In this document: one piece after another, positions 1 through 64,000 of the stretch
Position numbering within the stretch: position 1 is the first letter of the stretch
How the letters are laid out: each line of letters begins with the position of its first letter
DNA from: an uncultured Clostridia bacterium
GTDB taxonomy: Bacteria; Acidobacteriota; Aminicenantia; UBA2199
Assembly: GCA_964479735.1 (NCBI GenBank)
Contig: CAYZNT010000009.1
Span: 41,349-105,348 of the forward strand
Length of the DNA: 64,000 nucleotides
Reading direction: 5' to 3'
The notes under the pieces: model-generated
Told to the model about the DNA's origin: nothing
The model's input: the letters and a program-made list of their open reading frames with translations, nothing else
Database searches by the model: none
Translations under genes and position numbers: made by a program

Positions 1-1698
1 AAGAAGTCTCCGCGGCGAAGCTGGCCGTGCTGGATGAGCAGGGTGGCCATCGGGCCGAGCTGGGCGTCGTGACGCGCCTCGATGATGACGCCGCGCGCCG
101 GGATCTCGGCGTAGGCTTTCAGTTCCTGCATCTGGGCCACCAGGTGGATCATCTCCAGCAGCTGGCCGAGGTTCTGGTTCAACTTGGCGGAGATGTCCAC
201 CGAAACGACGTCGCCGCCCCACTCCTCGACCAGGATGTTGTGCTTGGTCAGGGACTGCTTGACCCGGGTCGGGTCGGCGCCGGCGATGTCGATCTTGTTG
301 ACCGCGACGATGATCGGCACCTTGGCCGCCTGGGCGTGGTGGATGGCCTCGACGGTCTGGGGCTGCACGCCGTCGTTGGCGGCGACCACCAGCACCACGA
401 TGTCGGTCACCGAGGCGCCGCGGGCGCGCAGGTTGGTGAACGCCTCGTGGCCCGGGGTGTCAATGAAGACGACGTTCCCGTCGGTTCCGGGGAGCTTGTA
501 GGCGCCGATCTTCTGGGTGATGCCGCCGGCTTCCTTCTCGGCCACGCGGGTCTTGCGCAGGGTGTCCAGCAGGGTGGTCTTGCCGTGGTCGACGTGGCCC
601 ATCACCGTGACCACCGGGGGGCGGGGTTTCGGCTGGGCCTTGCGCCCCTCGATGGAGGTGCGGAACAGGTACTCCTCGTAGGGCAGAACCTCGACCTGGA
701 CGGCGATCTCCTGGGCGAGGCGGGCGAGGTCCTCCTGGCTCACGAACTGGTTGCTCTGGTAGTCCATGTGCAGCTGGCCCATCTTCTCTTCCAGAAAGCG
801 CAGCTTGCAGCCGAGCTTCTCGGCGATCTCGCGCGGGGTCACGTAGTCGGCCACCTGGATGGCGGCCGGCAGCTGCGGCGCCACCGTCTCCTTCGGCTTG
901 ACCGGGACGGCCGGGGCGCGCTTGTGGTAATCGGAGTGGCGGCTGCCGGACGGGCCGTGCATGCCGGGGCGGCGATGCGGCTCGTGCGCGCCAGGGCGGC
1001 GCATGTAGGGCGGAGGCGCCTTCTGCACCGGTTCCAGGCGGGATTTTTCCATTACCGGGGGGCGGGGCGGGGTGGGACGCGGGCCCGGCGGCGGGGTGGG
1101 AGCGGGAGGCTGGGCCGGCGGCCGGGGGGCGGTTTTGACCGGAGCGGCGGCGGCCGGGGTGGCGGGCTTCACCGTGGCGGGGGCTGATGGAGCGGGTGTA
1201 CTCGGGGTGGCGGGCTGGGGCTTGGCCTCCGCTGTCTTGGCGGCGGGCTGGGGCTTGGCCTCCGCTGTCTTGGCGGCGGGCTGGGGCTTGGCCTCAACTG
1301 CCTTGGCAGCGGGTTCGGCGGCCGGCTTCTCTTCTTCCGACGGCTTCTTCGCCGAAGCGGCGGGCTTGGCGGCCGGCTTGGCCGGCTCCTTGGGGGCGAC
1401 CTTGGCCGGCTCCTTTTCGGTCTCGGTTGGCGCTTCCTCCCCGGCGGCTTCGGCCTTCTTGTCTCCGGCTTTCTTCTTCGCCTGCTTTTTTTCCTTCTCG
1501 GCGGCGGCGAATGCGGCGTCCACCTTGGCGTACTTGGCCGGGGTCTCGGCGTACTCGCGCAGCGCTTCCAGCATGTCGGGGGTCAGCACCGACGAATGCG
1601 ATTTGACCGGCATGTCGAGCTTTTCGAGCAGGAACATGGCGAACTTGTTGGCGATCTTGAATTCCTTGGTCGCCTCGTGGAGTTTGATGGTGGACATG
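1..1698 (-). CDS. infB: Translation initiation factor IF-2 (partial; N-terminal about 565 aa, C-terminus beyond window start)
   Basis: Minus-strand translation reads [13 protein letters not shown]...[12 protein letters not shown]...DTPGHEAF...NKID, the IF-2 G-domain. GGAGGA RBS lies 5 nt upstream of the ATG at 1698. It sits immediately downstream of nusA, the classic nusA-infB order. The plus-strand ORF 27..1187 is its shadow. Confidence 0.92.
1206..1313. repeat. In-frame tandem repeat, 36 bp x 3, inside infB (encodes [11 protein letters not shown]-like units of the IF-2 N-terminal linker)
   Basis: Direct inspection: cggcgggctggggcttggcctccgctgtcttgg occurs three times consecutively. The third copy carries 3-4 substitutions. 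Confidence 0.85.
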
Positions 1699-1708
1699 CC
1701 GTGTCCTC

Positions 1709-2770
1709 CTAAGGTTTTTTCAGTGCGTCCCCGGTTCGCTCGGCGTTGCGGTTGGCGATCTGGATGTCCCAGCTGGTCAACTTGGAAGCCAACTTGATGT
1801 TGACGCCCTTCTTGCCGATGGCCGCCGACAGCGTCTCGTCCTTCACCGTCACCTCGGCCACCTGGTTGTCGCGGTCGATCAGGGTGACGCGCACGACCTC
1901 GGCCGGGGTCAGCGCCGAGGCGATGAAACGCTCCGGCGAGTTGCTCCAGGCGATGACGTCGATGCGCTCGCCGCGCAGCTCCTTGGTGATGGCCAGCACG
2001 CGGTTGCCGTTCATGCCGACGATGGCCCCGACCGGGTCGACCGTCTTGTCGGTGGAGTAGACGGCGACCTTGGTCTTGACCCCCGGTTCCCTCGAGATGG
2101 CGGCGACCTTGACGATGCCCTCGGCCACCTCGGGGACTTCCTTGCGGATCAGCTCCAGCACGAAATCGTTCATGTAGCGCGTGGCCAGGATGAGCGGCCC
2201 CTTGCCCTCAGGGAAGACCCGCTTGATCAGGAACTTGATGATTTCGCCGCGCTTGAAGGAGTCACGCGACGACAGCTCCTTGGGCGGCAGGATACCCTCC
2301 CCCAGCTCCAGGCCGAGGATGATGTTGCCGTTCTCGACGCGGCGGATCTCGCCCGACTGCAGGGTGCCGGTGAGCGGGAAGTATTTCATGTATATCTTCT
2401 GCTGCTCGGCCTTGAGCAGCTTCTGCAGGATGATCTGCTTGGCCGTCTGGGCGGCGATGCGGCCCAGCGTCTCGCCCGGCATGGAGATGCGGACCTCGTC
2501 GCCCTCCGTCGCCTTGGCGTCGTAGGTCAGGGCCTCTTTCCAGTGGATCTCGCTGAGCGGATCGGTCACTTCCTTGACCACCAGCTTGGTGATGTAGACC
2601 TGGATCTCGCCCTTGTTCTCGTCGATTTCCACCTGGACGTCGGTGCCGGGGTCGAAGTATTTCTTGGCGACGGCGAGGAGCGCTTCTTTAATGGCGGAGA
2701 AGAACACGTCGGGGTTGATGCCCCGTTCGCGGCTGATTTGCCTGATGCTTTTCAACAGTTCTTCTGCCAT
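1709..2770 (-). CDS. nusA: Transcription termination/antitermination factor NusA
   Basis: [18 protein letters not shown]... with S1/KH-like region [20 protein letters not shown]. Start is at the internal Met of the ORF 1709..2833. It directly precedes infB. Confidence 0.9.
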
Positions 2771-2860
2771 TGCGTGTCCTTGCGCGTTCCATCTGCAGCC
2801 CAACATTATATGGGATTTCGTCCCAAAAAGCAAGGGAGGGGGCGGAGGCCCCGGTACGAC

Positions 2861-3583
2861 CTAGGCCTCGGCCGCCGGATGGCTCCGCCAGGCGATGCGC
2901 GCGGAGGCGACGAAGAGGCGCACCCTGTCGCGGTCCTTGCGGCCGTCTGCCCCCTCCAGCCCGGTGTGCGCATCCACCCCGGCGGGCCGGACGGTTTCGA
3001 TGGCGGCGGTCACGTTTTCGGGGGTCAGGCCCCCGGCCAGGATCAACGGCCGAGGCGACAGCTCCCGCAGGCGCCGGCTGACCTCCCAGTCGTGGGTGCG
3101 GCCGGTGGCGCCGCGTGCGCCGCTGCGAGGGTCGTGGGTGTCGGTCAGGAAGGCGTCCACCAGCGGCGAAAGCCCGGCCACGGCCTCCTCCAGCTCGGTG
3201 AGGTTGGCTCCGTCCTCGCGCACGACCAGGCTGCGGATGATGAACAGGGCGGGGGCGCTGCGGCGCAGGCGGTCGATCTCGGCCGGGGGCGGGTCGCCGT
3301 GCAGTTGCACGGCGCGGCAGCCCACCGCCGCGCACAGGGCGAGGATCTCGTCGGCCTGCCGCTGGTAGGTGATGAGCACAGCGGCGCAGCGGGGCGGCAG
3401 GGCGCGCACCGCGATGGCCGCCCGGGCGTCGCTGATCTCGCAGCGGTGCCGTTCCGGCCTCAACGGCAGGCCGATCCAGTCGACGCCTTCCGCCGCCAGC
3501 AGGAGCGCCTCGCGCGGGTCGTGAATCCCGGCCACTTGAACCAGGCCATGGCGGGGCAGGGTGAGTTTGGGCATGCCGGACAT
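2861..3583 (-). CDS. trpF: Phosphoribosylanthranilate isomerase-like protein (TrpF/PRAI family)
   Basis: LVQVAGIHDPREALLLAAEGVDWIGL...ILAGGLTPENVTAAIETVRPAGVDAHTGLE matches the PRAI TIM-barrel signature. GGAGGTG RBS lies 9 nt upstream of the ATG at 3583. Confidence 0.7.
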   Translation of the reverse strand: MSGMPKLTLPRHGLVQVAGIHDPREALLLAAEGVDWIGLPLRPERHRCEISDARAAIAVRALPPRCAAVLITYQRQADEILALCAAVGCRAVQLHGDPPPAEIDRLRRSAPALFIIRSLVVREDGANLTELEEAVAGLSPLVDAFLTDTHDPRSGARGATGRTHDWEVSRRLRELSPRPLILAGGLTPENVTAAIETVRPAGVDAHTGLEGADGRKDRDRVRLFVASARIAWRSHPAAEA

Positions 3584-3652
3584 GTTATATTCCACCTCCG
3601 CCGGAGTTGGCAAGAGGGGCGGCGCACCGGCTTCCCCCGCGCAAACCTGCTA

Positions 3653-3681
3653 TTGACAATGGTATTGAATTGGGGTACAGT
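3653..3681 (+). promoter_or_regulatory. Sigma70-type promoter for hup (TTGACA, 17 bp spacer, TACAGT)
   Basis: TTGACA at 3653-3658 and TACAGT at 3676-3681 with exact 17-bp spacing. AGGAGG RBS follows, then the ATG at 3712. Confidence 0.6.
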
Positions 3682-3711
3682 ACCCTTTCCATTCTTTAGG
3701 AGGAACGGAGT

Positions 3712-3987
3712 ATGAACAAGATCGAGCTCGCCACCCGCATGGTCAAGGATTCCGACCTGACCAAGGTTGATGCGCTGAAAGTGGTCGATATGCTGGTCAC
3801 CATCGTTGGCGACACGCTGAAGAAGAGAGACGGCAAAGTCACCCTCGTCGGGTTCGGCACGTTCAAAACGATCGACAAGAAGGCCAAGGAAGGACGGAAC
3901 CCCAAGACCGGGCAGAAGATCCGGATCCCCAAGAAGCGCGTCCCCAAGTTCATCGCCGGCAAAGAACTGAAGGACAAGGTCAAGTAA
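3712..3987 (+). CDS. hup: HU family nucleoid-associated DNA-binding protein
   Basis: MNKIELATRMV...VTLVGFGTFKTIDKKAKEGRNPKTGQKIRIPKKRVPKFIAGKELK is the canonical HU/IHF fold sequence, 91 aa. Confidence 0.9.
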   Translation: MNKIELATRMVKDSDLTKVDALKVVDMLVTIVGDTLKKRDGKVTLVGFGTFKTIDKKAKEGRNPKTGQKIRIPKKRVPKFIAGKELKDKVK

Positions 3988-4008
3988 GCAGCCGTCACCC
4001 CGGAATGC

Positions 4009-4082
4009 AGGCGCGTAGCCCAGTTGGTTAGAGCGCTACCTTGACACGGTAGAGGTCGGCGGTTCGAGCCCGCCCGCGCCTA
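4009..4082 (+). tRNA. tRNA-Val (anticodon GAC)
   Basis: Manual cloverleaf. Acceptor is AGGCGCG/CGCGCCT. D-arm is GCCC-AGTTGGTTA-GAGC. Anticodon stem CTACC/GGTAG has loop TTGACAC. T-arm is GGCGG-TTCGAGC-CCGCC. Discriminator is A. CCA is not encoded. Confidence 0.85.
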
Positions 4083-4096
4083 TTCCCCATCCTGCC

Positions 4097-5950
4097 ATGG
4101 CCAAAGAAAAGCCGGTACTTCTCAGCGTCAACGGCGAGTTGCGCGACGTCGGCGCGCCCGTCCAGCCCGCGGACGATGTCCGCGAGGTGCCGGCCGGCGC
4201 CCCCGAGGCGCTGGACGTCTTCCGCCACTCCTGTTCCCACCTGCTGGCCCACGCGGTCACGGATCTGTTCCCCCAGGCCCAGTACGGCATCGGGCCGGCA
4301 GTCGAAAACGGCTTCTATTACGATTTCCTGGTTCCCGCCCCGTTCACTCCCGATGATCTTCAGGCGATCTCCAAGAAGATGGCCGAGCTGGTGCGGCGCA
4401 ACCTTCCCGTCGAGCACCTCCGGTGGGAGCGCCAGCAGGCGCTCGACTATTTCGCCGGCCGCGGGCAGAACCTGAAAGTCGAGCTGATTCGCGAGAAGGT
4501 CAGCGAGGGGGAGGTCAGCGTCTACCGCCAGGGCGACTTCGTGGACCTGTGCCGGGGCCCGCACCTGCCCTCCACCGGCCTGCTGAAGCACTTCAAGCTC
4601 CTCTCGCTGGCGGCCGCATACTGGAAAGGCGACGAGAAAAGCCACTCCATGCAGCGCATCTACGGCACGGTCTTTCCCACCGCCGCCGCGCTCGACGCCC
4701 ATCTCGCCTTCCTGAAGGAGGCCAAGGAGCGCGACCACCGCACCCTGGGGCGCGTCCTCGACCTCTTCTCGCTGCAGGAAGAGGCCGGCCCCGGGCTGGT
4801 CTACTGGCATCCGCGCGGCGCGCGCATGCGCCACCTGATCGAGGAATACTGGAAGAAGCGCCACTACGAAGGGGGCTACGAGCTCCTCTACACCCCGCAC
4901 ATCGGGCGCGAGTGGCTGTGGCAGACCTCCGGGCACCTCGACTTCTACAAGGATTCGATGTATTCCCCGATGGACATCGACGGGCAGAACTATTACCTGA
5001 AGCCGATGAACTGCCCGTTCCACATCATGATCTTCAAGTCCTCCGGGCGCTCCTACCGCGATCTTCCCCTGCGCTGGGCCGAGCTCGGGACCGTCTATCG
5101 CTACGAGCGCTCGGGCACGCTGCACGGCCTGCTGCGGGTGCGCGGCTTCACCCAGGACGACGCCCACATCATCTGCACCCCGGATCAGATCGACGACGAG
5201 ATCCTGCGCGTGCTCGATTTCTCGCTCGACCTGCTCGGCGCCTTCGGCTTTCGCGACGTCAAGATCGAGCTGTCGGTGCGCGATCCCCAGAACCCCGGCA
5301 AGTACGCCGGTTCCGAGGCCATGTGGGTGCAGGCCGAGTCGTCGCTGGTGCGGGCGCTGGAGGCCCGCTCCGTCGCCTACGAGCGGATGGAGGGGGAGGC
5401 GGTCTTCTACGGCCCCAAGATCGACATCAAGATCCGCGACGCCCTGGGGCGCACCTGGCAGTGCACCACCATCCAGTTCGACTTCAACGAGCCGGAACGG
5501 TTCGACATGAAGTACACCGGCCCCGACGGCGCCGCGCACCGCCCCTACATGGTGCACCGGGCGCTGCTGGGCTCGATCGAGCGCTTCTTCGGCGTGCTGG
5601 TCGAGCACTACCGCGGGGCGTTCCCGCTCTGGCTGGCGCCGCTGCAGGTGCTGGTGGCCCCGCTCTCGGACGCCTACCTCGACTACGGCCGGCAGGTCCT
5701 CGACGGCCTGCAGCGGGCCGGGCTGCGAGCCAGCCTGGACGCCCGCAGCGAGGGGCTCAACCGAAAGATCCGCGACGCCGAAGTGCAAAAGGTCCCCTAC
5801 ATCGTCATCGTGGGCGAGCAGGAGAGGCAGCAGGGCAACATCGCGCTGCGCATCCACCGCCTGGGCGACCGGGGCAAGATGCCCCTGGCCGATTTCATAG
5901 CGAAGGTGAAACCATTGATCGAGGAGAAACGTGCAGCGTATGAGATTTGA
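4097..5950 (+). CDS. thrS: Threonyl-tRNA synthetase
   Basis: 617 aa with N-terminal TGS-like region, class II motifs (HRTLGRVLDLF, YRYERSG, FTQDDAHIIC) and C-terminal anticodon-binding domain. It heads the thrS-infC-rpmI-rplT-pheST order. Confidence 0.95.
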   Translation: MAKEKPVLLSVNGELRDVGAPVQPADDVREVPAGAPEALDVFRHSCSHLLAHAVTDLFPQAQYGIGPAVENGFYYDFLVPAPFTPDDLQAISKKMAELVRRNLPVEHLRWERQQALDYFAGRGQNLKVELIREKVSEGEVSVYRQGDFVDLCRGPHLPSTGLLKHFKLLSLAAAYWKGDEKSHSMQRIYGTVFPTAAALDAHLAFLKEAKERDHRTLGRVLDLFSLQEEAGPGLVYWHPRGARMRHLIEEYWKKRHYEGGYELLYTPHIGREWLWQTSGHLDFYKDSMYSPMDIDGQNYYLKPMNCPFHIMIFKSSGRSYRDLPLRWAELGTVYRYERSGTLHGLLRVRGFTQDDAHIICTPDQIDDEILRVLDFSLDLLGAFGFRDVKIELSVRDPQNPGKYAGSEAMWVQAESSLVRALEARSVAYERMEGEAVFYGPKIDIKIRDALGRTWQCTTIQFDFNEPERFDMKYTGPDGAAHRPYMVHRALLGSIERFFGVLVEHYRGAFPLWLAPLQVLVAPLSDAYLDYGRQVLDGLQRAGLRASLDARSEGLNRKIRDAEVQKVPYIVIVGEQERQQGNIALRIHRLGDRGKMPLADFIAKVKPLIEEKRAAYEI

Positions 5951-6509
5951 TCCGCGCCGGCCGGCCAAGAAGAAGAATCCGCACCGCATCAACGAGGAGA
6001 TCACCGCCCGCGAGGTGCGGTTGATCGACGAGAACAAGGAACAGGTGGGCATCGTGCCTGTCCCCCGTGCGCTCGAAATCGCGCGCGAACGGGAACTCGA
6101 CCTGGTCGAGATCTCGCCCGAGGCCGCCCCGCCGGTGTGCCGGTTGCTGGACTACGGAAAATTCCTCTACTCGCTGCAGAAGAAGGCGCACGAGGCGCAG
6201 CGCCACCAGCGAAAGATCCTGGTGAAGGAGATCAAGTTCACCCCGGTCATCGGCGGCCACGACGTCGACGTCAAGATGCGCAAGATCCGCGAGTTCCTGG
6301 AAGAGGGCAACAAGGTCAAGGTGACCGTCTGGCTGCGCGGCCGCCAGAAGCGCAAGCCGGAGATGCTCGAGGCCATGGTCGATCGCATCATGGTGGTTCT
6401 GAGGGAAATGGCCGAGATCGAGTCGCCCCCCAAGCGGGAGGGCTTTTTCTGTCATATCATGATTGGCGCAAAAAAAGGAGGAAAGGATGCCAAAACTGAA
6501 AACCCATAG
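5931..6509 (+). CDS. infC: Translation initiation factor IF-3 (probable GTG or other atypical start)
   Basis: ...[30 protein letters not shown]...[12 protein letters not shown]... The codon at 5931 is GTG and overlaps the thrS stop. An atypical start is usual for infC. Confidence 0.88.
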
Positions 6510-6687
6510 AGGCGCCGCCAAGCGATTCCGCTTCACCGCCAGCGGCAAGATCAAGCGCAGCAAGGCCTTCGGCAGGCACATCCTGACCAAGAAGAGCGCG
6601 AAGCGCAAGCGCGGCCTGAAGACGGCCACCTACGTGGTGAAGGAAGAGCGGCAGAAGGTCAAAGAGTATTTCCCCTACCCGAAATAG
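6487..6687 (+). CDS. rpmI: 50S ribosomal protein L35
   Basis: [24 protein letters not shown]... AAGGAGG RBS is present. It overlaps the infC 3' end. Confidence 0.92.
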
Positions 6688-6715
6688 GCACGAGAGCACT
6701 TAACAGGAGGACATC

Positions 6716-7069
6716 ATGCCTCGCGTAACCCGTGGAAACAATCGACTGCAAAGACGGAAGAAGATACTGGCCCTGGCCAAGGGGTTCTGGGGCGGCAAGC
6801 GAAAGAACTACCGCGTGGCCAAGGAAGCCGTGGACAAGGCCCTGGAGTACGCGTACCGCGACCGCCGCGACCGCAAGCGGGACTTCCGCCGCCTGTGGAA
6901 CATCCGCATCAACGCCGCCGTGCGCCCCTACGACTTGAGCTACTCCGCCTTCATTCACGCCCTCGACCAGGCCAACGTCAGGCTCAACCGCAAGATGCTG
7001 GCCAACCTGGCCGCCACGGAGCCGGACGTCTTCCGCCAGATCATCGAGAAAGTAAAGCCCCAGGCATGA
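6716..7069 (+). CDS. rplT: 50S ribosomal protein L20
   Basis: MPRVTRGNNRLQRRKKILALAKGFWGGKRK... Confidence 0.95.
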   Translation: MPRVTRGNNRLQRRKKILALAKGFWGGKRKNYRVAKEAVDKALEYAYRDRRDRKRDFRRLWNIRINAAVRPYDLSYSAFIHALDQANVRLNRKMLANLAATEPDVFRQIIEKVKPQA

Positions 7070-8094
7070 GTGGAGGGCTGGCGCATGAGATCGAGGGGGT
7101 CCGCCGATCGTTCGCCGATGAGCTGAACCGCCTCCAATCTCAGAAAGGGCTGCTGCAGCTGCGGGAAACCTATCTCTCCCGCAAGAAGGGCGTCGTCTCC
7201 GCCCTGCTGATCCGGCTGCGCGAGCTGCCGCCCGAGGAACGGCCCGGGGCCGGGAAACTGATCAACGATTTGCGCGCCGAGGTCGAGGCCGGCCTGGAGG
7301 CCGCCTCCGGGCGTTTCGCCGCCGTGCGACGCGGACCCGACGCCACCCTGCCCGCCCCCCCGCGGCCCGGAGGGCGGCTTCACCTGCTGAGCGAGATCCG
7401 CCGCCAGATCGAGGAGATCTTCCTGCGCATGGGCTACGAGATCGCCCATGGTCCCCAGGTCGAGACCGAGGACAACAACTTCACGCTGCTCAACATCCCC
7501 GAGCACCATCCCGTCCGCGACGAGCACGACACCTTCTTCCTGGCCGGGCTGCCGCGTCGCATCCTGCGCACCCACACCTCGCCGGTGCAGGTCCGCTACA
7601 TGCTGAGCCACCCGCCGCCCATCCAGATCATTTCTCCGGGAATGACCTTCCGCAAGGACGACCCCGACCCGACCCATTCCCCGGTATTCCACCAGGTGGA
7701 GGGACTGCTGGTGGACCGCGGCATCCACTTCTCGCACCTCAAGGGGACGCTGGAAACCTTCATCCACGCCCTGTTCGGCACCCAGGTGAAGGTCCGTTTC
7801 CGCCCCGGCTTCTTCCCCTTCACCGAGCCGTCGGCCGAGGTGGACATGAGCTGTTTCCAGTGCGCCGGCCTCGACGCCGCCTGCCGGGTCTGCAAGGGCA
7901 AGGGCTGGATCGAGATCCTCGGCTCGGGCATGGTGCACCCGGCGGTGCTGGCCAACTGCGGCATCGACCCGGAGGTCTATTCCGGCTTCGCGTTCGGCAT
8001 GGGCATCGAGCGGGTGACCATGTTCAAGTACGGCGTGCCCGACCTGCGGCTGCTGTACGAAAACGACCTGCGCCTGCTCAGCCAATTCGGGTGA
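7066..8094 (+). CDS. pheS: Phenylalanyl-tRNA synthetase alpha subunit
   Basis: The internal ATG at 7066 (MSGGLAHEIEGVRRSFADELNRL) gives about 342 aa. Class II motifs FRKDDPDPTHSPVFHQVEG and GFAFGMGIERV are present. The upstream in-frame extension to 6895 lies inside rplT. Confidence 0.9.
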   Translation: MSGGLAHEIEGVRRSFADELNRLQSQKGLLQLRETYLSRKKGVVSALLIRLRELPPEERPGAGKLINDLRAEVEAGLEAASGRFAAVRRGPDATLPAPPRPGGRLHLLSEIRRQIEEIFLRMGYEIAHGPQVETEDNNFTLLNIPEHHPVRDEHDTFFLAGLPRRILRTHTSPVQVRYMLSHPPPIQIISPGMTFRKDDPDPTHSPVFHQVEGLLVDRGIHFSHLKGTLETFIHALFGTQVKVRFRPGFFPFTEPSAEVDMSCFQCAGLDAACRVCKGKGWIEILGSGMVHPAVLANCGIDPEVYSGFAFGMGIERVTMFKYGVPDLRLLYENDLRLLSQFG

Positions 8095-8097
8095 CCC

Positions 8098-10137
8098 ATG
8101 CGAATCCACGGCGGATACCTCAAGCGTTTCGTCAACTTCGCCGGCACCCCCGGCGAGCTGCGCGACCTGCTGGTCTCGGTGGGCATCGAAGTGGCCTCGG
8201 TCACGCCGCTTGACGGCGAGAATGCGGTGCTGGACATCGAGATCACCCCGAACCGCCCCGACTGGCTCTCGCACTGGGGGGTCGCCCGCGACCTGGCCGC
8301 CCGGATCCCCGGAGGCCGCCTCACCCTTCCCGACCTGCAGCCGCCGACCGAGACCGCCGCCGAGCGCTTCACCCTGGAGATCGAGGACCCGGCGGACTGC
8401 CCGCGCTTCACCGGCTGCCTGGTGAAAGACGTGGCCGTCGCTCCCTCGTCGCCGGCGCTGGTCCGCCTCCTGGAAGAGCTCGGCCAGCGGCCGATCAACA
8501 ACCTGGTCGACATCTCCAACCTGGTCATGCTCACCACCGGGCAGCCGCTCCACTTCTACGACCGCCGGCTGCTGCGCGGCGACACCCTGAGGGCGCGGCG
8601 CGCCGTGGCCGGCGAGCGGGTGATCCTGCTCGACGGCACCGCCCTCGACGTCGGCCCGGCCCACCTGGTCATCGCCGATGCCGAGCGCCCGGTCGGCCTG
8701 GCCGGCATCATGGGCGGGCTGGATACCGGCGTCAGCCCATCCACCCGCGACCTGTTCATCGAGTGCGCCGCCTTCGCCCCGACCGTCATCCGCCGCACCG
8801 CCCGGGGCGGAAACCTGCGCACGGAAGCGTCCTACCGCTACGAGCGCGGCTGCGACGTCGGCATCACCCCCCGGGCCGTGGCCCTGGCGCTGCAGTGGAT
8901 CGAAACGGAGACCCGCCAACCGGCGCGGGTCACCTGGTACCGTGACCTGTGGCCGCGCCCGACCCGGGCGGCGCCCATCCGGCTGGCCAAGGGGTACCCG
9001 GCGGCGTACATCGGCATCGAGTTGAAGCCCGACCGGGTGGAGGACATCCTGCGCCGGCTGGGCTTCGACGTTCAGGACCGGGGCGACGCCTGGGAGGTCA
9101 CGGCCCCGACTTTCCGGGTCGACATCTCGGTGAAGCAGGACCTGGTCGAGGAGGTCGCCCGCCTGCACGGCTACGACAAGCTGGGCTCGGCCATGCCGCC
9201 GATCGTCGGCCGGGGCGGCTTCGATCGCGGCCGCGACCGGCACCTGCTCATCAAGCAGCACCTGGCCTCGACCGGGTTCCACGAGGCCATCAACTACGCC
9301 TTCCAAAGCCCCGGCGAGAACCGCCTGTTCTCGCCGCCGGAGAACGCCTTCGTCGGGATCCAGAACCCGCTGGGCAGCGATTTTTCGGTGCTGCGCAACT
9401 CCCTGCTGGGCGGCCTGCTGCGCAACACCGCCCACAATCTCCACCAGGGGGCCGCGCAGGTGTGCCTGTTCGAGACGGGCAAGACCTTCGACCCCGGGCC
9501 CGACGGGCCCCGGGAGACGGAGCGGCTGGCCGTCATCGCCAGCGGCGATCTCGGTCGGGCCGACTGGCGCACCCCCCGCCAGGAGTTCGACATATTCGCC
9601 TTCAAGTCGATTCTCGGCTCGCTGCTGTCGAGGCTGGGCATCGATTCCGATCTCGCCCTCGCCGCGCCCTGTCCCGGCTATGCCGCCGATGCCTGCTTCC
9701 GGGTCCTCGTCGCTGGCCGCGACGCCGGCCGGGCCGGCCGGCTGGACGACGCGGCCGGGGCCTTCTTCCGTATCACCCAGCCCGTTTTTGCGGCGGAGCT
9801 GGAGCTGGCGCCGCTGCTGGCGGCCGGCCGCGAGCCGTGGTTCGCGCCGTGGAGCGTGTTCCCCGCCACCCGCCGCGATTTTTCCTTCCTGATCCGCGAC
9901 GATGTGGCCTACGAGCAGCTGCAACGGGCGATCGAAAGAGAGAAGCCGGCCGAGCTGGAGAGTTACGAGCTGATGGACCGGTTCGCCGGAGAGGCGGTCC
10001 CGCCCGGGACGGTCAGCCTGTCCCTGGCCTTCGTCTACCGTGCAAACGGGCGAACCCTGTCGGGCGACGAGGTCAACGACCTGCACCGGGCCCTGACCGC
10101 CCGGTTGTGCCACGCGCTGCAGCTGGTGCAGCGATAA
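8098..10137 (+). CDS. pheT: Phenylalanyl-tRNA synthetase beta subunit, short form lacking the N-terminal OB-fold tRNA-binding domain
   Basis: 679 aa. B3/B4, B5 and FDX-ACB-like regions are recognisable. The N-terminus runs straight from ...GIEVASVTPLDGENAVLDIEITPNRPDW, whereas E. coli PheT carries an about 150 aa OB-fold insertion at this point. Confidence 0.88.
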   Translation: MRIHGGYLKRFVNFAGTPGELRDLLVSVGIEVASVTPLDGENAVLDIEITPNRPDWLSHWGVARDLAARIPGGRLTLPDLQPPTETAAERFTLEIEDPADCPRFTGCLVKDVAVAPSSPALVRLLEELGQRPINNLVDISNLVMLTTGQPLHFYDRRLLRGDTLRARRAVAGERVILLDGTALDVGPAHLVIADAERPVGLAGIMGGLDTGVSPSTRDLFIECAAFAPTVIRRTARGGNLRTEASYRYERGCDVGITPRAVALALQWIETETRQPARVTWYRDLWPRPTRAAPIRLAKGYPAAYIGIELKPDRVEDILRRLGFDVQDRGDAWEVTAPTFRVDISVKQDLVEEVARLHGYDKLGSAMPPIVGRGGFDRGRDRHLLIKQHLASTGFHEAINYAFQSPGENRLFSPPENAFVGIQNPLGSDFSVLRNSLLGGLLRNTAHNLHQGAAQVCLFETGKTFDPGPDGPRETERLAVIASGDLGRADWRTPRQEFDIFAFKSILGSLLSRLGIDSDLALAAPCPGYAADACFRVLVAGRDAGRAGRLDDAAGAFFRITQPVFAAELELAPLLAAGREPWFAPWSVFPATRRDFSFLIRDDVAYEQLQRAIEREKPAELESYELMDRFAGEAVPPGTVSLSLAFVYRANGRTLSGDEVNDLHRALTARLCHALQLVQR

Positions 10138-10146
10138 GGAGTGCCG

Positions 10147-10377
10147 ATGAGCGGCAAAGAGAGCATCGCCAAGGAGAGCATCAGGGAATTCGATAAACTG
10201 GAAGAGAAGATCGGCCGCCTGGTCCAGAGCATGCGGGCGCTGCGCGACGAGAACGCGCGCCTGAAGAAGGAGCTGGACGGGGTGCGGTCCGATTCCGCGC
10301 AGCGCGACGGTGAGCGCAGCGAGATCCGCAAGAAGGTCACCGCCCTCCTGCAGCTGGTCGAATCGGTCGAGGAATGA
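10147..10377 (+). CDS. zapB: ZapB-like coiled-coil cell-division protein (DUF904-like)
   Basis: About 76 aa and all coiled-coil (LEEKIGRLVQSMRALRDENARLKKELDG). AAGGAG RBS lies 6 nt upstream. It is positioned between pheT and zapA, as in Desulfobacterota. Confidence 0.6.
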   Translation: MSGKESIAKESIREFDKLEEKIGRLVQSMRALRDENARLKKELDGVRSDSAQRDGERSEIRKKVTALLQLVESVEE

Positions 10378-10682
10378 AACCGCGCGAAATCGACATCCAG
10401 ATCCTGGGCAGGACCTTCACCTTCGTCCTGAGCCCGGATGTCTCGCCCGACGAGTTTTTGCAGATCGTCGACTACGTGGAAGGGAAGATCACCAAAATCA
10501 AGACCAGGATGAATGAACTGGATTCGTTCAAACTGGGGCTGCTGGCGGCCATCAACGTCGCCCAGGAGCTCCACGCCTTGAAACGGGAGAACGAGAAACT
10601 GCGGCAAATCCTGCAGAACATAGATGGATTGCTTTCTCCGGAGACCGAAGACGACCGTTTGACCATCCGTTTTTCATCCTGA
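10374..10682 (+). CDS. zapA: Cell division protein ZapA
   Basis: IQILGRTFTFVLSPDVSPDEFLQIVDYVEGKI... followed by a C-terminal coiled coil. ATGA overlap with the upstream gene. Confidence 0.75.
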   Translation: MKPREIDIQILGRTFTFVLSPDVSPDEFLQIVDYVEGKITKIKTRMNELDSFKLGLLAAINVAQELHALKRENEKLRQILQNIDGLLSPETEDDRLTIRFSS

Positions 10683-10698
10683 CACGAGGAGGAAGACA

Positions 10699-12261
10699 AT
10701 GGGGCTGCTCATTAACGCAGCAATCGCCATCATCGGCATCATCCTCGGCGCCGGGTTCGTGTTGCTGATCAAGAAGAAGATATTCGCCGGCGACTACCGG
10801 GCCCTCGAGGTCCACCGCCTGGAGCTGGAGAAGAAAACCCAGGCGGAGCTGGAAAGCCACCGCCGCCAGGTGACGCTGGAGCTCAAGAACGAGCTCAACG
10901 AGTGGAAGAACGAGTACAACCGCAAGCAGAACGAGAAGATCAACCGCCTCAACACCATGGAGAAGCGGCTGCTGCAGAAGGAGGAAACCCTCGACCGCCG
11001 CTACACCAACCTGGACAACCGGGAAAAGGAGCTGAAGAAGAAGGAGAACGATCTTTCGGTTCATGAAGAGGAGCTCTGCGCCTTGCGCAACGACCTGCAG
11101 AAGACGCTCGACGAACAGCGCCAGAAGCTGGAGAAGATCGCCGGGATGACGGTGCAGGAGGCCAAGGAGATGCTGATCCGGCAGTGGGAGGGCGAGGCCC
11201 GCCTGGACTCGGCCCAGAAACTCAAGGCCATCGAGGAGGAGCTGAAGGCCAACGGCCAGAACATGGCCAAGGAGATCATCTCGACCGCGGTGCAGCGCAT
11301 CGCCACCGAGCACGTGGTCTCCTCCTCGGTGTCGGTCATCGACCTGCCGTCGGACGAGATGAAGGGGCGCATCATCGGCCGCGAGGGCCGCAACATCCGC
11401 GCCCTGGAGAACGCCACCGGGGTCGACTTCATCGTCGACGACACCCCCGAGGCCATCCTGGTCTCCTCCTTCGACCCCATCCGCCGCGAGATCGCCAAGC
11501 AGGCGATCGAGACGCTGATCGCCGACGGCCGCATCCATCCGGCTCGAATCGAGGAAGTCGTCGAGCGCCTGAAGACCAATTTCGACGCCTACCTGCGCCG
11601 CGAGGGAGAAAGCGTGGTGCTCGAGCTCGGCGTGCGCGACCTCAACCCCGAGCTCTTTTTCTACCTGGGCAAGCTGAAGTTCCGCACCTCCTACGGCCAG
11701 AACGTTCTGGAGCACTCCAAGGAGGTGGCTCTGGTGGCCGCCATGCTGGCCCGGGAGATCGGCGCCAACGTCCACATCGCCAGGCGCGCCGGTTTGCTGC
11801 ACGACGTCGGCAAGGCCATCGACCGCGAGACCGAAGGCACCCACACGTCGCTGTCGGTCGAGCTGGCGCGCAAGTACGGCGAATCGCAGGCGGTGCTGGA
11901 CGCCATCGCCTCGCACCACATGGACGTCGAGTTCCGCTCCATCGAGGCGGTGCTCATCCAGGCCGCCGACTCCATCTCCGCCGCCCGGCCCGGGGCGCGC
12001 CGCGAGATCCTGGAAACTTACATCAAGCGCCTGGAGAAGCTGGAGGAGCTGAGCAAGTCCTTCGCCGGGGTGACCAAGGCCTTCGCGTTGCAAGCCGGCC
12101 GCGAGGTGCGCGTCATCATCAACGCCAACGAGCTGGACGACAACCAGACCTTCCTGATATCCAAGGACATCGCCAAGCGCATCCAGTCCGAGATGGAGTA
12201 CCCCGGCCAGATCAAGGTGACCGTCATCCGCGAGGTGCGGGCCATCGAATATGCCAAGTGA
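10699..12261 (+). CDS. rny: Ribonuclease Y
   Basis: N-terminal TM helix, coiled coil, KH domain (GRIIGREGRNIRALE) and HD domain (LLHDVGKA...HH), 520 aa. Confidence 0.95.
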   Translation: MGLLINAAIAIIGIILGAGFVLLIKKKIFAGDYRALEVHRLELEKKTQAELESHRRQVTLELKNELNEWKNEYNRKQNEKINRLNTMEKRLLQKEETLDRRYTNLDNREKELKKKENDLSVHEEELCALRNDLQKTLDEQRQKLEKIAGMTVQEAKEMLIRQWEGEARLDSAQKLKAIEEELKANGQNMAKEIISTAVQRIATEHVVSSSVSVIDLPSDEMKGRIIGREGRNIRALENATGVDFIVDDTPEAILVSSFDPIRREIAKQAIETLIADGRIHPARIEEVVERLKTNFDAYLRREGESVVLELGVRDLNPELFFYLGKLKFRTSYGQNVLEHSKEVALVAAMLAREIGANVHIARRAGLLHDVGKAIDRETEGTHTSLSVELARKYGESQAVLDAIASHHMDVEFRSIEAVLIQAADSISAARPGARREILETYIKRLEKLEELSKSFAGVTKAFALQAGREVRVIINANELDDNQTFLISKDIAKRIQSEMEYPGQIKVTVIREVRAIEYAK

Positions 12262-13066
12262 ACCGCTGCGCTTGATCCTCATCGGCGACGTCATCGGCCG
12301 CACCGGGCGCGACTTCGTCGCCCGCGCCATGCCGCTGATCCGGGCCCGCCTGCAGCCCCACCTGGTGGTGGCCAACGGCGAGAACAGCGCCGGCGGCCTG
12401 GGCGTCGTCCCCCGCACCGCGGCCGAGCTCTTCGCCGCCGGCATCGACGTGCTGACCGGCGGCAACCACGTCTTCGACAAGCGCGAGGGCAAGGCGCTGC
12501 TGGCCGCGGAACCGCGCGTGCTGCGGCCGATCAACTACCCGGCGGCGGCGCCCGGGCGCGGCTTCCGGGTCGTGGCCACCCCGCGCGGAGCGGTCGCCGT
12601 CGTCTCCCTGCAGGGGCGGGTGTTCATGGAACCGGTGGCCGACAACCCATTCGCCGCCATGGAGGCCTTCCTGCGCGAGCGCCCGGCCGCCGTGGTCTTG
12701 GTCGACTTCCACGCCGAGGCCAGCGCCGAGAAGCAGGGACTGGGATATTTCCTCGACGGCCGGGTGAGCGCCGTGCTGGGCACGCACACCCATGTGCCGA
12801 CCGCCGACGCGCGCATCCTGGCCGGCGGCACCGCCTACCAGACCGATGTCGGCATGACCGGCGCCCTCGATTCGATCATCGGCATGGAGCGCGCCCCGAT
12901 CATCGAGAAGTTCGTCACCGGCGTCGGCCAGCGTTTCGAGGTGGCGGGAGGCGACGCGGTGCTGGACCTGACCGTGGTCGACGTCGACGGATCCAGCGGA
13001 AGGGCGCTGGCCGTGCGGCCGCTGCGGCTGACCCATGACGACTACGAACGGCAACTCGGTGCCTGA
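12251..13066 (+). CDS. ymdB: YmdB-like metallophosphoesterase (TIGR00282; 2',3'-cyclic-nucleotide phosphodiesterase family)
   Basis: LILIGDVIGRTGRD...VVANGENSAGG...GNHVFDK...VDFHAEASAEK...GTHTHVPTAD. It commonly follows rny. Confidence 0.85.
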   Translation: MPSEPLRLILIGDVIGRTGRDFVARAMPLIRARLQPHLVVANGENSAGGLGVVPRTAAELFAAGIDVLTGGNHVFDKREGKALLAAEPRVLRPINYPAAAPGRGFRVVATPRGAVAVVSLQGRVFMEPVADNPFAAMEAFLRERPAAVVLVDFHAEASAEKQGLGYFLDGRVSAVLGTHTHVPTADARILAGGTAYQTDVGMTGALDSIIGMERAPIIEKFVTGVGQRFEVAGGDAVLDLTVVDVDGSSGRALAVRPLRLTHDDYERQLGA

Positions 13067-14399
13067 CCGCATCCTGCGCGTTTCCGAGCTGGTGCTGGCC
13101 CTGAAAGGCCACCTGGAAACCCGCTTCGCCCTCGTGCGCGTGCAGGGCGAGGCGTCCAACGTCACCCTGGCTCCCTCCGGCCACCTGTACTTCACCCTCA
13201 AGGACGGCGCCGGCTCCCTGCGGACCGTGATGTTCCGCTACCAGTCCATGCGCAGCTCCCTGCGCCGGGTAGAAAACGGCCAGCAGGTGGTGGTGACCGG
13301 GACGGTGTCGGTGTACGCCGCCCGCGGCGAGATGCAGCTGCTGGCCTCCGACATCCAGCTGCAGGGCCGCGGCGACATCTTCGCGGCCCTCGAGGAGCTC
13401 AAGCAGCGCTACCTGGCCAAGGGCTACTTCGCCGCCGAGCGCAAGCGCCGGCTGCCGCTGATGCCCCGCGTCATCGGCGTGGTCACGTCGCCGACCGGGG
13501 CCGCCATCCGCGACATCGTGCAGGTGATGCGGCGCCGGTTCCCTTCCATCCAGCTGCTGGTCTACCCGGCGCGCGTCCAGGGCGAGGAGGCGGCGCGGGA
13601 GATCGCCGCCGGCATCGAGTACTTCAACGGCCGGCCCGCCGGCGACGTGGACGTGCTGATCGTCGGCCGGGGCGGCGGCTCCTACGAGGACCTGTGGGCC
13701 TTCAACGAGGCCCCGGTGGTCGAGGCCATCTACGCCTCGCGCATCCCGGTGATATCCGCCGTCGGCCACGAGGTCGATTTCACCATCGCCGACTTCGTCG
13801 CCGACCTGCGCGCCCCCACTCCCTCGGCCGCGGCCGAGCTGGTCGTCGGCCGCCGCGAGGAGTTCGAGCAGCGCCTCGACCTGCTGCGCTCGTCCCTGCA
13901 GCGGCTGCTGGAGCGGCAGCTGGGCGCCATGGGCCGCCGCCTGACCCGCCTGGCGGCAGAGTCCGAGCTGGCCCGCTTCCCCGGCCGGCTGCGGGAAACG
14001 CTGCAGCGCGTGGAGTCGCTCGACTTCGCCTGCCGGGACGCGCTGGCCGAGAAGGCGCGCCGGGCGCGGCGGCGCCTGAACGCCTGGTGCGAGCGCTTCG
14101 CCGCCTGCGACCCGGTCTCCCGGGTGCGGCGCCAGGCGCTGCTGCTTCGTCAACTGGGATTGCGGCTGCAGGGGGCGGAAGCCAACCGCGCCCGGGCGCA
14201 GCGGGAGAGGCTGGACCGCCTGCAGGGGCGACTGCTGGCGTTGTCCCCGCAGGCGGTGCTGGACCGGGGCTACTCGGTCACCTTTCGCGCCGACGGCCGG
14301 GTGGCCCGCGACGCCGCCGCGCTGCAGGACGGCGAGCGGCTGCGCATCCGCCTGGCGCGGGGCGAGACGGCGGCGCACGTGGAGAAGGAGCCGACATGA
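13035..14399 (+). CDS. xseA: Exodeoxyribonuclease VII large subunit
   Basis: OB-fold N-terminus (RVSELVLALKGHLE...VRVQGEASNV) plus the catalytic region (VIGVVTSPTGAAIRDI...GRGGGS.EDLWAFN). The true start may be the in-frame GTG at 13059, which would overlap ymdB by 8 nt. Confidence 0.88.
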   Translation: MTTTNGNSVPDRILRVSELVLALKGHLETRFALVRVQGEASNVTLAPSGHLYFTLKDGAGSLRTVMFRYQSMRSSLRRVENGQQVVVTGTVSVYAARGEMQLLASDIQLQGRGDIFAALEELKQRYLAKGYFAAERKRRLPLMPRVIGVVTSPTGAAIRDIVQVMRRRFPSIQLLVYPARVQGEEAAREIAAGIEYFNGRPAGDVDVLIVGRGGGSYEDLWAFNEAPVVEAIYASRIPVISAVGHEVDFTIADFVADLRAPTPSAAAELVVGRREEFEQRLDLLRSSLQRLLERQLGAMGRRLTRLAAESELARFPGRLRETLQRVESLDFACRDALAEKARRARRRLNAWCERFAACDPVSRVRRQALLLRQLGLRLQGAEANRARAQRERLDRLQGRLLALSPQAVLDRGYSVTFRADGRVARDAAALQDGERLRIRLARGETAAHVEKEPT

Positions 14400-14641
14400 A
14401 GAAGGAAAAACCGACGTTCGAGGAGTCGCTGAAGCGGCTGGAAGAAATCGTGGCCCGGCTGGAGAATCCCGACGTGCCGCTGCTGGAGGGCTTCGCCCTG
14501 TACGAGGAGGGCATGAAGCTGACCGCGCTGATGAAGCGCGACCTGAACGACATCGAGAAGAAGGTCAAGCTGCTGCAGCGCAACGGCCGCGGCGAAATGG
14601 AGGAAGGCGATTTCGCCGGCGAGGATGAAGGACTATCTTGA
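14396..14641 (+). CDS. xseB: Exodeoxyribonuclease VII small subunit
   Basis: MKKEKPTFEESLKRLEEIVARLENPDVPLLEG..., 81 aa. Confidence 0.9.
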   Translation: MKKEKPTFEESLKRLEEIVARLENPDVPLLEGFALYEEGMKLTALMKRDLNDIEKKVKLLQRNGRGEMEEGDFAGEDEGLS

Positions 14642-15479
14642 GGGGTTGCGGCGGCAGGTGGACGCCGAGGTGCTGCGCGGGCTCGATCCGGCCCGGGGCG
14701 CCCTGGAGGCGGCCATGCACTACGCCCTGGCCATCGGCGGCAAGCGGCTGCGCCCGCTGCTCTTCCTCTCCCTGCTCGACGGCCTGGATGCCGGCGGTGA
14801 CCGTCATGTCGACGTGGCCGCGGCCATCGAGATCATCCACACCTACTCGCTCATCCACGACGACCTGCCGTGCATGGACGACGACGACTTCCGCCGCGGC
14901 CAGCCGACCGTGCACAAGCGTTTCGGGGAGGCGGTGGCGCTGCTGGCCGGCGACACCCTGCTGACGCTGGCCTTCGAAAAGATCGCCGCCAGCCGGCTGG
15001 TGCCGCGCCACGGCATGGCCGTCATGCGCCTGGTCACCCGGGCCATCGGCCTGTCGGGCATGGCCGGCGGCCAGGCCCTGGACCTGGAGTTCAGCGGCGA
15101 CCGCGCCGCCATCGAGCCGATCCACCTCCTCAAGACCGCCGCCCTGATCCGGGCCGCCCTGCTGGCGGCCGCCGAGATCGCCGGCGCCACCCGCTCCCGG
15201 CGCCGGCACCTGGAGGAGGCGGGAACCGACATCGGGCTGGCCTTCCAGCTGGCCGACGACCTGCTCGACGTCACCGGCGACGAGCGCGAGGTCGGCAAGA
15301 AACTGCGCAAGGACCAGTCCAACCGCAGTCCCAACGCCGCCCTCTTCTGGGGGGTGGACGAGGTGCGCCGGCGCATCGACGAACGCTACGCCGCCGCCCG
15401 GCGCCACGTGGCCGCCGCCGGCATCGCGTTCCCGCCGTTCCTGCAGCTCCTCAGCGACATGGTCTACCGGAGCCGGTGA
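14625..15479 (+). CDS. ispA: Farnesyl diphosphate synthase / geranyltranstransferase
   Basis: Both Asp-rich motifs are present: LIHDDLPCMDDDDFRRG and FQLADDLLD. Confidence 0.9.
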   Translation: MKDYLEGLRRQVDAEVLRGLDPARGALEAAMHYALAIGGKRLRPLLFLSLLDGLDAGGDRHVDVAAAIEIIHTYSLIHDDLPCMDDDDFRRGQPTVHKRFGEAVALLAGDTLLTLAFEKIAASRLVPRHGMAVMRLVTRAIGLSGMAGGQALDLEFSGDRAAIEPIHLLKTAALIRAALLAAAEIAGATRSRRRHLEEAGTDIGLAFQLADDLLDVTGDEREVGKKLRKDQSNRSPNAALFWGVDEVRRRIDERYAAARRHVAAAGIAFPPFLQLLSDMVYRSR

Positions 15480-17389
15480 TCGCCGTGCCGCTGCTCGACG
15501 CCATCCACTCTCCCGCCGACCTGCGCCGCCTCTCGATCGAAGAAATGCGGGCGCTGGCCGAAGAGATCCGCGCCCTGATCATCGAGGTGGTGGCCCGCAA
15601 CGGCGGCCACCTCTCCTCCAACCTGGGGGCAGTGGAGCTGACCCTCGCGTTGCACCGCGAGTTCGAGGCCCCCCGCGACCGCATCATCTGGGACATCGGC
15701 CACCAGTGCTACACCCACAAGATCGTCACCGGGCGCCGCCCGCGCATGGGCACCATCCGCACCCGCGGCGGGCTGCTCGGCTTTCCCGACCGCGACGAGA
15801 GCGAGTACGACGTGGTCAACACCGGCCACGCCTCGACGTCGCTGGGCTTCGCCGCCGGGCTGGCCATGGCCCGGGACCGGGCGGGGAGCGACGGGCACAT
15901 CGTCGCCGTGGTCGGCGACGGGGCGTTGACCGGCGGGGTGGCGCTGGAGGCGCTGAACCACATCGGCCAGCTGCGCCCGCCCCTGATCATCGTGCTCAAC
16001 GACAACAAGATGTCCATCTCGCCCAACGTCGGCGCCATATCCAAGCACCTGAACTACCTGGCCCTGGGCCGCCCCTACATCCGCTTCAAGGAAGTGCTGC
16101 ACCGCATCCTGACGGCGATCCCGCTGGTGGGCCGGGGGCTCTTCCAGCTGGCGCGCAAGGTGGAGATCCTGGCCCGCACCATGATGGTGCCCGGCTCCCT
16201 GTTCGACGAGCTCGGCATCAAGTACATCGGCCCGATCAACGGCCACGACCTGCGCGAGCTGCTCAAGGAGTTCCGCGAGGCCAAGGCCTACGACGTCCCG
16301 GTCCTGCTGCACGTCGTCACCCGCAAGGGCCGGGGCTACGAGCCGGCCGCGGACAATCCCAGCTCCTTCCACTCCTCGTCGCCGTTCAACATCAGCAACG
16401 GGCAGTTCCTCAAGAAGGAGGCGCACGTCTCCTACTCGGAAGTGTTCGGCCGCACGGCCGCCCGCCTGGTGGCGCTCGACCCGCAGACCGTCGCCCTCAC
16501 CGCCGCCATGCCGGAGGGAACGGGGCTGGACGCCGTGCAGCGCCAGTTCCCCGAGCATTTCTTCGACGTCGGCATCGCGGAGCAGTACATGTTCGATTTC
16601 GCCGGCGGCCTGGCGCTGGCCGGCCGGCGGCCGGTGGTCGGCGTCTACTCCACCTTCCTGCAGCGGGCCCTCGACCAGGTCATCCACGACATCTCGCTGA
16701 TGAACCTTCCGGTGCTGGTCGGGCTGGACCGCGCCGGCCTGGTCGGAGGCGACGGCCCCACCCACCAGGGGCTGTACGATATCGCCATGCTGCGCCCGGT
16801 GCCCAACCTGCTGCTGCTGGCGCCGCGCGACGAGAACGAGCTGCAGCACATGCTCTACACCGCCTTCCGGCAGAAGAAGCCGGCCTTCGTCCGCTTCCCC
16901 AAGGAGCCGGCGCGGGGCACCCCCCTGGACGGCGAGCTGCGGGAGCTGCCCGTGGGGCGCGCCGAGGTGATGCGACCCGGCAGCGCGGCCACCATCCTGG
17001 CGGTCGGGCCGCTGGTGTGGCGCGCGCTGCAGGCGGCCGAGCGACTGCACCGGCGGTTGGGTCTCGACATCGAAGTGGTCGACGTGCGCTGGATCAAGCC
17101 GCTCGACGAAGAGCTGCTGAAGGCGCGGGCGGCCGCCGCACGGCCGCTGGTGACGGTCGAGGACGGCGCCCTGGCCGGCGGCTTCGGCACCATGGTGCGC
17201 GAGCGGATCGACGCCCTGGGTTTTCCCGGCGTCCGCCTGCTGCGCATCGGCGTGGCGGAAGAGGTCGTGCCGCTGGCGTCGCGCGCGGAACTGCTGGCCC
17301 GCTACGGGCTGGACGCGGAAGGCATCGAGCGGCAGGTCGGCGAGTTCCTGGTTCCGCCCCCGTTCCGACCCGTCCCGGCGTCGCCTTGA
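15476..17389 (+). CDS. dxs: 1-deoxy-D-xylulose-5-phosphate synthase
   Basis: GTG start overlaps the ispA stop (GTGA). GGHLSSNLGAVELTLALH and the GDG...N TPP motif are present. About 637 aa. xseAB-ispA-dxs is a classic operon. Confidence 0.93.
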   Translation: MIAVPLLDAIHSPADLRRLSIEEMRALAEEIRALIIEVVARNGGHLSSNLGAVELTLALHREFEAPRDRIIWDIGHQCYTHKIVTGRRPRMGTIRTRGGLLGFPDRDESEYDVVNTGHASTSLGFAAGLAMARDRAGSDGHIVAVVGDGALTGGVALEALNHIGQLRPPLIIVLNDNKMSISPNVGAISKHLNYLALGRPYIRFKEVLHRILTAIPLVGRGLFQLARKVEILARTMMVPGSLFDELGIKYIGPINGHDLRELLKEFREAKAYDVPVLLHVVTRKGRGYEPAADNPSSFHSSSPFNISNGQFLKKEAHVSYSEVFGRTAARLVALDPQTVALTAAMPEGTGLDAVQRQFPEHFFDVGIAEQYMFDFAGGLALAGRRPVVGVYSTFLQRALDQVIHDISLMNLPVLVGLDRAGLVGGDGPTHQGLYDIAMLRPVPNLLLLAPRDENELQHMLYTAFRQKKPAFVRFPKEPARGTPLDGELRELPVGRAEVMRPGSAATILAVGPLVWRALQAAERLHRRLGLDIEVVDVRWIKPLDEELLKARAAAARPLVTVEDGALAGGFGTMVRERIDALGFPGVRLLRIGVAEEVVPLASRAELLARYGLDAEGIERQVGEFLVPPPFRPVPASP

Positions 17390-17414
17390 CATCGAGGCGG
17401 GCTTCGTTTACGAT
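17386..17414 (+). promoter_or_regulatory. Consensus sigma70 promoter (TTGACA, 17 bp spacer, TACGAT). Its -10 ends 6 nt before the ATG at 17421, implying a leaderless transcript.
   Basis: TTGACA at 17386-17391 and TACGAT at 17409-17414. No Shine-Dalgarno sequence is possible in the 6-nt gap. Confidence 0.6.
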
Positions 17415-17420
17415 AGCGCC

Positions 17421-17756
17421 ATGATCGTCGGATTCAACACCGATATCAAGTACCGCAGCGAAGTCTTCCACATCCAGACCGAAGATAAGGGCGCCAACAA
17501 CCCGCTCATCGAGACCCTGGTCTACCTGCACGGCGAGATCCTGCTCTCGCGCCGCCTCTCCTACGCCCAGTTGATCGATTCCACCGAGAAGGTGAAGAAG
17601 ATCAAGGCGATGATGAAGACCCAGCACGACCAGGTCATCAACGAGCTCAAGAACGGGAATTTCTCCCACCTCCTGCAGATGGACACCCAGAGCATCGAGG
17701 ACAAGACGCTCGACGAGATGGTGATCGACTACCTGATGAATCCCACCAGCAACTGA
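17421..17756 (+). CDS. Hypothetical protein, 111 aa, unrecognised family
   Basis: Clean ORF with host-like codon usage (high GC3), sitting between dxs and polA. I recognise no motif in it. Confidence 0.55.
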   Translation: MIVGFNTDIKYRSEVFHIQTEDKGANNPLIETLVYLHGEILLSRRLSYAQLIDSTEKVKKIKAMMKTQHDQVINELKNGNFSHLLQMDTQSIEDKTLDEMVIDYLMNPTSN

Positions 17757-17760
17757 GTCC

Positions 17761-20448
17761 ATGGCGGATCGACTCCTGCTGATAGACGGCATGTATCTGG
17801 CGTTCGCCTCGTTCTACGCCAACCCGCAGATGCGCACCCTGGAGGGGCTCCCCACCGGCGCCGTCTTCGGGTTCGTCTCGCGCACCGAGGCGCTGCTGCG
17901 GGAGCTGCAGCCCGGGCGGGTGGCCGCCGCCTTCGACTCGCGCGAGGAGAACTTCCGCAAGAAGCTCTACCCGGCCTACAAGGAGGGGCGCCAGCAGGCG
18001 CCCGAGGACCTGATCGCCCAGCTGCCGGACATCGCCGAGTACCTGGCGCAGCGCGGCATCCCGCGCCTCGAAGCGCCCGGCTGGGAGGCCGACGACATCA
18101 TCGCCTCGCTGTCTCGGCGGCACGCCGCCGACGGCGGCGAAACGGTCATCTTCTCGGCCGACAAGGACCTGTTCCAGCTGCTCGGCCCGCGCGTGGCGGT
18201 GTTCCATCCCAAGCTCAAGCGCCTGCTGCGGGCCGAGGAGCTGCCGGCATTCTTCGGCGTGCAGCCGGAGCAGGTGGCCGATTTCCTGACCTTGACCGGC
18301 GACGCCTCCGACAACGTGCCGGGGGTGGCCGGGGTGGGGGAGAAGACGGCCTTGAAGCTGATCGCACGCTTCGGCTCCCTGGACGCCCTGCTCGCCCGGA
18401 TGCCGGAGCTGGAGGAGAAGACCCGCCGCAAGATCGAGGCCGCCGCGGCCGAGATCCCGCTGTGGCGGCAGCTGCTCGACCTGCAGCGGGTGCCGGAGGC
18501 GCCGGTGCAGGTTCCGCCGCCGTTTGCCGACCGCCCCGGGCCGGGGCTGGCCGGGCTGTATCGCCGCCTCTCCTTCCAGAGCCTGCTGCGCAACCTGGAG
18601 GGGGAAGGGAGCGCGCCGGCGATTGCCGCGGAGGACCCCGTGGTGCCGGTGACCGTCGTGCGGGACCGCGCCGGGCTGCGCCGGGTGGCCGGTCGGATGG
18701 CGACCGCAGCCGGTGCCGCCATCGACGTGGAGACCACCGGTTTGGATGCGGCGCAGGCCCGGCTGGTCGGCCTCTCCGTCTCCTTCGCGGGCGAGGGCTA
18801 CTACATCCCGCTCCGGGCCCCCGAAGACGAAGCGGGTCCCCTGCCGGGGGAAGACGACCTGCGCGCCGAACTCGGGCCGGCGCTGGCCGACCCGCGCCTC
18901 GGCAAGACCGGCCACAACCTCAAGTTCGACCGGCTGCACCTGCGCCGGGCCGGCCTGGACCTGAACGGGGTGGCGGACGACACGATGATCATGTCCTACC
19001 TTCTCTTTCCCAACCGCCGCGCCCATCACCTGAAGGAGCTCACGGCCGAATTCCTCGGCCGCCGGCAGACGGAGTACCGCGAGCTGGTGGGCAAGGGGCG
19101 GGAGGAGCGGCCGCTCGACCAAGTGCCGCTGGCCCGCGTCGCCCGCTACTGCGTGGACGATTCCGCCCTGTCGCTGCGCCTGGCCGATGCCCTCCGGCCG
19201 CGCCTGGAGGAGGGCGGGTTGCTCGGCTTGTACCGCGACGTGGAATTGCCGCTGCTGCCGGTCCTCGGCGACATGGAGGAGATCGGGGTGCGGGTCGACC
19301 GCGGCTTCCTCCGGCGGGCGGGGGCGGTCCTGGGCGGACGGCTGGCGGAGCTGGAACGGGAGGTGCACCGGCTGGCGGGCTTCGAGTTCAACCTCAACTC
19401 GCCCCAGCAGCTCGGCGCGCTGCTGTTCGAAAAGATGAACCTCCCCCAGGGCAAGAAAACGCGCAAGACGGGCACCTGGTCTACCGACGGCGAGGTGCTC
19501 AACGAGCTGCGCGGCGTCCCGCTGGTGGAGAAGGTCATCGAGCACCGGGCCATCAAGAAGCTGCTGTCCACCTACGTCGAGGCGCTGCTCGCCGGGCTGG
19601 ACGAAAACGACCGCGTGCACACCTCCTTCAACCAGACCGTCACCGCCACCGGCCGCCTCTCCTCGTCCAACCCCAACCTGCAGAACATCCCGGTGGGCGA
19701 GACGGCCGGGCTGGAGCTGCGCCGCGCCTTCGTGGCCGAGCCGGGCTGGCGCCTGCTGTCGGCCGACTACTCGCAGATCGAGTTGCGGGTGATGGCCCAC
19801 TTCGCCGCCGACCCCCGGCTGACCGAGGCCTTCGCGGCGGGGCGCGACATCCACCAGCACACGGCCGACCTGGTCTTCTCCGGAGATGTTTCCGTGCCGG
19901 CGCGAGAGCGGCGGCGCCGGGCCAAGATCGTCAACTTCTCCATCATCTACGGCAGCGGCCCCTTTTCGCTCTCCAAGGAGCTCGGCGTCCCGGTCGCCCA
20001 GGCGAAGGCCTTCATCGACCAATACTTCGCCACCTACCACGGCGTGCGCCGCTTCATCGACCAAACCATCGCCGCGGCGCAGCGGACGCCCGAGGTGCGC
20101 ACCCTGCTCGGCCGGGTGCGGCCCATCCCGGAGATCCAGAGCGCCAACCGCACGGTGCGCGAGAACGGCCAGCGCATGGCCGTCAACACCATCATCCAGG
20201 GTTCGGCGGCCGACATCATCAAGCTGGCCATGATCCGCATCCACCGCCGCCTGGCCGGCATGAGGAGCCGGCTGTTGCTGCAGGTGCACGACGAGCTGGT
20301 GTTCGAGTGCCCACCCGACGAAGAGGAGCCGCTGGCCGGGCTGGTGCGCCAGGAGATGGAGGGTGCCGCCGCCCTGGCGGTGCCGCTGCGGGTCTGCGTC
20401 CGCTGCGGAGCCAGCTGGGCCGGGATGGCCGAGCGGCCGCCGGCCTGA
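17761..20448 (+). CDS. polA: DNA polymerase I
   Basis: 895 aa with 5'-3' exonuclease, 3'-5' exonuclease and polymerase domains (RRAKIVNFSIIYG, QVHDELVFE). Confidence 0.95.
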   Translation: MADRLLLIDGMYLAFASFYANPQMRTLEGLPTGAVFGFVSRTEALLRELQPGRVAAAFDSREENFRKKLYPAYKEGRQQAPEDLIAQLPDIAEYLAQRGIPRLEAPGWEADDIIASLSRRHAADGGETVIFSADKDLFQLLGPRVAVFHPKLKRLLRAEELPAFFGVQPEQVADFLTLTGDASDNVPGVAGVGEKTALKLIARFGSLDALLARMPELEEKTRRKIEAAAAEIPLWRQLLDLQRVPEAPVQVPPPFADRPGPGLAGLYRRLSFQSLLRNLEGEGSAPAIAAEDPVVPVTVVRDRAGLRRVAGRMATAAGAAIDVETTGLDAAQARLVGLSVSFAGEGYYIPLRAPEDEAGPLPGEDDLRAELGPALADPRLGKTGHNLKFDRLHLRRAGLDLNGVADDTMIMSYLLFPNRRAHHLKELTAEFLGRRQTEYRELVGKGREERPLDQVPLARVARYCVDDSALSLRLADALRPRLEEGGLLGLYRDVELPLLPVLGDMEEIGVRVDRGFLRRAGAVLGGRLAELEREVHRLAGFEFNLNSPQQLGALLFEKMNLPQGKKTRKTGTWSTDGEVLNELRGVPLVEKVIEHRAIKKLLSTYVEALLAGLDENDRVHTSFNQTVTATGRLSSSNPNLQNIPVGETAGLELRRAFVAEPGWRLLSADYSQIELRVMAHFAADPRLTEAFAAGRDIHQHTADLVFSGDVSVPARERRRRAKIVNFSIIYGSGPFSLSKELGVPVAQAKAFIDQYFATYHGVRRFIDQTIAAAQRTPEVRTLLGRVRPIPEIQSANRTVRENGQRMAVNTIIQGSAADIIKLAMIRIHRRLAGMRSRLLLQVHDELVFECPPDEEEPLAGLVRQEMEGAAALAVPLRVCVRCGASWAGMAERPPA

Positions 20449-20457
20449 GAGCCCATC

Positions 20458-21366
20458 GTGGACGGCCCCGTGGTCATCAGCGGCGCCTCGGGCCTGGTCG
20501 GCCGCGCTCTCTGCCGGCTGCTGGCGGCGGAAGGCCGGGAGGTGGTCGCCCTCTCGCGGCGGCCCGGTTCCCTTCCCGGCGTCGCCGCCTCCGTCACCTG
20601 GGACGAGCTGCGAAGCAACGGCTGGACCGGCCGGTTGGACGGGGCCGACGCCGTCGTCCACCTGGCCGGGGCCACCATCGCCGAGCGCTGGAGCGCCGCC
20701 CGCCGCCGCCTCATCCTCGACAGCCGGGCCGGCAGCGGGAGGCTGCTGGCCGAGGCGATCGCCGCCGCGCCGCGCCGCCCGCAGGTGTTCCTCCAGGCCT
20801 CGGCCGCCGGCTATTACGGCTCGCGCGGCGACGAGGTGCTGACCGAGGAGTCTCCGCCGGGAAGCGGCTTCCTGGCCGACGTCTGCCGGCAGTGGGAGGC
20901 GTCGACCGCCCCGCTGGCGGCGCTCGGCGTGCGCCACGTGGTGGCCCGCAGCGCCATGGTGCTGGACGCCGCGGCGGGGGCGCTGCCACGCCTGGTGCGG
21001 CCATTCCGCTGGGGCGCCGGGGGCCGGCTGGGCGGCGGGCGGCAGTGGGTGGCCTGGATCCACCTGCGGGACGAGGTCAAGGCCCTGCGCTTTCTCCTCG
21101 CCGATGAACGCTGCGCCGGGGCCTTCAACCTGGCCGCCCCGGGCACGCTGCGCCAGCGCGATCTGGCGCGCCTCCTCGGCCGGCAACTGGGGCGCCCCGC
21201 CTGGCTGCCCGCACCGGCGCCGCTCCTGCGCCTGCTGCTGGGCGGGATGGCCGACGAACTGTTGCTGGCCAGCCAGCGCATCCACCCGCGCCGGCTTCTG
21301 GAAGCCGGGTTCCAGTTCGGCCATGCCTCGCTGGCGGACGCCCTGGCGGCTGTCGTTCTCCGCTGA
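20458..21366 (+). CDS. TIGR01777/YfcH-family NAD-dependent epimerase-like protein (DUF1731 C-terminus)
   Basis: GASGLVGRAL Rossmann motif, ...VVHLAGATIAERW, and the C-terminal RIHPRRLLEAGFQFGH motif typical of YfcH-like proteins. Confidence 0.75.
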   Translation: MDGPVVISGASGLVGRALCRLLAAEGREVVALSRRPGSLPGVAASVTWDELRSNGWTGRLDGADAVVHLAGATIAERWSAARRRLILDSRAGSGRLLAEAIAAAPRRPQVFLQASAAGYYGSRGDEVLTEESPPGSGFLADVCRQWEASTAPLAALGVRHVVARSAMVLDAAAGALPRLVRPFRWGAGGRLGGGRQWVAWIHLRDEVKALRFLLADERCAGAFNLAAPGTLRQRDLARLLGRQLGRPAWLPAPAPLLRLLLGGMADELLLASQRIHPRRLLEAGFQFGHASLADALAAVVLR

Positions 21367-21470
21367 TTCCCGGTTCGCGCCGGCTTGAAAATTCCCCCGA
21401 ATTTGTGTCTAATGGCTTCGCCTATCCCGGTGACGAGCCGGGGACCGGAGAAACGCGGATGGAGGCCAGC

Positions 21471-23675
21471 ATGGGACGCAACATGCGGAACCTGGGGATG
21501 CAGGTGGTCGTCCTTTTGCTTTGCGCTCCGCTGGGGCACGCCCAGCGGCAAGATGACCTCTTCACCATGTCTCTGTCCGACCTGATGAACGTGCGGGTGG
21601 TGACCGCCAACCGGATCACCCAGGACGTCGCCGATATCCCGGCCAGTGTCGTGGTCATCGACCGCCAGGAGATCCGCCGGCGCGGATACACCACGCTGGT
21701 CGAGATCCTTCAGCACATTCCCGGATTCTTCCTCGTCAACCAGTACAACTGGAGCGGCGTGACCGGTTTCGGCGTGCGCGGCTACTTTACCGAGGGCGCC
21801 TTCGCCCACGTGGTGATCCTGGTCGACGGCTGCCGGGTGCTGCGCGAGGGGTACATCAACCAGTACGTGCTGGCTCGCATCGCGCCACCGGTGGAGGCCA
21901 TCGACCGCATCGAGGTGATCCGCGGTCCCATGTCGGTGACGTACGGGCAGGACGCCTTCTTCGGAGCGGTCAACATCATCACCTGGCAGCGGGACAAGGG
22001 CCGGCCGGAGCAGGTGGCCGCGGCCTGGGCGGGCGCCGGCGGCGAGCGGGGAGTCGCCGTGCGCGCCGAACGCGCGCGCCCGGACCTGTCGTTCGTCTTC
22101 AACGCCGCGCTGCGCCACGACGGCGGGATCGACGTCCCCTACCGCTCGATGACCCGCAACCCCCCGGTGACGCTGCCCGGCGGCCATTCCACCTCCTACC
22201 TGCGCTCCGTCGGGCTGGCCGACGATGCCGTCACCGGCGGGCAGCTGGCCGCCAGCGGCGGCTACGCGTCGCTGGGCGTGGACTACCGCGGTCTCCGCGT
22301 CACCATCGCCCATGCCGCCGACGCCCACGGCACCCTCTGGCGCGCCCCCTCAAGCAGCCCGGACGGCAGCCCCGTGCGGATCTACGGCTCCGACGTCAGC
22401 GCCCAGTACGAACTGCCTCTCGGCGGCGGCTGGTCGTTGACCGGGTACGGCCAGTACGCGGATTACCGCTCCTCCACGCTCTACCGCCTGAACGGCGACG
22501 ATCACTTCGGCGAGTCGTTCGTCCACTCGGCCATCCTCTACGGCGCGCTCGACCTCCACTCCCGGTCGAACCGGCGCCTCAATCTCAGCGGCGGACTGTC
22601 GGTCGAACGGATGAGCGATGCCGGGGACGACGTCGACATCCCGGCCATCCCGAACGTGGGCAACAGCTCGTGGCGCCTGAAGGATGGGGACGCGATCCAC
22701 TCCGCCCAGGCGTACGTCCAGCTGCGCTGGCGCCCATGGCCGCGCCTGCTGCTGGTGGGCGGCGGCCGGCTGATCCGATTCGGCGATTTCACCTACCAGC
22801 GGCTGCGGGATCGCGGAGGCCCCGGCTTCGCCGTGGAGGAGAAGCGAACGCGCAACGAGCGCCCTTCGCTGGCCAGCCAGCTGGCCGCCATCGTCCGCCT
22901 CGGCGAGCGCCACGCGGTGAAGGGCTTGCTGGGCACGGCCGTCACCGTGCCCAACCTGCGCCAGTACACGACCCGGCTGGATTTCGCTCTCGCGCACCCC
23001 GGCGTCGATATCCGCCAGCTGCCCGAGTTGCAGCCGGCGCATATCACCACCCTGGAAATGCAGTACCTCGGCTCCCCCTGGCGGCAGGGTAGCGTGAGCC
23101 TGTCCCTGTTCGCCAACTTCCTGCAGAAGCTCATCGTCTCGTCCGGCACCGTGCTGCCCGATGGCCGCTACGTCGTCGTGACCCAGAACAGCGGGCGCAT
23201 CCGCACGCTCGGCGCCGAGGCCGGAGTCAAGGCGAGGCCCCTGCCTTCCCTGGACCTCGACGTCGGCCTCTGCCTGCAGCGATCGCGCAACCGCGAACCG
23301 GGCTTCGCCGGGATCGCCGTGCCGTACTCCCCCGGTCTGCTGGCGAACGCCAGCGCCGTCTGGCGGTTGACCCCCGACGTCAGCGCCTCCCTCGGTGGAA
23401 TCTTCGTCGGGCGCATGGAGAGCAGCTGGCAATGGGCGGGGCCGGACCCGCAGCTGGGCCGGAGGGTGAGCGACGCCGTCCCGGCGTACCTCTCGGTGGA
23501 CGCCAATTTTCGGGTGGAGCGCCTGTTCGGCAGCCGTCTCTTCCTTTCCCTGCACGGCTCCAACCTGTTCGGTGCCGATATCCGATATCCCGCCGATCCC
23601 GGCAACGCATGGGCCGACAAGGGGCTCGCCGGCCCTGGCCGGCGCTGGCTCGTCTCGGTCGGTTGCCGCTATTAG
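21471..23675 (+). CDS. TonB-dependent outer-membrane receptor
   Basis: Signal peptide, TonB-box-like DLFTMSLSDLMNVRVV, plug domain (VVVIDRQEIRRRGYTTLVEIL, IEVIRGPMSVTYGQDAFFGAVNIIT) and a C-terminal beta-barrel ending ...VGCRY. Confidence 0.85.
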   Translation: MGRNMRNLGMQVVVLLLCAPLGHAQRQDDLFTMSLSDLMNVRVVTANRITQDVADIPASVVVIDRQEIRRRGYTTLVEILQHIPGFFLVNQYNWSGVTGFGVRGYFTEGAFAHVVILVDGCRVLREGYINQYVLARIAPPVEAIDRIEVIRGPMSVTYGQDAFFGAVNIITWQRDKGRPEQVAAAWAGAGGERGVAVRAERARPDLSFVFNAALRHDGGIDVPYRSMTRNPPVTLPGGHSTSYLRSVGLADDAVTGGQLAASGGYASLGVDYRGLRVTIAHAADAHGTLWRAPSSSPDGSPVRIYGSDVSAQYELPLGGGWSLTGYGQYADYRSSTLYRLNGDDHFGESFVHSAILYGALDLHSRSNRRLNLSGGLSVERMSDAGDDVDIPAIPNVGNSSWRLKDGDAIHSAQAYVQLRWRPWPRLLLVGGGRLIRFGDFTYQRLRDRGGPGFAVEEKRTRNERPSLASQLAAIVRLGERHAVKGLLGTAVTVPNLRQYTTRLDFALAHPGVDIRQLPELQPAHITTLEMQYLGSPWRQGSVSLSLFANFLQKLIVSSGTVLPDGRYVVVTQNSGRIRTLGAEAGVKARPLPSLDLDVGLCLQRSRNREPGFAGIAVPYSPGLLANASAVWRLTPDVSASLGGIFVGRMESSWQWAGPDPQLGRRVSDAVPAYLSVDANFRVERLFGSRLFLSLHGSNLFGADIRYPADPGNAWADKGLAGPGRRWLVSVGCRY

Positions 23676-23686
23676 GCGCCGTGGGC

Positions 23687-24277
23687 ATGGCGCCGAGCCT
23701 CCGGACGTTTTTCCCCCGGCGGGGCCGTTCCCCGCGGGATCGGCGGCGAGCCTGGCTGCCACTGGCCGCCGGGCTGGCCGCTTTCGCCCTGTCGGCCAGT
23801 TCCCCGCAGGCCGACGGCGCGGCGGACGAATACCTGGTCAAGGCTGCGTTTCTGGAAAAGTTTTGCCGCTATGTCGAGTGGCCGCCCCGGGGGGAGGGCG
23901 AAGGGGCCTTCGACATCGCCGTCATCGGCGAAAACCCGTTCGGCGGAGCGCTTCGACAGCTGGCCGAGAGCGTGCGCATCCAGAACCGGGCGATCCGCCT
24001 GCACGACGTGAAGACCCTGGCGGACCTCGGCTCCTGCCAGTTGCTGTTCGTGGCCCGCTCGGAGTCCGCGCGTCTCGCCGGCATCGTGGATTCCCTGCGG
24101 GCGAAGCCCGTCCTGCTCGTCGGGGACAGCCCCGGGTTCGCGGCCGCCGGCGTGCACATCAACTTCTACATCAGCGGGCAGGGATCGGTTCGCTTCGAGG
24201 TCAACCCGGATCGGTTTGCCCAGTCGGGACTGAGGGTGGACACCTACCTGCTCGAATACGCCCGGGTGGTCCGATGA
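23687..24277 (+). CDS. YfiR-like periplasmic protein (DUF4154 family)
   Basis: Signal peptide then FLEKFCRYVEWP...FDIAVIGENPF...LLFVARSE...VHINFYISGQGSVRFEVNPDRFAQSGLRVDTYLL, matching the YfiR/DUF4154 consensus. Start could equally be the GTG at 23681. Confidence 0.7.
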   Translation: MAPSLRTFFPRRGRSPRDRRRAWLPLAAGLAAFALSASSPQADGAADEYLVKAAFLEKFCRYVEWPPRGEGEGAFDIAVIGENPFGGALRQLAESVRIQNRAIRLHDVKTLADLGSCQLLFVARSESARLAGIVDSLRAKPVLLVGDSPGFAAAGVHINFYISGQGSVRFEVNPDRFAQSGLRVDTYLLEYARVVR

Positions 24278-26946
24278 TCCGTCTGCCGCGGTGGATCCGT
24301 GACATGTCCATCCGGTTCAAAATCGTGTTCGTCGTCCTGCTGGTTTCCACCCTGACCAGCGCAATCAGCGCGCTGATCAGCTACGCCGCCATGGTGCGAA
24401 AGCACGCCGATTCGCTCCTCGGTATCACCGTGGCCAATACCCGCCTCGTCGCCCAGTACTGCGTGATGCCGCTCGAGTTCGCGGACGCTGCCAAGGCCGA
24501 GGACGTGCTCGGCAAGCTCCGTGCCCTCAGTTACATCCAAGACGGCCTCGTCCTCGGGCCCGACGGCCGCGTCTTCGCGTCCTTCCACCGGGCCGACGGG
24601 GGCCCCCAAAGACCGCCCCCGGGCATGCCGGTGGACGGCTACCTGGCCGAAGCCGACTTCCTGCACGTGCAGACCCCGGTGGCCTACCGGGGCCGGGTGT
24701 ACGGGAGCGTCTACCTGCGGGTCAGCACCGACAGCCGGGCCATCGCCCGCAAGACCCTCTTCACCTGGATGGCCATCCTGGCCTCCATGTCGGTTTTGGC
24801 GGTGCTTCTGGCGCTGCGCTTGCAGCGCATCGTCTCCGTCCCGATCCTCCGCCTCACCCGCTTCACCCATGATCTGGTCGAGCAAAGGGGGACCGGGGCG
24901 CGCATCGAGAAATCGGCGGCCGACGAAACGGGCCGGCTCTACGACGCCTTCAACCACATGATCGGCGTGATCCAGTCCCGCGAAGCCGATCTGCGTTCGA
25001 CCACGGAGGAGCTGAACCGGTTTTTCGACATCAGCCTCGACCTGCTGTGCATCGCCGACACCGGCGGTCGTTTCTTGCGCCTCAACAAGGCCTGGGAGAG
25101 GATCCTCGGCTTCCGCGTCGACGAGTTGCTGGCAAAACCTTTCCTCGAGTTCGTGCATCCCGGCGACCTGGCCGCCACCCAGGCGGCGATGGCCGCGCTC
25201 TCGGAAGGCCGGGAAGTGGTCGACTTCATCAACCGCTTCCGCTGCCAGGACGGGGCCTACCGCTGGATCGAGTGGCGCTCGGTGCCGGTTGGCCACCTCA
25301 TCTACGCCGCCGCGCGCGACGTCAGCGAGCGCATGCAGGCCGACGAGGCGATCCGCCGCTCCGAGGAGTTCCTGCGCCAAGTCATCGAGAACGCATCCGG
25401 GGTCCCGTTCCAGCTGGCGTTCGGCGAGGATTTGGGGGCCGGTCACTACACCCAGGTCGGAGCGGGCATCGAGAGGCTCTTCGGGATCAAACCCGACGGT
25501 TTCACCGAGTCCTTCTTCGTCTCCATCGTTCGTGAAACGGTCCTGCGCGTGCCCGGCGTTCCCGCCGATCCCGTCGAGTGCCGCCGGCGCATGCGGGCCG
25601 GCGAGATTTCCCGTTACCGGGCCGACATCCGCGTCCAACTGCCCGACGGCACCGTCAAGTGGGTCAACGACTCCTCGCTCCCCGTGCGCGACCAGGAAAC
25701 CGGACGCGTCGTCGGGGCCATGGGCATCCTGCTGGACATCACCGAGCAGGTGATCCGCGAGGAGGAGGTGCGCCGGCTCAATGTCGAGCTCGAACAGCGC
25801 GTGAGCGAGCGCACGGCCCAGTTCGTCGACGCCAACGAACGGCTGCAGCGTGAAATCGCCGGGCACATGCAGGCCGAGGAGCGCCTCCGCATCTTCCAGC
25901 AATTCGTGGAAGCGTCCGGGCAGGGATTGGGCATGGCCACTCCGGATACCCGGATCATCTACATGAACTCGACCCTGTGCCGCTGGCTCGGCGAGACACC
26001 GGGCGAACCCGCGTCCTGGAAGACGTTTCTTCACTATTATCCGCCGGAAATGCGCGAGCGCCTGCAACACGAGGTGATCCCGGAGGTGCTCCGCGCCGGG
26101 CAGTGGGCGGGCGAGCTGGCGCTGCTCGATCCGCAGGGCAGCCGGATTCCCACCATCGAGAGCTTTTTCGTCATCCGCAACGCGGAGGGTCAGGTCGCCT
26201 ACCTGGCCGACGTGATCACGGACATCTCGGAGCGCAAACGGAGCGAGGAACAACTGAAACGGAACCGCGACCAGCTGGCCAGCGCCAACAAGGAGCTCGA
26301 GAGCTTCGCCTACTCGGTCTCCCACGACCTGCGCGCGCCGTTGCGCGGCATCGACGGCTGGAGCCAGGCGCTCATCGAGGACTACGCGGGGTCCCTGGAC
26401 GCCACGGCGCGCGGCTACCTGGAAACCGTCCGGGGCGAGACGAAACGCATGGCCCAACTGATCGACGCGCTGCTGCAGCTGTCGCGCGTGGCCCGCAGCG
26501 AGATGAAGCGCGTGCCGGTCGACCTGAGCGCGCTGGCCGGCGAGGTGGATGGAGAACTGCGCCTCTCCCAGCCGGAGCGCGACGTCGAGTTCCGGCTGAC
26601 GCCGGGCCTCGATACCGTAGGCGACCGCACGTTGCTGCTGGTGCTGATGCGCAATTTGCTTGGCAACGCCTGGAAGTTCAGCGCCGGGCGCCGGGGGGCG
26701 ATCGTCGAATTCGGCCGAAGGGCGGGTCCCGAGGCGGCGTTCTTCGTGCGCGACAACGGCGCCGGTTTCGACATGGCGTTTTCCGGCAAGCTGTTCACGC
26801 CGTTCCAGCGGCTGCATGGCCAGGAGGAGTTCCCGGGCACCGGCATCGGCCTGGCCACGGTGCAGCGCATCGTTCACCGCCATGGGGGCCGCATCTGGGC
26901 CGAGGGCGAGCCGGGAATCGGGGCGACGTTTTTCTTCACGTTGTGA
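24274..26946 (+). CDS. Sensor histidine kinase with a periplasmic domain between two TM helices, then HAMP, 3-4 PAS/PAC, HisKA and HATPase
   Basis: 890 aa. TM1, an about 150-aa extracytoplasmic region, TM2, LRLTRFTHDL (HAMP), PAS repeats, H-box SHDLRAPLRGIDGWS, and G-boxes at the C-terminus. Confidence 0.85.
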   Translation: MIRLPRWIRDMSIRFKIVFVVLLVSTLTSAISALISYAAMVRKHADSLLGITVANTRLVAQYCVMPLEFADAAKAEDVLGKLRALSYIQDGLVLGPDGRVFASFHRADGGPQRPPPGMPVDGYLAEADFLHVQTPVAYRGRVYGSVYLRVSTDSRAIARKTLFTWMAILASMSVLAVLLALRLQRIVSVPILRLTRFTHDLVEQRGTGARIEKSAADETGRLYDAFNHMIGVIQSREADLRSTTEELNRFFDISLDLLCIADTGGRFLRLNKAWERILGFRVDELLAKPFLEFVHPGDLAATQAAMAALSEGREVVDFINRFRCQDGAYRWIEWRSVPVGHLIYAAARDVSERMQADEAIRRSEEFLRQVIENASGVPFQLAFGEDLGAGHYTQVGAGIERLFGIKPDGFTESFFVSIVRETVLRVPGVPADPVECRRRMRAGEISRYRADIRVQLPDGTVKWVNDSSLPVRDQETGRVVGAMGILLDITEQVIREEEVRRLNVELEQRVSERTAQFVDANERLQREIAGHMQAEERLRIFQQFVEASGQGLGMATPDTRIIYMNSTLCRWLGETPGEPASWKTFLHYYPPEMRERLQHEVIPEVLRAGQWAGELALLDPQGSRIPTIESFFVIRNAEGQVAYLADVITDISERKRSEEQLKRNRDQLASANKELESFAYSVSHDLRAPLRGIDGWSQALIEDYAGSLDATARGYLETVRGETKRMAQLIDALLQLSRVARSEMKRVPVDLSALAGEVDGELRLSQPERDVEFRLTPGLDTVGDRTLLLVLMRNLLGNAWKFSAGRRGAIVEFGRRAGPEAAFFVRDNGAGFDMAFSGKLFTPFQRLHGQEEFPGTGIGLATVQRIVHRHGGRIWAEGEPGIGATFFFTL

Positions 26947-26960
26947 GCAGGGAGGGAAGC

Positions 26961-27410
26961 ATGGAGACACGAAGCATTTTGCTGGTGGAGGACAATCCCA
27001 GCGACATCAAGCTCACGCAGCGGGCGCTGAGCAAGAACCACGTGGCCAATGAACTGCTGGTCGCCAGAGACGGCCAGGAGGCGCTCGACTATCTCTTCGG
27101 CACCGGCGCCCATGCCGGCCGCGATGTTTGCCGGCAGCCGGCGCTGATCCTTCTCGACCTCAAGCTGCCCAAGGTCGACGGCCAGGCCGTGCTGGCGCGG
27201 ATCAAGGGAGACGAGCGCACCCGGAGCATCCCGGTGGTGGTGCTGACGACGTCGCGCGAGGACCGCGACATCGAATCCTGTTATGCGCTGGGCGCCAATT
27301 CCTACATCGTCAAGCCGGTCGATTTCGACCAGTTCGTGCGCGCCGTCGCCGAGATGCAACTGTACTGGCTGGTGCTGAACGAGTCGCCGCGCCCCTGCAC
27401 GGGAACGTGA
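26961..27410 (+). CDS. Single-domain response regulator (CheY-like REC)
   Basis: LLVEDNPSDIKL...LILLDLKLPKVDG...SYIVKP, 149 aa. Its stop overlaps the next start (TGATG). Confidence 0.85.
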   Translation: METRSILLVEDNPSDIKLTQRALSKNHVANELLVARDGQEALDYLFGTGAHAGRDVCRQPALILLDLKLPKVDGQAVLARIKGDERTRSIPVVVLTTSREDRDIESCYALGANSYIVKPVDFDQFVRAVAEMQLYWLVLNESPRPCTGT

Positions 27411-29347
27411 TGGGCCAGCCGCTGCGCTTGCTGATCGTCGAGGACAACGCGTCCGACGCCGACCTGATCCAGCGCCACCTGGCCCGGGGCGGCTTCGATC
27501 TGAAGGAGGCGCGGCGGGTGGAAACGGCCGACGGGCTGGCCGGGGCGCTGGCGGATGCGGAGTGGGACCTGGTCGTCTGCGACTACCATCTTCCGCACCT
27601 GGACGCGCCCACGGCCTTGCGCATCGTCCGCGAGAGCGGCCGGGACGTCCCCTTTCTCATCGTCTCCGGCACCGTGGGAGAGGACATCGCCGTCGACATG
27701 ATGAAAAGCGGCGTGCACGACTACCTGCTCAAGGACAACCTGGCGCGGCTGGTGCCCGCCGTGCAGCGGGAGTTGCGCGAGGCGGTGGAGCGCCGCGAGC
27801 GCCGGCAGGCGGAAGCCGCGCTGCGCGCCAACGAAGAACGGTTCCGCGACCTGGCCCGGCTGCTCGACCTGGCCCGCGACGCCATCCTGGTATGCGATCT
27901 CGATGACCGCATCTCCTACTGGAACCGGGGCGCCGAGAGGCTCTACGGCTGGACAACGGAGGAGATCCAGGGGCAGAGCATTTGCGGGCGGCTGGTCACG
28001 GACCCGGAGTTGTTCGCCGGTGCCAAGCGGGAGCTGCTGGCGTCCGGAGAGTGGCGGGGCGAGATGCGCCACGTCACCCGCTCCGGGACACCGGTCAGCG
28101 TGAGCAGTTCCTGGAGCCTGGTGCGGGATGAAAACGGCCAGCCCCGGTCGGTGCTGGTCATCAACACCGACGTCACCCAGCGCAAGCTGCTGGAGGCGCA
28201 GCTGCTGCAGGCCCAGAAGATGGAGGCCATCGGCCGGCTGGCCGGGGGGGTGGCCCACGATTTCAACAACCTGCTGACGGTCATCCTGGGTTTCACCCAG
28301 CTGCAGCTGATGCGGGACGACCTGGACGCCGACGCGCGCGCCAACCTGCAGCACATCCTGCAGGCCGCCGAGGGGGCCAGCGGTTTGACCCGCCAGCTGC
28401 TCACCTTCAGCCGAAAGCAGGTGATGCAGCCGCGCGATCTCGACCCGCTCCAGCTCGTCCGCAACCTGGGACGGATGCTGGAACGGGTCATCGGCGAGCC
28501 CATCGCCCTGGCCATCGAGGGCGCGCCCGACTCCATGGCCATCCGGGCCGATCCCCACATGATCGAGCAGGTCGTGCTCAACCTGGTGCTCAACGCCCGC
28601 GACGCCATGCCCAACGGGGGCAGAATCACCCTGACCGTCGCGCCTCAGGCCATCGACGCTTCCCGGCTGGCCGACCATCCGCGCGGGCGCGTGGGAGAGT
28701 TCGTCTGCCTGGAGGTGACGGACACGGGGTGCGGCATGCCGGAGGAGGTGCTGAACCGGCTGTTCGAGCCGTTCTTCACCACCAAGGAGGCGGGCAAGGG
28801 GACCGGGCTGGGTCTGGCCACCGTGTACGGCATCGTCGAGCAGCACGGGGGCTGGCTGGAAGTCTCGAGCCGGGTCGGCGCCGGCTCCGTCTTCCGCGTT
28901 TTCCTCCCCGCGGCGACCGCCGCCGACCGCGAGAGCCCGAATGATGCCAGCGGCGGCCAGGTCCGCGGCGGGAGCGAGGCGCTGCTGCTGGTCGAAGACG
29001 AACAGGCGGTGCGCCTCATGGCCCGGGAGTTTTTGACCGGGCTGGGGTACCGGGTGTGGGAGGCGGATGGCGGAAGGTCCGCCCAGGAGGTCTGGGCGGC
29101 GCATGGGAGGGAGATCGACCTGCTGGTCACCGACATCGTCATGCCCGGGGGAGTGAACGGCATCGAGCTGGCCGCCGCCATGCGCCGCGGGCGGCCGGAC
29201 CTGGGCGTGGTCTACATCAGCGGTTACGCCGACGGCGGCGGAAATGCCCGCAACCCCAAGCTGGTCGAAGGCGAGAATTTCGTCTCCAAGCCGTTCAGCC
29301 TGGGTTTTCTGGCGGCCACGGTGCGCCGGGCGCTCGATCGGCGGTGA
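27410..29347 (+). CDS. Hybrid sensor histidine kinase (REC-PAS-HisKA-HATPase-REC)
   Basis: N-terminal REC (LLIVEDNASDADL...DLVVCDYHLP), a PAS domain, H-box GGVAHDFNNLLTVI, G-boxes DTGCGMP and GKGTGLGLA, and a C-terminal REC (LLLVEDEQAVR...DLLVTDIVMPG). Confidence 0.88.
   Translation: MGQPLRLLIVEDNASDADLIQRHLARGGFDLKEARRVETADGLAGALADAEWDLVVCDYHLPHLDAPTALRIVRESGRDVPFLIVSGTVGEDIAVDMMKSGVHDYLLKDNLARLVPAVQRELREAVERRERRQAEAALRANEERFRDLARLLDLARDAILVCDLDDRISYWNRGAERLYGWTTEEIQGQSICGRLVTDPELFAGAKRELLASGEWRGEMRHVTRSGTPVSVSSSWSLVRDENGQPRSVLVINTDVTQRKLLEAQLLQAQKMEAIGRLAGGVAHDFNNLLTVILGFTQLQLMRDDLDADARANLQHILQAAEGASGLTRQLLTFSRKQVMQPRDLDPLQLVRNLGRMLERVIGEPIALAIEGAPDSMAIRADPHMIEQVVLNLVLNARDAMPNGGRITLTVAPQAIDASRLADHPRGRVGEFVCLEVTDTGCGMPEEVLNRLFEPFFTTKEAGKGTGLGLATVYGIVEQHGGWLEVSSRVGAGSVFRVFLPAATAADRESPNDASGGQVRGGSEALLLVEDEQAVRLMAREFLTGLGYRVWEADGGRSAQEVWAAHGREIDLLVTDIVMPGGVNGIELAAAMRRGRPDLGVVYISGYADGGGNARNPKLVEGENFVSKPFSLGFLAATVRRALDRR
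27840..29347 (+). repeat. Copy 1 of a duplicated PAS-HisKA-HATPase-REC module, paralogous to 31780-33287
   Basis: Protein identity is about 75-80% across the whole module. DNA cores 28141-28440 and 28690-28870 are about 95-97% identical to 32081-32380 and 32630-32790. Confidence 0.85.
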
Positions 29348-29366
29348 AATCGCGGGGGAAAAGGGA

Positions 29367-32300
29367 ATGCCCAAAACCAAGGAACCGAGCGGACGCCATG
29401 CCGGCCCCCGTCCCCGAGGCGTCAAGCCGGCAACCGGAACGGCTCCGGGAACCCGGAAACGCCCGGCGCGGCGGCCTGACCTCGCCTTTTTTTCCAGCGT
29501 GGTGGAAGACCTGCACTGCATCGCGGGCCTGGATGGGAGCCTGGCGTACGTCAACGAGGCCTGGGAGCGGGTACTGGGATTCCGCCGGGTCGAACTCGAG
29601 GCGGGGCGGTTCTTCGATTACGTCCACCCCGACGACCGGGAGCGCACGCAGGAGGCGGTTTCCCGGCTCCGGACGCGGCGGCGGGTCATCGACTTCGTCA
29701 ACCGCTACCGCTGCCGCGACGGGTCCTACCGCTGGCTGGAGTGGCGCGCCGCCGTCCGCGGCCGGGAAATCTACGCCACCGCCCGCGACATCACCGGACG
29801 GCGCCAGGCGGAGGAGGCGCTGCGGCTGAGCGAAGAGCGCCTGCGTCTGGCCCACAAGGCCACCAACGACGTGGTGTGGGACTGGGACATCGCCAACGAC
29901 TCCCAGCGCTGGAACGAGGCGGGGGCGGTGGTCTTCGGCTGGACGGAGATCGTCGAGCGCCCGGTCACCGCCGCCTGGTGGCTGGAGCGGGTCCATCCCG
30001 ATGACCGGGAGCGGGTAAACCGCGGCTTCTGTGCCGTGCTGGAAGATCCGCAGGCCTTCAGCTGGGAGGACGAGTACCGGTTCCGCCGCGCGGACGGGAG
30101 CTACGCCCGGGTCGCCGACCACGGGTTCGTGATGAGGGATGCCGGGGGCCAGGCGGCCCGCATGGTCGGCGCCATGCAGGACATCAGCCTGCGCCGGCAG
30201 CAGGAGGAGGCCCTGCGCGCCAGCGAGGCCTTCCGCTCCCTGCTGCTCGACACCCTGCCCATCCCCTTCTTCTTCAAGGACACGGAGGGCCGCTACCAGC
30301 AGTGCAACCGCGCCTTCGAGTCCTTTCTGGGAACGACCCGCGAGCGGATCATCGGCAAGAGCGTATTCGATGTCAGTCCCCCGGAGCGGGCCATGGTCTA
30401 CCATGCCCAGGACGCGGTGCTCTTCGAGAACGTGGGCACGCAAATCTACGAGTCCCAGGTGCAGACCGCCCAGGGGATGCGCGACGTGGTGTTCCACAAG
30501 GCGAGCCTCACGGCCGGTGACGGGACCATCATCGGCCTGATCGGCGTCATCCTGGACATCTCCGACCGCCGGCGCGCCGCGGAGGCCCTGCAGGCTAGCG
30601 AGGAGAAACTGCACCGGCTGTTCGACACCATGGACCAGGGCGTGGTCTACCACGGCGCCGACGGCCGAATCACCGACGCCAACCCGGCGGCCCTGCGAAT
30701 CCTCGGCCTCTCCCTGGAGCAGATCCTGGGCCGGACGTCCCTCGATCCCCGCTGGCGGACCGTTCGCGAAGACGGCTCGCCCTTCCCCGGCGATCAGCAT
30801 CCTGCCTCGGTCGCCCTGCGCAGCGGGCAACCGGTCCGCGACGTCATCATGGGGGTGTTCCATCCCGGGGAGAACGAGACCCGCTGGATCCTGGTCGGCG
30901 CCAGCCCCCTCTGCCGGGCTGGCGAGACCATCCCCTTCCAGGCGATCGCGACGTTCACCGACATCACCGCCCGCATGCGGGCCGAGACCGCCCTCGCCGA
31001 GCGGGAGTTCTGGCTGAGCGAATCGCAGCGGGCGGGCCGCATCGCCACCTATCACCTGGACATCGCCGCCGACCGGTGGCGTTGTACACCGGTCCTGGAG
31101 GAGATTTTCGGCATTCCCCCCGATTATCCCCGGACGGTCCGCTCCTGGGACGAGCTCGTCCACCCCGAGCAGCGGAAGTCGATGCTGGCCTACTTTCGAG
31201 AGGAGGTGATCGGCAAACGCCAGCCGTTCGACCGCGAGTACCGGATCCGGCGGCCGCTGGACGGCCAGGAACGCTGGGTCTACGGCCGCGGCGAGCTGCA
31301 GCTGGACGAGCACGGCGAACCGGTGGCCATGATCGGCACCATCCAGGATGTCACCGGGCGCAAGCGGGTGGAGGAGGAGTTGCGCCACAGCGAGCGGCGC
31401 TTGAGGGCCATCGTGGACTCCGCCCCGTTCGGGGCCCATATCTACCAGCTGGATGAGGATGGCCGGCTGGTGTTCGTCGGCGCCAACCGGGCCGCCGACG
31501 CCATCCTGGGCGTCGACCACCAAGACTTCGTCGGCCAGACCATCGAGCAGGCGTTCCCGCCGCTGCGCGGAACGAGGATCCCCGACGCCTATCGCCGTGT
31601 GGCCCGGGGCAGCGGCAGTTACGTGGCCGACCAGGTGGACTACGACGGGAAGACCATCCGCGGCGCCTTCGAGGTCCATGCCGTGCAGATCGGGCCGGCG
31701 CGCATGGCCGCCTTCTTCCGGGACATCACCGAGCGCGTGCGGGCCGAGGCCGCGTTGCGTGAGAGCGAGGCGAAATACCGCCACCAGGCCAGCCTGCTCG
31801 ACATGGCCCACGACGCCATCGTGGTCCGCGACCTGGACGACCGCATCGTCTACTGGAACCAGGGCGCCGAGCGGCTGTACGGGTGGACGGCCGCCGAGAC
31901 CATCGGGCAAGGCGTTCGCGGACGGTTCTTCCGTGACCCGTCCCGGTTCGACGAGGCCAAGCGCCGGCTGCTGGCCGAAGGCGAGTGGAGCGGGGAGATC
32001 CAGCACCTCACCCGAAGCGGCGAGGAGATCACGGTCAGCAGCCGCTGGAGCCTGATGCGCAGCGCCGACGGCCAACCCGAGGCGGTGCTGGTCATCAACA
32101 CCGACGTCACCCAGCGCAAGAAGCTGGAGTCGCAGCTGCTGCAGGCCCAGAAGATGGAGGCCATCGGCCGGCTGGCCGGGGGGGTGGCCCACGATTTCAA
32201 CAACCTGCTGACGGTCATTCTGGGTTTCACCCAGCTGCAGCTGATGCGGGACGACCTGGACCCGGATGCGCGCGGCAACCTGCAGCACATCCTGCAGGCC

Positions 32301-33287
32301 GCCGAGGGAGCCAGCGGTTTGACCCGCCAGCTGCTGGCCTTCAGCCGCAAGCAGGTGATGCAGCCGCGCGAGCTCGACCTGAACGAAGTCGTCAATCGCC
32401 AGGCGCACATGCTGCGGCGCATCATCGGCGAAGACATTTCCCTGTCCATATCCGCGTCGCCCCGCCTGCCGGCGATCCAGGCCGACCCCGGCATGGTCGA
32501 GCAGGTGGTGATGAACCTGGCCATCAACGCCCGTGACGCCATGCCGGGGGGTGGTCAGCTGCGCATGACGGCCGGCACGGTGACCCTGAAGGATTCCGAC
32601 TTGGCCAGCCATCCCCGGGGGCGCCCCGGGGCGTTCGTCTGCCTGGAGGTGACGGACACGGGGTGCGGCATGCCGGCGGAGGTGCTGAACCAGCTGTTCG
32701 AGCCGTTCTTCACCACCAAGGAGGCGGGCAAGGGGACCGGGCTGGGTCTGGCCACCGTCTACGGCATCGTCGAGCAGCACGGGGGCTGGGTCGAGGTGGA
32801 GAGCCGCGTCGACCTCGGCTCCACCTTCCGCGTCTTCTTCCCTCCCCTGGCCGGCGATCGGCGCGACGACGGCGATCAGCCGGCCGCCCGGAACGCGGGT
32901 GGCGGCAGCGAGACGCTGCTCCTGGCCGAGGACGAGGCCATGGTCCGCTCCATCGCCCGCGACTATCTGACCCATCTCGGGTACCGCGTGCTGGAGGCCG
33001 AATCCGGCCCGGCCGCGCTCGTCTTGTGGGCGGCGCACGAGACGGAGATCGACCTGCTGATCACCGACATCGTCATGCCCGGGGGCATGTCCGGACCGGA
33101 ACTGGCGGCCCGGCTGAAGCGCGACCGGCCCGGGCTGGGCGTGATCTTCTCCAGCGGGTATTCCAGCGAGGCCAAGCTGGACGGCCTCGAACTGCGGGAG
33201 GGGGAGAACTTCCTCCGCAAGCCGTTCCTGCTGCGGGGGCTGGCCGAGACGGTCCGCCGGGCCCTGGATCAGAAGAGAGAGTCGTAG
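29367..33287 (+). CDS. Large multi-PAS sensor histidine kinase with C-terminal REC (at least 7 PAS/PAC, then HisKA-HATPase-REC)
   Basis: 1306 aa. Repeated PAS/PAC units are followed by an H-box, HATPase and REC that are near-identical to the C-terminal 480 aa of the upstream hybrid kinase. Confidence 0.88.
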   Translation: MPKTKEPSGRHAGPRPRGVKPATGTAPGTRKRPARRPDLAFFSSVVEDLHCIAGLDGSLAYVNEAWERVLGFRRVELEAGRFFDYVHPDDRERTQEAVSRLRTRRRVIDFVNRYRCRDGSYRWLEWRAAVRGREIYATARDITGRRQAEEALRLSEERLRLAHKATNDVVWDWDIANDSQRWNEAGAVVFGWTEIVERPVTAAWWLERVHPDDRERVNRGFCAVLEDPQAFSWEDEYRFRRADGSYARVADHGFVMRDAGGQAARMVGAMQDISLRRQQEEALRASEAFRSLLLDTLPIPFFFKDTEGRYQQCNRAFESFLGTTRERIIGKSVFDVSPPERAMVYHAQDAVLFENVGTQIYESQVQTAQGMRDVVFHKASLTAGDGTIIGLIGVILDISDRRRAAEALQASEEKLHRLFDTMDQGVVYHGADGRITDANPAALRILGLSLEQILGRTSLDPRWRTVREDGSPFPGDQHPASVALRSGQPVRDVIMGVFHPGENETRWILVGASPLCRAGETIPFQAIATFTDITARMRAETALAEREFWLSESQRAGRIATYHLDIAADRWRCTPVLEEIFGIPPDYPRTVRSWDELVHPEQRKSMLAYFREEVIGKRQPFDREYRIRRPLDGQERWVYGRGELQLDEHGEPVAMIGTIQDVTGRKRVEEELRHSERRLRAIVDSAPFGAHIYQLDEDGRLVFVGANRAADAILGVDHQDFVGQTIEQAFPPLRGTRIPDAYRRVARGSGSYVADQVDYDGKTIRGAFEVHAVQIGPARMAAFFRDITERVRAEAALRESEAKYRHQASLLDMAHDAIVVRDLDDRIVYWNQGAERLYGWTAAETIGQGVRGRFFRDPSRFDEAKRRLLAEGEWSGEIQHLTRSGEEITVSSRWSLMRSADGQPEAVLVINTDVTQRKKLESQLLQAQKMEAIGRLAGGVAHDFNNLLTVILGFTQLQLMRDDLDPDARGNLQHILQAAEGASGLTRQLLAFSRKQVMQPRELDLNEVVNRQAHMLRRIIGEDISLSISASPRLPAIQADPGMVEQVVMNLAINARDAMPGGGQLRMTAGTVTLKDSDLASHPRGRPGAFVCLEVTDTGCGMPAEVLNQLFEPFFTTKEAGKGTGLGLATVYGIVEQHGGWVEVESRVDLGSTFRVFFPPLAGDRRDDGDQPAARNAGGGSETLLLAEDEAMVRSIARDYLTHLGYRVLEAESGPAALVLWAAHETEIDLLITDIVMPGGMSGPELAARLKRDRPGLGVIFSSGYSSEAKLDGLELREGENFLRKPFLLRGLAETVRRALDQKRES
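31780..33287 (+). repeat. Copy 2 of the duplicated PAS-HisKA-HATPase-REC module, paralogous to 27840-29347
   Basis: See copy 1. The two copies are direct repeats about 3.9 kb apart. Confidence 0.85.
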
Positions 33288-34186
33288 AGGCGGCGGTTGA
33301 TCTCCCCCTCGCTGGCCGGCAGGCCGGGAAAGACCTCGGCCCACATCGCTTCGTCCTCCATGCACAGGTAGAGGGGGATGTCCCGGGACACCTCGCGCGC
33401 GATGTGTGCGCGCAGGTGCCGGAACAGTTCCAGCCGCAGCGGACGCAGGTAGCGGTACTTGCCGTCGAAGCCGGGCACGAGCTCGCCCCAGAAGAGCCGC
33501 GAGCCGCCGTGCCGGAAAAGGTGCGGCCGCAGGGCGGGGGGAAACCGAAGCGCGCCCAGGCTCCACCAGGCGACGCGGCCGGGGTCCAGTTTCCGGGCCA
33601 GCTCCCGCACCAGGCCGGCGTAATGCCGCTTCCAGCCGGGGAAAAGCAGCAGCGGATCGAAATGGACGGCCACACGGAAGCCCTTGGCCTGGACGGCGGC
33701 CAGGGCGGCCAGGCGGGCCGCCAGAGGCGGGGCGCCGTGCTCCTCGCGGGCGATCGCCGGCGCCGGGTTGAGAGACCAGGAGACGACGACATTGGCCGGC
33801 GCCCGGGGGAGTTCCAGCAGCCCGGCGATGCGGTCGGATTTGGTCTTGAGCTCGAGCACGGCCCGGGGGAAGCGGGAGAACAGCCGGCACAGGCGCGCGG
33901 CCGTCCCGGTCCGGTCGTCCCAGGCCAGCGAATCGCTCAACTCGCCGGTGCCGATGCGCACGCGGTCGCGGCGGGCCGTGAACTCCCGGAGCTCCCGCTC
34001 CAGCCCGCTCCAGTCGCCGCGGAAGCGCGGTCGCTTGTCGGGCAGGTAGGCCTGCAGGATGCAGTAGGAGCAGTCGTAGGGACAGCCGCTCTGCAGATCG
34101 AGGTTCCAGTACCCGCAGGAGACGGCGCCCGGCGAGCAGGGACAATGGCGCAGGAACGGGCCGCGCTCGGTCGGAGGGGCGTCCAT
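33269..34186 (-). CDS. Radical SAM protein, spore-photoproduct-lyase-like family (COG1533-like)
   Basis: CPYDCSYC (CxxxCxxC) near the N-terminus, about 305 aa. Its 3' end overlaps the convergent kinase gene by about 19 nt. The start is 2 nt after the glycerate kinase stop (TGAGCATG). Confidence 0.7.
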   Translation of the reverse strand: MDAPPTERGPFLRHCPCSPGAVSCGYWNLDLQSGCPYDCSYCILQAYLPDKRPRFRGDWSGLERELREFTARRDRVRIGTGELSDSLAWDDRTGTAARLCRLFSRFPRAVLELKTKSDRIAGLLELPRAPANVVVSWSLNPAPAIAREEHGAPPLAARLAALAAVQAKGFRVAVHFDPLLLFPGWKRHYAGLVRELARKLDPGRVAWWSLGALRFPPALRPHLFRHGGSRLFWGELVPGFDGKYRYLRPLRLELFRHLRAHIAREVSRDIPLYLCMEDEAMWAEVFPGLPASEGEINRRLYDSLF

Positions 34187-34188
34187 GC

Positions 34189-35538
34189 TCAGGGAATGGC
34201 GAACAGGCGCAGGTCCATGACGTTGGTGCGGGTGGGGCCGGTGATGACCAGCTGCCCGAGGGCGGCGAAGAACCCGTAGGAGTCGTTGTTCTGCAGGTGG
34301 CGGTCGATGTCCAGCCCCAGGCGGGCGGCGCGCGCCGCCGTCCGCTGGTCGATCCAGGCCCCGGCGGCGGGGGTGGGTCCGTCGATGCCGTCGCTGCCCA
34401 TGCTGAGGGCGAAGAAGGGGCGGGAGGTCTCGCCGCCGAGCTGCCGGAGCAGGTGCAGCATGAACTCCTGGTTGCGGCCCCCCCGGCCCCGGCCGCGCAC
34501 GGTCACGGTCAGCTCCCCGCCGGCGATCAGCAGAAGCGGAGGCCGGCCGGGCTTCCGCCGGGCCAGCGCCCGGCGCACGGCGTCGGCGTACACCAGGGCC
34601 GCCGCGGCGGCGTCGCCGCGGTCCTCCGCGCTGAGCAGGCGCGCCTGGAAGCCGAGCCCGGCGGCAACCTGGCGCGCCGCTTCCAGCATCCGGCGGTTGT
34701 CGCCGATCCGGTGGCAGGTCCCGCCGGTCAGCAGCAGGTCCCCGGGCTTGGGGGTCTCGGGCAGCCGGCCGCGCCGTCCGGCGGCGAAGAAGCCGCGGAG
34801 CGTTGGGCGGATTCGCGTGAGCAGATCGTACTTGGCCAGGATCTGCCAGCACTGGGCGAAGGTGGAGGAGTCGCCCACGGTCGGCCCCGAGCCGACGTCC
34901 TCGAGGGGGGAGCCGACGATGTCGGAGAGCACCAGGGTGACGTGGCGGGTTGGGTAGAGGGCCTCGGCCAGGCGCCCGCCCTTGATGGCCGACAGGTGCT
35001 TGCGCAGGCAGTTGATCTCGCGGACATCGGCGCCGGCGGCCAGCAGCAGCCGGGTCAGTTGCCTCTTGGCGGCCAGCGGCACGCCGGGCATCGGCAGGGC
35101 GGCCAGGGCCGACGCCCCGCCGCCGACCAGCACGAAGACCAGGTCTCCGGGGGCGACCCGGCGGCGCGCGTAGGCGAGCAGGGCGCGGCCCGCCCGCAGG
35201 CTGCGCCGGCCGGGAAGGGGATGGTCGCCGGCCAGGAAAGAGACCCGCGGGTGGCGGAAGGCGTGCGCGTCCAGCGAAACGACGAGGCCGCCGTCCATCG
35301 GCCGCCGCAGCGCCCGCTCCAGGCCGCGAAACAGGAACGGCGCCGCCTTGCCGATGGCCAGCACGTGAATGCGCCGCTTCTCCAGCCGGGCCGCCTCGCG
35401 ACCGCCGACGAGCAGCTGCTGGCCGCGCCGGCTGACCTCGAGCGGCACCAGCCGCAGCGGGTCGACGGCGGCCAGCGCCCGGCGCCACACCCGCCGGCAG
35501 GCCGGCTTAACGCCCCTGGATGCGGGCGGTGACGACAT
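34189..35538 (-). CDS. Glycerate kinase, MOFRL family (glycerate 2-kinase / TtuD-like)
   Basis: DUF4147-like N-terminus plus MOFRL C-terminus (...LLIAGGELTVTVRGRGRGGRNQEF...SMGSDGIDGPT). The start is ambiguous: ATG 35538 or TTG 35550 (both overlap dcd), or GTG 35490. Confidence 0.75.
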   Translation of the reverse strand: MSSPPASRGVKPACRRVWRRALAAVDPLRLVPLEVSRRGQQLLVGGREAARLEKRRIHVLAIGKAAPFLFRGLERALRRPMDGGLVVSLDAHAFRHPRVSFLAGDHPLPGRRSLRAGRALLAYARRRVAPGDLVFVLVGGGASALAALPMPGVPLAAKRQLTRLLLAAGADVREINCLRKHLSAIKGGRLAEALYPTRHVTLVLSDIVGSPLEDVGSGPTVGDSSTFAQCWQILAKYDLLTRIRPTLRGFFAAGRRGRLPETPKPGDLLLTGGTCHRIGDNRRMLEAARQVAAGLGFQARLLSAEDRGDAAAAALVYADAVRRALARRKPGRPPLLLIAGGELTVTVRGRGRGGRNQEFMLHLLRQLGGETSRPFFALSMGSDGIDGPTPAAGAWIDQRTAARAARLGLDIDRHLQNNDSYGFFAALGQLVITGPTRTNVMDLRLFAIP

Positions 35539-36064
35539 CGTCCTGGCCAAGGTACTTCCCGTCCAGCTCGTCGTAGGCGCGAAGCGGGGGCTCTTCGCCG
35601 CCGAAAAAGACGAGCTGCACGATGCCCTGGTTCGCGTAGAGGCGCACCGGCGCCGGGCCGCAGTTGGCGATGGAGATGGTCAGGTAGCCGTGCCATCCCG
35701 GCTCGAGCGGGGTCACGTTGACCAGGATGCCGCACCTCGCGTAGGTGGACTTGCCGAAGGCCAGCCCGAGGACCTGGCGCGGCATGCGGATGTATTCCAG
35801 GCTGCGGCCGAGGATGAAGTGCCCGGCGGGAAGCTCGATGACCCCGGCGCGCCGCGCCTGCCACTCCTCGTCGCGGATTGCGTGCGGGTCGAGCGGGGCG
35901 CCGCACTCCGAACGGACGCGGAAACCGGCGTCCAGGCGCAGGTCGTAGCCGTAGGGGCCCAGGCCCCAGGAGATGACCCCGTCGCGCACCGAGCGGTCGC
36001 TGAAGGGCTCGATCATGCGGTCCAGCCGGCAGCGATCGAGGATCCAGGAAGAGGACTTGAGCAT
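35507..36064 (-). CDS. dcd: dCTP deaminase
   Basis: ...GLGPYGYDLRL...GRSLEYIRMP...GKSTYARCGILVNVTPLEPGWHGYLTISIAN..., 185 aa. Confidence 0.9.
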   Translation of the reverse strand: MLKSSSWILDRCRLDRMIEPFSDRSVRDGVISWGLGPYGYDLRLDAGFRVRSECGAPLDPHAIRDEEWQARRAGVIELPAGHFILGRSLEYIRMPRQVLGLAFGKSTYARCGILVNVTPLEPGWHGYLTISIANCGPAPVRLYANQGIVQLVFFGGEEPPLRAYDELDGKYLGQDDVVTARIQGR

Positions 36065-36946
36065 TCAGACGATGGAGAAACGGGCCACTTTCAGGCTGAT
36101 CTGGGAGTTGAGCTTGGTCAGGTACTTGATGTCGTTGACCAGGTCCTTGGAAAACTTGGTCACGTACCGCACGTAGCTGTTCTCCTCGCGCAGGCGCAGC
36201 CGGTTCTCGAAGTCCTGGGTGAAGTCGCGCAGCTCGACCATCAGGTTCTGGATGTGCAGCAGGTTGTCCGCCGTCTCCGCCAGGGTCACCGTCGGCGCGG
36301 TCTTGAGGTCGCAGCGGGGCAGCAGCTTGATTCGCTCCAGCGCCTCGCCGCAGACGTCCTTGGCCAGGTAGTCGATCTCGTCCAGGTCGGATTTCTTGTA
36401 ATCGTCGTAGTAGCGCAGCTTGTGCTTGGCGCGCTCCTGGATCTTGGCGTTCTGCTCCAGGATGGAATGGAAGTACTCGTTCAGCCCGAGGTACTCCTTG
36501 GCGAACTTCTCCAGCTCGACGAAGACGCGGCCGAGGTAGATCTTGTCGTTGTAGGCGTTCTGCAGCTCGTCCTGGTAGTGGGAGTAGAGCTTCACCTCGA
36601 AGCGGCCGTTGCCGCGGTGGATCATGCGGGCGATGAGGATGTCCTGCTCGCCGGAGAGGTAGTAGGCGTTTTCCTCGATGACCGCGCTGTAGACGAACAG
36701 GGTGTTGAGGATGAACTCGCGCAAGGAGTCGAGGAGCGCTTCGTCGTCCTTGATGAAGGACTCCAGCTCGCGGAACGATTCCCCGCGCAGCAGGGTGTAG
36801 AGGGGGGAGAGCAGGTAGTTTTCACCCTTGAACTGGAATTCGTAGTGGAAATTTTCGGCGATGCGCCGGTAGAGGTTGACGTGCGGGATGGCGGGGTGGT
36901 CCAACTTGCGGCCGCTGAACGATTTCAAGGTCTTTAGCGTTTCCAC
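36065..36946 (-). CDS. Conserved hypothetical protein, about 293 aa, unusually rich in Lys/Tyr/Asn/Phe/Glu
   Basis: Probable GTG start at 36946, with a GGAGG RBS 7-8 nt upstream. Its stop abuts the dcd start (TGAATG). Codon usage is native despite the atypical amino-acid composition. I recognise no family. Confidence 0.55.
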   Translation of the reverse strand: METLKTLKSFSGRKLDHPAIPHVNLYRRIAENFHYEFQFKGENYLLSPLYTLLRGESFRELESFIKDDEALLDSLREFILNTLFVYSAVIEENAYYLSGEQDILIARMIHRGNGRFEVKLYSHYQDELQNAYNDKIYLGRVFVELEKFAKEYLGLNEYFHSILEQNAKIQERAKHKLRYYDDYKKSDLDEIDYLAKDVCGEALERIKLLPRCDLKTAPTVTLAETADNLLHIQNLMVELRDFTQDFENRLRLREENSYVRYVTKFSKDLVNDIKYLTKLNSQISLKVARFSIV

Positions 36947-37008
36947 GGGAGGCCCTCCGCCTCCATTATAGGGAAGGGGGATGGAAAAGTAAAGGTGCCG
37001 CCGCGGAG

Positions 37009-37037
37009 TTGACAACGCGAACCGCTTTTCATAAGAT
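37009..37037 (+). promoter_or_regulatory. Sigma70-like promoter (TTGACA, 17 bp spacer, TAAGAT) upstream of the gene at 37052
   Basis: TTGACA at 37009-37014 and TAAGAT at 37032-37037. Confidence 0.5.
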
Positions 37038-37051
37038 GACGGTTCGGCGCC

Positions 37052-37405
37052 ATGAAAAACGCCTTGCGCTTCGCCTTTCCGCCCGCGTTCGCGGCCCTCA
37101 ACGGCCTGCTCCACCGCACCCTCTTCCCGCCGGTGGCCGGGGGCGTCGGGGACGCCGCCGCCGGGCTCGTGGTGGCCGCCGCCCTGGCCTGGAGCGCGAT
37201 GATCTTCATCCGCTCCCCGCAGCTGCGGTGGGCCAAGGCCGGATGGGCCGCCCTGGGCGTGGTTGGGGCCTTCGCCCTGGCCGAGGCGGCGCGGGTGCCC
37301 GCCGGCGAGAGGTTCTGGCTGCGGGCGATGGCCGGCCTGGTCCTGTTCGGAGTGGCCGGCATCCAGCTCTACCTGACGATCCTGCGGCGCGACAAGGCCG
37401 CCTGA
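37052..37405 (+). CDS. Small hydrophobic membrane protein (hypothetical)
   Basis: 117 aa with 3 predicted TM helices, Ala/Gly/Leu rich. Confidence 0.45.
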   Translation: MKNALRFAFPPAFAALNGLLHRTLFPPVAGGVGDAAAGLVVAAALAWSAMIFIRSPQLRWAKAGWAALGVVGAFALAEAARVPAGERFWLRAMAGLVLFGVAGIQLYLTILRRDKAA

Positions 37406-37503
37406 TCGCGGACGAATCCCCCCCGTCCTCCGATTTCCGTTGAAAACAAAAATATTAACGATATATTATTCTTGGCGAAACAGTGGCCCTGTCAGGAGGT
37501 CTC

Positions 37504-37899
37504 GTGTACAGGATCGAAAAGAAGCCCTATGGCTTCCACATCAGCTTCGACGGTTTCATCAAGGCCGAGGAGATGGCCCAGTGGGTGACGGAGTCCGGAG
37601 CCGCGCTCGCGGACGTGCGCGGCCACTTCGGGGTTTTCGTCGACATGCGCAACCTGAAGCCGCTGCCGCAGGAGGCGAAGTCGATCATGGAAACCGGCCA
37701 GAAGATGTACAAGGCCAAGGGCATGCAGCGCTCGGTGGTGGCCGTGGAGTCGGCCGTGGTGGCCATGCAGTTCAAAAAGCTGGCCCAGGAGAGCGGCATC
37801 TACGAGTGGGAACGCTATCTTGACGTCTCGAAGACGCCGAACTGGCAGGAGGTCGGCCGGGAGTGGCTGGAGAAGGGGGTCGACCCGGACAAGAAGTAG
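37504..37899 (+). CDS. Hypothetical protein, about 131 aa
   Basis: GTG start at 37504, preceded by an AGGAGG RBS. It follows an AT-rich promoter-like stretch (37440-37475). Confidence 0.5.
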   Translation: MYRIEKKPYGFHISFDGFIKAEEMAQWVTESGAALADVRGHFGVFVDMRNLKPLPQEAKSIMETGQKMYKAKGMQRSVVAVESAVVAMQFKKLAQESGIYEWERYLDVSKTPNWQEVGREWLEKGVDPDKK

Positions 37900-37905
37900 C
37901 GGGGC

Positions 37906-38835
37906 CTAACGGGGGCCCGAACCGGGACGGTACACGTCCGGTTCGATGAAAATGCGCTGCACTTCCGGGTGGCGGCGCCGGATGTCGGCCTCGAAGGCGT
38001 TGATCAGGTTGGCCACCTGGGCGGCGTTGAGCCGGGCGTTGAACTCGGCCTTGATCGCCAGCAGCACGTCGTCCGGGCCCATCTGCAGGGAGCGGATGTG
38101 GATGACCCGCTCCACGCTCTCTTCCTGGCGCATCATCTGCATGACCTGGCGGAGCAGGCGGGGGTCGGCGCTCTCGCCGATGATCAGCGATTTCGTTTCG
38201 TAGCCGACGAACAGGGCCACCACCGCCAGCAGCAGGCCGATCAGGATCGAGGCCAGGGCATCGAATACCAGGATGCCGGTGAAGTACTCCGCCGCGAGCA
38301 GGCCCAGCGCGATCGCCAAACCGGCCAGGGCGGCGAGGTCCTCGAGGAAGACCACGATCAGTTCCGCCCGCTTGCAGCGCCGCAGGTAGGTGAAGAGCCC
38401 CATCCGCCCCTTCTCCGCCTTGATGCGGCGGTAGGCCAGCCGGAAGGAGAGGGATTCGGCGACGATCGAGAGGCCCAGGACCAGGAACGCCCAGTGCGGG
38501 CGCCGCAGCGGCTCGGGATGCATCAGCTTGTGCACGCCCTCGAAGACGGAGAAGACGGCGCCGACGGTGAACAGGAACACGGCCACGATGAAGGACCAGA
38601 AATAGGTTTCTCCGGAAAAGCCGAACGGGTGCAGGTCGTCGGCCCTGCGCCGCGCCTGGCGCAGGCCGATGTACAGCAGTACCTGGTTCAGGGTGTCGGC
38701 GCAGGAGTGGATGGCCTCGGCCAGCATGGCCGAGGAGCGGGTCACCGCCGCCACCACGAACTTCACCGCGGCGATGAACAGGTTGGCGAAAAACGCCGCC
38801 AGCACGATGGAAAGGGAGCTCGAGCGCTGTTTCAT
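37906..38835 (-). CDS. Cation diffusion facilitator (CDF) family divalent-metal efflux transporter
   Basis: 6 TM helices, the HSCADTLNQV motif in TM2, and a C-terminal cytoplasmic domain, about 309 aa. Confidence 0.85.
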   Translation of the reverse strand: MKQRSSSLSIVLAAFFANLFIAAVKFVVAAVTRSSAMLAEAIHSCADTLNQVLLYIGLRQARRRADDLHPFGFSGETYFWSFIVAVFLFTVGAVFSVFEGVHKLMHPEPLRRPHWAFLVLGLSIVAESLSFRLAYRRIKAEKGRMGLFTYLRRCKRAELIVVFLEDLAALAGLAIALGLLAAEYFTGILVFDALASILIGLLLAVVALFVGYETKSLIIGESADPRLLRQVMQMMRQEESVERVIHIRSLQMGPDDVLLAIKAEFNARLNAAQVANLINAFEADIRRRHPEVQRIFIEPDVYRPGSGPR

Positions 38836-38909
38836 GAACGGCCCATTGTATGCCGGACGGCGCCCGCTTGTCAATGCGGGCATTCCCTTCCGGCCCGCGG
38901 CGGCGTATC

Positions 38910-39773
38910 ATGGCGGCTGTGGACGGAATGGAAAACCGGGAAGGCGCAGAAACGGCGAGAAGCGATCCGGGGAACTGGCGCTTCGGGCCGGCCGGGTGGA
39001 GCTACCCCGACTGGCGCGGGACGGTCTACCCCGACCCGGCGCCGCGCGGCTTCCGGCCGCTGGCCTTCGTGGCCGAGCGCTTCGACTTCGTCGAGGTCAA
39101 CACCACCTTCTACCGCATTCCCGAGCCGCGCCTGGCCGCCGGCTGGATCAGCCAGACCGGCGGCCGGCCGGAATTCCGCTTCTGGGTGAAGCTGCACCAC
39201 GCCTTCACCCACGAGCGCCGCCTGGAGCCGCACGCGCTGGAGGCGTTCCGGAGCGCCGTGCGGCCGCTGCAGGCGGCCGGGCGCCTGGCCGGCCTGCTGG
39301 CGCAGTTCCCCTACTCGTTCCACCTCGATTCCGGCGCCAAGCGGCATTTGGCCGCCCTGGCCGACCAGTTCGCCGCCTACCCCCTGGCGGTCGAGTTCCG
39401 CCACGCCGCCTGGCACGATCCGCGCGTGCTCGACTACTGCCGGCAGCGCGGGCTGGCCTGGGTCAACGTCGACCAGCCGGCGGTTTCCGCCAACCTGGCC
39501 CTGACCGCCGAATGCACGCGCCCGGACCTGGCCTACGTGCGCCTGCACGGGCGCAACGCCCGTGACTGGTTCGCGGGCACCGGCCGGGACGCCCGGTACG
39601 ACTACCTCTATTCCGGGCAGGAGCTCGACCAGGTGGCGGGAGTCATCCGGTCGCTCCAGGAGCAGGCGCGCCAGGTCTTCGTGTCCGGCAACAACCACTA
39701 CAAGGGCAGCGCGCTGCGCAACCTGCTGGAGCTGAAAAAGAGGCTGGCCGCGGCGACGCCGGAGGGAGCATGA
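38910..39773 (+). CDS. DUF72 (UPF0759) family protein
   Basis: WRFGPAGWSYPDWRGTVYP...FVEVNTTFYR... is the DUF72 signature. Start is uncertain among 38850, 38910 and 38928. Confidence 0.7.
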   Translation: MAAVDGMENREGAETARSDPGNWRFGPAGWSYPDWRGTVYPDPAPRGFRPLAFVAERFDFVEVNTTFYRIPEPRLAAGWISQTGGRPEFRFWVKLHHAFTHERRLEPHALEAFRSAVRPLQAAGRLAGLLAQFPYSFHLDSGAKRHLAALADQFAAYPLAVEFRHAAWHDPRVLDYCRQRGLAWVNVDQPAVSANLALTAECTRPDLAYVRLHGRNARDWFAGTGRDARYDYLYSGQELDQVAGVIRSLQEQARQVFVSGNNHYKGSALRNLLELKKRLAAATPEGA

Positions 39774-40396
39774 AGCAGGGCGACGGGTGCCGGCTGCTGT
39801 TCGTCGATTGCTATGCGGGCCGCCCGGGAAGGGACAAGGCCGCCGCCTACACCGGCATGCTGCGGCGCGCCGCCGCCGGGCTGGGCCTGCGGCTGGTGAT
39901 CTCCCGGGCGACCGACGGCGCCCTCCCCGCCGGCGCCGAATCGTTCGCCGCGGCGGTGATTTCGGGGTCGCACAAGATGGTCGGCGACGGGCAGTTCGAG
40001 CCGTCCCTGGCCGGCTTCCTGCGCGACTTCCGCCGGCCGCTGCTGGGCATCTGCTACGGCCACCAGCTCCTGGCCCGCGCCTGGGGCGGGACGGTGGTGC
40101 GCGGCGCGCATCCCCGCCTCGGTGACGAGGAGATCCGCCTGCTGGAGCCGCACCCGCTCTTCGCCGGCTTTCCGGAGCGCTTTCCCGTGAACGAGAGCCA
40201 CCACGAGGTGGTGCTCCGGGACGACCCGCTGCACCAGGAGTTCCGGCTCCTGGCGGTGGACGGGGGGGGGCAGGTGGAAGCGATCGCCCACCGCGAGCAC
40301 CCCCTCTACGGCGTGCAGTTCCATCCCGAGCGCTCGGGGGCCTGGGGCGAGAAACTGCTGGCCAATTTTCTCCAGCTGGCCCCCGAAACCGGCTGA
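39770..40396 (+). CDS. Class I glutamine amidotransferase-like protein
   Basis: Nucleophile-elbow GICYGHQLL and the C-terminal HPE (GVQFHPE). Confidence 0.8.
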   Translation: MKQGDGCRLLFVDCYAGRPGRDKAAAYTGMLRRAAAGLGLRLVISRATDGALPAGAESFAAAVISGSHKMVGDGQFEPSLAGFLRDFRRPLLGICYGHQLLARAWGGTVVRGAHPRLGDEEIRLLEPHPLFAGFPERFPVNESHHEVVLRDDPLHQEFRLLAVDGGGQVEAIAHREHPLYGVQFHPERSGAWGEKLLANFLQLAPETG

Positions 40397-40475
40397 ACGA
40401 GCGGGGCGGAGCAGCGGGACTCGACCTCCCGGAAAGGGGGCTGCCTTCGTTTTGTTTCCGATCTCGGGACCGCTC

Positions 40476-42512
40476 TTACCGCTTGGTCTTTTTCAGCGCC
40501 TCGGCGGCGGCCTCGAGCAGGGGCTTGACGGAGATCTCGCTGCCGGTGGCGATCTTCATCCAGGCGTCGGGGGTGAGGCGGCCAACCGCGCACATGCGCT
40601 CCATTTCCGCCCCCAGGCTGCGCCCTGCCAGGTGGCGGCCGATCTGGAACTCGATGAGCTGGCCCAGGGGGTAATCGGACAGGTAGAGGGGATAGTGGAT
40701 CATGTGCGAGTATACGGCCAGGATCACCTGGTCGCGCACCCCGAACACGTCGGCGTAGTACTTGTTCCAGACGTCGCGGGCGATGGAGATGACCGCCCGG
40801 CGCAGGTCCTCGGGGCGGGCGGCGGGGTTCTGGTACAACCACTCCCAGACGCGCATGTCCACCAGGGACACGCCCATGATCTCGTAGCACGACCAGAGGG
40901 CGTCCAGCGCCTGCAGGAAGTGGGACTGGGAGTCCTCGCGATTCAGCCCGAGCACCTCCAGGTCGCGCCCCTGGAAGATGAAGGCGAACGCCTCGCTGAA
41001 GGCGGAGTTGGGCACACCGGCCAGCATGGGGTGGTCCGCGCGGTGCATCGACAGCACCTGCTCCACGCAATGGCCCAGCTCGTGCAGGGCGATGTTGAAC
41101 CCCTTGTAGTTCAGGCCGGCGGCCGGCACACGGGTTCGCAGGTGCGCCTTCTCGGAGCGCATGGCCGGTCCCCAGGCGTGGCCGATGCCGCGGGCGGCGT
41201 CCACCTCGATCCGCGCCGCGATGAAGTCGGCCGGCCGGGCGCCGAACCCGAGGGTGACCAGGATGTCGCGGAGGTCCTGCTCGAACGCCTGGGCGTCCGG
41301 GTAGCGGCGGGCCACCAGCCGGTCCAGCTCCGCCTCCTGGGGGGCGGAGCCGCGGAAGCCGTTGTACCAGATGTCGAAGGGGCGAAGCTTGCGGCCCAGG
41401 CGCTTCTCCACCAGGAGCGCCACCTGGCGCACCTCGGGGGCCGAGAGCAGCTGGGTGAACATTTCGCTCACCTGCTCCCTGGGGATCTCGCGCCCGCTCT
41501 CGAACGAACGCTGGATGTAGGTCGGCATGGCGGGGTGGCAGGCGTCGAGCTCGCGCGCGGCATGAAAGATGTCGAGCAGGTGCAAGTAGCGCGAATTGGG
41601 CTCGGGGGTCCAGGCGACCTCCTTGCCGTCCCGCCACAGGCGGTTGCTGAAGGGGTTCCACTCGCAGGCCGGCGAGTTGATCACCGGGCGCGGGATGTCC
41701 TGCTGGACGATGCGCTTGAACACCTCGTAGATCGTCTCCTGGCGGGCCAGGCCGGCGCGATCCGCGTAGCGCGCCCGGATCTCGTCGCGCAGGCCCCAGT
41801 GGCTGATCAGCTTCAGGTCGGGCGGGAAGAGCCGCTGGCCGTCGCGGCCGAGCAGCCTCCCCAGGTAGATGTCGTACTCGGAGATGTAGGTCTGGGCCCG
41901 GGTCCGGGCTCCGGCCATCTGTTGTCGGACCCGGGCCGGCACGCGCGCGGTGAAGTGGTCCCCCAGCCGCGCCATGGCCCAGTCCAGGCGGTTCCAGCGG
42001 GCCGCCGCCTCGCCCTTTTCGCTCAGCGTGTAGTGGGGAAAGTTGAGCATGACCAGGAAGGCGATGCGGTTGGCGAACAGGTCGTCGGTGAGGTGGGCCC
42101 CGGGATCGTACTGGCCGAACAGCTCGTCGATGGTTCCGATCTCCCCGGCGTCCTCGTCCAGCGGCCGTTTCAGGTCCAGGCTGATCCGGTTGAAGTGGCC
42201 GGCCAGGGTCTCGAAGTGCGCCTCCAGGCGGGCGAAGGCGGCGTTCAGGGCCGGGCCGGCGGGGAGGAAGTTCTCCTTGCAGAATTTCTGGAACTCCCCG
42301 GCGCTGCCGTCGCTTTCCAGCCAGAGCGCCGCCACCTGGCCCACGCCCTTGTCGATCCGCTCCTTCTGGCCCTCGCCGAATTTCCCGGCCAGGAACTGGC
42401 GCACCAGGGTCTGGGTCTGCTCGTCGATGAAGGAATCGTCTGCGCCAAGGGGCTCCGCCGCAGCCAGCAGCAGGGAGAAGGCGACGCAGAGGATGGGGAT
42501 CGATCGGTTCAC
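40476..42512 (-). CDS. Secreted putative zinc metallopeptidase (HEXXH motif), family unassigned
   Basis: Signal peptide MNRSIPILCVAFSLLLAAAEPLGA, then FNIALHELGHCVEQ (HEXXH) with a downstream Glu, 678 aa. Confidence 0.55.
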   Translation of the reverse strand: MNRSIPILCVAFSLLLAAAEPLGADDSFIDEQTQTLVRQFLAGKFGEGQKERIDKGVGQVAALWLESDGSAGEFQKFCKENFLPAGPALNAAFARLEAHFETLAGHFNRISLDLKRPLDEDAGEIGTIDELFGQYDPGAHLTDDLFANRIAFLVMLNFPHYTLSEKGEAAARWNRLDWAMARLGDHFTARVPARVRQQMAGARTRAQTYISEYDIYLGRLLGRDGQRLFPPDLKLISHWGLRDEIRARYADRAGLARQETIYEVFKRIVQQDIPRPVINSPACEWNPFSNRLWRDGKEVAWTPEPNSRYLHLLDIFHAARELDACHPAMPTYIQRSFESGREIPREQVSEMFTQLLSAPEVRQVALLVEKRLGRKLRPFDIWYNGFRGSAPQEAELDRLVARRYPDAQAFEQDLRDILVTLGFGARPADFIAARIEVDAARGIGHAWGPAMRSEKAHLRTRVPAAGLNYKGFNIALHELGHCVEQVLSMHRADHPMLAGVPNSAFSEAFAFIFQGRDLEVLGLNREDSQSHFLQALDALWSCYEIMGVSLVDMRVWEWLYQNPAARPEDLRRAVISIARDVWNKYYADVFGVRDQVILAVYSHMIHYPLYLSDYPLGQLIEFQIGRHLAGRSLGAEMERMCAVGRLTPDAWMKIATGSEISVKPLLEAAAEALKKTKR

Positions 42513-42576
42513 GGGCTGTCTCCTGGCGCTACTCTACCATGACCGGCCTGGGCAGGCAAGGGCGGGCGGGAAACGT

Positions 42577-42605
42577 TTGCTTGCAATCCGGCTCTTTGTT
42601 AAAAT
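42577..42605 (+). promoter_or_regulatory. Sigma70-like promoter (TTGCTT, 17 bp spacer, TAAAAT) for the corrinoid-protein operon
   Basis: TTGCTT at 42577-42582 and TAAAAT at 42600-42605. The 5' UTR of about 40 nt has no room for a cobalamin riboswitch. Confidence 0.5.
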
Positions 42606-42648
42606 CGTCCCGGAAAATTTGCAGGCCGGGAAAACCGGCAGGAGGGCG

Positions 42649-43296
42649 ATGGACAAGTCCGAAGCGATTGCCCGGATCGAGGCTTTTCTGCTCTCCCTGG
42701 ACTCGCTTGCGCTCCGCGGGCTGGTCTCCGGGCTGCTGGCCACCCTGTCCGCTCAGGACATCGCGGCGCACCTGCTCCAGCCGGCCCTGGAGCGGATCGG
42801 CGAGAAGTGGCAGCGCGGGGAGCTGGCCCTGTCGCAGGTCTACATGAGCGGCAAACTGTCCGAACAGTTGCTTGACTCGTTCCTGCCCGCCGCTGACCCG
42901 CAGCGGAAATCGGAGCCGAAGATGGCGATCGCCGTCCTCGAGGACTACCACTTTTTAGGCAAGCGCATCGTTCATGCACACCTGCGCGCGTCGGGCTTCG
43001 AGCTGTTGGATTACGGGCGCCGTGAGGCTGGGGATCTGGCCGAAAAGGCGGGGCACGACCGTCTGCAGGTGCTGCTGATCTCTACCCTGATGTACCCGTC
43101 GGCTCTCCGCGTTCGTGAGGTACGCGCCCGCCTCGATCGCCTGGCGCCCCAGGTGCGCATCCTGGTCGGAGGGGCGCCGTTCAACCTGGACGAAACCCTG
43201 TGGCGGTCGGTGGGAGCCGATGCCATGGGCCGGGACGCCGCCGCGGCGGCCCGCCTGGTCGTCCAGCTGGGCGTGAAGGCCCCGGGGGCGGCATGA
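42649..43296 (+). CDS. Cobalamin-binding protein (B12-binding_2 helical cap plus B12-binding Rossmann domain; MtbC/MtaC-like or CarH-sensor-like)
   Basis: DYHFLG (the DxHxxG lower-axial-ligand motif), a downstream S-x-L and GG motifs (LLISTLM...ILVGGAPF), 215 aa. Confidence 0.75.
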   Translation: MDKSEAIARIEAFLLSLDSLALRGLVSGLLATLSAQDIAAHLLQPALERIGEKWQRGELALSQVYMSGKLSEQLLDSFLPAADPQRKSEPKMAIAVLEDYHFLGKRIVHAHLRASGFELLDYGRREAGDLAEKAGHDRLQVLLISTLMYPSALRVREVRARLDRLAPQVRILVGGAPFNLDETLWRSVGADAMGRDAAAAARLVVQLGVKAPGAA

Positions 43297-44321
43297 CCTC
43301 GCTGGAGCGCGTATTGACCGCGCTGGGACATCGTGAACCCGACCGGGTGCCTCTTTTCCTGTTGCTGACCATGCACGGTGCGAAGGAGCTGGGGCTTTCC
43401 ATCCGGGAATACTATTCCCGGGGGGAGAACGTGGCCGAAGGGCAGGTGCGCCTGCGCCGCAAGTATGGGCATGACTGCCTCTATCCCTTTTTCTACGCTC
43501 CTCTGGAAATCGAGGCCTGGGGCGGAGAGGTGATCTTCCGAGACGACGGCCCGCCCAACTCCGGGGAGCCGTTCATCTCGTCGCCACGGCAGATCAGCCA
43601 TCTGGAGCCGCCGCGGGTCAGAGATGCAAAGTGCCTGTCCAAGGTGTTGCAGGGCATACGCCTGCTGAAGGAACGAGTGGGGGACCAAGCCCCCATCATC
43701 GGCGTGGTCATGTCGCCCTTCTCCCTGCCGGTCATGCAGATGGGGTTCGAAGGCTATCTCGATCTGATGATGACCCGCCCCCGGCTCCTGCACCGGCTGC
43801 TGCGGCTGAACGAGGCCTTTGCCGTGGAGTGGGCCAACGCGCAATTGGCGGCGGGGGCGACGGCCATCTGCTATTTCGACCCGCTCTCCTCACCCTCCAT
43901 GGTCCCCCGCGACCTCTTCCTGAAAACCGGCTACCGCGTCGCCCGGCGCACGCTGCCCGCGATCCGGGGGGCGATCGCCGTTCACCTGGCCTCCGGGCGC
44001 AGCCTGCCGATCATCGACGACGTCATCCGGGCCGGGGCGGCGGTGGTCGGTACCAGCAGCGTGGAGGACCTGGCCGAGGTGAAGGCGGCCTGCGCGGGGA
44101 GAATGACCGTGCTGGGCAACCTCAACGGCATCGAGATGTGCCGTTGGTGCCCGGCGGAGGCGGAGGAGGCCGTGCGCAACGCCATCGCCAAGGCGGCCGC
44201 GGGAGGAGGCTTCATCCTCTCGGACAACCACGGCGAGATACCCTTTCAGGTGGGCGACGACGTGCTTGCGGCCATCGCCGAGGCGACGCGGCGACACGGC
44301 ACCTACCCCATCGGGGAATGA
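43293..44321 (+). CDS. URO-D-like methyltransferase (MtaA/CmuA family; methylcobamide methyltransferase II-like)
   Basis: 342 aa URO-D fold (...YPFFYAPLEIEAWGGEV...VMSPFSLPVMQMGFEGY...). ATGA overlap with the corrinoid protein gene. Confidence 0.7.
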   Translation: MTSLERVLTALGHREPDRVPLFLLLTMHGAKELGLSIREYYSRGENVAEGQVRLRRKYGHDCLYPFFYAPLEIEAWGGEVIFRDDGPPNSGEPFISSPRQISHLEPPRVRDAKCLSKVLQGIRLLKERVGDQAPIIGVVMSPFSLPVMQMGFEGYLDLMMTRPRLLHRLLRLNEAFAVEWANAQLAAGATAICYFDPLSSPSMVPRDLFLKTGYRVARRTLPAIRGAIAVHLASGRSLPIIDDVIRAGAAVVGTSSVEDLAEVKAACAGRMTVLGNLNGIEMCRWCPAEAEEAVRNAIAKAAAGGGFILSDNHGEIPFQVGDDVLAAIAEATRRHGTYPIGE

Positions 44322-44328
44322 TCTCGGC

Positions 44329-45636
44329 ATGGATCGGCCGGTTCGGCTGCTGATTTGCGGGAATTTCCGCGGCGAAGCGCTGGCCGCCCTCTCCGCGGGC
44401 GACTGGCACGGGGTGCGGGTGGACTTCTTTCCGGCAGCGTGCGGGAAGCGCGCCCTGTCCGAGAGGGACCTGGCCGCCTGCGCGGGCGGGATCGACGACG
44501 GCGAGGAGGGTTTGATCGTGGGCTCCGCTTGCCTGGCCCAGGTCGGGCACCTGGACGGCCCGCTCTCCCGGTTCGGGCTCCTGCGGCAGGAGCTTTGCTT
44601 CCACATGGTCGCCGGCAGGGACCTGGTCCACTCCTATACCGCTTCGGGCGCTTACCTGGTCACTCCGGGCTGGCTGGCCGACTGGCGGGAGAACGTCGCC
44701 CGTTGGGGAGACCCGGAGGCGGTCCGGGCCATGTTCGCGGAATCGGTCAGCCGCCTCCTCCTGCTGGATACCGGAGTCGATCCGCGCAGCCGCGCGCACC
44801 TGGCCGACATGTCCGCCTGGATCGGCCGGCCTGCGGAGGCCCTCCCCGTCGGGATCGATTTCTTCCGGATGTTCCTGCAGAACGAAATCGGCAGGCTGCG
44901 CTTGAAAAGACGGGGAGCTCCTCCCATCGACGTCCCGGAGCCGGAGCCGGCACGGGCGGCCGACTACGCCATGGCCCTGGAACTGCTGGGCGACATTCCG
45001 CGCACGGAGCGGGAGGAAGCCGTGATCACCCGCATCGCCGACTTGTTCAAGATGCTCTTTTCGACCGGCTATTTCCGCATATTGACGATCGTCGAAGGTC
45101 GGCCGGGTCCGCTTTGGTCATCTCCGCCGCTGCCCGATGCGGCGGAGGTGCGGCAGGAGCTGGAGGCGTTTGATCTGCCGTTCGAGATGCTCGAAGACCG
45201 CCAGGGATTCCGTCTCCGGGTCGGCTCTTCCGAAGGCACTCTGGCCGTGATCGAGGCGGGCGGCATCTCTTTCCCTGAGCACCTGCCGCGCTACTTGAAC
45301 CTGGCCCTGGGGCTGGTCAAGCTGATCGTCCTGGCCCTGCAGAACGCCCGCGTCTTCGAGCAGCGCGAGAAGCTGCTGGCCGAGCTGCAGGGCGCCCTCG
45401 GCAACGTGAAGCGCCTCAGCGGCCTGCTGCCCATCTGCGCCAACTGCAAGAAGATCCGCGATGACCAGGGCTACTGGCAGCAGGTGGAGACGTACATCGC
45501 CGAGCATTCGCAGGCCGACTTCACCCACGGCATCTGCCCCGACTGCATGGACATTCTCTACCCGGGTGCGAGCAAACGCATCAGGCGCTCCAAGAAGGGG
45601 GGGGGAGAGGGGTTGCCGGGAGACGATACCGAATAG
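44329..45636 (+). CDS. Sensor-like protein paralog A: N-terminal Cys-rich domain (possibly DUF1638-like), central coiled-coil/PAS-like region, and a C-terminal conserved Cys4 motif domain
   Basis: 435 aa. The C-terminus is LSGLLPICANCKKIRDDQGYWQQVETYIAEHSQADFTHGICPDCMDILYPG. There is no HisKA/HATPase, GGDEF, EAL, HTH or REC domain. Confidence 0.65.
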   Translation: MDRPVRLLICGNFRGEALAALSAGDWHGVRVDFFPAACGKRALSERDLAACAGGIDDGEEGLIVGSACLAQVGHLDGPLSRFGLLRQELCFHMVAGRDLVHSYTASGAYLVTPGWLADWRENVARWGDPEAVRAMFAESVSRLLLLDTGVDPRSRAHLADMSAWIGRPAEALPVGIDFFRMFLQNEIGRLRLKRRGAPPIDVPEPEPARAADYAMALELLGDIPRTEREEAVITRIADLFKMLFSTGYFRILTIVEGRPGPLWSSPPLPDAAEVRQELEAFDLPFEMLEDRQGFRLRVGSSEGTLAVIEAGGISFPEHLPRYLNLALGLVKLIVLALQNARVFEQREKLLAELQGALGNVKRLSGLLPICANCKKIRDDQGYWQQVETYIAEHSQADFTHGICPDCMDILYPGASKRIRRSKKGGGEGLPGDDTE

Positions 45637-45705
45637 GCGGTCCACGCCCCGGCGCCGGGGCGGCAGGGCAACCCCCATACGATTCCCCCGCCTCTGTGTT
45701 ACAAT

Positions 45706-46803
45706 ATGGTCCGAATGGCCACGAGAGATTTTTCCCGGCTCATCTCGGACAACGAACGCTGGCTCATGCGCCGGGTGCTGGAGTACGCCCGCGCCCACGG
45801 CTATACCCGCTACACGTCGACCCTCGAGGAGGCCTGGCGCGTCTCCATCGCCGGCTTGAACGAGCGCCTTCTGGCTGCGTGGGAGAGCGACCCGCGACCG
45901 CGGGAGCTCGGCCCGGACGAGGACTACACCCGCGACCCGGCCGCCGCCTTCGGCATCCTCGAGGCGCAGCGACACCGCTCGCGCGGCATCACCCTGCCGA
46001 TGTTCCTGGGATTGATGAAGTACTACCGTCAGGCCTACGTCGACCTGGTCGAAGAGATGGGCGAGCCGCTCCGGCGGGCCGAATGGCGCCGGTTCGTCGA
46101 CCGCTTCTTCGACCGCGTTGAACTGGGGTTCATCTCGGAGTGGGGCGCCTGCCGGGACGGCGACCGGCTGGCCGAGCTGCAGGCGCAGAACCGCTCCATG
46201 ACCAACGAGAAGAACAAGTACCTGACCATCTTCGAGAGCCTCTCCAAGCCGGTCTTCCTGCTGAACGAAGCCCACCTGGTCGAAAACGCCAACCACGCGG
46301 CCGTCTCGCTCTTCCTGCCCGGCAGCTCCCCCGGGGCCGTCTACTACCGCGAGCGTCCGCTGCAGGAGTCCCTGCCCTGGCTCTTCCCCGAGTTCGCCGC
46401 CTTCGCCTCCGGTGACCATGTGGAGCTTTCGTTCGAAAAGCGCCTGGAATGCCGCGAGGGAGGCCGCGATTTCCAGGTCCGCCTGCGGCGCATGCTCGAC
46501 GTCTCGGGGAAGTTCACCGGCACCACCGTGATCCTCACCGACATCACCGAGCTGCACCAGGCCTGGGAGCAGGTGAACCAGCTCACCGGACTGCTGCCCA
46601 TCTGCGCCAACTGCAAGAAGATCCGCGACGACCAGGGCTACTGGCAGCAGGTGGAAACCTACATCGCCGACCGTTCCCAGGCCGATTTCACCCACGGCAT
46701 CTGCCCCGAGTGCATGGAGACCCTCTACCCGGGGGCAAGCGAGCAGATCAAGCGCCGGAAGAGGAACGCCAGCCAGACGACTCCACGGCGGGATGGCGAC
46801 TAG
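45706..46803 (+). CDS. Sensor-like protein paralog B: helical N-terminal domain, PAS-like domain, same C-terminal Cys4 motif domain
   Basis: 365 aa. The C-terminus is LTGLLPICANCKKIRDDQGYWQQVETYIADRSQADFTHGICPECMETLYPG. The 3' about 150 bp of DNA is about 90% identical to that of paralog A. Confidence 0.65.
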   Translation: MVRMATRDFSRLISDNERWLMRRVLEYARAHGYTRYTSTLEEAWRVSIAGLNERLLAAWESDPRPRELGPDEDYTRDPAAAFGILEAQRHRSRGITLPMFLGLMKYYRQAYVDLVEEMGEPLRRAEWRRFVDRFFDRVELGFISEWGACRDGDRLAELQAQNRSMTNEKNKYLTIFESLSKPVFLLNEAHLVENANHAAVSLFLPGSSPGAVYYRERPLQESLPWLFPEFAAFASGDHVELSFEKRLECREGGRDFQVRLRRMLDVSGKFTGTTVILTDITELHQAWEQVNQLTGLLPICANCKKIRDDQGYWQQVETYIADRSQADFTHGICPECMETLYPGASEQIKRRKRNASQTTPRRDGD

Positions 46804-47944
46804 GCGGGTTTCCCTCCGGCAGGAGCCGGTGGCCTGGGTTCCCCCCCTGCTCTCCTGGTTCGCCGCCAACCGGCGCGACCTCCCCTGGCGCCGGCGGCGC
46901 ACTCCCTACCGGGTCTGGGTGTCGGAGGTGATGCTGCAGCAGACCCGGGTGGAGACGGCCGTTCCGTATTACCTCCGCTTCCTCCGCCGACTCCCGACCC
47001 TGGCCTCGCTGGCCGCCGCCGACCTGCAGGCGGTGCTGAAACTGTGGGAGGGGCTCGGCTACTACCAGCGGGCGCGCAACCTGCACCAGGCCGCGCGCCG
47101 GGTGATGGCGGAACACGGCGGGCGCATCCCCGCGGACGCCGCGCGCTTCGGCTCCCTGCCCGGGGCCGGGGAGTACCTGACCGCGGCGGTGCTGAGCATC
47201 GCCGCCGGTCTGCCGCTGGCCGCGGTGGACGGCAACGTGCTGCGCGTCTGGGCGCGCCGGGCCGGCCTGCGCGCCGACATCGGCTCCGCGGCGACCCGGC
47301 GCCGGGTGCGCGATGCGCTGCAGGAGATCATCCCGCGCGACCGCCCGGGAGACTTCAACGAGGCGATGATGGAGCTGGGCGCCCTGGTGTGCACCCCGCG
47401 CCGCCCCTCCTGCCCCGAATGCCCGCTGGCTTCCTCCTGCAGGGCCAGGTCCCTCGGTTTGACGGAAAAGATCCCGGTGCGGAAGAAGGCCCGTTTCGTC
47501 CCCACCCATCGCGTGGCCGTGGCCGCCCTGGTGCGAGGCGACCGCTTCTTCGTCCAGCAGCGGCCCGAGGGCGGCCACCTGGGGGGGCTCTGGGAGTTCC
47601 CCGGGGGCAAGGCGAAGCCGGGGGAAGACCTCGAGGAGGCCCTGCGCCGCGAGCTTCGCGAGGAGCTGAACATCGGGACCGACATCCTGGCCGAGCTGGA
47701 TACGGTGCGCCACGCCTACAGCCACTTCGCGGTCGTGCTCACCCTCTTCGCCTGCCGCCCGCGCGGCCGCATCCGCTGCGCCGCCCCGCACCGCTGGATC
47801 ACCCCGGGAGATATTCCCGGCCTGCCCTTCCCGAAGGCCAACCACCGCCTCTTCCCGGCGCTGACCGGCTGGCTGGAAGGGTATTGGCCGCGCGGGCAGG
47901 AGCAGAGAAGATCCGCGCGGCTGGCAAAAGGCGGGGGTTTGTGA
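46793..47944 (+). CDS. mutY: A/G-specific adenine DNA glycosylase
   Basis: HhH-GPD region, the 4Fe-4S cluster motif CTPRRPSCPECPLASSC, and a C-terminal NUDIX-like domain (FPGGKAKPGEDLEEALRRELREEL). Confidence 0.9.
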   Translation: MATRRVSLRQEPVAWVPPLLSWFAANRRDLPWRRRRTPYRVWVSEVMLQQTRVETAVPYYLRFLRRLPTLASLAAADLQAVLKLWEGLGYYQRARNLHQAARRVMAEHGGRIPADAARFGSLPGAGEYLTAAVLSIAAGLPLAAVDGNVLRVWARRAGLRADIGSAATRRRVRDALQEIIPRDRPGDFNEAMMELGALVCTPRRPSCPECPLASSCRARSLGLTEKIPVRKKARFVPTHRVAVAALVRGDRFFVQQRPEGGHLGGLWEFPGGKAKPGEDLEEALRRELREELNIGTDILAELDTVRHAYSHFAVVLTLFACRPRGRIRCAAPHRWITPGDIPGLPFPKANHRLFPALTGWLEGYWPRGQEQRRSARLAKGGGL

Positions 47945-47984
47945 TACCCATATGGTCGGACCCGAAGCACTCCGGGAGGAGAAC

Positions 47985-49316
47985 ATGACAACCTGGAATC
48001 ACCGCCGATGGATCGGAGCCGGCTGCATCGCGCTTCTGGCCGCATTATCGCCCGCGGCCCTGCCCGCCGCCGGCGAGGACCTGGCCGCGAGGCTGCGGCC
48101 CTACGTCAAGAAGGTGCTCTTTTTCGAGAGCGGCTGGGAGACGCCGGCCTACGGCAAGCGGGACTACCGCACCCACTTCATCGAGTCGCTCACCCGCTAC
48201 CTGAACTGGGAGATCGACCTCGAGATGCCCGCCCCGGGGAAGCGCATCGACTACGAGATCGAGGTGGTGTGGCGGCGGGCGGACGGCTCGATCGAGGCGA
48301 CCCAGAAGAAAAAGACCTTCATCGAGGCCGACTGGACCACCCCCTGGACCTCCTGGGGCTACGGCCGGCGCAGCCCCGGGGCATGGAAGCCGGGCGCCTA
48401 TACCGTCGAGTTCCGGGTCGGCGGCCAGATGCTGGCCAGCGGTTCGTTCACGGTGCTGAGCCAGGCTGAGGCCGGCGTGGCGCCGGCCACCATGCTGGCC
48501 GGCTCCGTGCCGGTATGCCCCGGGGCGCGCCTGCTGTCGCTGGAGGATCTGGCTCCCGGCTCCACCATGGGCCACGCCGAGCTGGAAGTCCCCGGGGACA
48601 AGACCTTCGCCTTCGGCTGGTACCGCGACCAGCTGCAGGCGCTGGGCTGGAAGCTGGACACCGCCCTCGCCGCCGACAAGGAGGAGGGAGCGCTGAAGGA
48701 CAAGGCCAAGGTGTGGGGGTTGCTCAACCTGACCCGCGAGGGCCGCAGCGTCACCGTGCTGGTGCCGGCCGACGGCCAGTCCAACCCGCCGCACACGAGG
48801 CTCGACATCACCCTGCTCGACCCGCTGGCCGGCGCCTCGGTGGCCGACCTCGTCGCCCGGCTGCCCCGGCTGCACGCCGCCGACCACAAGATGAACCAGC
48901 GCCTGCAGGCGGGGGAATGGGCCTTGACCGTGCTCTCGGCGAAGATCGAGGGCCGCACCATCACCAAGAAGTGGCCGACCGGCGCCTCCTACACCTTCTC
49001 CGCCGTCACGCCCAAGACCTACCTGCTGCGGGTGATCGTCGAGCTGGAGCGGCTCAACGGCAAGCCGATCAAAAAGGACTTCCTGGTGGCGGCCGGGGTG
49101 CGCGACCCGGCGGGAAACCTGTATCCCTGCGTGGGCGCGGGCACCGATCTGGGCGAATACTACAACTACACCCAGGGCGGCAACCAGTCGCTGCTGATGC
49201 CGGTCACCGCCAAGGACAAGCTCGAATACGTCTTCGCCCTGCCGCTCGAAGCGGCCGCCGCGGAGTTCATCTGGCCCGGGTTCGAACCGGTGCCGATCGA
49301 CGTGACCGGAAACTAG
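47985..49316 (+). CDS. Secreted hypothetical protein
   Basis: Signal peptide MTTWNHRRWIGAGCIALLAALSPAALPAAG, about 443 aa. I recognise no family. Confidence 0.5.
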   Translation: MTTWNHRRWIGAGCIALLAALSPAALPAAGEDLAARLRPYVKKVLFFESGWETPAYGKRDYRTHFIESLTRYLNWEIDLEMPAPGKRIDYEIEVVWRRADGSIEATQKKKTFIEADWTTPWTSWGYGRRSPGAWKPGAYTVEFRVGGQMLASGSFTVLSQAEAGVAPATMLAGSVPVCPGARLLSLEDLAPGSTMGHAELEVPGDKTFAFGWYRDQLQALGWKLDTALAADKEEGALKDKAKVWGLLNLTREGRSVTVLVPADGQSNPPHTRLDITLLDPLAGASVADLVARLPRLHAADHKMNQRLQAGEWALTVLSAKIEGRTITKKWPTGASYTFSAVTPKTYLLRVIVELERLNGKPIKKDFLVAAGVRDPAGNLYPCVGAGTDLGEYYNYTQGGNQSLLMPVTAKDKLEYVFALPLEAAAAEFIWPGFEPVPIDVTGN

Positions 49317-49348
49317 CCCCCCGGACCCACCCCAGCAGAACGGGCCTG

Positions 49349-49374
49349 CGGCGCCGCCGTCCGGGCGGCGCCGC
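49349..49374 (+). terminator. GC-rich hairpin (11-bp stem, 4-nt loop) after the upstream gene. There is no U-tract, so this may be a weak or factor-dependent terminator.
   Basis: cggcgccgccg-tccg-ggcggcgccgc, perfect 11-bp complementarity. Confidence 0.3.
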
Positions 49375-49376
49375 GG

Positions 49377-49415
49377 CTTAACCCGGAATTAACCGTCTTT
49401 TCATCCCTCGTTAAC
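49377..49415 (+). promoter_or_regulatory. Phased (C/A/G)TTAAC direct repeats at 49378, 49389 and 49411 (11 and 22 bp apart): candidate Pho-box array upstream of porin-pstSCAB-phoU
   Basis: cTTAACccggaaTTAACcgtcttttcatccctcgTTAACcc. Confidence 0.45.
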
Positions 49416-49473
49416 CCATCGCGCGCATCATGGGGCCTGCCGGCAAACGGCGAATTCCTACAAGGAGAAATGG

Positions 49474-50493
49474 ATGAAAAAGACGATTCTCTTCGTGCTG
49501 GTCGCAGCGGCCCTGATGGCGGTATTCGCCTCTCCGCTGAAGGCCGGTGTCTCGGCCTACGCGTTCGGCGACTACTACTTCGTGCTGAAGCAGCACAACC
49601 CGGCGCTGGAGGACCTCAACGGCTTCTGGCTGCGCCGCATCTACATCACCTACGACGCCGACATCTCCGACAAGCTGAAGGCGCGCGCCCGGCTCGAGAT
49701 GCACAGCGACGCCAAGTTCGGCTCCTCGCAGCTGTCCATCACCCCGTTCGTCAAGGACGCCTACATCGCCTACCAGTTCGCGCCGCTGCACAAGCTGCAG
49801 CTCGGCATCCAGGAGTCCCTCACCTGGGCCAACGTCGAGAAGTTCTACGGCTACCGCCACCTCGAGAAGACGGCCTTCGACCTCTACAAGGTGCGCTCCT
49901 CCCGCGACTTCGGCGTCTCCCTGGGCGGGTCGCTGGACAAGGCCAAGACGTTCAACTACACGGTGCTGTTCGGCAACTACTCTTCCTATCGCCAGGAGAC
50001 GGACAAGTACAAGCAGGTGGCCTTCCGCTTCACCGTCAACCCGAGCGCCCAACTGATGCTCGAGGCCTCGGCGGATTTCGCCACCGTGTCGGCGGTCAAG
50101 AAAACCTCGCTGTTCCAGGGCTTCGCCGGCTACCAGGGCGACTGGGGCCGCATCGGCCTCAACTACGGCCAGGAAAAGGTGCAGGAAGACGGCAAGGCCG
50201 ATGTCGATTTCGGCGTCTTCTCCACCTTCGCCGTGGTCAAGCTCAACAAGAAATTCGAGGCCGTGGCCCGCTACGACCTGACCACCAAGCCGCAGCCCTA
50301 CGGCCAGTCCGACTTCATCGTCATCGAGAAGGGGTACAAGACCAACCTGTTCATCCTCGGCCTGGGCTGGAACGTGCACCCCAAGTTCCAGATCATGCCC
50401 AACCTGAAAATGGTCACCTACCAGGCCAACGACCTCGGCCTCAAGCCCGACGGCGACACCTACTTCAACGTGACCTTCTACTATCAGTTCTGA
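49474..50493 (+). CDS. Outer-membrane phosphate-selective porin (OprO/OprP-like)
   Basis: Signal peptide, beta-barrel-like sequence, C-terminal ...YYQF. It lies immediately upstream of pstS. AAGGAG RBS is present. Confidence 0.7.
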   Translation: MKKTILFVLVAAALMAVFASPLKAGVSAYAFGDYYFVLKQHNPALEDLNGFWLRRIYITYDADISDKLKARARLEMHSDAKFGSSQLSITPFVKDAYIAYQFAPLHKLQLGIQESLTWANVEKFYGYRHLEKTAFDLYKVRSSRDFGVSLGGSLDKAKTFNYTVLFGNYSSYRQETDKYKQVAFRFTVNPSAQLMLEASADFATVSAVKKTSLFQGFAGYQGDWGRIGLNYGQEKVQEDGKADVDFGVFSTFAVVKLNKKFEAVARYDLTTKPQPYGQSDFIVIEKGYKTNLFILGLGWNVHPKFQIMPNLKMVTYQANDLGLKPDGDTYFNVTFYYQF

Positions 50494-50507
50494 AAAAGGA
50501 GGAATCC

Positions 50508-51329
50508 ATGAAACTCATGCGCATCCTTTCGATGGTCCTGCTGGCCGGCGGCCTCCTGACCGCCGCCGCCCCGGAGAAGATCGTGGTCGACGGCTCCACC
50601 ACCGTGGGCCCCATCGCCAAAGCCTTCGCCGAGCACTACATGAAGCTGAATCCGGGAGTCAACATCACCGTGTCGGAGTCCGGTTCCGGCAACGGGGCCA
50701 AATCGCTGATCAACAAGACCTGCCAGGTGGCCACCATGTCGCGGCTGCTGAAGCAGAACGAGTACGAGGCGGCCGTGCACTCCGAGATCCTCCCCGTGGT
50801 GCACACCGTGGCCCTGGACGGCATCGCCATGGTCGTCCATCCCGGCAACCCCGTCGCCAAGCTGAGCCTGGCCGAGGTGAAGGCCATCTACCTCGGCAAG
50901 ATCCGCAACTGGAGCCAGCTGGGCGGCCCCAACGCGGCCATCGTCATCATTTCCCGCGACACCAACTCCGGCACCTACGAAACCTTCGAGGGCAAGGTGA
51001 TGAAGGGCGAGAAGATCGCCAAGAACTGCGAGTACGTCGGTTCCAACGGCGCCATCCGCCAGCGCGTGCAGAGCACCCCGGCGGCCATCGGGTACATCGG
51101 CATCGGCTTCATTGACAACACCGTCAAGGCGCTGGCGGTCGACAACGTCGTGCCGACCGTGGACACGGTCAAGAATGGCTCCTATCCCATCGCCCGCCCC
51201 CTCTACATGGTCACCAACGACTATCCCAAGATGGGTTCCCACCTCTACCGCTTCGTCAACCTCTACCTCACCAAGAAAGGCCACGCGATGATCGAGGAGA
51301 TCGGCTTCATCCCGGTCACCTCCTACTGA
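50508..51329 (+). CDS. pstS: Phosphate ABC transporter substrate-binding protein PstS (periplasmic, copy 1)
   Basis: Signal peptide, VDGSTTVGP, SRDTNSGTY, 273 aa. Confidence 0.9.
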   Translation: MKLMRILSMVLLAGGLLTAAAPEKIVVDGSTTVGPIAKAFAEHYMKLNPGVNITVSESGSGNGAKSLINKTCQVATMSRLLKQNEYEAAVHSEILPVVHTVALDGIAMVVHPGNPVAKLSLAEVKAIYLGKIRNWSQLGGPNAAIVIISRDTNSGTYETFEGKVMKGEKIAKNCEYVGSNGAIRQRVQSTPAAIGYIGIGFIDNTVKALAVDNVVPTVDTVKNGSYPIARPLYMVTNDYPKMGSHLYRFVNLYLTKKGHAMIEEIGFIPVTSY

Positions 51330-51344
51330 GCCGAAGAGCGTCCG

Positions 51345-52487
51345 GTGAGCGACCACGCCAGCAACCTGATCCTGAGCCGGGGGGCCAGCCGCCTGCGGCG
51401 GCTGGCCTCGCTGGCCGCCCGCGGCTTCCTGCTGGCCGTGACCGCCGCCTCCATGGTGGCGGTGCTGCTGATCATCGTCTACATCGCCCGCGACGCCATC
51501 CCCTTCTTCAAGCTGCGCGGGGTGGGCGAGTTCCTCGGCCGCAACGCCTGGTATCCCTCCGGGCACCCCGCCGAATTCGGGGCGCTGGCCATCTTCGCCG
51601 GCAGCGCCATCGTCACCCTGGGGGCCATGGCGGTGGCCGTGCCGCTGGGCATCGCCGCCGCCCTCTGCCTGAGCGACGTCCTGCCCTTCTCCGTGCGCCA
51701 GGTGGTCAAGCCGGTCGTCGAAACCCTGGCCGCCCTGCCCTCGGTGGCCTACGGCTTCTTCGCCCTGGTCGTCTTCGCCCCGTTGCTGCAGAACCACGGC
51801 GGACGGGTGTTGTCCCTGATGCTGTGGCTGGCCGGGCTCCCGCTCGGCCTGCTGCTGATCTACGTGTTGTCGGGGCTGTCGGCGCGCGGAGTGCGCGAGG
51901 ACGTGGCCCCGGCGGTCAAGTGGACGATGGCCGCCGTGCTGACGGCCGCCTTGCTGCGCGGCCTGGCGGTGCTGGGCGGGCGCCTCGACAGCCTGGTCAT
52001 CGCCTCGGGCGCCAACGCCTTCAACGTGTCGGTCATCCTGGGCGTCATGGCCCTGCCGACCATCGTCTCCGTATCGGAGGACGCCCTGCAGGCGGCCGGC
52101 CGCGAGCTGCGGGAGGGATCCTATGCGCTGGGCGCCACCCGGGCCGAGACCCTCTTCCGGGTCGTCATTCCGGCCGCTTCCAGCGGCATCGTCGCCGCCG
52201 TTATCCTGGGGGTCATGCGCGCCGTGGGCGAGACCATGGTGGTGTGGATGGCCTCGGGCAACGCCGCCCAGCTGCCCCAGCCCTGGTACAACCTGTTCAG
52301 CCCGGTGCGCACCCTGACCGCCACCATCGCCGGCGACATGGGAGAGGCCGACCAGGTGACCGGGTCGGCCCGCTACCACGTGCTGTTCGCCATGGCCCTG
52401 CTGCTGCTGCTGATCTCGCTGGCGGCCAACCTGGCCTCGGAATGGATCGTGCGCCGGCAGCGCCGGCGGCTCTCGGGACGGAGCTGA
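51345..52487 (+). CDS. pstC: Phosphate ABC transporter permease PstC (copy 1)
   Basis: Multi-TM protein with the EAA-like loop (LGATRAETLFRVVIPAA), 380 aa. Probable GTG start. Confidence 0.88.
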   Translation: MSDHASNLILSRGASRLRRLASLAARGFLLAVTAASMVAVLLIIVYIARDAIPFFKLRGVGEFLGRNAWYPSGHPAEFGALAIFAGSAIVTLGAMAVAVPLGIAAALCLSDVLPFSVRQVVKPVVETLAALPSVAYGFFALVVFAPLLQNHGGRVLSLMLWLAGLPLGLLLIYVLSGLSARGVREDVAPAVKWTMAAVLTAALLRGLAVLGGRLDSLVIASGANAFNVSVILGVMALPTIVSVSEDALQAAGRELREGSYALGATRAETLFRVVIPAASSGIVAAVILGVMRAVGETMVVWMASGNAAQLPQPWYNLFSPVRTLTATIAGDMGEADQVTGSARYHVLFAMALLLLLISLAANLASEWIVRRQRRRLSGRS

Positions 52488-52488
52488 C

Positions 52489-53835
52489 ATGGACCTGAAG
52501 ACCCGCCACTCCCTGGATCGCTCGCTGACCGGGGTCTCGGTGCTGGCCATCGTCCTGATGGCCCTGTCGCTGCTGGTGCTGCTGGGGCCGATCGTCGTCC
52601 GCGGCGCCCGCGCCTTCGTGTTCCGGGCCACGGTCGAGCACCGCCGGCTGATGGCCGAGCAGTTCGACCGCGGCGACCGCGCCGATCTGGCCGCCGAGGC
52701 GGCGATCGCGCTCCGGGCGCGCCAGCCGGTCTACGACATGCTGCAGCGGTTCGATGCCCAGTTGGACGAGATGGAGGGCTCCCGCCGCACCGCCCTGCGC
52801 CGCGAGTTCCGCGATGTGAAGGACGGGCTGCGCGCCCTGCTTGGTCCGTTGCCCGGCGACGACCCCCCGGTGCTGCTGCGCCAGCAGTACGGCCAGACCC
52901 GCTGGGACCGCGCCCGGGTGAAGCTCGGCCAGCTGCTCTTCGTCGAGCGCTGGGACTATTCCGACCGCAGCCGCATGGGCCGCAAGGTGCTGGAGCCCCG
53001 CCACCGGCTGTTCGCCGGCACCGCCCTCGAGCCGCTCTTCCCCCACCTGGAGAAGCACCTGGCGGAGATGCTCCGACCGCGGCTGACTTTCTACTGGCGC
53101 TTCATCAGCGACGTCTCTCGCGACGCCCACTTCTTCGGCGGCATCGGCCCGGAGGTGCTGGGCACCTTCTACCTGGCCCTGGGAGCGATGATCTTCGCCA
53201 TCCCCTTCGGGGTCATCGCCGCCATCTACCTCAGCGAATTCGCCGGCAGCGGCCGGCTGGTCTCCCTGCTGCGCGTCTTCGTCTCCACCCTGGCCGGGGT
53301 GCCGAGCATCGTCTTCGGGCTGTTCGGGCTGGCCTTCTTCATCCACTCCCTGCGCGTTTCGCCCTCCAAGAGCGTCCTGGCCGGCTCCATCACCCTGGCC
53401 CTGCTGGTCTTGCCGACCATCATCCGCGCGGCGGAGGAGGCCATCAAGGCCGTGCCCCAGACCTATCGCGAGGCGGCACTGAGCCTGGGCGCCTCCCCGC
53501 TGCGCATGGTGCTGACGGTGCTGCTGCCGGCGGCGCTGCCGGGCATTTTGACCGGGGTGATCATCTCCCTGGGCCGGGCCGCCGGCGAGACGGCGCCGAT
53601 CATCTTCACCGCCGCGGTCTCCGTGGGCAACCCGCTGCGGCTGTGGGAAACGCTTTCGCAGCCGACCCCGGCGCTGTCCTGGAACATCTACAACCTGGCC
53701 ACCGAGCACGAGGCCCTCGACGAGATCCGCCACGTGCAGTTCGGAATGGTGCTGACCCTGGTGCTGCTGGTGCTGCTCCTCAACCTGGCGGCCATCCTGA
53801 TCCGCGCCCGGCTATCCAGAAAAATGAGAGGCTGA
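52489..53835 (+). CDS. pstA: Phosphate ABC transporter permease PstA (copy 1), with an about 165-aa extracytoplasmic insertion after TM1
   Basis: 448 aa versus about 290 for canonical PstA. The C-terminal 280 aa align with PstA ([29 protein letters not shown]). Confidence 0.85.
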
Positions 53836-53837
53836 CG

Positions 53838-54659
<822 letters not shown>

Positions 54660-54670
54660 GGAGGCACCCC

Positions 54671-55330
54671 ATGGTCCTGCACCTGCACCGGGAGATCGAG
54701 AAACTGAAGAAGCAGATCGCGCTGCTGGCCGGCATGGTCGAAAAGCGCGTGGCCGACGCCGTGCGGGCCGCCGAGACCGATGACTTTTGCCTGGCCGAAC
54801 GCGTCCGGGAGGGAGACGCCGACATCGACCGAACCGAGGTGGAGGTGGAGGAGGAGTGCCTCAAGGTGCTGGCCCTGCACCAGCCGGTGGCCATCGACCT
54901 GCGCTTCATCGTCGCCGTGCTCAAGATCAACGGCGACCTGGAGCGCATCGGCGACGAGGCGGTCAACATCGCCGGCCGCGCCCTGCGCATCCACGACTTC
55001 CCGCGGCCGGAGTGCCGGCTCGAACTGGCCCCCCTGGCCGCGCGCGTTCAGCAGATGCTGAAGGACAGCCTCGACGCCCTGGTCAACATGGACGCCTCCC
55101 GCGCCCACATCGTGCGCCAGGCCGACGACGACGTCGACGAACTGGTGCGGCGACAGTTCGAGCGGGTGAAGGCCAGCATGCAGGTGCATCCCGACCAGGT
55201 CGACCCGCTGGTCGAGTATCTGCGCATCTTCCGCTACCTCGAGCGCATCGCGGACCACGCCACCAACATCGCCGAGGACGTCCTTTACATGGTCGAGGGC
55301 GAGATCGTGCGCCACAAGGAAGAGGCCTAA
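54671..55330 (+). CDS. phoU: Phosphate signalling complex protein PhoU (copy 1)
   Basis: 219 aa with two PhoU repeats (E(x)xxD motifs). Confidence 0.9.
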   Translation: MVLHLHREIEKLKKQIALLAGMVEKRVADAVRAAETDDFCLAERVREGDADIDRTEVEVEEECLKVLALHQPVAIDLRFIVAVLKINGDLERIGDEAVNIAGRALRIHDFPRPECRLELAPLAARVQQMLKDSLDALVNMDASRAHIVRQADDDVDELVRRQFERVKASMQVHPDQVDPLVEYLRIFRYLERIADHATNIAEDVLYMVEGEIVRHKEEA

Positions 55331-55477
55331 GGGACCGCTCCGGTTCGCGAGGCCAGCCGGCCCGCCCGGTTGAATCCAGGTTGCCGGACCGGATCAGCCC
55401 CAGCCCCTCCAGTGTTCCCTCGTTATTGGGGCAGGCTCGATGACCGTGGCCTTTCCCCCTGCCCGCGCCGTCAAGTG

Positions 55478-55532
55478 GTTAACCCCGTATTAACAGTCCG
55501 CACAACGAAAATTAACCGGCGCAGCCTATGAT
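55478..55532 (+). promoter_or_regulatory. Phased TTAAC repeats (55479, 55491, 55512) occupying the -35 position, plus a TATGAT -10 (55527-55532) that ends 6 nt before the ATG at 55539: candidate PhoB-type activated, leaderless promoter
   Basis: ggTTAACcccgtaTTAACagtccgcacaacgaaaaTTAACcggcgcagccTATGATgccggcATG. Confidence 0.45.
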
Positions 55533-55538
55533 GCCGGC

Positions 55539-56729
55539 ATGAGCCTGCATGCCATCCCCATCGCCTACGTGGCTGTCCTCAGTCTTTCGCTGCTGGTGCT
55601 GGGCGCATACACCGGGCTGACCGCGGCCTTTCGCCGCGGCCGCCGGGTACGTCTGCCGCTGAACCAGCAGTCCTACCCGCGTGTCTCCATACTCAAGCCG
55701 CTGCGCGGGGTGGACGACGACCTGGAATCCAACCTGGAGTCCCTCTTCCGCCTGGACTATCCCGATTACGAAATCCTGTTCGCCGTCGACGCCCCGGACT
55801 GCGCCGAGGCGGTCACGGCGCGAACGGTGGGCGGCCGGCACCCCGGCGTCTCCTGCCGCATCGCGGTCACCGGCCACGACTCCGACCGCAATCCGAAGAT
55901 CCACAAGCTGGAGGCGCTGGAGTCACGGGCGAGCGGTGAATTCTTCTGGATCAGCGACGCCAACGTCCGGGTGGCGCCGGACACCCTGAAACGGCTGGTG
56001 GCCGAGTGCCTGAGCCACGGCGCCAAGATCGTTTTCTCGCCCATCCGCGCGACCGGCAGCCGCACCCTGGGGGCGGTCATCGAGAACGCCTACATCAATT
56101 TTTTCATGTCCGGCAACGTCCTGCTGGCATGGACCCTGCTGCGCCAGCAGATCAGCATCGGCAAGTCGATCCTGCTCGAGCGCCGGGCCCTGGAGCGGTT
56201 CGGCGGCTTTGCCTACTTCCGCGACCACCTGGCGGAGGATTTCGTCATGAGCGAGTCGTTCGAGTCCAGCCGCTTCCGCGTATCCAGCAATTTCACCTGG
56301 GTGACCACCGTCAACCGGCGCACCTCCGTGCGCGGCTTCTACCAGCGCCTGGCACGCTGGGCCGTGCTGCGCTTCCGCCTGAAGCCGGCCGTGTACCTGC
56401 TGGAGGTGCTGATCAACCCGTTGGCGCTGGCGATGCCGGCGCCGCTGCTGTGGGGCCGGACCGGCATGCATCTGCTGCTGGGCGCCTTCCTGATCCGGAC
56501 GACGGTCGAGTACGTCAACTTTCTGCTTCTCAACAGCGAGGACCGGCGCCGGATCTGGATCCACCTGGCCTTCCCCGCGGCCATGGTCCTGCAGGATCTC
56601 GTGCTGCTGGCCGTCTACCTGACCCCCTTTTTCCGGCGCACGGTGAACTGGCGGGGCGGCCGAATCACCGTCGGTCGGCACACCCTGATCGCCAACGCCC
56701 AGGACAGCCTGCTCTGCGATGGCGCCTGA
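55539..56729 (+). CDS. GT2/GT21-family glycosyltransferase (ceramide glucosyltransferase-like; Pgt-like processive glycolipid synthase candidate)
   Basis: N-terminal TM, ILKPLRGVDDDLESNLESLFRLDYPDYEILFAVD, DxD-type motifs, the C-terminal QRLARW ((Q/R)xxRW) motif, and multiple C-terminal TM helices. Confidence 0.7.
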   Translation: MSLHAIPIAYVAVLSLSLLVLGAYTGLTAAFRRGRRVRLPLNQQSYPRVSILKPLRGVDDDLESNLESLFRLDYPDYEILFAVDAPDCAEAVTARTVGGRHPGVSCRIAVTGHDSDRNPKIHKLEALESRASGEFFWISDANVRVAPDTLKRLVAECLSHGAKIVFSPIRATGSRTLGAVIENAYINFFMSGNVLLAWTLLRQQISIGKSILLERRALERFGGFAYFRDHLAEDFVMSESFESSRFRVSSNFTWVTTVNRRTSVRGFYQRLARWAVLRFRLKPAVYLLEVLINPLALAMPAPLLWGRTGMHLLLGAFLIRTTVEYVNFLLLNSEDRRRIWIHLAFPAAMVLQDLVLLAVYLTPFFRRTVNWRGGRITVGRHTLIANAQDSLLCDGA

Positions 56730-58095
56730 GAACCGCGTTCCGGCCGGCGACCGCCGCGAGCGCCCGGGCTCGGCCTGGGTGGTTTCCCTGCTGATGGGGC
56801 TCGGCCACCAGAGGGCCGCCTACCCGCTGCGCGATTCCGCCGTGGGCGGGGTGCTGGTCTACGGCTCGCGGCGCACCACCCCCCCGCAGGAGTACCGGTT
56901 GTGGCGGAGGATCCGCCGGCTCTACTACATCTCGTCGCGGGCCGGGCGCATCCCGCTGGTGGGGAAGTACCTCCTGGCGGTGCTGCTCGCGCTGGAGCAC
57001 ATCCGGCCCTATTACCCGCGGCGGGACCAGGCCCGCCCCAACCGGGCCGCGCGCACCCTCGACTGGATGATCCGCCGCCGCGGCCTTTGCGAGGGCCTGG
57101 TCCAGCGGGTCGCCCAACGACCGTTGCCGGTGGTGCACACCTTCTATGCCACCGCCATCGCCCTCGATCGCGCGAACCTCGCCGGGGTGGTGAACTACCT
57201 GCTGATCTGCGACGCCGATTTCAACCGCGTCTGGGTGCCCCTCCATCCCGAGCGAAGCCGCCTGCGCTACCTCGCCCCCTGCACCCAGGTGGGCCTTCGC
57301 CTGCGCTCCTACGGGGTTCCCGCCGAGAATGTCTTCATGACCGGTTTTCCGCTGCCGAAGGAGAACATCGGCGACGAGCGGCGGCTGGAGATCCTGCGCG
57401 CCGACCTCTTCGAGCGGCTGCTGCGCCTCGACCCGCGGCGCAAGTTCTTCGCCTACCACCGCCATTCCGTCCAGCACTGGCTGGGGGGCGCCAGCGTGCC
57501 CCCGTCTGGGCCTGACCGGTTCACCGTGATGTTCGCCGTCGGCGGCGCGGGCGCCCAGGCGGAGATGGTCGAAGGCATCCTGGCCAGCCTCCGGACCCGC
57601 ATCCTGGCCGGCCGGGTCCGCCTGCTGCTGTCGGCCGGAATCCAGCGGCGCGTGTTCGAGCGGATGATGCGGGCGCTGCACGACCAGGGCCTCCAGGAGC
57701 AGCTGGGACAAGGCGTCGACATCCTTTTCGACACCGAGGTCGACGGCTACCTCGACAAGTTCAACCGGGCCCTGCGAAAAACCGACGTTTTGTGGACCAA
57801 GCCCAGCGAGCTCTCGTTCTACTGCGGCCTGGGCATCCCGATCCTGCTGGCACCATCCATCGGCACCCACGAGGAGCTGAACAAGCGCTGGCTGCAGGAG
57901 ATCCACGCCGGGATCAAGCCGCCCGGCCCGGTGGAATGCTGCCACGAGTGGCTCTTCGACCTGCGCGACAACGGGCGCCTGGCGGAGGCGGCCTGGGACG
58001 GATTCCTCAAGGCGCGCAAGCTCGGCACCTACCGCATCGCCGCCCTGCTCCGCGGCGAGCCCCTGCCGGACAGCATGTCGCCGCTGGAGCAGTGA
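56719..58095 (+). CDS. MGDG-synthase/UgtP-like glycosyltransferase (GT28-like) candidate
   Basis: N-terminal LLMGLGHQRAAYPL (the GxGH motif of the MGDG_synth domain) and a C-terminal GT-B-like region. Overlaps the upstream GT by 11 nt. Confidence 0.5.
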   Translation: MAPENRVPAGDRRERPGSAWVVSLLMGLGHQRAAYPLRDSAVGGVLVYGSRRTTPPQEYRLWRRIRRLYYISSRAGRIPLVGKYLLAVLLALEHIRPYYPRRDQARPNRAARTLDWMIRRRGLCEGLVQRVAQRPLPVVHTFYATAIALDRANLAGVVNYLLICDADFNRVWVPLHPERSRLRYLAPCTQVGLRLRSYGVPAENVFMTGFPLPKENIGDERRLEILRADLFERLLRLDPRRKFFAYHRHSVQHWLGGASVPPSGPDRFTVMFAVGGAGAQAEMVEGILASLRTRILAGRVRLLLSAGIQRRVFERMMRALHDQGLQEQLGQGVDILFDTEVDGYLDKFNRALRKTDVLWTKPSELSFYCGLGIPILLAPSIGTHEELNKRWLQEIHAGIKPPGPVECCHEWLFDLRDNGRLAEAAWDGFLKARKLGTYRIAALLRGEPLPDSMSPLEQ

Positions 58096-58205
58096 CGGTG
58101 CGCGATCCCTCCATCCCGGCCGACGGAATGGAAGGTTCCCCGTTGACGGCGAGACCAGCGGTGCGCGGGGGGCACTGCCGGGGCCGGGGTTCGCGCAACC
58201 GGCGG

Positions 58206-58865
58206 TCAGGCCTCTTCCGTGTGGCGCACGATCTCGCCCTCGATCATGTAGAGAACGTCCTCGGCGATGTTGGTGGCGTGGTCGGCGATGCGCTCGAGGT
58301 AGCGGAAGACGCGCATGTATTCGATGAGGATGTCGACCTGGTCGGGATGCTCCCGGATGCCGCTTTTGACGGCCTCGAAGCGGGCGTGGGCGAGCTCGTC
58401 GATCTCGTCGTCGGCCTGGCGCACCGCGTGGGCGCGGGCGGCGTCCAGGTTGACCAGGGCGTCGAGGCTCCCCTTGAGCATGCGCTGCACGCGCTCGGCC
58501 AGGGGGGCGAGGTCGATGGGGCTGGCGGGGGGGGGATAGGAGCGGATGCGCAGGGCGCGGCCGGCGATGTTGACCGCCTCGTCGCCGATGCGCTCCAGGT
58601 CGCCGTTGATCTTGAGCACGGCGACGATGAAGCGCAGGTCGATGGCCACCGGCTGGTGCAGGGCCAGCACCTTGAGGCACTCCTCCTCCACGTCCACCTC
58701 GGCCTGGTCGATGTCGCTGTCTCCCAGGCGCACGCGCTGGGCCAGCTCGCCGTCGCGCGTCTCGATGGCCCGCACGGAGTCGGCCACGCGGTGCTCGACC
58801 ATGCCGGCCAGCAGCACGATCTGCTTTTTCAACTTGTCGATTTCGCGGTGCAGGTGCAGGACCAT
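58206..58865 (-). CDS. phoU: PhoU (copy 2), about 85% identical in protein to copy 1 and in inverted orientation
   Basis: MVLHLHREIDKLKKQIVLLAGMVE..., 219 aa. GAGGAGG RBS is present. Confidence 0.9.
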   Translation of the reverse strand: MVLHLHREIDKLKKQIVLLAGMVEHRVADSVRAIETRDGELAQRVRLGDSDIDQAEVDVEEECLKVLALHQPVAIDLRFIVAVLKINGDLERIGDEAVNIAGRALRIRSYPPPASPIDLAPLAERVQRMLKGSLDALVNLDAARAHAVRQADDEIDELAHARFEAVKSGIREHPDQVDILIEYMRVFRYLERIADHATNIAEDVLYMIEGEIVRHTEEA

Positions 58866-58876
58866 GGGGGGCCTCC

Positions 58877-59635
58877 TCAGCCGAAGCGGCCGCTGATGTA
58901 GTTTTCGGTCAGTTGCTGCCGGGGGTGGGTGAAGATCTCGCCCGTCTCCCCGAACTCGACCAGCCGGCCCAGGTACATGAACCCGGTGTGGTCGGACGCG
59001 CGCGCCGCCTGCTGCATGTTGTGGGTGACGATGACGATGGTGTATTCCCTCTTGAGCTCCTGCATCAGCTCCTCGATGTGGGCCGTGGCGATCGGGTCCA
59101 GGGTGGAGCAGGGCTCGTCCAGGAGCAGGATCCGGGGCTTCAGCGGAAGCAGCCGGGCGATGCACAGCCGCTGCTGCTGCTCCAGCGACAGCTTGAGCGC
59201 CGACTCGCGCAGCCGGTCCTTCAGGTCGTCCCACAGCAGCACGCCGCGCAGCGAGCGTTCGACGATCTCGTCGTATTCCCGGCGCGCGGCCAGCTGGTGG
59301 ATCTCCAGCCCGAAGATGATGTTGTCCTGCACCGACAGCGGGAAGGGGTTGGGGCGCTGGAAGACCATGCCCACCCGCTCGCGGAGCTCCAGCAGGTCGG
59401 TGTCCGGGGCCAGGATGTCCACTCCGTCCATGAGCACGCGGCCGCTCGTGCGCACCCCGTCGATCAGGTCGTTCATGCGGTTGAAGACCCGGAGCAGCGT
59501 GCTCTTGCCGCAGCCGCTGGGGCCGATCAGCGCCGTCACCCGGCGGGTGGGAATGCGCAGCTCGACGTCGATGAGGGCCTGGAAATTCCCGTAGAACAGG
59601 TTGAGCGCCTGGGTTTCGATGGCGATGTCGTCCAT
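58877..59635 (-). CDS. pstB: PstB paralog 2a: intact Walker A/B, Q- and H-loops, but degenerate ABC signature (LSLEQ instead of LSGGQ)
   Basis: [46 protein letters not shown]. Confidence 0.88.
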   Translation of the reverse strand: MDDIAIETQALNLFYGNFQALIDVELRIPTRRVTALIGPSGCGKSTLLRVFNRMNDLIDGVRTSGRVLMDGVDILAPDTDLLELRERVGMVFQRPNPFPLSVQDNIIFGLEIHQLAARREYDEIVERSLRGVLLWDDLKDRLRESALKLSLEQQQRLCIARLLPLKPRILLLDEPCSTLDPIATAHIEELMQELKREYTIVIVTHNMQQAARASDHTGFMYLGRLVEFGETGEIFTHPRQQLTENYISGRFG

Positions 59636-59636
59636 G

Positions 59637-60404
59637 TCAGCCGAACTTCCCGGTGATGTAGTCGGAGGTGCGCGGGTCGCGGGGGGCGGTGAACATTTTC
59701 CCCGTCTGGTCCACCTCCACCATTTCGCCCATCAGGAAAAACGCCGTGCGGTCGCCGGTGCGCGCGGCCTGGGCCACGTGGTTGGTCACCAGCACGATGG
59801 TGTAGCGCCGCTTCAGCTCCAGCAGCGTCTCCTCGATGCGAGCCGTCGAGATCGGGTCGAGACCGGAGGTGGGCTCGTCGAACAGCAGCACCTCGGGTTC
59901 GCCGGCCAGGATGCGCGCCATGCACAACCGCTGCTGCTGGCCGCCGGAGAGGTTCATCGCCGGCGTGTGCAGGCGGTCCTTCACCTCCTCCCACAGGAAG
60001 GCGTCGCGCAGGGAGCGCTCCACCGCCTCGTCCAGCCGGCGGCGGTCGCGGACTCCCTGCATGCGCAGCCCGTAGACGATGTTCTCGAAGATGGAGATGG
60101 GCAGCGGAAAGGGGAGGGCGAAGACGATGCCGACGCGGCGCCGCAGCGCTTCGACCTCCAGGCTGCGGATGTCGGCTCCGTCCAGCTCGATGCGTCCTTC
60201 CTGGCGAAACGCGGGGTGCAGATCGTTGAGCCGGTTGAGGGCGTTCAGGAAGGAGGACTTGCCGGAGTTGGCCGGGCCGATGACGGTGAAGACCTCGTTG
60301 GCGCGGATCTCCAGCTCCAGGCCGCGCAGGGCGATGGTGTCGCCGAAGCGCAGCGTCAGGCCGCGGACGGCGATTTTGGGGGGGGTGGGGGGGCCGGCTA
60401 CCAT
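59637..60404 (-). CDS. PstB paralog 2b: intact signature LSGGQQQRL and Walker B, but Q-loop Gln replaced (VFALP) and H-loop shifted (VTNHV)
   Basis: [46 protein letters not shown]. Confidence 0.85.
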   Translation of the reverse strand: MVAGPPTPPKIAVRGLTLRFGDTIALRGLELEIRANEVFTVIGPANSGKSSFLNALNRLNDLHPAFRQEGRIELDGADIRSLEVEALRRRVGIVFALPFPLPISIFENIVYGLRMQGVRDRRRLDEAVERSLRDAFLWEEVKDRLHTPAMNLSGGQQQRLCMARILAGEPEVLLFDEPTSGLDPISTARIEETLLELKRRYTIVLVTNHVAQAARTGDRTAFFLMGEMVEVDQTGKMFTAPRDPRTSDYITGKFG

Positions 60405-61243
60405 TTTTTTCTCCGCCGGAAGCGGGAGCGCACGAGGATGGCGGCCAGGTTCAGCAGCAGCACCAGCGCCAGCAGGACCAGCGCCGTTCCGTAGCGGACG
60501 TCTTCGGCAATGCCGGGCACCTGGGTGGAGATGACGTAGAGATGGTAGGGCAGGGCCATCGTCTGGTCGAAGAGGGTTTGCGGCAGGCGCGGCAGGTAGA
60601 AGGCGGCGACGGTGAACAGGATCGGCGCGGTCTCCCCGGCGGCGCGGCCGAGGCCCAGGATGGTGCCGGTCAGGATCCCCGGCAGGGCGTGCGGCAGCAC
60701 CGAGTGGCGGACGGTCTGCCAGCGGCTGGCGCCCAGCGACAGCGAGACGAGCCGGAACGACTGCGGCACGCTCTCCAGCGCCTCGCGCGTCGAGGTGATG
60801 ATCACCGGCAGGATCATGATGCCCAGGGTCAGCGAGCCGGCCAGGATCGACGCCCCGAAGCCGAAGAAGGTGACGAAGATGCCCAGGCCGAAGAGGCCGT
60901 ATACCACCGAGGGCACGCCGGCCAGGTTGACGATGGCCAGTTTCACCAGCCGGGACAACGCCGAGTCGCGGGAGTACTCCACCAGGTAGATGGCGGCCAG
61001 CACCCCGATCGGCACGGCGAAGAGCACCGCCCCGCTCACCAGGTAGAGCGTACCCAGGATGGCCGGAAGGATGCCGCCGGCGGTCATGCCGGCGCGGGGC
61101 ATGGTGAAGAGGAAGGACAAGCTGATGGCGCTGGCGCCCTTGGCCACGATGATGCCCAGGATGACCAGCACCGGCAGCACCACCAGCAGGGTGGCCAGGA
61201 AGAGGATGGAGAAGGCGATGGCCTGGGTCGTGCGCGGGCTCAT
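60398..61243 (-). CDS. pstA: Phosphate ABC transporter permease PstA (copy 2, canonical length)
   Basis: About 281 aa, [40 protein letters not shown]. Confidence 0.88.
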   Translation of the reverse strand: MSPRTTQAIAFSILFLATLLVVLPVLVILGIIVAKGASAISLSFLFTMPRAGMTAGGILPAILGTLYLVSGAVLFAVPIGVLAAIYLVEYSRDSALSRLVKLAIVNLAGVPSVVYGLFGLGIFVTFFGFGASILAGSLTLGIMILPVIITSTREALESVPQSFRLVSLSLGASRWQTVRHSVLPHALPGILTGTILGLGRAAGETAPILFTVAAFYLPRLPQTLFDQTMALPYHLYVISTQVPGIAEDVRYGTALVLLALVLLLNLAAILVRSRFRRRKKW

Positions 61244-61245
61244 GG

Positions 61246-62124
61246 TCACCTGCGGGAGCGGTGCAGGTAGAGGTCGGCCACGCCGTTGACCAGGAAAGTG
61301 ATGACGAACAGCACGATGCCGATGGCGAACAGGGCGGCGTAGTGGGGGCCGCCCTGCACCGACTCGCCCATCTCGGCGGCGATGGTGGCGGTCAGGGTGC
61401 GCACCGGCTGCAGGATGCTGCGCGGCATCAGGGCGGCATTGCCGGTGACCATCATCACCGCCATGGTCTCGCCGATCACCCGGCCGATGCCCAGCATCAC
61501 CGCCGCCACCATGCCGGGGCGGGCGGCGCGGGCCACAATGCGCCAGGTGGTCTGCCACCGGGTGGCGCCCATGGCCACGGCGGCCTCGCGGTACTGGCGG
61601 GGGACGGCGGTGATGGCGTCCTCGGCGATGGAGACGATGGTCGGCATGGCCATGAAGGCCAGGGTGATCGAGCCGGTGAGGGCGGTGAGGCCGGTGGGCA
61701 GCTGGAAGAGTTCCCGGATCCACGGCCCCAGGGTGATCATGCCGATGAAGCCGATGACCACGGAGGGGATCGCCGCCAGCAGCTCGATGCCCGCCTTGAG
61801 CGTCTCCTTGAGCCTCGGCGGGGCGATCTCGGCGATGAACAGGGCGGCGGCGATGCCGATGGGAACCGACAGGGCGGCCGCCCCCAGGGTGACCAGCAGC
61901 GAGCCGACGATGAGCGGCAGGATGCCGAACCGGGGCGGGTGGGAAATGGGATACCAGCTGGTGCCGAAGAGGAAGTCACCCACCCCCTCGTGGCCGAAGA
62001 GGGCCAGCCCCTCGCGCAACAGGAAGAGGAAGATGAGCAGCACGAAGACGATGGAGAAGACGCCGGAGAGGAGAATGGCCTTCTCGACCAGCCACTCCCT
62101 CGGTTTGCGCGGCAGCAGCCCCAT
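61246..62124 (-). CDS. pstC: Phosphate ABC transporter permease PstC (copy 2)
   Basis: 292 aa, AMGATRWQTTWRIVARAARPG. Confidence 0.88.
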   Translation of the reverse strand: MGLLPRKPREWLVEKAILLSGVFSIVFVLLIFLFLLREGLALFGHEGVGDFLFGTSWYPISHPPRFGILPLIVGSLLVTLGAAALSVPIGIAAALFIAEIAPPRLKETLKAGIELLAAIPSVVIGFIGMITLGPWIRELFQLPTGLTALTGSITLAFMAMPTIVSIAEDAITAVPRQYREAAVAMGATRWQTTWRIVARAARPGMVAAVMLGIGRVIGETMAVMMVTGNAALMPRSILQPVRTLTATIAAEMGESVQGGPHYAALFAIGIVLFVITFLVNGVADLYLHRSRR

Positions 62125-62137
62125 CGCTCCGCGGCCC

Positions 62138-63010
62138 CTACCGGCGCACGGGCACGAAATCGAGCTCGCCCACCAGCTTCTGCCCCTCGGGGGAGAGGAC
62201 GAAATCGAGGAACTGCGCCGTCAGGCCGTGAGGCTGGCCCTTGGATACCATCAGCAGCGGCCGGGAGATCGGGTAGCTCTTGTTGATGACGTTTTCCAGG
62301 GTGGGGGCGACGTGGGGCGCGCCGGGCTCCAGGGAGACGTGCAGGGCTTTTTGCCGGGGGCTGATGTACCCCATTCCGTAGTAGCCGATCGCCCCGGGGT
62401 TTTGCGCCACCTCGTCGGCGATGGCCTGGGAACTGGGCAGCATCAGGGCGCCGGGAGCGAACTCCTCCTTGCCGTCGGCCCGGCCATGGCGCAGCACGTG
62501 CTCCTTGAAATAGAGGTGGGTGCCGGAGTTGACCTCGCGCGACAAGACCACGATCTGCCGGTCGGCGCCGCCGACGTCCTTCCAGTTGGTGATGGCGCCG
62601 GAGAAGATCTGCGCCAGCTGGCCCATGGTCAGCTCCGACACGGGGTTGGCGGGGTGGACCACCACGGCCAGGCCGTCGAGCGCCACCTCCAGCTGCTTCG
62701 GCTCGATGCCGTTCTTGCGGGCCATGGCGATCTCGTCGGGCTTCATGTCGCGGGACAATTCGGCGATGTCGCAGGACCCGGCGATGAGGGAGGCAATGCC
62801 GGTGCCCGAGCCGCCGCCGGTGACGGCCACCGACAGGTCGGGGTGCTTCTGCATGAAGGCCTCGGCCCACGCCTGGCCCAGGTTGACCATGGTGTCCGAG
62901 CCCTTGATCTGGATCGAGGTGGCGACGTCTCCCCGGCGGCCGCAGCCGGCGGCGGCCAGGGAGGCGGTGGCGAGAAGCACCGCCAGGGTGAACCGTCCGT
63001 TCCTTTTCAT
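62138..63010 (-). CDS. pstS: Phosphate-binding protein PstS (copy 2, lipoprotein form)
   Basis: Lipobox LAAAGCG, IKGSDTMVNLGQAWAE, SREVNSGTH, about 290 aa. Confidence 0.88.
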   Translation of the reverse strand: MKRNGRFTLAVLLATASLAAAGCGRRGDVATSIQIKGSDTMVNLGQAWAEAFMQKHPDLSVAVTGGGSGTGIASLIAGSCDIAELSRDMKPDEIAMARKNGIEPKQLEVALDGLAVVVHPANPVSELTMGQLAQIFSGAITNWKDVGGADRQIVVLSREVNSGTHLYFKEHVLRHGRADGKEEFAPGALMLPSSQAIADEVAQNPGAIGYYGMGYISPRQKALHVSLEPGAPHVAPTLENVINKSYPISRPLLMVSKGQPHGLTAQFLDFVLSPEGQKLVGELDFVPVRR

Positions 63011-63054
63011 GCGCAGGCTCCTTGTTCGGGAAATTCTGGAAGTCAATCTGGAAT

Positions 63055-63114
63055 GTTAACATGTTATTAAAAAAGGGTTAAGGGGGGGTTAAGGCCCGGT
63101 TAAGAAACGGTTAA
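63055..63114 (+). promoter_or_regulatory. Array of six (G/A)TTAA direct repeats at exact 11-bp phasing (63055, 63066, 63077, 63088, 63099, 63110): candidate triple Pho box in the pstS2 / DUF47-pit divergent intergenic region
   Basis: GTTAAcatgttATTAAaaaaggGTTAAggggggGTTAAggcccgGTTAAgaaacgGTTAAt. The array ends 9 bp before the -35. Confidence 0.55.
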
Positions 63115-63122
63115 TTTCCGGG

Positions 63123-63151
63123 TTGACCCGGGAAGGGCTTTCTGGTAAGAT
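63123..63151 (+). promoter_or_regulatory. Sigma70-like promoter (TTGACC, 17 bp spacer, TAAGAT) for DUF47-pit
   Basis: TTGACC at 63123-63128 and TAAGAT at 63146-63151. AGGAGG RBS lies before the ATG at 63200. Confidence 0.5.
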
Positions 63152-63199
63152 CGCACTTCCACTCTTCATCCGCCTCGGGAATCCGGCCAGGAGGACTCC

Positions 63200-63844
63200 A
63201 TGTTCAAATTCCTGTTGCCCAAAGAAGAGCAGTTCTTCGAGTTGTTCGACAGGATGGGCGCCAACCTCGTCGAAGGCGTGCAACTGCTCAACCAGATGCT
63301 CGACCCCGGCGCGCCCGCCTGCACGCCCCAGGGCCGAAGCGAGCTGGCCCTGCGGGTGAAGACGATCGAGCACCAGACCGACGGCGTGGCCCACCAGATC
63401 ATCTCCCGGCTGCACAAGACCTTCGTCACCCCCATCGACCGCGAGGACATCTTCCACCTGGTCGGCCGGCTCGACGACGTGCTCGACCTGACCGAGGGCG
63501 CCGCCTCGCGCATCGAGCTCTACCAGCCCAAGGAAGTGCCGCACGAATCGGTGGAGCTGGGCAAGGTGCTGCTGGAGAGCGCCCGCCTGGTGCAGGACAT
63601 GGTCCACCTGCTGAGCGACATGAAGAAATCGGCCCGCATCCTGGAACTGGCGGTGGAGATCAACCGCCTGGAGCACGAGGCCGACCTGCTTCGCCGCGGC
63701 ACCCTGGCGCGGCTTTTCCGGGAGGAAAAGGACGTATTCGAGCTGATCAAGTGGAAGGACATCCAGGAATACATGGAAAAGGCCACCGACCGGTGCGAGG
63801 ACGTGGCCAACATCACCGAGGGCATCGTGCTGGAAAACACCTGA
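63200..63844 (+). CDS. DUF47 family protein (PhoU-like regulator typically paired with Pit; TIGR00153-like)
   Basis: 214 aa helical protein immediately upstream of pit. Confidence 0.8.
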   Translation: MFKFLLPKEEQFFELFDRMGANLVEGVQLLNQMLDPGAPACTPQGRSELALRVKTIEHQTDGVAHQIISRLHKTFVTPIDREDIFHLVGRLDDVLDLTEGAASRIELYQPKEVPHESVELGKVLLESARLVQDMVHLLSDMKKSARILELAVEINRLEHEADLLRRGTLARLFREEKDVFELIKWKDIQEYMEKATDRCEDVANITEGIVLENT

Positions 63845-63854
63845 CGGGGCCGGC

Positions 63855-64000
63855 ATGCTGCTCGTCATTTTCATCATCTTCGTGGCCCTGGCCTTCGACT
63901 TCACCAACGGCATGCACGACGCGGCCAATTCCATCGCCACCATCGTCTCCACCCGGGTGCTGACGCCGCGCCGGGCGGTCATCTGGGCCGCCTTCTTCAA
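63855..64000 (+). CDS. pit: Inorganic phosphate transporter PitA / PHO4 family (partial, N-terminus only)
   Basis: MLLVIFIIFVALAFDFTNGMHDAANSIATIVSTRVL carries the conserved FDFTNG.HD.AN.IAT motif. It runs off the window end. Confidence 0.85.
   Translation, partial: MLLVIFIIFVALAFDFTNGMHDAANSIATIVSTRVLTPRRAVIWAAFF

Follow-up and report, generated by a model that had tools for sequence, protein, structure and literature searches.

A TonB-dependent receptor (TBDR) gene, a gene for a YfiR-like periplasmic protein (DUF4154), and a sensor histidine kinase gene stand in this order in the window (the whole 64,000-nucleotide stretch of DNA analysed here), and the same arrangement was found to be conserved among relatives from more than ten phyla. 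Thus, the three genes belong to a conserved module, as the earlier note on this DNA had supposed. Sequence comparison indicates that the window carries a divergent copy, with all three proteins scoring under the curated cut-offs of the NCBIfam models for the triad. I propose, with a confidence that stays a little short of an even chance, that the three genes encode an envelope signalling module of the YfiR/YfiN type with three components, in which a histidine kinase provides the output and the TBDR provides the input via import. The earlier interpretation as a whole is partly supported.

Gene anatomy of the window

Table 1. Genes of the TBDR-YfiR-like-kinase locus and its downstream neighbours in the window.
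Feature	Position	Strand	Basis
TonB-dependent receptor (TBDR), 734 aa	21471-23675	+	Pfam Plug + TonB_dep_Rec_b-barrel
YfiR-like periplasmic protein (DUF4154), 196 aa	23687-24277	+	Pfam PF13689
Sensor histidine kinase, 890 aa, TM1-CHASE8-TM2-HAMP-like-3xPAS-HisKA-HATPase	24274-26946	+	Pfam
Stand-alone receiver domain protein, 149 aa	26961-27410	+	Pfam Response_reg 5e-19
Hybrid kinase REC-PAS-HisKA-HATPase-REC, 645 aa	27410-29347	+	Pfam
Large cytoplasmic hybrid kinase, multiple PAS + HisKA + HATPase + REC	29367-33287	+	Pfam

Gene content and order were as previously claimed, with small corrections (Pfam and an independent gene caller), and the same three proteins are called by the independent gene caller in a public collection. 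Gaps of 4 nt and 11 nt had been reported between the three genes. Both sizes are right, but only the 11 nt between the TBDR and DUF4154 genes form a gap; the 4 nt are an overlap (ATGA), in which the start codon of the kinase gene lies over the stop codon of the DUF4154 gene. According to Pfam, the neighbours of the three genes are dxs, polA, an epimerase, the receiver, and kinases. The scan of the flanking genes covered three genes upstream and, downstream, the receiver, the two hybrid kinases, and a glycerate-kinase-like gene; no sigma or anti-sigma factor and no YfiB-like OmpA domain was found among them. A promoter and terminator scan of 20300-34500 gave counts at the level of shuffled sequences.

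The receiver gene, which separates the kinase gene from those of the hybrid kinases, was overlooked in the earlier note. It is called as a gene in L001 and L002, and its adjacency suggests that the receiver is likely the first phosphoacceptor of the kinase. The start of the 645-aa hybrid kinase abuts the stop of the receiver gene. This hybrid kinase has no transmembrane segment and possibly acts downstream in the same pathway. The large hybrid kinase probably starts from the ATG at 29367, which is preceded by a purine-rich stretch, while its membership in the module is uncertain.

The TBDR has a signal peptide, a plug (Pfam Plug, 9e-20), a beta-barrel (TonB_dep_Rec_b-barrel, 4e-19), and a C-terminal Tyr. 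A sequence search of the PDB matched the CirA and BtuB plugs at 1e-18, and a Foldseek search with the AF2 model (pLDDT 87.6) matched BtuB, Fiu, and FhuA over the full length (TM 0.65-0.83). The N-terminal motif, DDLFTMSLSDLMNVRVVTANR, includes a BtuB-like TonB box. Its VRVVTAN is TonB-box-like and, in the PDB plug match, falls where BtuB has its TonB box. All generic features of a TBDR are present, namely a plug in a barrel, a TonB box, and a C-terminal aromatic residue. The plug begins about 15 residues past the predicted signal-peptide cleavage site, and neither Pfam nor the PDB sequence search gave a match to an STN signalling domain. With its TonB-box-like VRVVTAN, conserved plug motifs, full barrel, and lack of a signalling domain, the protein looks like a working transporter.

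The window TBDR belongs to a clade different from the family usual in the module. Its score with NF053590, the model of the TOL_0244 family, is 80.6 bits against a cut-off of 645 and comes from the plug only, while the TBDRs of loci L087 and L024 reach 701 and 770 bits. Likewise, its match with the module TBDRs is confined to the plug (about 100 bits). Its identity with full-length relatives (P0105 onward) is 28-40%, and a DUF4154 neighbour is absent in all six of the close relatives sampled. As part of the best explanation, I propose that a TBDR of another clade has taken the place of the family normally dedicated to the module.

The DUF4154 protein has a signal-peptide-like N-terminus and matches PF13689 at 3.7e-37. 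This match scores 128 bits, where the cut-off is 24.9, and spans positions 3-143 of the 143 in the profile. It had been described as YfiR-like, and the structural comparisons agree: the family profile matched YfiR chains in the PDB at 3e-15, and the top 15 PDB matches of the AF2 model (pLDDT 85.9) in Foldseek are all YfiR chains (best 4yn7 and 4zhu; TM about 0.8, target-normalised; E about 1e-9). The modelled protein has the YfiR fold. The best NCBIfam model is NF053591 for the TOL_0243 family (115.8 bits, narrowly under the cut-off of 125). The sequest_YfiR equivalog model NF053586, which is matched by E. coli YfiR at 1e-49, gave 31.2 bits against a cut-off of 85. The canonical Cys pairs of YfiR (C71-C110 and C145-C152) correspond to A78/C117 and A152/N159 in the window protein. 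Among 79 DUF4154 relatives, the first pair is retained in 44 and the second is essentially absent. Since both the C145-C152 disulfide and the first Cys pair are missing in the window protein, its regulation need not copy that of YfiR.

The kinase begins with a TM-periplasmic-TM sensor, as the first reading of the DNA had it; the hydrophobic segments (residues 11-41 and 160-192) lie on either side of a CHASE8 domain (residues 56-148). The part C-terminal to TM2 consists of a HAMP-like segment, three PAS domains, HisKA, and HATPase, without a receiver domain. The output is HisKA plus HATPase, and Pfam found no GGDEF. The sensor matched that of E. coli DgcN/YfiN in BLASTP at 2e-8. Residue F69, invariant in all 14 of the sensors aligned, lines up with the Phe residue of EAAVVFAD in YfiN. 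The 'AAVVF' motif of YfiN is the proposed YfiR-binding site (Malone et al. 2012, PMC3375315). NF053592 is the best NCBIfam match for the sensor region and the third overall after kinase-core models, giving 122.1 bits over residues 12-234 (a 223-residue N-terminal domain) against a cut-off of 194. The YfiR-like/CHASE8 pair is homologous to YfiR/YfiN.

Conservation of the gene order among relatives

Parts of this architecture have been recorded before. Malone et al. (2012) described YfiR/sensor pairs with kinase outputs, including a 'YfiR-YfiN[PAS/HAMP] core', and reported that Acidobacteria, Opitutus, Geobacter, and others have kinase outputs and lack yfiB (PMC3375315). NCBIfam release 20 has three consecutive models for the triad: NF053590 (TOL_0244 family TBDR), NF053591 (TOL_0243 family YfiR-like periplasmic protein), and NF053592 (sensor histidine kinase, YfiR-like protein-associated). 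A literature search for mechanistic studies of the TBDR-YfiR-like-kinase triad found none; the sole find was a proteomic study in which a TOL_0244 family member was induced 7-fold on n-C28 alkane (PMC6304351).

Is the triad common in other genomes? DUF4154 is a large family, with 18,667 cluster representatives at E<=1e-3. The genome scan for DUF4154 relatives used an alignment of eight sequences, and the neighbourhoods of the 80 nearest DUF4154 loci were analysed. These loci come from Acidobacteriota, Planctomycetota, Verrucomicrobiota, Nitrospirota, Desulfobacterota, Bacteroidota, Pseudomonadota, and others. A TBDR gene lies within 6 kb of the DUF4154 gene in 63 of the 80 loci by strict phmmer and in 71 by looser BLAST clustering, nearly always directly upstream and co-directional, and a CHASE8-type sensor gene lies directly downstream in 68. 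The most frequent architecture is T>Y>S> (41 loci; T, TBDR; Y, YfiR-like protein; S, sensor), followed by T>T>Y>S> and T>Y> (7 each), T<Y>S> (4), and T>T>Y>Y>S> (2). The TBDR is wholly absent in only six loci with enough upstream sequence, while two others (L031 and L045) have weak TBDR matches only. In most of the loci, the junction between the YfiR-like and sensor genes ranges from -38 to +20 nt. In all-against-all ORF clustering of the 80 loci, TBDRs, YfiR-like proteins, and signalling proteins were the only conserved products found; neither tonB/exbBD nor a fixed response regulator was among them. TBDRs usually account for about 1-2% of genes or fewer, and the linkage between TBDR and DUF4154 is beyond chance. 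The co-occurrence expected by the earlier note is therefore conserved at the family level.

The TBDRs of the module are polyphyletic. Thirty-nine belong to a TOL_0244-like clade, 10 to a 'group A' clade, and 7 to others, in addition to the window's own. At E<=1e-150, NF053590 matched 38 of 56 module TBDRs, and at E<=1e-36, NF053591 matched 74 of the 80 DUF4154 proteins. In the sub-branch nearest to the window, three loci (L008, L030, and L038) also have non-canonical TBDRs in the same slot. No position of the YfiR-like protein was found to track the TBDR clade in a discriminating manner (maximum mutual information 0.36 of 0.73 bits). Given the polyphyly and the lack of such positions, coupling by a diffusible ligand or by some feature common to TBDRs is a better fit than a protein interface specific to one clade. 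Mantel correlations were significant (r of 0.32-0.35 for the TBDR versus its partners and 0.52 for the YfiR-like protein versus CHASE8) but modest and confounded by species phylogeny, and thus are evidence of co-inheritance, not of contact.

A pre-plug motif, DLxxMSLEELMNVxVTxxxK, was considered as a module-specific docking motif and was rejected because it is also present in non-module TBDRs. The strict pattern occurs in 67 of 121 sequences, including P0105 and P0131, whose neighbourhoods have no DUF4154 gene.

Possible roles of the receptor

How may the TBDR be connected with the kinase? From the homology with YfiR/YfiN, the secreted YfiR-like protein would bind the periplasmic CHASE8 domain and lock the kinase in one signalling state. 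The input would come from the TBDR, which is co-transcribed in this proposal, by way of either an imported ligand or sequestration of the YfiR-like protein at the outer membrane. In the likeliest version, the TBDR brings a specific substrate into the periplasm, and the substrate alters the YfiR-like/CHASE8 interaction so that the kinase switches. The phosphate would pass from the kinase to the adjacent stand-alone receiver and possibly onward to the two hybrid kinases, as their adjacency suggests. The relay of the earlier note, leading from ligand uptake through YfiR-like release to kinase activation and a cascade of hybrid kinases, is likewise hypothetical.

Sequestration would make the TBDR a transducer rather than an importer. 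When a ligand binds at the cell surface, an element of the TBDR that is exposed to the periplasm, such as the unfolded TonB box or the N-terminal segment, would capture the YfiR-like protein, pull it away from CHASE8, and thereby de-repress the kinase, with no need for a periplasmic substrate. There is a precedent in YfiBNR, where YfiR is sequestered by an outer-membrane protein at the very surface that it uses for YfiN, through beta-strand addition and insertion of an aromatic side chain (PMC4655355). Moreover, yfiB is missing from 'almost all' distant YfiNR operons (PMC3375315), which leaves room for a substitute, and a TBDR fills the slot of the outer-membrane partner in about 80-88% of the relatives. 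The interchangeable TBDR clades would suit recognition of a generic TBDR element. On the other hand, no module-specific docking element was found, as the pre-plug motif is common to non-module TBDRs, and no positions of the YfiR-like protein are specific to a TBDR clade. I regard sequestration as rather unlikely.

In a further version, the TBDR-YfiR-like-CHASE8 modules would be a second, ECF-sigma-independent route of TonB-dependent cell-surface signalling. The YfiR-like protein would sense a generic state of the neighbouring TBDR, such as exposure of its TonB box or of a segment of the plug, and would pass this state on to kinases, cyclases, or chemoreceptors. If the state is generic, the receptors would be swappable, as in the window, and the route may be widespread in Acidobacteriota and many other phyla. 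This version is doubtful.

The TBDR may also have no input role. It is known that the TBDR is the target of the two-component system in PfeS/PfeR-PfeA. In the same way, the YfiR-like/kinase pair may sense a cue alone (the state of the envelope, the redox state, or a metabolite in the periplasm), and the TBDR may be its co-expressed or regulated cargo. This would agree with the atypical type of TBDR in the window, with the absence of a TBDR in L004 as well as in the six loci mentioned above, and with lineages in which YfiR/sensor pairs work without an outer-membrane partner (PMC3375315). However, two TBDR clades are essentially dedicated to the YfiR-like module, and the position and orientation of the TBDR gene (directly upstream and co-directional, with only short gaps) are fixed over more than ten phyla despite clade replacement, while cargo is usually less constrained. 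I consider such mere co-regulation unlikely. It is improbable that a two-gene YfiR-like/kinase unit simply landed beside an unrelated TBDR in this genome, even though none of the six nearest TBDR relatives sampled has the YfiR linkage and a TBDR is missing beside P0002 (49% identity), the closest of the DUF4154 relatives that lie on a long contig. The latter means that the TBDR adjacency in this genome could be secondary. Against coincidence, the TBDR gene is on the same strand, 11 nt away, and in the position of the canonical triad; a TBDR would be the upstream neighbour by chance in about 1-2% of cases; and the nearest sub-branch keeps non-canonical TBDRs in that slot.

Significance and comparison with known systems

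In the sampled branch, DUF4154 is nearly always wedged between a TBDR and a CHASE8 sensor. If the TBDR gates the YfiR-like switch, two-component, c-di-GMP, and chemotaxis outputs of diderm bacteria may commonly be linked in this way to uptake across the outer membrane or to sensing at the surface. Such a coupling would be most relevant to poorly studied soil and sediment phyla, and would explain what replaces YfiB in the many 'YfiNR-only' systems of the 2012 report. The swapped receptor of the window points to a modular input, which would be useful for ligand identification and sensor engineering.

The window resembles the YfiBNR system (TpbB) of P. aeruginosa and E. coli in that the gene for a secreted YfiR-fold protein lies upstream of, and overlaps, the gene for a TM-periplasmic-TM-HAMP sensor, and in that the sensor retains the conserved Phe of the YfiN motif. 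It differs in having a PAS-rich histidine kinase instead of a GGDEF output, in lacking an OmpA-like YfiB while a TBDR is encoded first in the operon, and in the absence of the C145-C152 disulfide from the YfiR-like protein. With the NCBIfam triad, it shares the three-gene architecture and order, whereas its TBDR is of another clade with a plug-only match.

In the FecA/FecR/FecI system, a TBDR is likewise encoded together with a signal-transduction system, and signalling from the surface to the cytoplasm is plausible for the window too. In contrast, the window TBDR has no STN domain, no anti-sigma or ECF sigma factor is encoded in the flanking genes scanned, and the output is a His-Asp phosphorelay. 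Thus, the module is not of the Fec type, in agreement with the earlier note. Two-component sensing of TBDR-imported ligands is known from PfeA-PfeS/PfeR, PirA-PirS/PirR, and Bacteroides SusC with hybrid two-component systems, while the kinases of LuxP-LuxQ and TorT-TorS rely on a periplasmic binding protein. The window resembles the former in combining an outer-membrane importer with a periplasm-facing kinase, and the latter in that a soluble periplasmic partner would modulate the sensor. Unlike the two-lobe LuxP and TorT, the partner in the window has a single-lobe YfiR fold, and the sensor is CHASE8.

Gene order at the locus and its conservation

On the plus strand, dxs, polA, and an epimerase/DUF1731 gene are followed by six genes, beginning with those of a TonB-dependent receptor (TBDR), a YfiR-like (DUF4154) protein, and a histidine kinase. 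Since the window has about 70% G+C, genes were chosen by codon-position G+C; the gene calls of a public collection gave identical proteins. The earlier note had described the three genes in this order, and Pfam and the gene calls agree. It gave gaps of 4 and 11 nt; the 11-nt gap between the TBDR and DUF4154 genes is real, while the 4 nt are an overlap (ATGA) of the DUF4154 and kinase genes. The small receiver gene was absent from its description.

Coordinates of the module, its downstream genes, and ORFs lacking a Pfam family
Feature	Position	Strand	Remarks
TBDR	21471-23675	+	734 aa; Plug and barrel domains (Pfam)
DUF4154/YfiR-like protein	23687-24277	+	196 aa; Pfam PF13689
Histidine kinase	24274-26946	+	890 aa; CHASE8 sensor
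Stand-alone receiver	26961-27410	+	
Hybrid kinase	27410-29347	+	REC-PAS-HisKA-HATPase-REC
PAS-rich hybrid kinase	~29367-33287	+	
ORF	36065-37465	-	466 aa; no Pfam family at E<=0.001
ORF	37459-37899	+	146 aa; no Pfam family at E<=0.001
ORF	40476-42533	-	685 aa; no Pfam family at E<=0.001
ORF between dxs and polA	17421-17756	+	111 aa; no Pfam family at E<=0.001

Housekeeping genes make up the surroundings (1-17400 and 43000-64000): translation genes of the thrS-infC-rplT-pheT type, those for RNase Y and YmdB, xseA/xseB-ispA-dxs, hemE, and a phosphate ABC transporter resembling pst, accompanied by a PhoU-related (PhoU_div) gene. Neither tonB nor exbBD is among the Pfam families listed for the window (25 of 37 families). 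The four tabulated ORFs without a Pfam family have coding-like codon bias; the 111-aa one is among the called genes, and no Pfam hit is recorded for it in the other contigs of the source. PolA, whose nearest matches are 53-62% identical, places the source, judged by sequence similarity, among uncultured relatives of Acidobacteriota/Aminicenantes.

Is this neighbourhood, which the earlier note took to be one module, conserved in relatives? Among the contexts of database homologues, the TBDR-DUF4154-CHASE8 sensor order recurred in two MAGs, one betaproteobacterial and one of Vicinamibacterales, and in a further genome, and one homologue lies in a DUF4154-sensor pair alone. Scanning a single genome from each species yielded more than 580 relatives, and I analyzed the best 80 (34-46% identical), which belong to Acidobacteriota, Planctomycetota, Verrucomicrobiota, Nitrospirota, Desulfobacterota, Bacteroidota, Pseudomonadota, Gemmatimonadota, Calditrichota, Ignavibacteriota, and Armatimonadota. 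Counting immediately flanking ORFs only, a same-strand TBDR lies directly upstream in 56 of these 80, and a CHASE8-type sensor directly downstream in 68 (54 with a kinase core); some sensors in the 80 loci have GGDEF-EAL, HD-GYP, or MCP outputs. With all ORFs included, the architectures (T, TBDR; Y, YfiR-like; S, sensor; arrowheads, strand) are T>Y>S> (41 loci), T>T>Y>S> (7), T>T>Y>Y>S> (2), T<Y>S> (4), T>Y> (7; sensor cut off or diverged), and Y>S> (14; 6 truncated upstream, L031 and L045 with weak TBDR matches only, and 6 without a TBDR outright). Clustering all ORFs of the 80 loci revealed no other recurrent partner. From these conserved neighbourhoods, it is clear that the triad is a real module, far beyond chance.

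Duplications were also seen. The receptor gene is doubled in loci L021, L028, L029, L039, L052, L057, and L062, and both the receptor and YfiR-like genes are doubled within one module in L051 and L082. Two modules stand back to back in L055 and L065, and several MAGs have multiple modules, spread over different contigs.

The YfiR-like protein and the sensor region

The DUF4154 protein is YfiR-like, as had been claimed: it matches PF13689 (E 3.7e-37), a profile of its relatives matches YfiR crystal structures (3e-15), and the 15 best PDB fold matches of its AF2 model (pLDDT 85.9) are all YfiR chains (TM ~0.8). In contrast to YfiR of YfiBNR, the protein and its whole subfamily lack the C145-C152 disulfide; the first Cys pair of YfiR, kept in 44 of 79 relatives, is also missing in the window protein. 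The next-best fold match was a 155-aa "Rhodothermus marinus substrate-binding protein" (PDB 6k1w, 6k1x, 6k1y, 8wgl; TM ~0.6), a hint that small ligands can be bound by single-lobe proteins with this fold. Among the best matches in a 1.84-billion-protein library were tandem double-DUF4154 proteins of ~340-390 aa (database proteins P0224-P0230 and similar), which look like a fused "double YfiR". In the signal-peptide region (residues 1-43, window 23687-23815; SPRDRRRAWLPLAAGLAAFALSASSPQA), three consecutive arginines precede a hydrophobic stretch, and export may be by Tat rather than Sec.

The proposed TM-periplasmic-TM sensor of the kinase is evident in two hydrophobic stretches (residues 11-41 and 160-192) on either side of the CHASE8 domain (56-148). 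BLASTP aligns residues 1-249 to the E. coli DgcN/YfiN sensor region (2e-8), and F69, invariant in a 14-sequence alignment, shares a column with the Phe of the YfiN "AAVVF" motif, the proposed YfiR-binding site (Malone et al. 2012, PMC3375315). Judged by homology, the most likely role of the YfiR-like protein would be to bind the CHASE8 domain and set the kinase state.

Receptor exchange and the role of the TBDR

The plug of the window TBDR is akin to the CirA and BtuB plugs, and VRVVTAN occupies the TonB-box position. An N-terminal signalling domain is lacking, and full-length superposition of the AF2 model (pLDDT 87.6) is obtained with BtuB, Fiu, FhuA, and others. Most module TBDRs belong to two dedicated clades, TOL_0244-like (39) and heme-receptor-like "group A" (10), with within-clade identity of 40-65%. 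The window TBDR matches module TBDRs in the plug only (~100 bits) and lies in a separate clade, to whose members its full-length identity is 28-40%. A DUF4154 neighbour is absent in all six sampled members of that clade, and two of the six adjoin BlaI/BlaR1-like pairs. The modules whose YfiR-like and CHASE8 sequences are most similar to the window's (L008, L030, L038) also have non-canonical TBDRs in the same slot. Having a receptor is the conserved feature, and its type has been exchanged; the window locus is a divergent variant of the triad with a swapped receptor.

The nearest full-length relatives of the window TBDR (locus L089, 8506-10751; locus L091, 2642-4374) are flanked by Penicillinase_R and Peptidase_M56 regulator pairs (BlaI/BlaR1-like), which may represent a different receptor-linked regulatory arrangement. 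An F-x-M-S-L-E-E-L-M-N-V-x-I/V-T-T-A-G-K motif directly ahead of the plug (residues 26-47, window 21546-21611) recurs in the N-termini of database proteins P0105-P0139. It was rejected as module-specific, being conserved across a broad TBDR clade with or without an adjacent YfiR-like gene.

What does the receptor do? I tentatively favour, at somewhat below even chances, that the TBDR would import a ligand which is then sensed in the periplasm through the YfiR-like/CHASE8 pair. This is preferred because the TBDR seems capable of transport, because receptors of unrelated clades are interchangeable, and because I found neither a clade-specific signature on the YfiR-like proteins nor a module-specific motif on the TBDRs. 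That same lack of signatures speaks against YfiB-like sequestration at the outer membrane, which is a distinctly weaker candidate. Co-regulation only is a rather unlikely explanation, against which stand the short gaps and a receptor slot that stays filled as receptor types change. Accidental adjacency, proposed for the window genome alone, with its receptor from a clade whose six sampled members lie apart from DUF4154, is improbable, given the non-canonical TBDRs in the same slot of the modules nearest to it. Signals may pass from the kinase to the receiver and on to the hybrid kinases, as gene adjacency suggests. The earlier note's observation is confirmed, and its interpretation is partly supported.

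Relation to known systems

For Acidobacteria, Opitutus, Geobacter, Rhodothermus, and Desulfobacterium, a "YfiR-YfiN[PAS/HAMP] core" was described whose outputs are of kinase, HPT, and MCP type, and yfiB is missing from almost all such operons (PMC3375315); TonB is mentioned neither in the text of that paper nor in the supplements examined. Exactly this triad is encoded by three consecutive curated models in NCBIfam release 20, namely NF053590 ("TOL_0244 family TonB-dependent receptor"), NF053591 ("TOL_0243 family YfiR-like periplasmic protein"), and NF053592 ("sensor histidine kinase, YfiR-like protein-associated"). NF053590 matched 38 of 56 module TBDRs at E<=1e-150, and NF053591 matched 74 of 80 DUF4154 proteins at E<=1e-36. 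The window proteins score below the respective cut-offs (TBDR, 80.6 bits against 645; YfiR-like protein, 115.8 against 125; kinase, 122.1 against 194). Literature searches found no mechanistic study of the triad; the sole paper found naming TOL_0244, of Thalassolituus oleivorans, reports that it is induced 7-fold on n-C28 alkane, with alkane uptake as the proposed role (PMC6304351). The core YfiR-like/sensor pairing is already published and the TBDR triad is catalogued but uncharacterised, and the window locus offers testable hypotheses on what replaces YfiB and on TBDR-linked signalling of a non-ECF type.

Follow-up and report, generated by a model that had tools for sequence, protein, structure and literature searches.

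Genes A and B are read here as encoding cytoplasmic signalling proteins that carry a Cys4 effector domain as a C-terminal tail, with A as the read-out of a corrinoid cassette and B as an independent protein. We give this reading a probability of roughly 0.55. The tail is very widespread yet uncatalogued, and it is undescribed in the literature searched. Both genes are found on the plus strand, as are the two genes before them and the mutY-like gene after them, of a 64,000-nucleotide window, which is the whole stretch of DNA that was analysed. Gene A (44329-45636) is an open reading frame of 435 aa. Gene B (45706-46803) is an open reading frame of 365 aa, or of 362 aa with the alternative start at ATG 45715, as in the public protein P0158. 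These coordinates and lengths confirm those of a preliminary description made from the sequence alone, in which the two proteins were called paralogues with a nearly identical C-terminal stretch of about 50 aa. The stretch is indeed shared, and 46 of the 51 residues that run from GLLPIC to LYPGAS are identical. Taken as whole proteins, the two are not paralogues. The BLASTP alignment of A with B (E 1e-38) is confined to their C-terminal parts, the remainder of each protein is unrelated to the other, and the tail is all that they have in common. As was claimed at the outset, neither protein contains a kinase, GGDEF, EAL, HTH or REC domain that is recognised by Pfam or NCBIfam.

Motif and Conservation of the Cys4 Tail

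The tail is a module of about 50 aa with the motif C-x2-C-x26-H-x2-C-x2-C. About 29 residues had been counted between C-x2-C and the histidine, and the true spacing there is x26. In 326 of 327 homologues the motif spans exactly 37 aa. In A the tail occupies aa 363-413 (45415..45567) rather than the residues 385-435 first assigned to it, and the motif lies at aa 370-406 (nt 45436-45546) with Cys370, Cys373, His400, Cys403 and Cys406. In B the tail occupies aa 293-343 (46582..46734), and the motif lies at aa 300-336 (nt 46603-46713) with Cys300, Cys303, His330, Cys333 and Cys336. A search of the window in all six frames found no copy of the motif beyond these two.

Conservation of the cysteines in homologues, a point on which the preliminary description depended, is complete. 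All 187 tail copies, which were drawn from 147 independent cluster representatives, have Cys1, Cys4, Cys34 and Cys37 as well as Trp14. Judged by this invariance, the likeness between the tails of A and B is far beyond chance. K5 and R8 of the CKKIR segment are also invariant. The conserved histidine is present in 154 of the 187 copies and is replaced in 18%; hence the metal site is taken to be Cys4, and the histidine is probably not a ligand. A role of the histidine as a fifth or alternative ligand was rejected on the same ground, since all four cysteines are invariant and the histidine is not, and so was a ZAS-like motif. The ZAS motif (H-x3-C-x2-C) resembles the tail in that a histidine followed by C-x2-C ends a small zinc-binding module of regulatory proteins, whereas the tail has H-x2-C-x2-C, a histidine that is not invariant, and half the size. 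Pfam zf-HC2 does not match the tail, and no sigma-factor gene is linked to tail genes at about 70 loci.

The two C-x2-C knuckles, one of which is C-P-x-C, together with faint sub-threshold resemblance to many zinc-ribbon families, suggest that the tail is probably built on a Cys4 metal site, with zinc as the likeliest metal. As had been suspected, the tail belongs to no curated family. No Pfam-A or NCBIfam model passes its threshold in the tail when full-length A and B are searched at E<=1. The search of 55 isolated tails against Pfam at E<=10 gives nothing above a gathering score, only sub-threshold zinc-ribbon noise. The best score is that of DUF3039 (18.2 bits against a cut-off of 22.7, knuckle region only), which recurs below threshold in 51 of the 55 tails, while zf-C4pol (15.1 bits against 28.9) recurs in 29 of the 55. 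Membership in DUF3039 was rejected, since the consistent match spans the first knuckle alone and is below threshold. Pfam rubredoxin has no match at E<=10. PDB chains contain no relative of the tail, either by sequence or by fold. Literature searches with sequence fragments and keywords found no description of it, although their coverage was incomplete and an earlier account is possible. One AF2 run predicts a strand-helix-helix-strand-helix arrangement (pLDDT 86) and another a beta-hairpin plus helices (pLDDT 50-78); since the two runs disagree on secondary structure, either fold is tentative.

Spread and Protein Architecture of the Tail

An exhaustive profile search finds 24,596 representatives at E<=1e-3, so that the tail family comprises at least this number of clusters at 50% identity. 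It is found in at least 12 phyla, with anaerobic and sediment lineages well represented. The tail had been thought to recur in PAS and GAF proteins of Desulfobacterota; it does follow PAS and GAF domains, but it is not confined to that lineage. Identity between tails is 60-79% across phyla and across the many paralogues that single genomes encode.

The tail is always C-terminal, with a median of 14 aa between its end and the C-terminus. In 75 tail proteins from 70 genomes, the only partners are PAS, REC, GAF, MASE3, HisKA_7TM, Reg_prop/Y_Y_Y, Cache/HAMP, Tll0287 and TPR. A recognised output domain accompanies the tail in none of the 75, and the match lists of homologues concur. In 55 sequences the linker between the PAS "DIT" motif and the first cysteine measures 18 aa, and in 228 others it measures 32 aa, a step that corresponds to two heptads. 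The DUF1638-GAF module, followed by a YLNLAL..A..NAR helix, leads at one and the same junction into the tail, into HisKA-HATPase or into GGDEF. The module of N-terminal and PAS-like domains found in B likewise leads into the tail, a histidine kinase or GGDEF. Free-standing genes of 83-98 aa that encode the helix plus the tail are found alone on long contigs. Apparent double-tail proteins were rejected, as they are tandem paralogous genes read as one.

Because the tail is C-terminal, has only input domains as partners, follows a helix of quantised length and is replaced by histidine kinase or GGDEF domains, we infer that it would be the effector (output) domain of A, B and their relatives. The earlier proposal that it sits at the position of an output domain is thus upheld by location and by domain swapping. 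HisKA-HATPase_c and GGDEF share with the tail the same place in the protein, a fixed-register helix after PAS, GAF, REC or HAMP, and interchangeability in the families of A and B. They differ from it in sequence and in fold, as the tail is a domain of about 45 aa with a Cys4 site and with neither a nucleotide-binding nor a catalytic fold. It is near neutral or acidic and gives no pointer to an activity. The HalOD2 and TackOD1 domains are, like the tail, small CXXC domains that follow REC and are possible zinc fingers (Galperin et al., 2018; PMC5847659). They have other motif counts and spacing and occur only in halobacteria or in Thaumarchaeota and their relatives, whereas the tail is bacterial and its family far larger. 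Both were therefore set aside as identities for the tail, a separation made by description and without a claim about homology.

The genomic surroundings of tail genes do not reveal what the tail acts on. Clustering of the neighbours within four genes on either side (544 ORFs, about 70 loci) yielded no partner or target, and the neighbours of stand-alone tails have nothing in common. The recurring neighbours are generic OmpR-type regulators, PAS kinases and REC genes, each in at most 7 loci. The lack of a partner gene nearby would be expected if the tail bound DNA, and it is one of several observations that fit a different reading, in which the tail would be a small zinc ribbon that binds DNA or RNA and the tail proteins would be one-component regulators of transcription or translation. 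We consider this unlikely. The two-knuckle Cys4 layout with invariant K5 and R8 would suit such a ribbon, but the core is slightly acidic on average (mean net charge -0.85; A -4, B -3). Zinc ribbons and treble-clef C4 fingers (zf-C4pol, DZR_2, DUF3039) also have a pair of C-x2-C knuckles separated by about 30 residues, and the weak matches to such families point the same way; against this, the tail has no sequence or predicted-fold likeness to known DNA-binding zinc domains. Tails that are 60-79% identical would moreover read one sequence, which is a poor fit with so many different sensors. A winged-helix-like extension beyond the tail, found in two tail proteins, ties the module to transcription and at the same time suggests that DNA binding comes from a separate domain.

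The Corrinoid Cassette and Gene A

The cassette contains three tightly packed genes. The first (42649..43296) encodes a B12-binding (corrinoid) protein of 215 aa and has AGGAGG 6 nt before its ATG. The protein contains the Pfam domains B12-binding_2 (E 9e-11) and B12-binding (E 2e-13), and D-x-H-x-x-G, S-x-L and G-G are invariant across five cassette orthologues. With both domains passing and the motifs present, it is a corrinoid protein of the methyltransferase type. The equivalog models for MtbC, MtgC and MtaC score it far below their cut-offs. CarH has the same B12-binding_2 and B12-binding domains and gives a weak NCBIfam match (NF052513, 30.8 bits against 400), but the cassette protein has no MerR DNA-binding domain and no HTH. 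Its cap reads LSQVYMS, as in methyltransferase corrinoid proteins, at a position where CarH presumably has E-H.

The second gene (43293..44321) encodes a URO-D-family protein of 342 aa, and its start overlaps the stop of the corrinoid gene (ATGA). Pfam URO-D scores 175 bits, and only this superfamily model passes; TIGR01463 (MtaA/CmuA) reaches 93.8 bits against 235.4 and NF040654 reaches 75 against 400. In an alignment with MtaA (4ay7), H-I-C is replaced by H-L-A and G-C-G by N-H-G. Five cassette orthologues, 56-68% identical, all lack the two cysteine zinc ligands of MtaA. The protein had been described as an MtaA-like methylcobamide methyltransferase. Given the missing ligands and the TIGR01463 score below the cut-off, that identity is not established.

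Gene A is the third gene. Its N-terminal domain (aa 1-195, 44329..44913) is DUF1638, as had been guessed, and is delimited by the family alignment and by AF2 (pLDDT >90). Pfam PF07796 matches aa 80-182 with 33.8 bits against a gathering score of 27, and homologues carry PF07796 as well. The domain has an alpha/beta fold; Cys10, Cys38, Cys68 and Cys90 are conserved in it, as are the motifs TPGWLxxWR and LLDTGV. It is followed by a domain with a GAF fold (about aa 207-315, 44947..45273). A signalling helix (about aa 316-362, 45274..45414; a single helix over aa 316-364 in the AF2 model) links GAF to the tail, and in homologues this helix junction leads into HisKA/HATPase or GGDEF. The architecture of A is DUF1638-GAF-helix-tail.

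All 7 loci keep the order B12-binding, URO-D, DUF1638-GAF-output, and four different outputs occur among them. The coupling to the corrinoid genes that was proposed for A and B together therefore stands for A, in view of this constant arrangement, and fails for B. No pterin-binding methyltransferase or RamA/DUF4445 gene is found near the cassette in the seven loci. The three-component corrinoid methyltransferase systems (MtaB/MtaC/MtaA and the MT1/CP/MT2 of bacterial O-demethylases) similarly place a cap-plus-Rossmann corrinoid protein (DxHxxG) beside a URO-D-family protein. Unlike them, the cassette lacks the H-x-C...C zinc site, has no second methyltransferase or activase nearby, and has a signalling protein as its third gene.

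Genetic evidence links DUF1638 to methyl transfer that depends on corrinoids (10.1101/192971; PMC12478193). The split methionine synthase of P. inhibens requires DUF1638, which co-occurs with RamA-like activators and has been described as belonging to the machinery that recharges cobalamin reductively (10.1101/192971; PMC12478193). Together with the URO-D-family and corrinoid proteins, which are standard parts of methyltransferase systems, this would suit a metabolic cassette in which DUF1638 maintains or reactivates the corrinoid and the GAF-tail part merely regulates or localises it, with no sensing involved. The cassette could be metabolic, with its missing partners encoded elsewhere. We regard this as quite improbable, as orthologous DUF1638-GAF modules carry histidine-kinase or diguanylate-cyclase outputs, both of them signalling activities; a second methyltransferase or activase is present in 0 of the 7 loci; and the URO-D protein lacks both cysteine zinc ligands of MtaA.

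Gene B as a Probably Independent Sensor

Gene B begins with a helical domain (about aa 1-160, 45706..46185) that was delimited in an alignment of 39 homologues. It contains an invariant His90 within the motif EAQRHRxRGxxLxMFLGLMKYYRQ. The domain has no match in Pfam, in NCBIfam or, by profile search, in the PDB. The HRxRG...YY motif had raised the possibility of a sensor globin, to which the PDB profile search lent no support. The next domain (about aa 165-285, 46198..46560) is PAS-like, with sub-threshold matches to PAS_4 (17.2 bits against 23.1), PAS (16.4 against 22.6) and PAS_8. The profile of the B family matches the PAS domain of ThkA (3a0r, E 0.009), and many homologues of B carry precomputed PAS matches.

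B was at first counted as the fourth member of a corrinoid system. It is absent from the six other cassettes, that is, from every other cassette examined, so the system has three genes and not four, and genes of the B family are found elsewhere in unrelated contexts. B would be an independent sensor, made up of a helical domain, a PAS-like domain and the tail, and placed beside the cassette by chance.

Proposed Signalling Mechanism

In the preferred reading, in which the tail is an effector, the upstream sensor would reshape a dimeric coiled coil, and this would change how the two tails pair or are exposed. A target whose gene lies elsewhere in the genome might in turn be bound or set free by the tails, and this target may more readily be a conserved protein than a nucleic acid. 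A would be the read-out subunit of a three-gene module with the cobalamin-binding and URO-D-family proteins. A small-molecule methyl donor, or some other condition that shifts the cobalt state, may prompt the URO-D protein to load or alter the corrinoid carried by the B12 protein. DUF1638 of A would sense the state of the corrinoid and relay it to the tail by way of GAF and the helix. This sensing logic is inferred throughout. That the tail is instead a second input or a structural cap, such as a thiol or metal redox switch or a rubredoxin-like iron site, would suit its four invariant cysteines with their C-P-x-C knuckle and its abundance in anaerobic and sediment lineages, but we rate it the least probable of the alternatives, since it would leave REC-tail, TM-tail and helix-tail proteins without an effector, the tail takes the place of a histidine kinase or GGDEF at one junction, the linker register is quantised like that of sensor-to-effector helices, and rubredoxin is missing from the Pfam matches.

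A more far-reaching, joint proposal is tentative, and we hold it at clearly less than even odds. In its first part, the Cys4 tail would be a major unnamed class of signalling output that acts on a conserved cellular target, for example the transcription machinery or another hub, without phosphorylation or second messengers. In its second part, the B12-protein/URO-D/DUF1638 cassette would be a new kind of sensor whose signal is the chemical state of a corrinoid bound to protein (methylation by an environmental donor, the redox state of the cobalt, or loss of the Co-C bond in light), with the tail, a kinase or a diguanylate cyclase as plug-in outputs.

Sensor proteins that terminate in the tail number in the tens of thousands and at present seem to have no output. 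Among them are PAS, GAF, REC, Cache and membrane sensors of at least 12 phyla, which are dominant in sediments, soils and anaerobic habitats. Once defined, the target of the tail would place every one of these sensors in a signalling pathway, and it might reveal a bacterial mode of output that is independent of phosphorylation and of nucleotide messengers. The small autonomous tail with its fixed-register helix is directly testable and is possibly an engineering part. The cassette offers the orphan DUF1638 a concrete and testable role, proposed here as reading the state of a corrinoid protein, and it points to a class of corrinoid-based sensors.

Transcription and Genomic Surroundings

A and B are separated by a spacer of 69 nt (45637..45705, no strand assigned) that contains the GC palindrome CCCCGGCGCCGGGG and, just before the ATG of B, TACAAT. 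A scan of 42300-48200 for terminators and promoters found nothing on the plus strand, including no canonical terminator or promoter in the spacer, and co-transcription is neither proved nor disproved by it. A transcription unit that ends at 46803 had been proposed. Since the stop codon of B overlaps the ATG of a mutY-like gene (ATGGCGACTAG), any such unit would run past that position. Rfam detects neither a cobalamin riboswitch nor any other RNA in the vicinity of these genes; its sole match is a tRNA at 4009-4082. The mutY-like gene (46793..47944; Pfam HhH-GPD and NUDIX_4) is a neighbour and lies outside the proposed system.

The tail and the corrinoid cassette

Two adjacent sensor genes, A and B, share a C-terminal Cys4 module of ~50 amino acids, here called the tail, and A stands third in a cassette made up of a B12-binding gene, a URO-D gene and a gene that joins DUF1638 and GAF domains to an output, i.e., an effector module. 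Both tail and cassette belong to modular bacterial signal transduction, which is already known in general form. What appears to be new is a tail family in output position and, as we infer, a conserved corrinoid-linked sensor cassette revealed by A.

A nearly identical C-terminus in two sensors

BLASTP alignment of A and B is confined to their C-termini, where 46 of 51 residues are identical over GLLPIC...LYPGAS. This confirms the preliminary description, in which two adjacent proteins were said to end in a near-identical Cys motif. The motif itself stands, but its spacing of about 29 residues and its residue ranges needed small corrections. It reads C-x2-C-x26-H-x2-C-x2-C, lies at 45436-45546 in A and 46603-46713 in B, and no further copies were found in the window. 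At the DNA level the tails are 91% identical over ~153 nt (45421-45573 and 46588-46740), and the similarity stops abruptly at both edges. The same codon is used at 32 of 40 positions with a synonymous choice, where local codon usage leads one to expect 24.8 ± 2.8. This excess, together with the DNA identity, suggests a recent common origin of the segment by duplication, or gene conversion.

A very large family without a curated model

The preliminary description could name no curated family for the tail, and the searches agree. No model of Pfam-A (2025 copy) or NCBIfam release 20 reached threshold, phmmer against all PDB sequences gave nothing meaningful, and a search by sequence fragments and keywords of a literature that was incompletely covered returned no description. 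Comparison of 55 isolated tails with Pfam at E≤10 gave weak matches to DUF3039 (51/55) and zf-C4pol (29/55). Membership in either was rejected, since the scores are sub-threshold and the similarity is that of generic zinc knuckles; the best DUF3039 score is 18.2 bits against a cut-off of 22.7 and covers the first knuckle only.

We searched 1.84 billion cluster representatives (50% identity) with an HMM built from the 55 tails, which matched 24,596 of them at E≤1e-3 and 20,360 at the stricter E≤1e-10. Searched against one genome per GTDB species, the HMM gave at least 600 matches. Phyla were read from 80 loci among the matches listed, and include Desulfobacterota, Chloroflexota, Acidobacteriota, Nitrospirota, Bacteroidota/Ignavibacteria, Spirochaetota, Verrucomicrobiota, Myxococcota, Marinimicrobia, Fidelibacterota, Latescibacterota, Armatimonadota and others. 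Tails of other phyla are 60-79% identical to that of A, a conservation that is extreme for a family so widely distributed. Among 187 domain copies from 147 top representatives, taken without prior filtering for the motif, the four Cys and Trp14 are invariant (187/187), and K5, R8 and D10 are conserved in at least 94%. His31 is kept in only 154 copies, which argues for a Cys4 site in which the His is probably not a ligand. Of the Cys/His metal-binding motif proposed earlier, the Cys part holds and the His is not invariant. In the tail, bacterial sensors have a new and very large family of domains that occupies the place of an output.

Tail genes are often arranged as tandem paralogues (the homologues P0360-P0363 and P0365-P0369), and the genome locus L012 has three in 12 kb. 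In several cases, a database protein with "two tails" proved to be a pair of neighbouring genes read as one.

Evidence for an effector domain

The motif is exactly 37 amino acids long in 326 of 327 motif-bearing proteins and ends a median of 14 amino acids before the C-terminus. The 75 tail proteins from genome loci carry PAS (33), REC (11), GAF (6), MASE3 (4), HisKA_7TM (4), Reg_prop/Y_Y_Y (3), Cache/HAMP (3), Tll0287-like (3) and TPR domains, and no kinase, cyclase, phosphodiesterase or HTH was found in them. Homologue match lists concur, and also show periplasmic binding-protein domains and dCache-HAMP-PAS before the tail. In other proteins, the N-terminal modules of both A and B lead at the corresponding junction into classical outputs. 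After DUF1638-GAF comes the tail, HisKA-HATPase_c (P0130, P0137, P0138 and others) or GGDEF (P0145, P0149 and others); homologues of the N-terminal domain of B are joined via PAS to the tail, GGDEF (P0295, P0299, P0321), HisKA_3/HATPase (P0304, P0329) or HisKA (P0314).

The first Cys follows the PAS "DIT" motif at a distance of 18 amino acids in 55 non-redundant sequences and of 32 in 228. This 14-residue step equals two heptads, which is what an uninterrupted coiled-coil signalling helix would give, and residues 316-364 of A form one helix in an AF2 model. Helix-plus-tail proteins of 83-98 amino acids also have gene calls of their own, on contigs of 133-472 kb (L087, 5001-5276; L088, 5001-5297; L089, 5001-5252). 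Their neighbours are unrelated, with no sensor gene directly upstream, and they may be versions of the module that act constitutively or by titration. Given its position, partners, swapping, linker and autonomy, the most economical reading of the tail is as an effector domain. The earlier proposal of an output element is thus borne out as regards placement, C-terminal after input domains and exchanged for histidine kinase or GGDEF.

Target and mechanism of the tail

We infer the target and mechanism of the tail, as well as the sensing mechanism of the cassette, from sequence. Neighbour clustering across ~70 tail loci gave generic two-component genes only, which argues that no dedicated partner is encoded alongside. 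The 45-residue tail core is slightly acidic (mean net charge -0.85; A -4, B -3), which argues mildly against plain nucleic-acid binding. In a rare architecture, an extension of ~70 amino acids follows the tail (P0175, REC-tail, residues 205-276; P0240, dCache-HAMP-PAS-tail, residues 629-705) and falls just short of the cut-offs of winged-helix models (HTH_IclR, 21.8 bits against 22; HTH_24 weaker). This hints at transcription as the end point of the pathway, with DNA binding contributed by a separate domain if required. A dimeric helix would carry two tails at its end; a shift in helix register, driven by the sensor, would change their pairing or exposure and thereby their binding to a conserved target encoded elsewhere.

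A proposed corrinoid-linked sensor cassette

Gene A consists of DUF1638 (Pfam, above threshold), GAF, a long helix and the tail. Its DUF1638 domain (residues 1-195, 44329-44913) has the family-alignment motifs TPGWLxxWR and LLDTGV. Sensor-type DUF1638 has an invariant Cys10 and Cys38, with conservation of at least 90% for Cys68 and Cys90; the four could form a metal or Fe-S site, one absent from the papers found. In Phaeobacter inhibens, the split methionine synthase that depends on B12 requires DUF1638, which also co-occurs with a RamA-like activase; the authors did not assign it a function (10.1101/192971). A later paper counts it among proteins predicted to recharge cobalamin (PMC12478193).

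The coupling of A to corrinoid and URO-D genes, noted earlier, is a conserved arrangement: a B12-binding_2/B12-binding gene and a URO-D gene, co-oriented and in constant order, precede the DUF1638-GAF-output gene in 7/7 readable loci. Four output types occur among these loci, whose neighbouring genes are otherwise unrelated. The output is the tail in the window (A), L001 (P0127) and L002/L003 (P0129, in a genome rich in Por_Secre_tail genes), PAS plus tail in L091 (P0128), a histidine kinase in L004/L005 (P0130) and L090 (P0138), and GAF-GGDEF in L006 (P0149) of Candidatus Viridilinea mediisalina. The corrinoid proteins are 44-52% identical and retain DxHxxG, SxL and GG. The URO-D proteins, 56-68% identical to one another, are a distinct URO-D subfamily. 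Their description as MtaA-like methylcobamide methyltransferases is not established, because the Cys zinc ligands of MtaA are replaced in all orthologues compared (H-I-C by H-(L/F)-A, G-C-G by (N/G)-H-G) and the score is far under the MtaA/CmuA cut-off. Neither a pterin-binding second methyltransferase nor a RamA/DUF4445 activase was found near the seven cassettes. The URO-D protein may help to set the state of the protein-bound corrinoid, which the DUF1638 domain would read and relay to whichever output is attached; candidate inputs are a methyl donor, cobalt redox state or light.

Three of the seven cassettes have DNA-repair genes beside them: mutY in the window (46793-47944), overlapping the B stop, uvrB directly after the kinase-type cassette in L004 (4289-6274), and uvrA ~6 kb upstream in L002 (1-12). 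The association may be coincidental, or it may hint at a light- or damage-related input.

Gene B and the organization of the locus

The N-terminal domain of B (~160 amino acids, 45706-46185) is helical and strongly conserved, with an invariant His90 in EAQRHRxRGxxLxMFLGLMKYYRQ, and has no relative in Pfam, NCBIfam or PDB. This domain, possibly a cofactor-binding sensor that has gone unrecognised, is followed by a PAS-like domain and the tail. B had been assigned to the corrinoid system. The six other cassettes have no B-type gene, and elsewhere such genes stand in unrelated contexts (L092, L093), so B is an independent sensor outside the conserved corrinoid module.

Five closely packed ORFs were read from the sequence on the + strand at 42649-47944. 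The B12-binding_2 and B12-binding (Pfam) protein (42649-43296, 215 aa) is followed by the URO-D-family protein (43293-44321, 342 aa), whose ATG overlaps the preceding stop, and by A (44329-45636, 435 aa), which starts 7 nt past the URO-D stop. After a 69-nt spacer (45637-45705) come B (45706-46803, 365 aa, or 362 aa if the ATG at 45715 is used) and the mutY-like gene (HhH-GPD and NUDIX_4), whose ATG overlaps the stop of B. A consensus scan of the locus on the + strand found neither a terminator nor a sigma-70 promoter. The spacer contains a GC-rich palindrome, CCCCGGCGCCGGGG, and a TACAAT hexamer 2 nt before the first ATG of B, a position that might reflect a separate, possibly leaderless, start of B at 45715. 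Cotranscription of B with the cassette is possible.

The flanking ORFs at 40476-42512 (-), 47952-49316 (+) and 49474-50493 (+), of 678, 454 and 339 aa, had no Pfam match at E≤0.001. The last precedes a phosphate-binding-protein-like sequence, seen only in the end of an overlapping ORF translation. The sole Rfam match in the window is a tRNA gene at 4009-4082 (+).

Follow-up and report, generated by a model that had tools for sequence, protein, structure and literature searches.

Two glycosyltransferase genes between paired pst operons suggest Pho-controlled glycolipid synthesis in an Aminicenantes-like bacterium

The position of two glycosyltransferase genes between two phosphate transport operons, on a 64-kb stretch of DNA (hereafter the window), raises the question of whether an anaerobe of the Acidobacteriota exchanges its phospholipids for other lipids when phosphate is scarce. 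Most documented cases of such a swap under phosphate stress come from Alphaproteobacteria, SAR11 and Roseobacter, cyanobacteria and a few pathogens. Because the glycosyltransferase pair lies between two pst operons and has a candidate switch in common with them, this Aminicenantes-like bacterium probably replaces phospholipids with sugar lipids at low phosphate. On balance, we favor a Pho-regulated operon of two genes, encoding a GT21 enzyme and a DUF6938 protein, that would make a phosphorus-free glycolipid in place of phospholipid, most likely on diacylglycerol.

Both open reading frames lie on the plus strand and have normal coding statistics (GC3 of 0.91 and 0.93, respectively). The first (55539-56729) encodes a 396-aa integral-membrane lipid glycosyltransferase assigned to GT21 by Pfam. 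The second (56719-58095) encodes a 458-aa protein assigned to DUF6938 by Pfam and, by fold comparison, to the GT-B glycosyltransferases with a GT28-like fold; its start ATG overlaps the GT21 stop by 11 nt. As the initial annotation had described, the pair sits between phoU1 and phoU2. Both flanks are complete pstSCAB-phoU operons that score above NCBIfam cutoffs. Upstream on the plus strand are pstS1 (50508-51329; TIGR02136, 274 bits against a cutoff of 207), pstC1 (51345-52487), pstA1 (52489-53835) and pstB1 (53838-54659), the last three identified by NCBIfam models, and phoU1 (54671-55330; TIGR02135, 204.9 bits against a cutoff of 130). The first gene of this pst1 operon (49474-50493, plus strand) encodes an outer-membrane porin-like protein that lacks a Pfam match and ends in YYQF; homologues of it also precede pstS in the related loci L013 and L070. 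Downstream on the minus strand, phoU2 (58206-58865, NCBIfam) is convergent with the DUF6938 gene and is followed by two tandem pstB genes (58877-59635 and 59637-60404, NCBIfam), pstA2 (60398-61243), pstC2 (61246-62124) and pstS2 (62138-63010, NCBIfam). Beyond these, the plus strand carries a DUF47/PhoU-like gene (63200-63844) and then a PiT phosphate transporter gene that begins at about 63894 and is truncated by the end of the window. No significant intrinsic terminator or stable hairpin was detected between phoU1 and the GT21 gene or after the DUF6938 gene, so some read-through transcription from phoU1 is possible. The remaining genes of the window include the housekeeping genes infB, nusA, thrS, infC, pheST, rny, xseA, dxs, polA and mutY and genes for PAS histidine kinases; neither phoB nor phoR was identified within the 64 kb.

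The initial annotation had reported phased TTAAC repeats in the -35 position of the glycosyltransferase promoter, and these were confirmed. The repeats form a candidate Pho box (55479-55516, plus strand) with an 11-nt phase, with TTAAC at 55479, 55490 and 55512 and a degenerate CACAA at 55501, also in phase. When the whole window was scanned for TTAAC-N6-TTAAC with at most one mismatch, nine overlapping matches were obtained in three places only, upstream of the pst1 operon, the GT21 gene and the pst2 operon (0.05 expected by chance; none of 100 shuffles reached nine). The candidate box of the porin-pst1 operon (49378-49415, plus strand) consists of four 11-nt-phased repeats (TTAAC, TTAAC, TTCAT and TTAAC), and that of the pst2 operon (63055-63114, minus strand) consists of six with the same phase, five TTAAC and one TTAAT. 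The glycosyltransferase and pst1 promoters share a layout in which the repeats occupy the -35 position and are followed, after 10 nt, by a hexamer, CATCAT in pst1 (49378-49431 in all) and the candidate -10 element TATGAT, read from the sequence at 55527-55532 on the plus strand, in the glycosyltransferase promoter. Since TATGAT lies 6 nt ahead of the ATG and no Shine-Dalgarno sequence is present, the GT21 transcript may be leaderless. Cyanobacterial Pho boxes that have been validated experimentally are likewise built of tandem repeats around a TTAA core (PMC11126600).

Conservation of the arrangement was assessed in 80 related loci, in 52 of which a GT21 gene lies directly upstream of the DUF6938 gene. 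Coupling of the two genes is further indicated by their 11-nt overlap and by an 837-aa GT21-DUF6938 fusion on two contigs. Among 51 GT21 upstream regions scanned, 25 carried the box against 0.2 expected, an enrichment of about 100-fold among loci that are not phylogenetically independent, so that the nominal P-value is inflated; were all background boxes taken to be intergenic, the expectation over these regions would still rise to no more than about 1.6. In 18 loci, spread over three phyla, a pst or phoU gene was found no more than 10 kb away, and seven loci have PiT immediately upstream of GT21. These observations bear on the reading that the pair is constitutive, with its position between the pst operons and its TTAAC repeats being coincidental or serving another regulator. 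Most related loci do lack a pst gene within 10 kb, and at the stringency used the box is missing from about half of the orthologous GT21 promoters. Against this reading, however, the box is confined to three Pho-type promoters in 64 kb and enriched in the orthologues, and in Fibrobacterota the pstS and GT21 promoters change in parallel, both carrying CTAAC in place of TTAAC repeats; we regard constitutive expression as very improbable. Because the box is common to both pst promoters, is conserved in orthologues and accompanies placement beside phosphate genes in three phyla, Pho control of a predicted lipid-glycosylation pair is, on sequence evidence, the best-supported reading. The proposed consensus (11-nt-phased TTAAC, or CTAAC in Fibrobacterota) could guide the mapping of Pho regulons across these lineages.

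The GT21 assignment of the first enzyme, made from its sequence, holds. The protein matched Pfam Glyco_transf_21 (PF13506) over profile positions 1-173 of 174 (E=3.6e-33, 114.9 bits against a cutoff of 21.7), and its residues 44-376 are colinear with residues 48-380 of a solved ceramide glucosyltransferase (26qf_A; E=1.6e-34), including the C-terminal membrane region. The protein carries D..D, AED and RxxRW motifs. For the catalytic motifs D1, D2, D3 (AED) and (Q/R)xxRW, the residues D60, D84, D140-x-N142, E233-D234 and R270-x-x-R273-W274 align with their counterparts in the solved enzyme, and D60, D84, D140, N142, E233, D234, R270, R273 and W274 are invariant across 25 homologues. Hydropathy indicated an N-terminal transmembrane segment (5-23) and three C-terminal hydrophobic segments (281-303, 312-330 and 343-361). 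Motifs and hydropathy agree with the architecture first proposed for this protein, namely an N-terminal transmembrane segment, DxD motifs, (Q/R)xxRW and a C-terminal transmembrane bundle.

The GT21 protein shares about 28% identity with a Sinorhizobium fredii GT21 homologue that has TGTCAT-N5-TGTCAT upstream, and about 28% with an annotated Burkholderia HpnI. As no annotated relative is closer than this and HpnI is equidistant, the sequence does not reveal acceptor specificity. The initial annotation had itself named an HpnI-like enzyme as the alternative. On that reading GT21 would glycosylate bacteriohopanetetrol, and the task of the pair would be hopanoid modification instead of phospholipid replacement. 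HpnI, the bacteriohopanetetrol glucosamine glycosyltransferase (TIGR03472), is indeed the best-scoring NCBIfam model and aligns over the full length (E=8e-54), but the score of 182.8 bits is far under the curated cutoff of 310. True hpnI adjoins hpnJ and hpnK, as in Burkholderia, yet no HpnK match was found in the window or the 80 related loci, and radical-SAM matches were weak and came from unrelated Bacillota loci; nor are hpn clusters marked by association with Pho boxes or pst genes. An HpnI identity was rejected on score and on the lack of hpnJ and hpnK in the window and the related loci, and hopanoid modification by the pair is highly improbable.

The second enzyme had been likened to MGDG/DGDG synthases, and this likeness held for its fold and its N-terminal G-x-G-H motif but not for its sequence. 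Pfam returned DUF6938 alone (PF22053, 56.5 bits against a cutoff of 27), so by sequence the protein cannot be recognised as an MGDG or DGDG synthase. Neither MGDG_synth (PF06925) nor Glyco_tran_28_C (PF04101) matched it at E<=0.01 in the Pfam search, and hhalign against the canonical GT28 gene product from locus L082 was not significant. A canonical MGDG synthase was consequently rejected on sequence and retained on fold. Plant DGDG synthases belong to GT4 and have no relevance to this protein. DUF6938 is an uncharacterised GT-B family whose nearest folds are the lipid-acceptor GT28 enzymes MGD1, MurG and UgtP. Its C-terminal nucleotide-sugar motif aligns with that of UgtP (9wde, E=4e-6), and the residues G27, G29, H30, G275, G276, G278, Q280 and E364 do not vary across 35 sequences; H30, in the G-x-G-H loop, is presumably catalytic by likeness to MGD1 and MurG. 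The protein differs from plant MGD1, Bacillus UgtP and MurG in falling under the Pfam MGDG_synth and Glyco_tran_28_C thresholds and in an insertion of about 80 residues (56-133) whose helices are basic and aromatic. The closest species representative shares 65% identity, the matches being Aminicenantes MAGs, and among the matches listed all 120 homologues carry PF22053. The literature library that was searched held no papers on DUF6938 and none on Aminicenantes with lipid, phosphate or glycosyltransferase, and a role in lipid glycosylation would be the first functional hypothesis for this family.

A further reading keeps induction by phosphate limitation but has the pair produce or alter a glycan that is not a lipid, for example an exopolysaccharide or envelope polysaccharide, or else a glycoside for storage or as a compatible solute. 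One source names the 837-aa GT21-DUF6938 fusion 'cellulose synthase/PNAG synthase-like'; weak matches to GT2 and PgaC were obtained, and in two loci a GlgC-like NDP-sugar pyrophosphorylase adjoins the DUF6938 gene. The full-length colinearity of GT21 with a lipid monoglycosyltransferase, extending through the C-terminal membrane region, the lack of channel-forming or PilZ-type accessory domains in the GT21 protein and the likeness of DUF6938 to lipid-acceptor folds all argue against this possibility, which we consider improbable.

Among lipid acceptors, diacylglycerol was weighed against ceramide. Characterised Pgt enzymes, with a predicted Pho box at the promoter, belong to GT21 and prefer diacylglycerol over ceramide (PMC3972451, PMC8231724). 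In an alternative reading with the same regulation, the acceptor would be ceramide or another non-glycerol lipid, and the pair would make a Pho-induced glycosphingolipid by sequential glycosylation. Several points favor it: the closest solved relative of the GT21 protein is a ceramide glucosyltransferase, JGI names its homologues 'ceramide glucosyltransferase', Pgt accepts ceramide in vitro (PMC3972451), and the adjacent glycosyltransferases Sgt1 and Sgt2 of Caulobacter crescentus, regulated by PhoB, sequentially glycosylate one membrane lipid, ceramide, under phosphate starvation (PMC6445935). The present pair resembles Sgt1/Sgt2 in its adjacency and its candidate phosphate regulation; Sgt1/Sgt2 are described as limited to Caulobacteraceae and Sphingomonadaceae. 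On the other side, genes for serine palmitoyltransferase or ceramide synthesis were seen neither in the window nor among conserved neighbours, and in Ignavibacteriaceae, as in locus L082, the DUF6938 gene is paired with a canonical MGDG-synthase-type gene, which points toward diacylglycerol chemistry. A ceramide or other non-glycerol acceptor is thus unlikely, although it has more in its favor than a hopanoid or a non-lipid glycan. The conserved neighbours, which include ECF sigma/anti-sigma, toastrack, YgiQ radical SAM and HAD genes, are mostly uninformative on the acceptor lipid.

With diacylglycerol as the preferred acceptor, we infer regulator binding, low-phosphate induction, the order of the enzymes, their sugar donors and the lipid used as follows. 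At low phosphate, a response regulator of the PhoB/PhoP type would bind the 11-nt-phased TTAAC repeats, which stand in place of a -35 element, and would switch on the operon along with the two pst transporters. GT21 would then work at the cytoplasmic face, using a UDP-sugar to glycosylate a membrane lipid alcohol, most likely diacylglycerol, as with rhizobial Pgt. The DUF6938 enzyme, predicted to be peripheral, may subsequently add a further sugar or build a second head group. Caulobacter Sgt1 and Sgt2 set a precedent for sequential glycosylation of a lipid by adjacent, PhoB-regulated enzymes. The outcome would be a phosphorus-free glycolipid in place of phospholipid, by which phosphorus is spared. 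Of the remodelling role originally proposed for this cassette, Pho control is best supported, by a box shared with pst and kept in orthologues; use of diacylglycerol and orthology to Pgt are more tentative.

Comparison with known systems indicated both likenesses and differences. The GT21 protein resembles Pgt of Agrobacterium tumefaciens and Mesorhizobium loti, which functions in phosphorus-free glycolipid synthesis, in its family (CAZy, Pfam), its membrane location and the predicted Pho box at its promoter. It comes, however, from another phylum (Acidobacteriota/Aminicenantes), with the low identity to the Pho-box-bearing Sinorhizobium homologue given above; its box is TTAAC whereas the rhizobial box is CTGTCAT; and it is paired with a second glycosyltransferase, while Pgt acts alone and is processive. 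In SAR11, Roseobacter and Sinorhizobium, the Pho-regulated PlcP-Agt operon replaces phospholipids with glycosyl-diacylglycerol (PMC8231724, PMC4796936). The present locus is similarly a candidate Pho-regulated lipid-renovation cassette, but the PlcP-Agt glycosyltransferase belongs to GT4 and is coupled to a metallophosphoesterase phospholipase C, whereas the enzymes here are GT21 and GT28-like and no PlcP-type phospholipase C or further lipid gene was found within the 64-kb window. The lack there of an enzyme to supply diacylglycerol counts against the favored reading. Relatives of the locus instead have a phosphoesterase of the PHP family (16 loci) or of the calcineurin-like type (L070) nearby.

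A broader proposal may be advanced tentatively. DUF6938 might be an unrecognised family of lipid glycosyltransferases, structurally GT28-like and undetectable as such by sequence, that performs the second step after GT21 in Aminicenantes, Fibrobacterota and Elusimicrobiota, or, in Ignavibacteriaceae, after a canonical MGDG-synthase-type GT28. A PHP-family phosphoesterase linked to a Pho box might, in many Aminicenantes, act as a non-PlcP phospholipase that supplies the diacylglycerol. Together these genes could form a new Pho-regulated module for membrane-lipid renovation, one with a wide distribution among the uncultured anaerobic phyla that live in sediments and digesters. On sequence evidence, the locus would extend the phosphate-stress glycolipid swap to Aminicenantes, Fibrobacterota and Elusimicrobiota, uncultured anaerobes that abound in sediments, peat and digesters. 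It may also help in reading intact polar lipid profiles from the environment, where glycolipids whose origin is unknown serve as biomarkers. Brevinema andersonii (L077) is among the candidate cultured carriers of DUF6938. Less in keeping with Pho control, Bacillota homologues of DUF6938 stand alone, and upstream of these and other stand-alone DUF6938 genes no obvious Pho-like phased repeats were found. DUF6938 relatives are encoded in 459 species representatives and number in the thousands in a database clustered at 90% identity.

Two complete high-affinity phosphate transporter operons were identified in the final 15 kb of the window. The first (pst1, + strand) runs from a porin-like gene (49474-50493) through pstS1, pstC1, pstA1 and pstB1 to phoU1, which ends at 55330, and the second (pst2, - strand) runs from 63010 down to 58206 and comprises pstS2, pstC2, pstA2, pstB in two tandem copies and phoU2. 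The pst and phoU genes of both operons scored above the NCBIfam curated cutoffs, except one tandem pstB. As the initial annotation had placed it, a pair of + strand genes, ORF1 (55539-56729) and ORF2 (56719-58095), lies between phoU1 and phoU2. The ORF2 ATG overlaps the ORF1 stop codon by 11 nt (ATGGCGCCTGA), and the pair would therefore be one translationally coupled unit. Codon statistics of both genes (GC3 0.91 and 0.93) are typical of this 68% G+C genome, and the closest relatives of both proteins are found in Aminicenantes metagenome-assembled genomes. The tandem pstB pair (58877-60404, -) gave PstB scores of 362.9 and 314.7 against a cutoff of 343.2, and pstB is also duplicated in several loci of related species, e.g. 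L030, L032, L034 and L037. The 339-aa porin-like protein, which has a signal-peptide-like N-terminus, a C-terminal ...YYQF and no Pfam match, probably serves as an outer-membrane porin selective for phosphate; homologues are encoded upstream of pstS in the related loci L013 and L070.

ORF1 covers the whole of the Pfam Glyco_transf_21 model (E=3.6e-33), and its residues 44-376 align with residues 48-380 of the solved ceramide glucosyltransferase (E=1.6e-34), including the C-terminal membrane region. Residues D60, D84, D140 (with N142), E233-D234 (AED motif) and R270-x-x-R273-W274 are invariant in 25 ORF1 homologues, and a hydropathy scan revealed one N-terminal transmembrane segment (5-23) as well as three hydrophobic stretches towards the C-terminus. 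The domain match, alignment, motifs and membrane layout together bear out the GT21 architecture first described for this gene, and ORF1 is a genuine member of the GT21 family. According to published work, the bacterial members of GT21 that have been characterised are the processive Pgt proteins of Agrobacterium and Mesorhizobium, which have a predicted Pho box and produce di- and triglycosyl-diacylglycerols under phosphate limitation (PMC3972451; PMC8231724). A ceramide acceptor, for which the Caulobacter Sgt1/Sgt2 pathway is the model (PMC6445935), is the less probable rival to DAG for the pair; Pgt prefers DAG over ceramide (PMC3972451; PMC8231724).

The alternative named at the outset as refuting a glycolipid role, that ORF1 is HpnI and the pair glycosylates hopanoids, was also assessed. 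HpnI is the top NCBIfam model for ORF1, but the score of 182.8 bits falls well short of the curated cutoff of 310. Authentic hpnI is flanked by hpnJ and hpnK, as in Burkholderia. In tblastn searches of the window and 80 related loci with the Burkholderia proteins, HpnK had zero matches, and the matches to HpnJ were confined to unrelated Bacillota loci and amounted to weak radical-SAM similarity. With the score under the cutoff and neither HpnK nor a true HpnJ in the window or the 80 loci, the HpnI assignment was rejected. ORF1 is ~28% identical to Burkholderia HpnI and likewise ~28% identical to the Sinorhizobium fredii GT21 homologue, so the Aminicenantes ORF1 clade would form a separate branch of the GT21 family, whose acceptor lipid is not readable from sequence. 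The S. fredii homologue has TGTCAT-N5-TGTCAT, a Pho box of the classical rhizobial type, at -83 and -72.

In Pfam, ORF2 matches DUF6938 alone (56.5 bits; cutoff 27). The MGDG-synthase-like character first proposed for ORF2 was not recovered at this level: the MGDG-synthase and GT28 Pfam models gave no significant match, and comparison of the ORF2 profile with a canonical GT28 gene was not significant. It did stand at greater depth, where the DUF6938 family profile matched the solved processive diacylglycerol glucosyltransferase UgtP over the nucleotide-sugar motif (E=4e-6). The family has three invariant elements, the N-terminal loop G27-x-G29-H30, a second loop G275-G276-x-G278-x-Q280 and residue E364, which argues for an active enzyme, and ORF2 is best classed as a predicted GT-B enzyme that is GT28-like and belongs to an uncharacterised family. 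Against the reading that the pair acts on a non-lipid glycan must be weighed this match to a lipid glycosyltransferase. The hydropathy scan detected no transmembrane segment in ORF2; an insertion of ~80 residues (56-133) with basic and aromatic helices may provide a membrane-interaction surface. All named DUF6938 homologues are labelled 'hypothetical protein', and the searched literature does not mention the family.

Scanning one genome per species identified ORF2 relatives in 459 species; retrieval yielded 80 loci. In 52 of the 80, among them essentially all Aminicenantes, Fibrobacterota/Chitinispirillia and Elusimicrobiota loci with long enough contigs, a GT21 gene on the same strand immediately precedes DUF6938; DUF6938 occurs without a partner in remoter lineages (Bacillota and others; 44-47% identity). 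One protein cluster, P0242, is an 837-aa fusion of an N-terminal GT21 and a C-terminal DUF6938 found on two contigs from two sources (JGI/IMG, ENA); it may be genuine or, since the two genes normally overlap, a frameshift artefact. Its name in one source is 'cellulose synthase/PNAG synthase-like glycosyltransferase'. Locus L082 (9664-12447), from Ignavibacteriaceae, has no GT21 before DUF6938; instead, a canonical MGDG_synth/GT28 gene comes 5 nt after DUF6938, and the two genes are preceded by a small ORF of ~32 aa and four phased TTAAC/TTAAT repeats. Because the partner slot there holds a different first-step lipid glycosyltransferase, this single locus suggests DUF6938 as the second-step enzyme. 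In Endomicrobiales (L055:172-1572) and in an unclassified bacterial MAG (L065:27-683), the gene directly before DUF6938 encodes a GlgC-like NDP-sugar pyrophosphorylase, which may hint at the sugar donor.

PhoB/PhoP-type Pho boxes are direct repeats with an 11-bp period that replace the -35 element ~10 bp before the -10, as in E. coli, Bacillus and Streptomyces. The phased TTAAC repeats noted in the initial annotation are present in the 208-nt phoU1-ORF1 spacer at 55479, 55490 and 55512, the in-phase copy at 55501 being degenerate. A TATGAT hexamer (55527-55532) follows the last TTAAC by 10 nt and ends 6 nt before the ORF1 ATG; no Shine-Dalgarno sequence was found in the spacer, and the transcript may be leaderless. 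No terminator was found in the spacer after phoU1, so read-through into ORF1 is possible. A whole-window search for TTAAC-N6-TTAAC with up to one mismatch returned nine overlapping matches in only three places (shuffles average 0.05): the spacer upstream of ORF1 (+), the pst1 promoter (49378-49415, +) and a set of six phased repeats upstream of pstS2 (63055-63114, -). The pst1 promoter (TTAAC, TTAAC, TTCAT, TTAAC, 10 nt, CATCAT) has the same layout of repeats, 10 nt and hexamer as the GT21 promoter. The validated Synechocystis Pho box consists of a TTAA-core repeat in three tandem copies (PMC11126600). Between 49 and 64 kb a single sigma-70-like promoter match was obtained, TTGACC-17-TAAGAT (63123-63151, +); it adjoins the pst2 box and is directed at a DUF47/PhoU-like gene, behind which a PiT transporter gene begins and is cut by the window end (63200-64000, +).

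Across species, the box occurs within 150 nt upstream, on the coding strand, of 25 of the 51 GT21 genes with enough upstream sequence, against 0.2 expected from the rest of the loci, or ~1.6 if every background box were intergenic; the nominal probability of this enrichment is inflated because the loci are related. Often no second box occurs within 21 kb. About half of the orthologous GT21 promoters lack the box at the stringency used, which would fit the rival reading that the pair is constitutively expressed. The motif is kept between species whose proteins are ~50% identical, as intergenic DNA would otherwise not do, and the box thus appears to be under selection. TTAAC repeats also precede the porin-pstS operon in several Aminicenantes loci. 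In Fibrobacterota/Chitinispirillia (L014, L022, L024, L027, L029) the unit is CTAAC, a parallel change at the pstS and GT21 promoters that suggests co-evolution of the regulator's site across the regulon. TTAAC-N6-TTAAC also precedes genes for a histidine phosphatase (His_Phos_1; L052:19951, L053:13262), a LysE-type translocator divergent from a PHP gene (L032:7525, L033:1190, L038:15020) and a DUF4388 protein (L016:8607, L038:12394, L060:1316), which may be further Pho-regulon members.

In 18 loci, which represent three phyla and vary in arrangement, the pair has pst or phoU genes no more than 10 kb away; PiT is directly upstream of GT21 in seven loci. Sixteen Aminicenantes loci encode a ~345-aa PHP-family metal-dependent phosphoesterase alongside the pair, its gene being divergent, co-directional or convergent: divergent in L004, L005, L006, L010, L011, L017, L021, L023 (1726-2763, -), L035, L062 and L078, co-directional in L032 and L033, and also with the pair in L028, L008 and L038. 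The match to Pfam PHP/PHP_C is weak yet present in all 14 members scanned, the metal-binding His/Asp residues (HxH, DH, DxH) are invariant, and the divergent genes have their own 11-nt-phased repeats. In L070, the locus whose porin and PstS are closest to those of the window (61% and 75% identity), a 351-aa calcineurin-like metallophosphoesterase (1529-2633; Pfam Metallophos above threshold) lies between DUF6938 and porin-pstS behind a TTAAC-type box, and is a PlcP-like candidate in this locus only. Neither phosphoesterase, nor PlcP, was found in the window. In marine bacteria DAG is supplied by PlcP (PMC8231724), whereas in these relatives it is PHP-family and calcineurin-like phosphoesterases that accompany the pair, and we speculate that they supply DAG.

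Alongside the observed families and folds, operon structure, shared and conserved motif and recurrent phosphate-gene neighbourhood, we propose that under phosphate limitation a PhoB-type regulator would bind the TTAAC box and switch on the operon. The GT21 enzyme would then glycosylate a membrane lipid alcohol, most probably DAG, at the cytoplasmic face, DUF6938 would extend or diversify the head group, and the resulting phosphorus-free glycolipids would replace phospholipids. Pho-controlled glycolipid synthesis by GT21 is already known from Pgt; new here is the obligate pairing of GT21 with an uncharacterised GT-B family, which therefore provides the first functional hypothesis for DUF6938. 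Also new are the lineages involved (uncultured Aminicenantes, Fibrobacterota and Elusimicrobiota), a candidate Pho-box consensus for them, and the different accessory phosphoesterases.

Elsewhere the window is ordinary chromosome, with infB, nusA, thrS, infC, pheST, rny, xseA, dxs, polA, mutY and large PAS histidine kinases. A 365-aa protein without a Pfam match (45706-46803, +) carries a Cys-rich C-terminal motif, LLPICANCKKIRDDQGYWQQVETYIADRSQADFTHGICPECMETLYP, which also occurs at the C-termini of sensory proteins. With a simple GC3-based gene caller, 21400-23650 and 27900-29200 yielded short ORFs only, with atypical codon-position G+C (high GC2).
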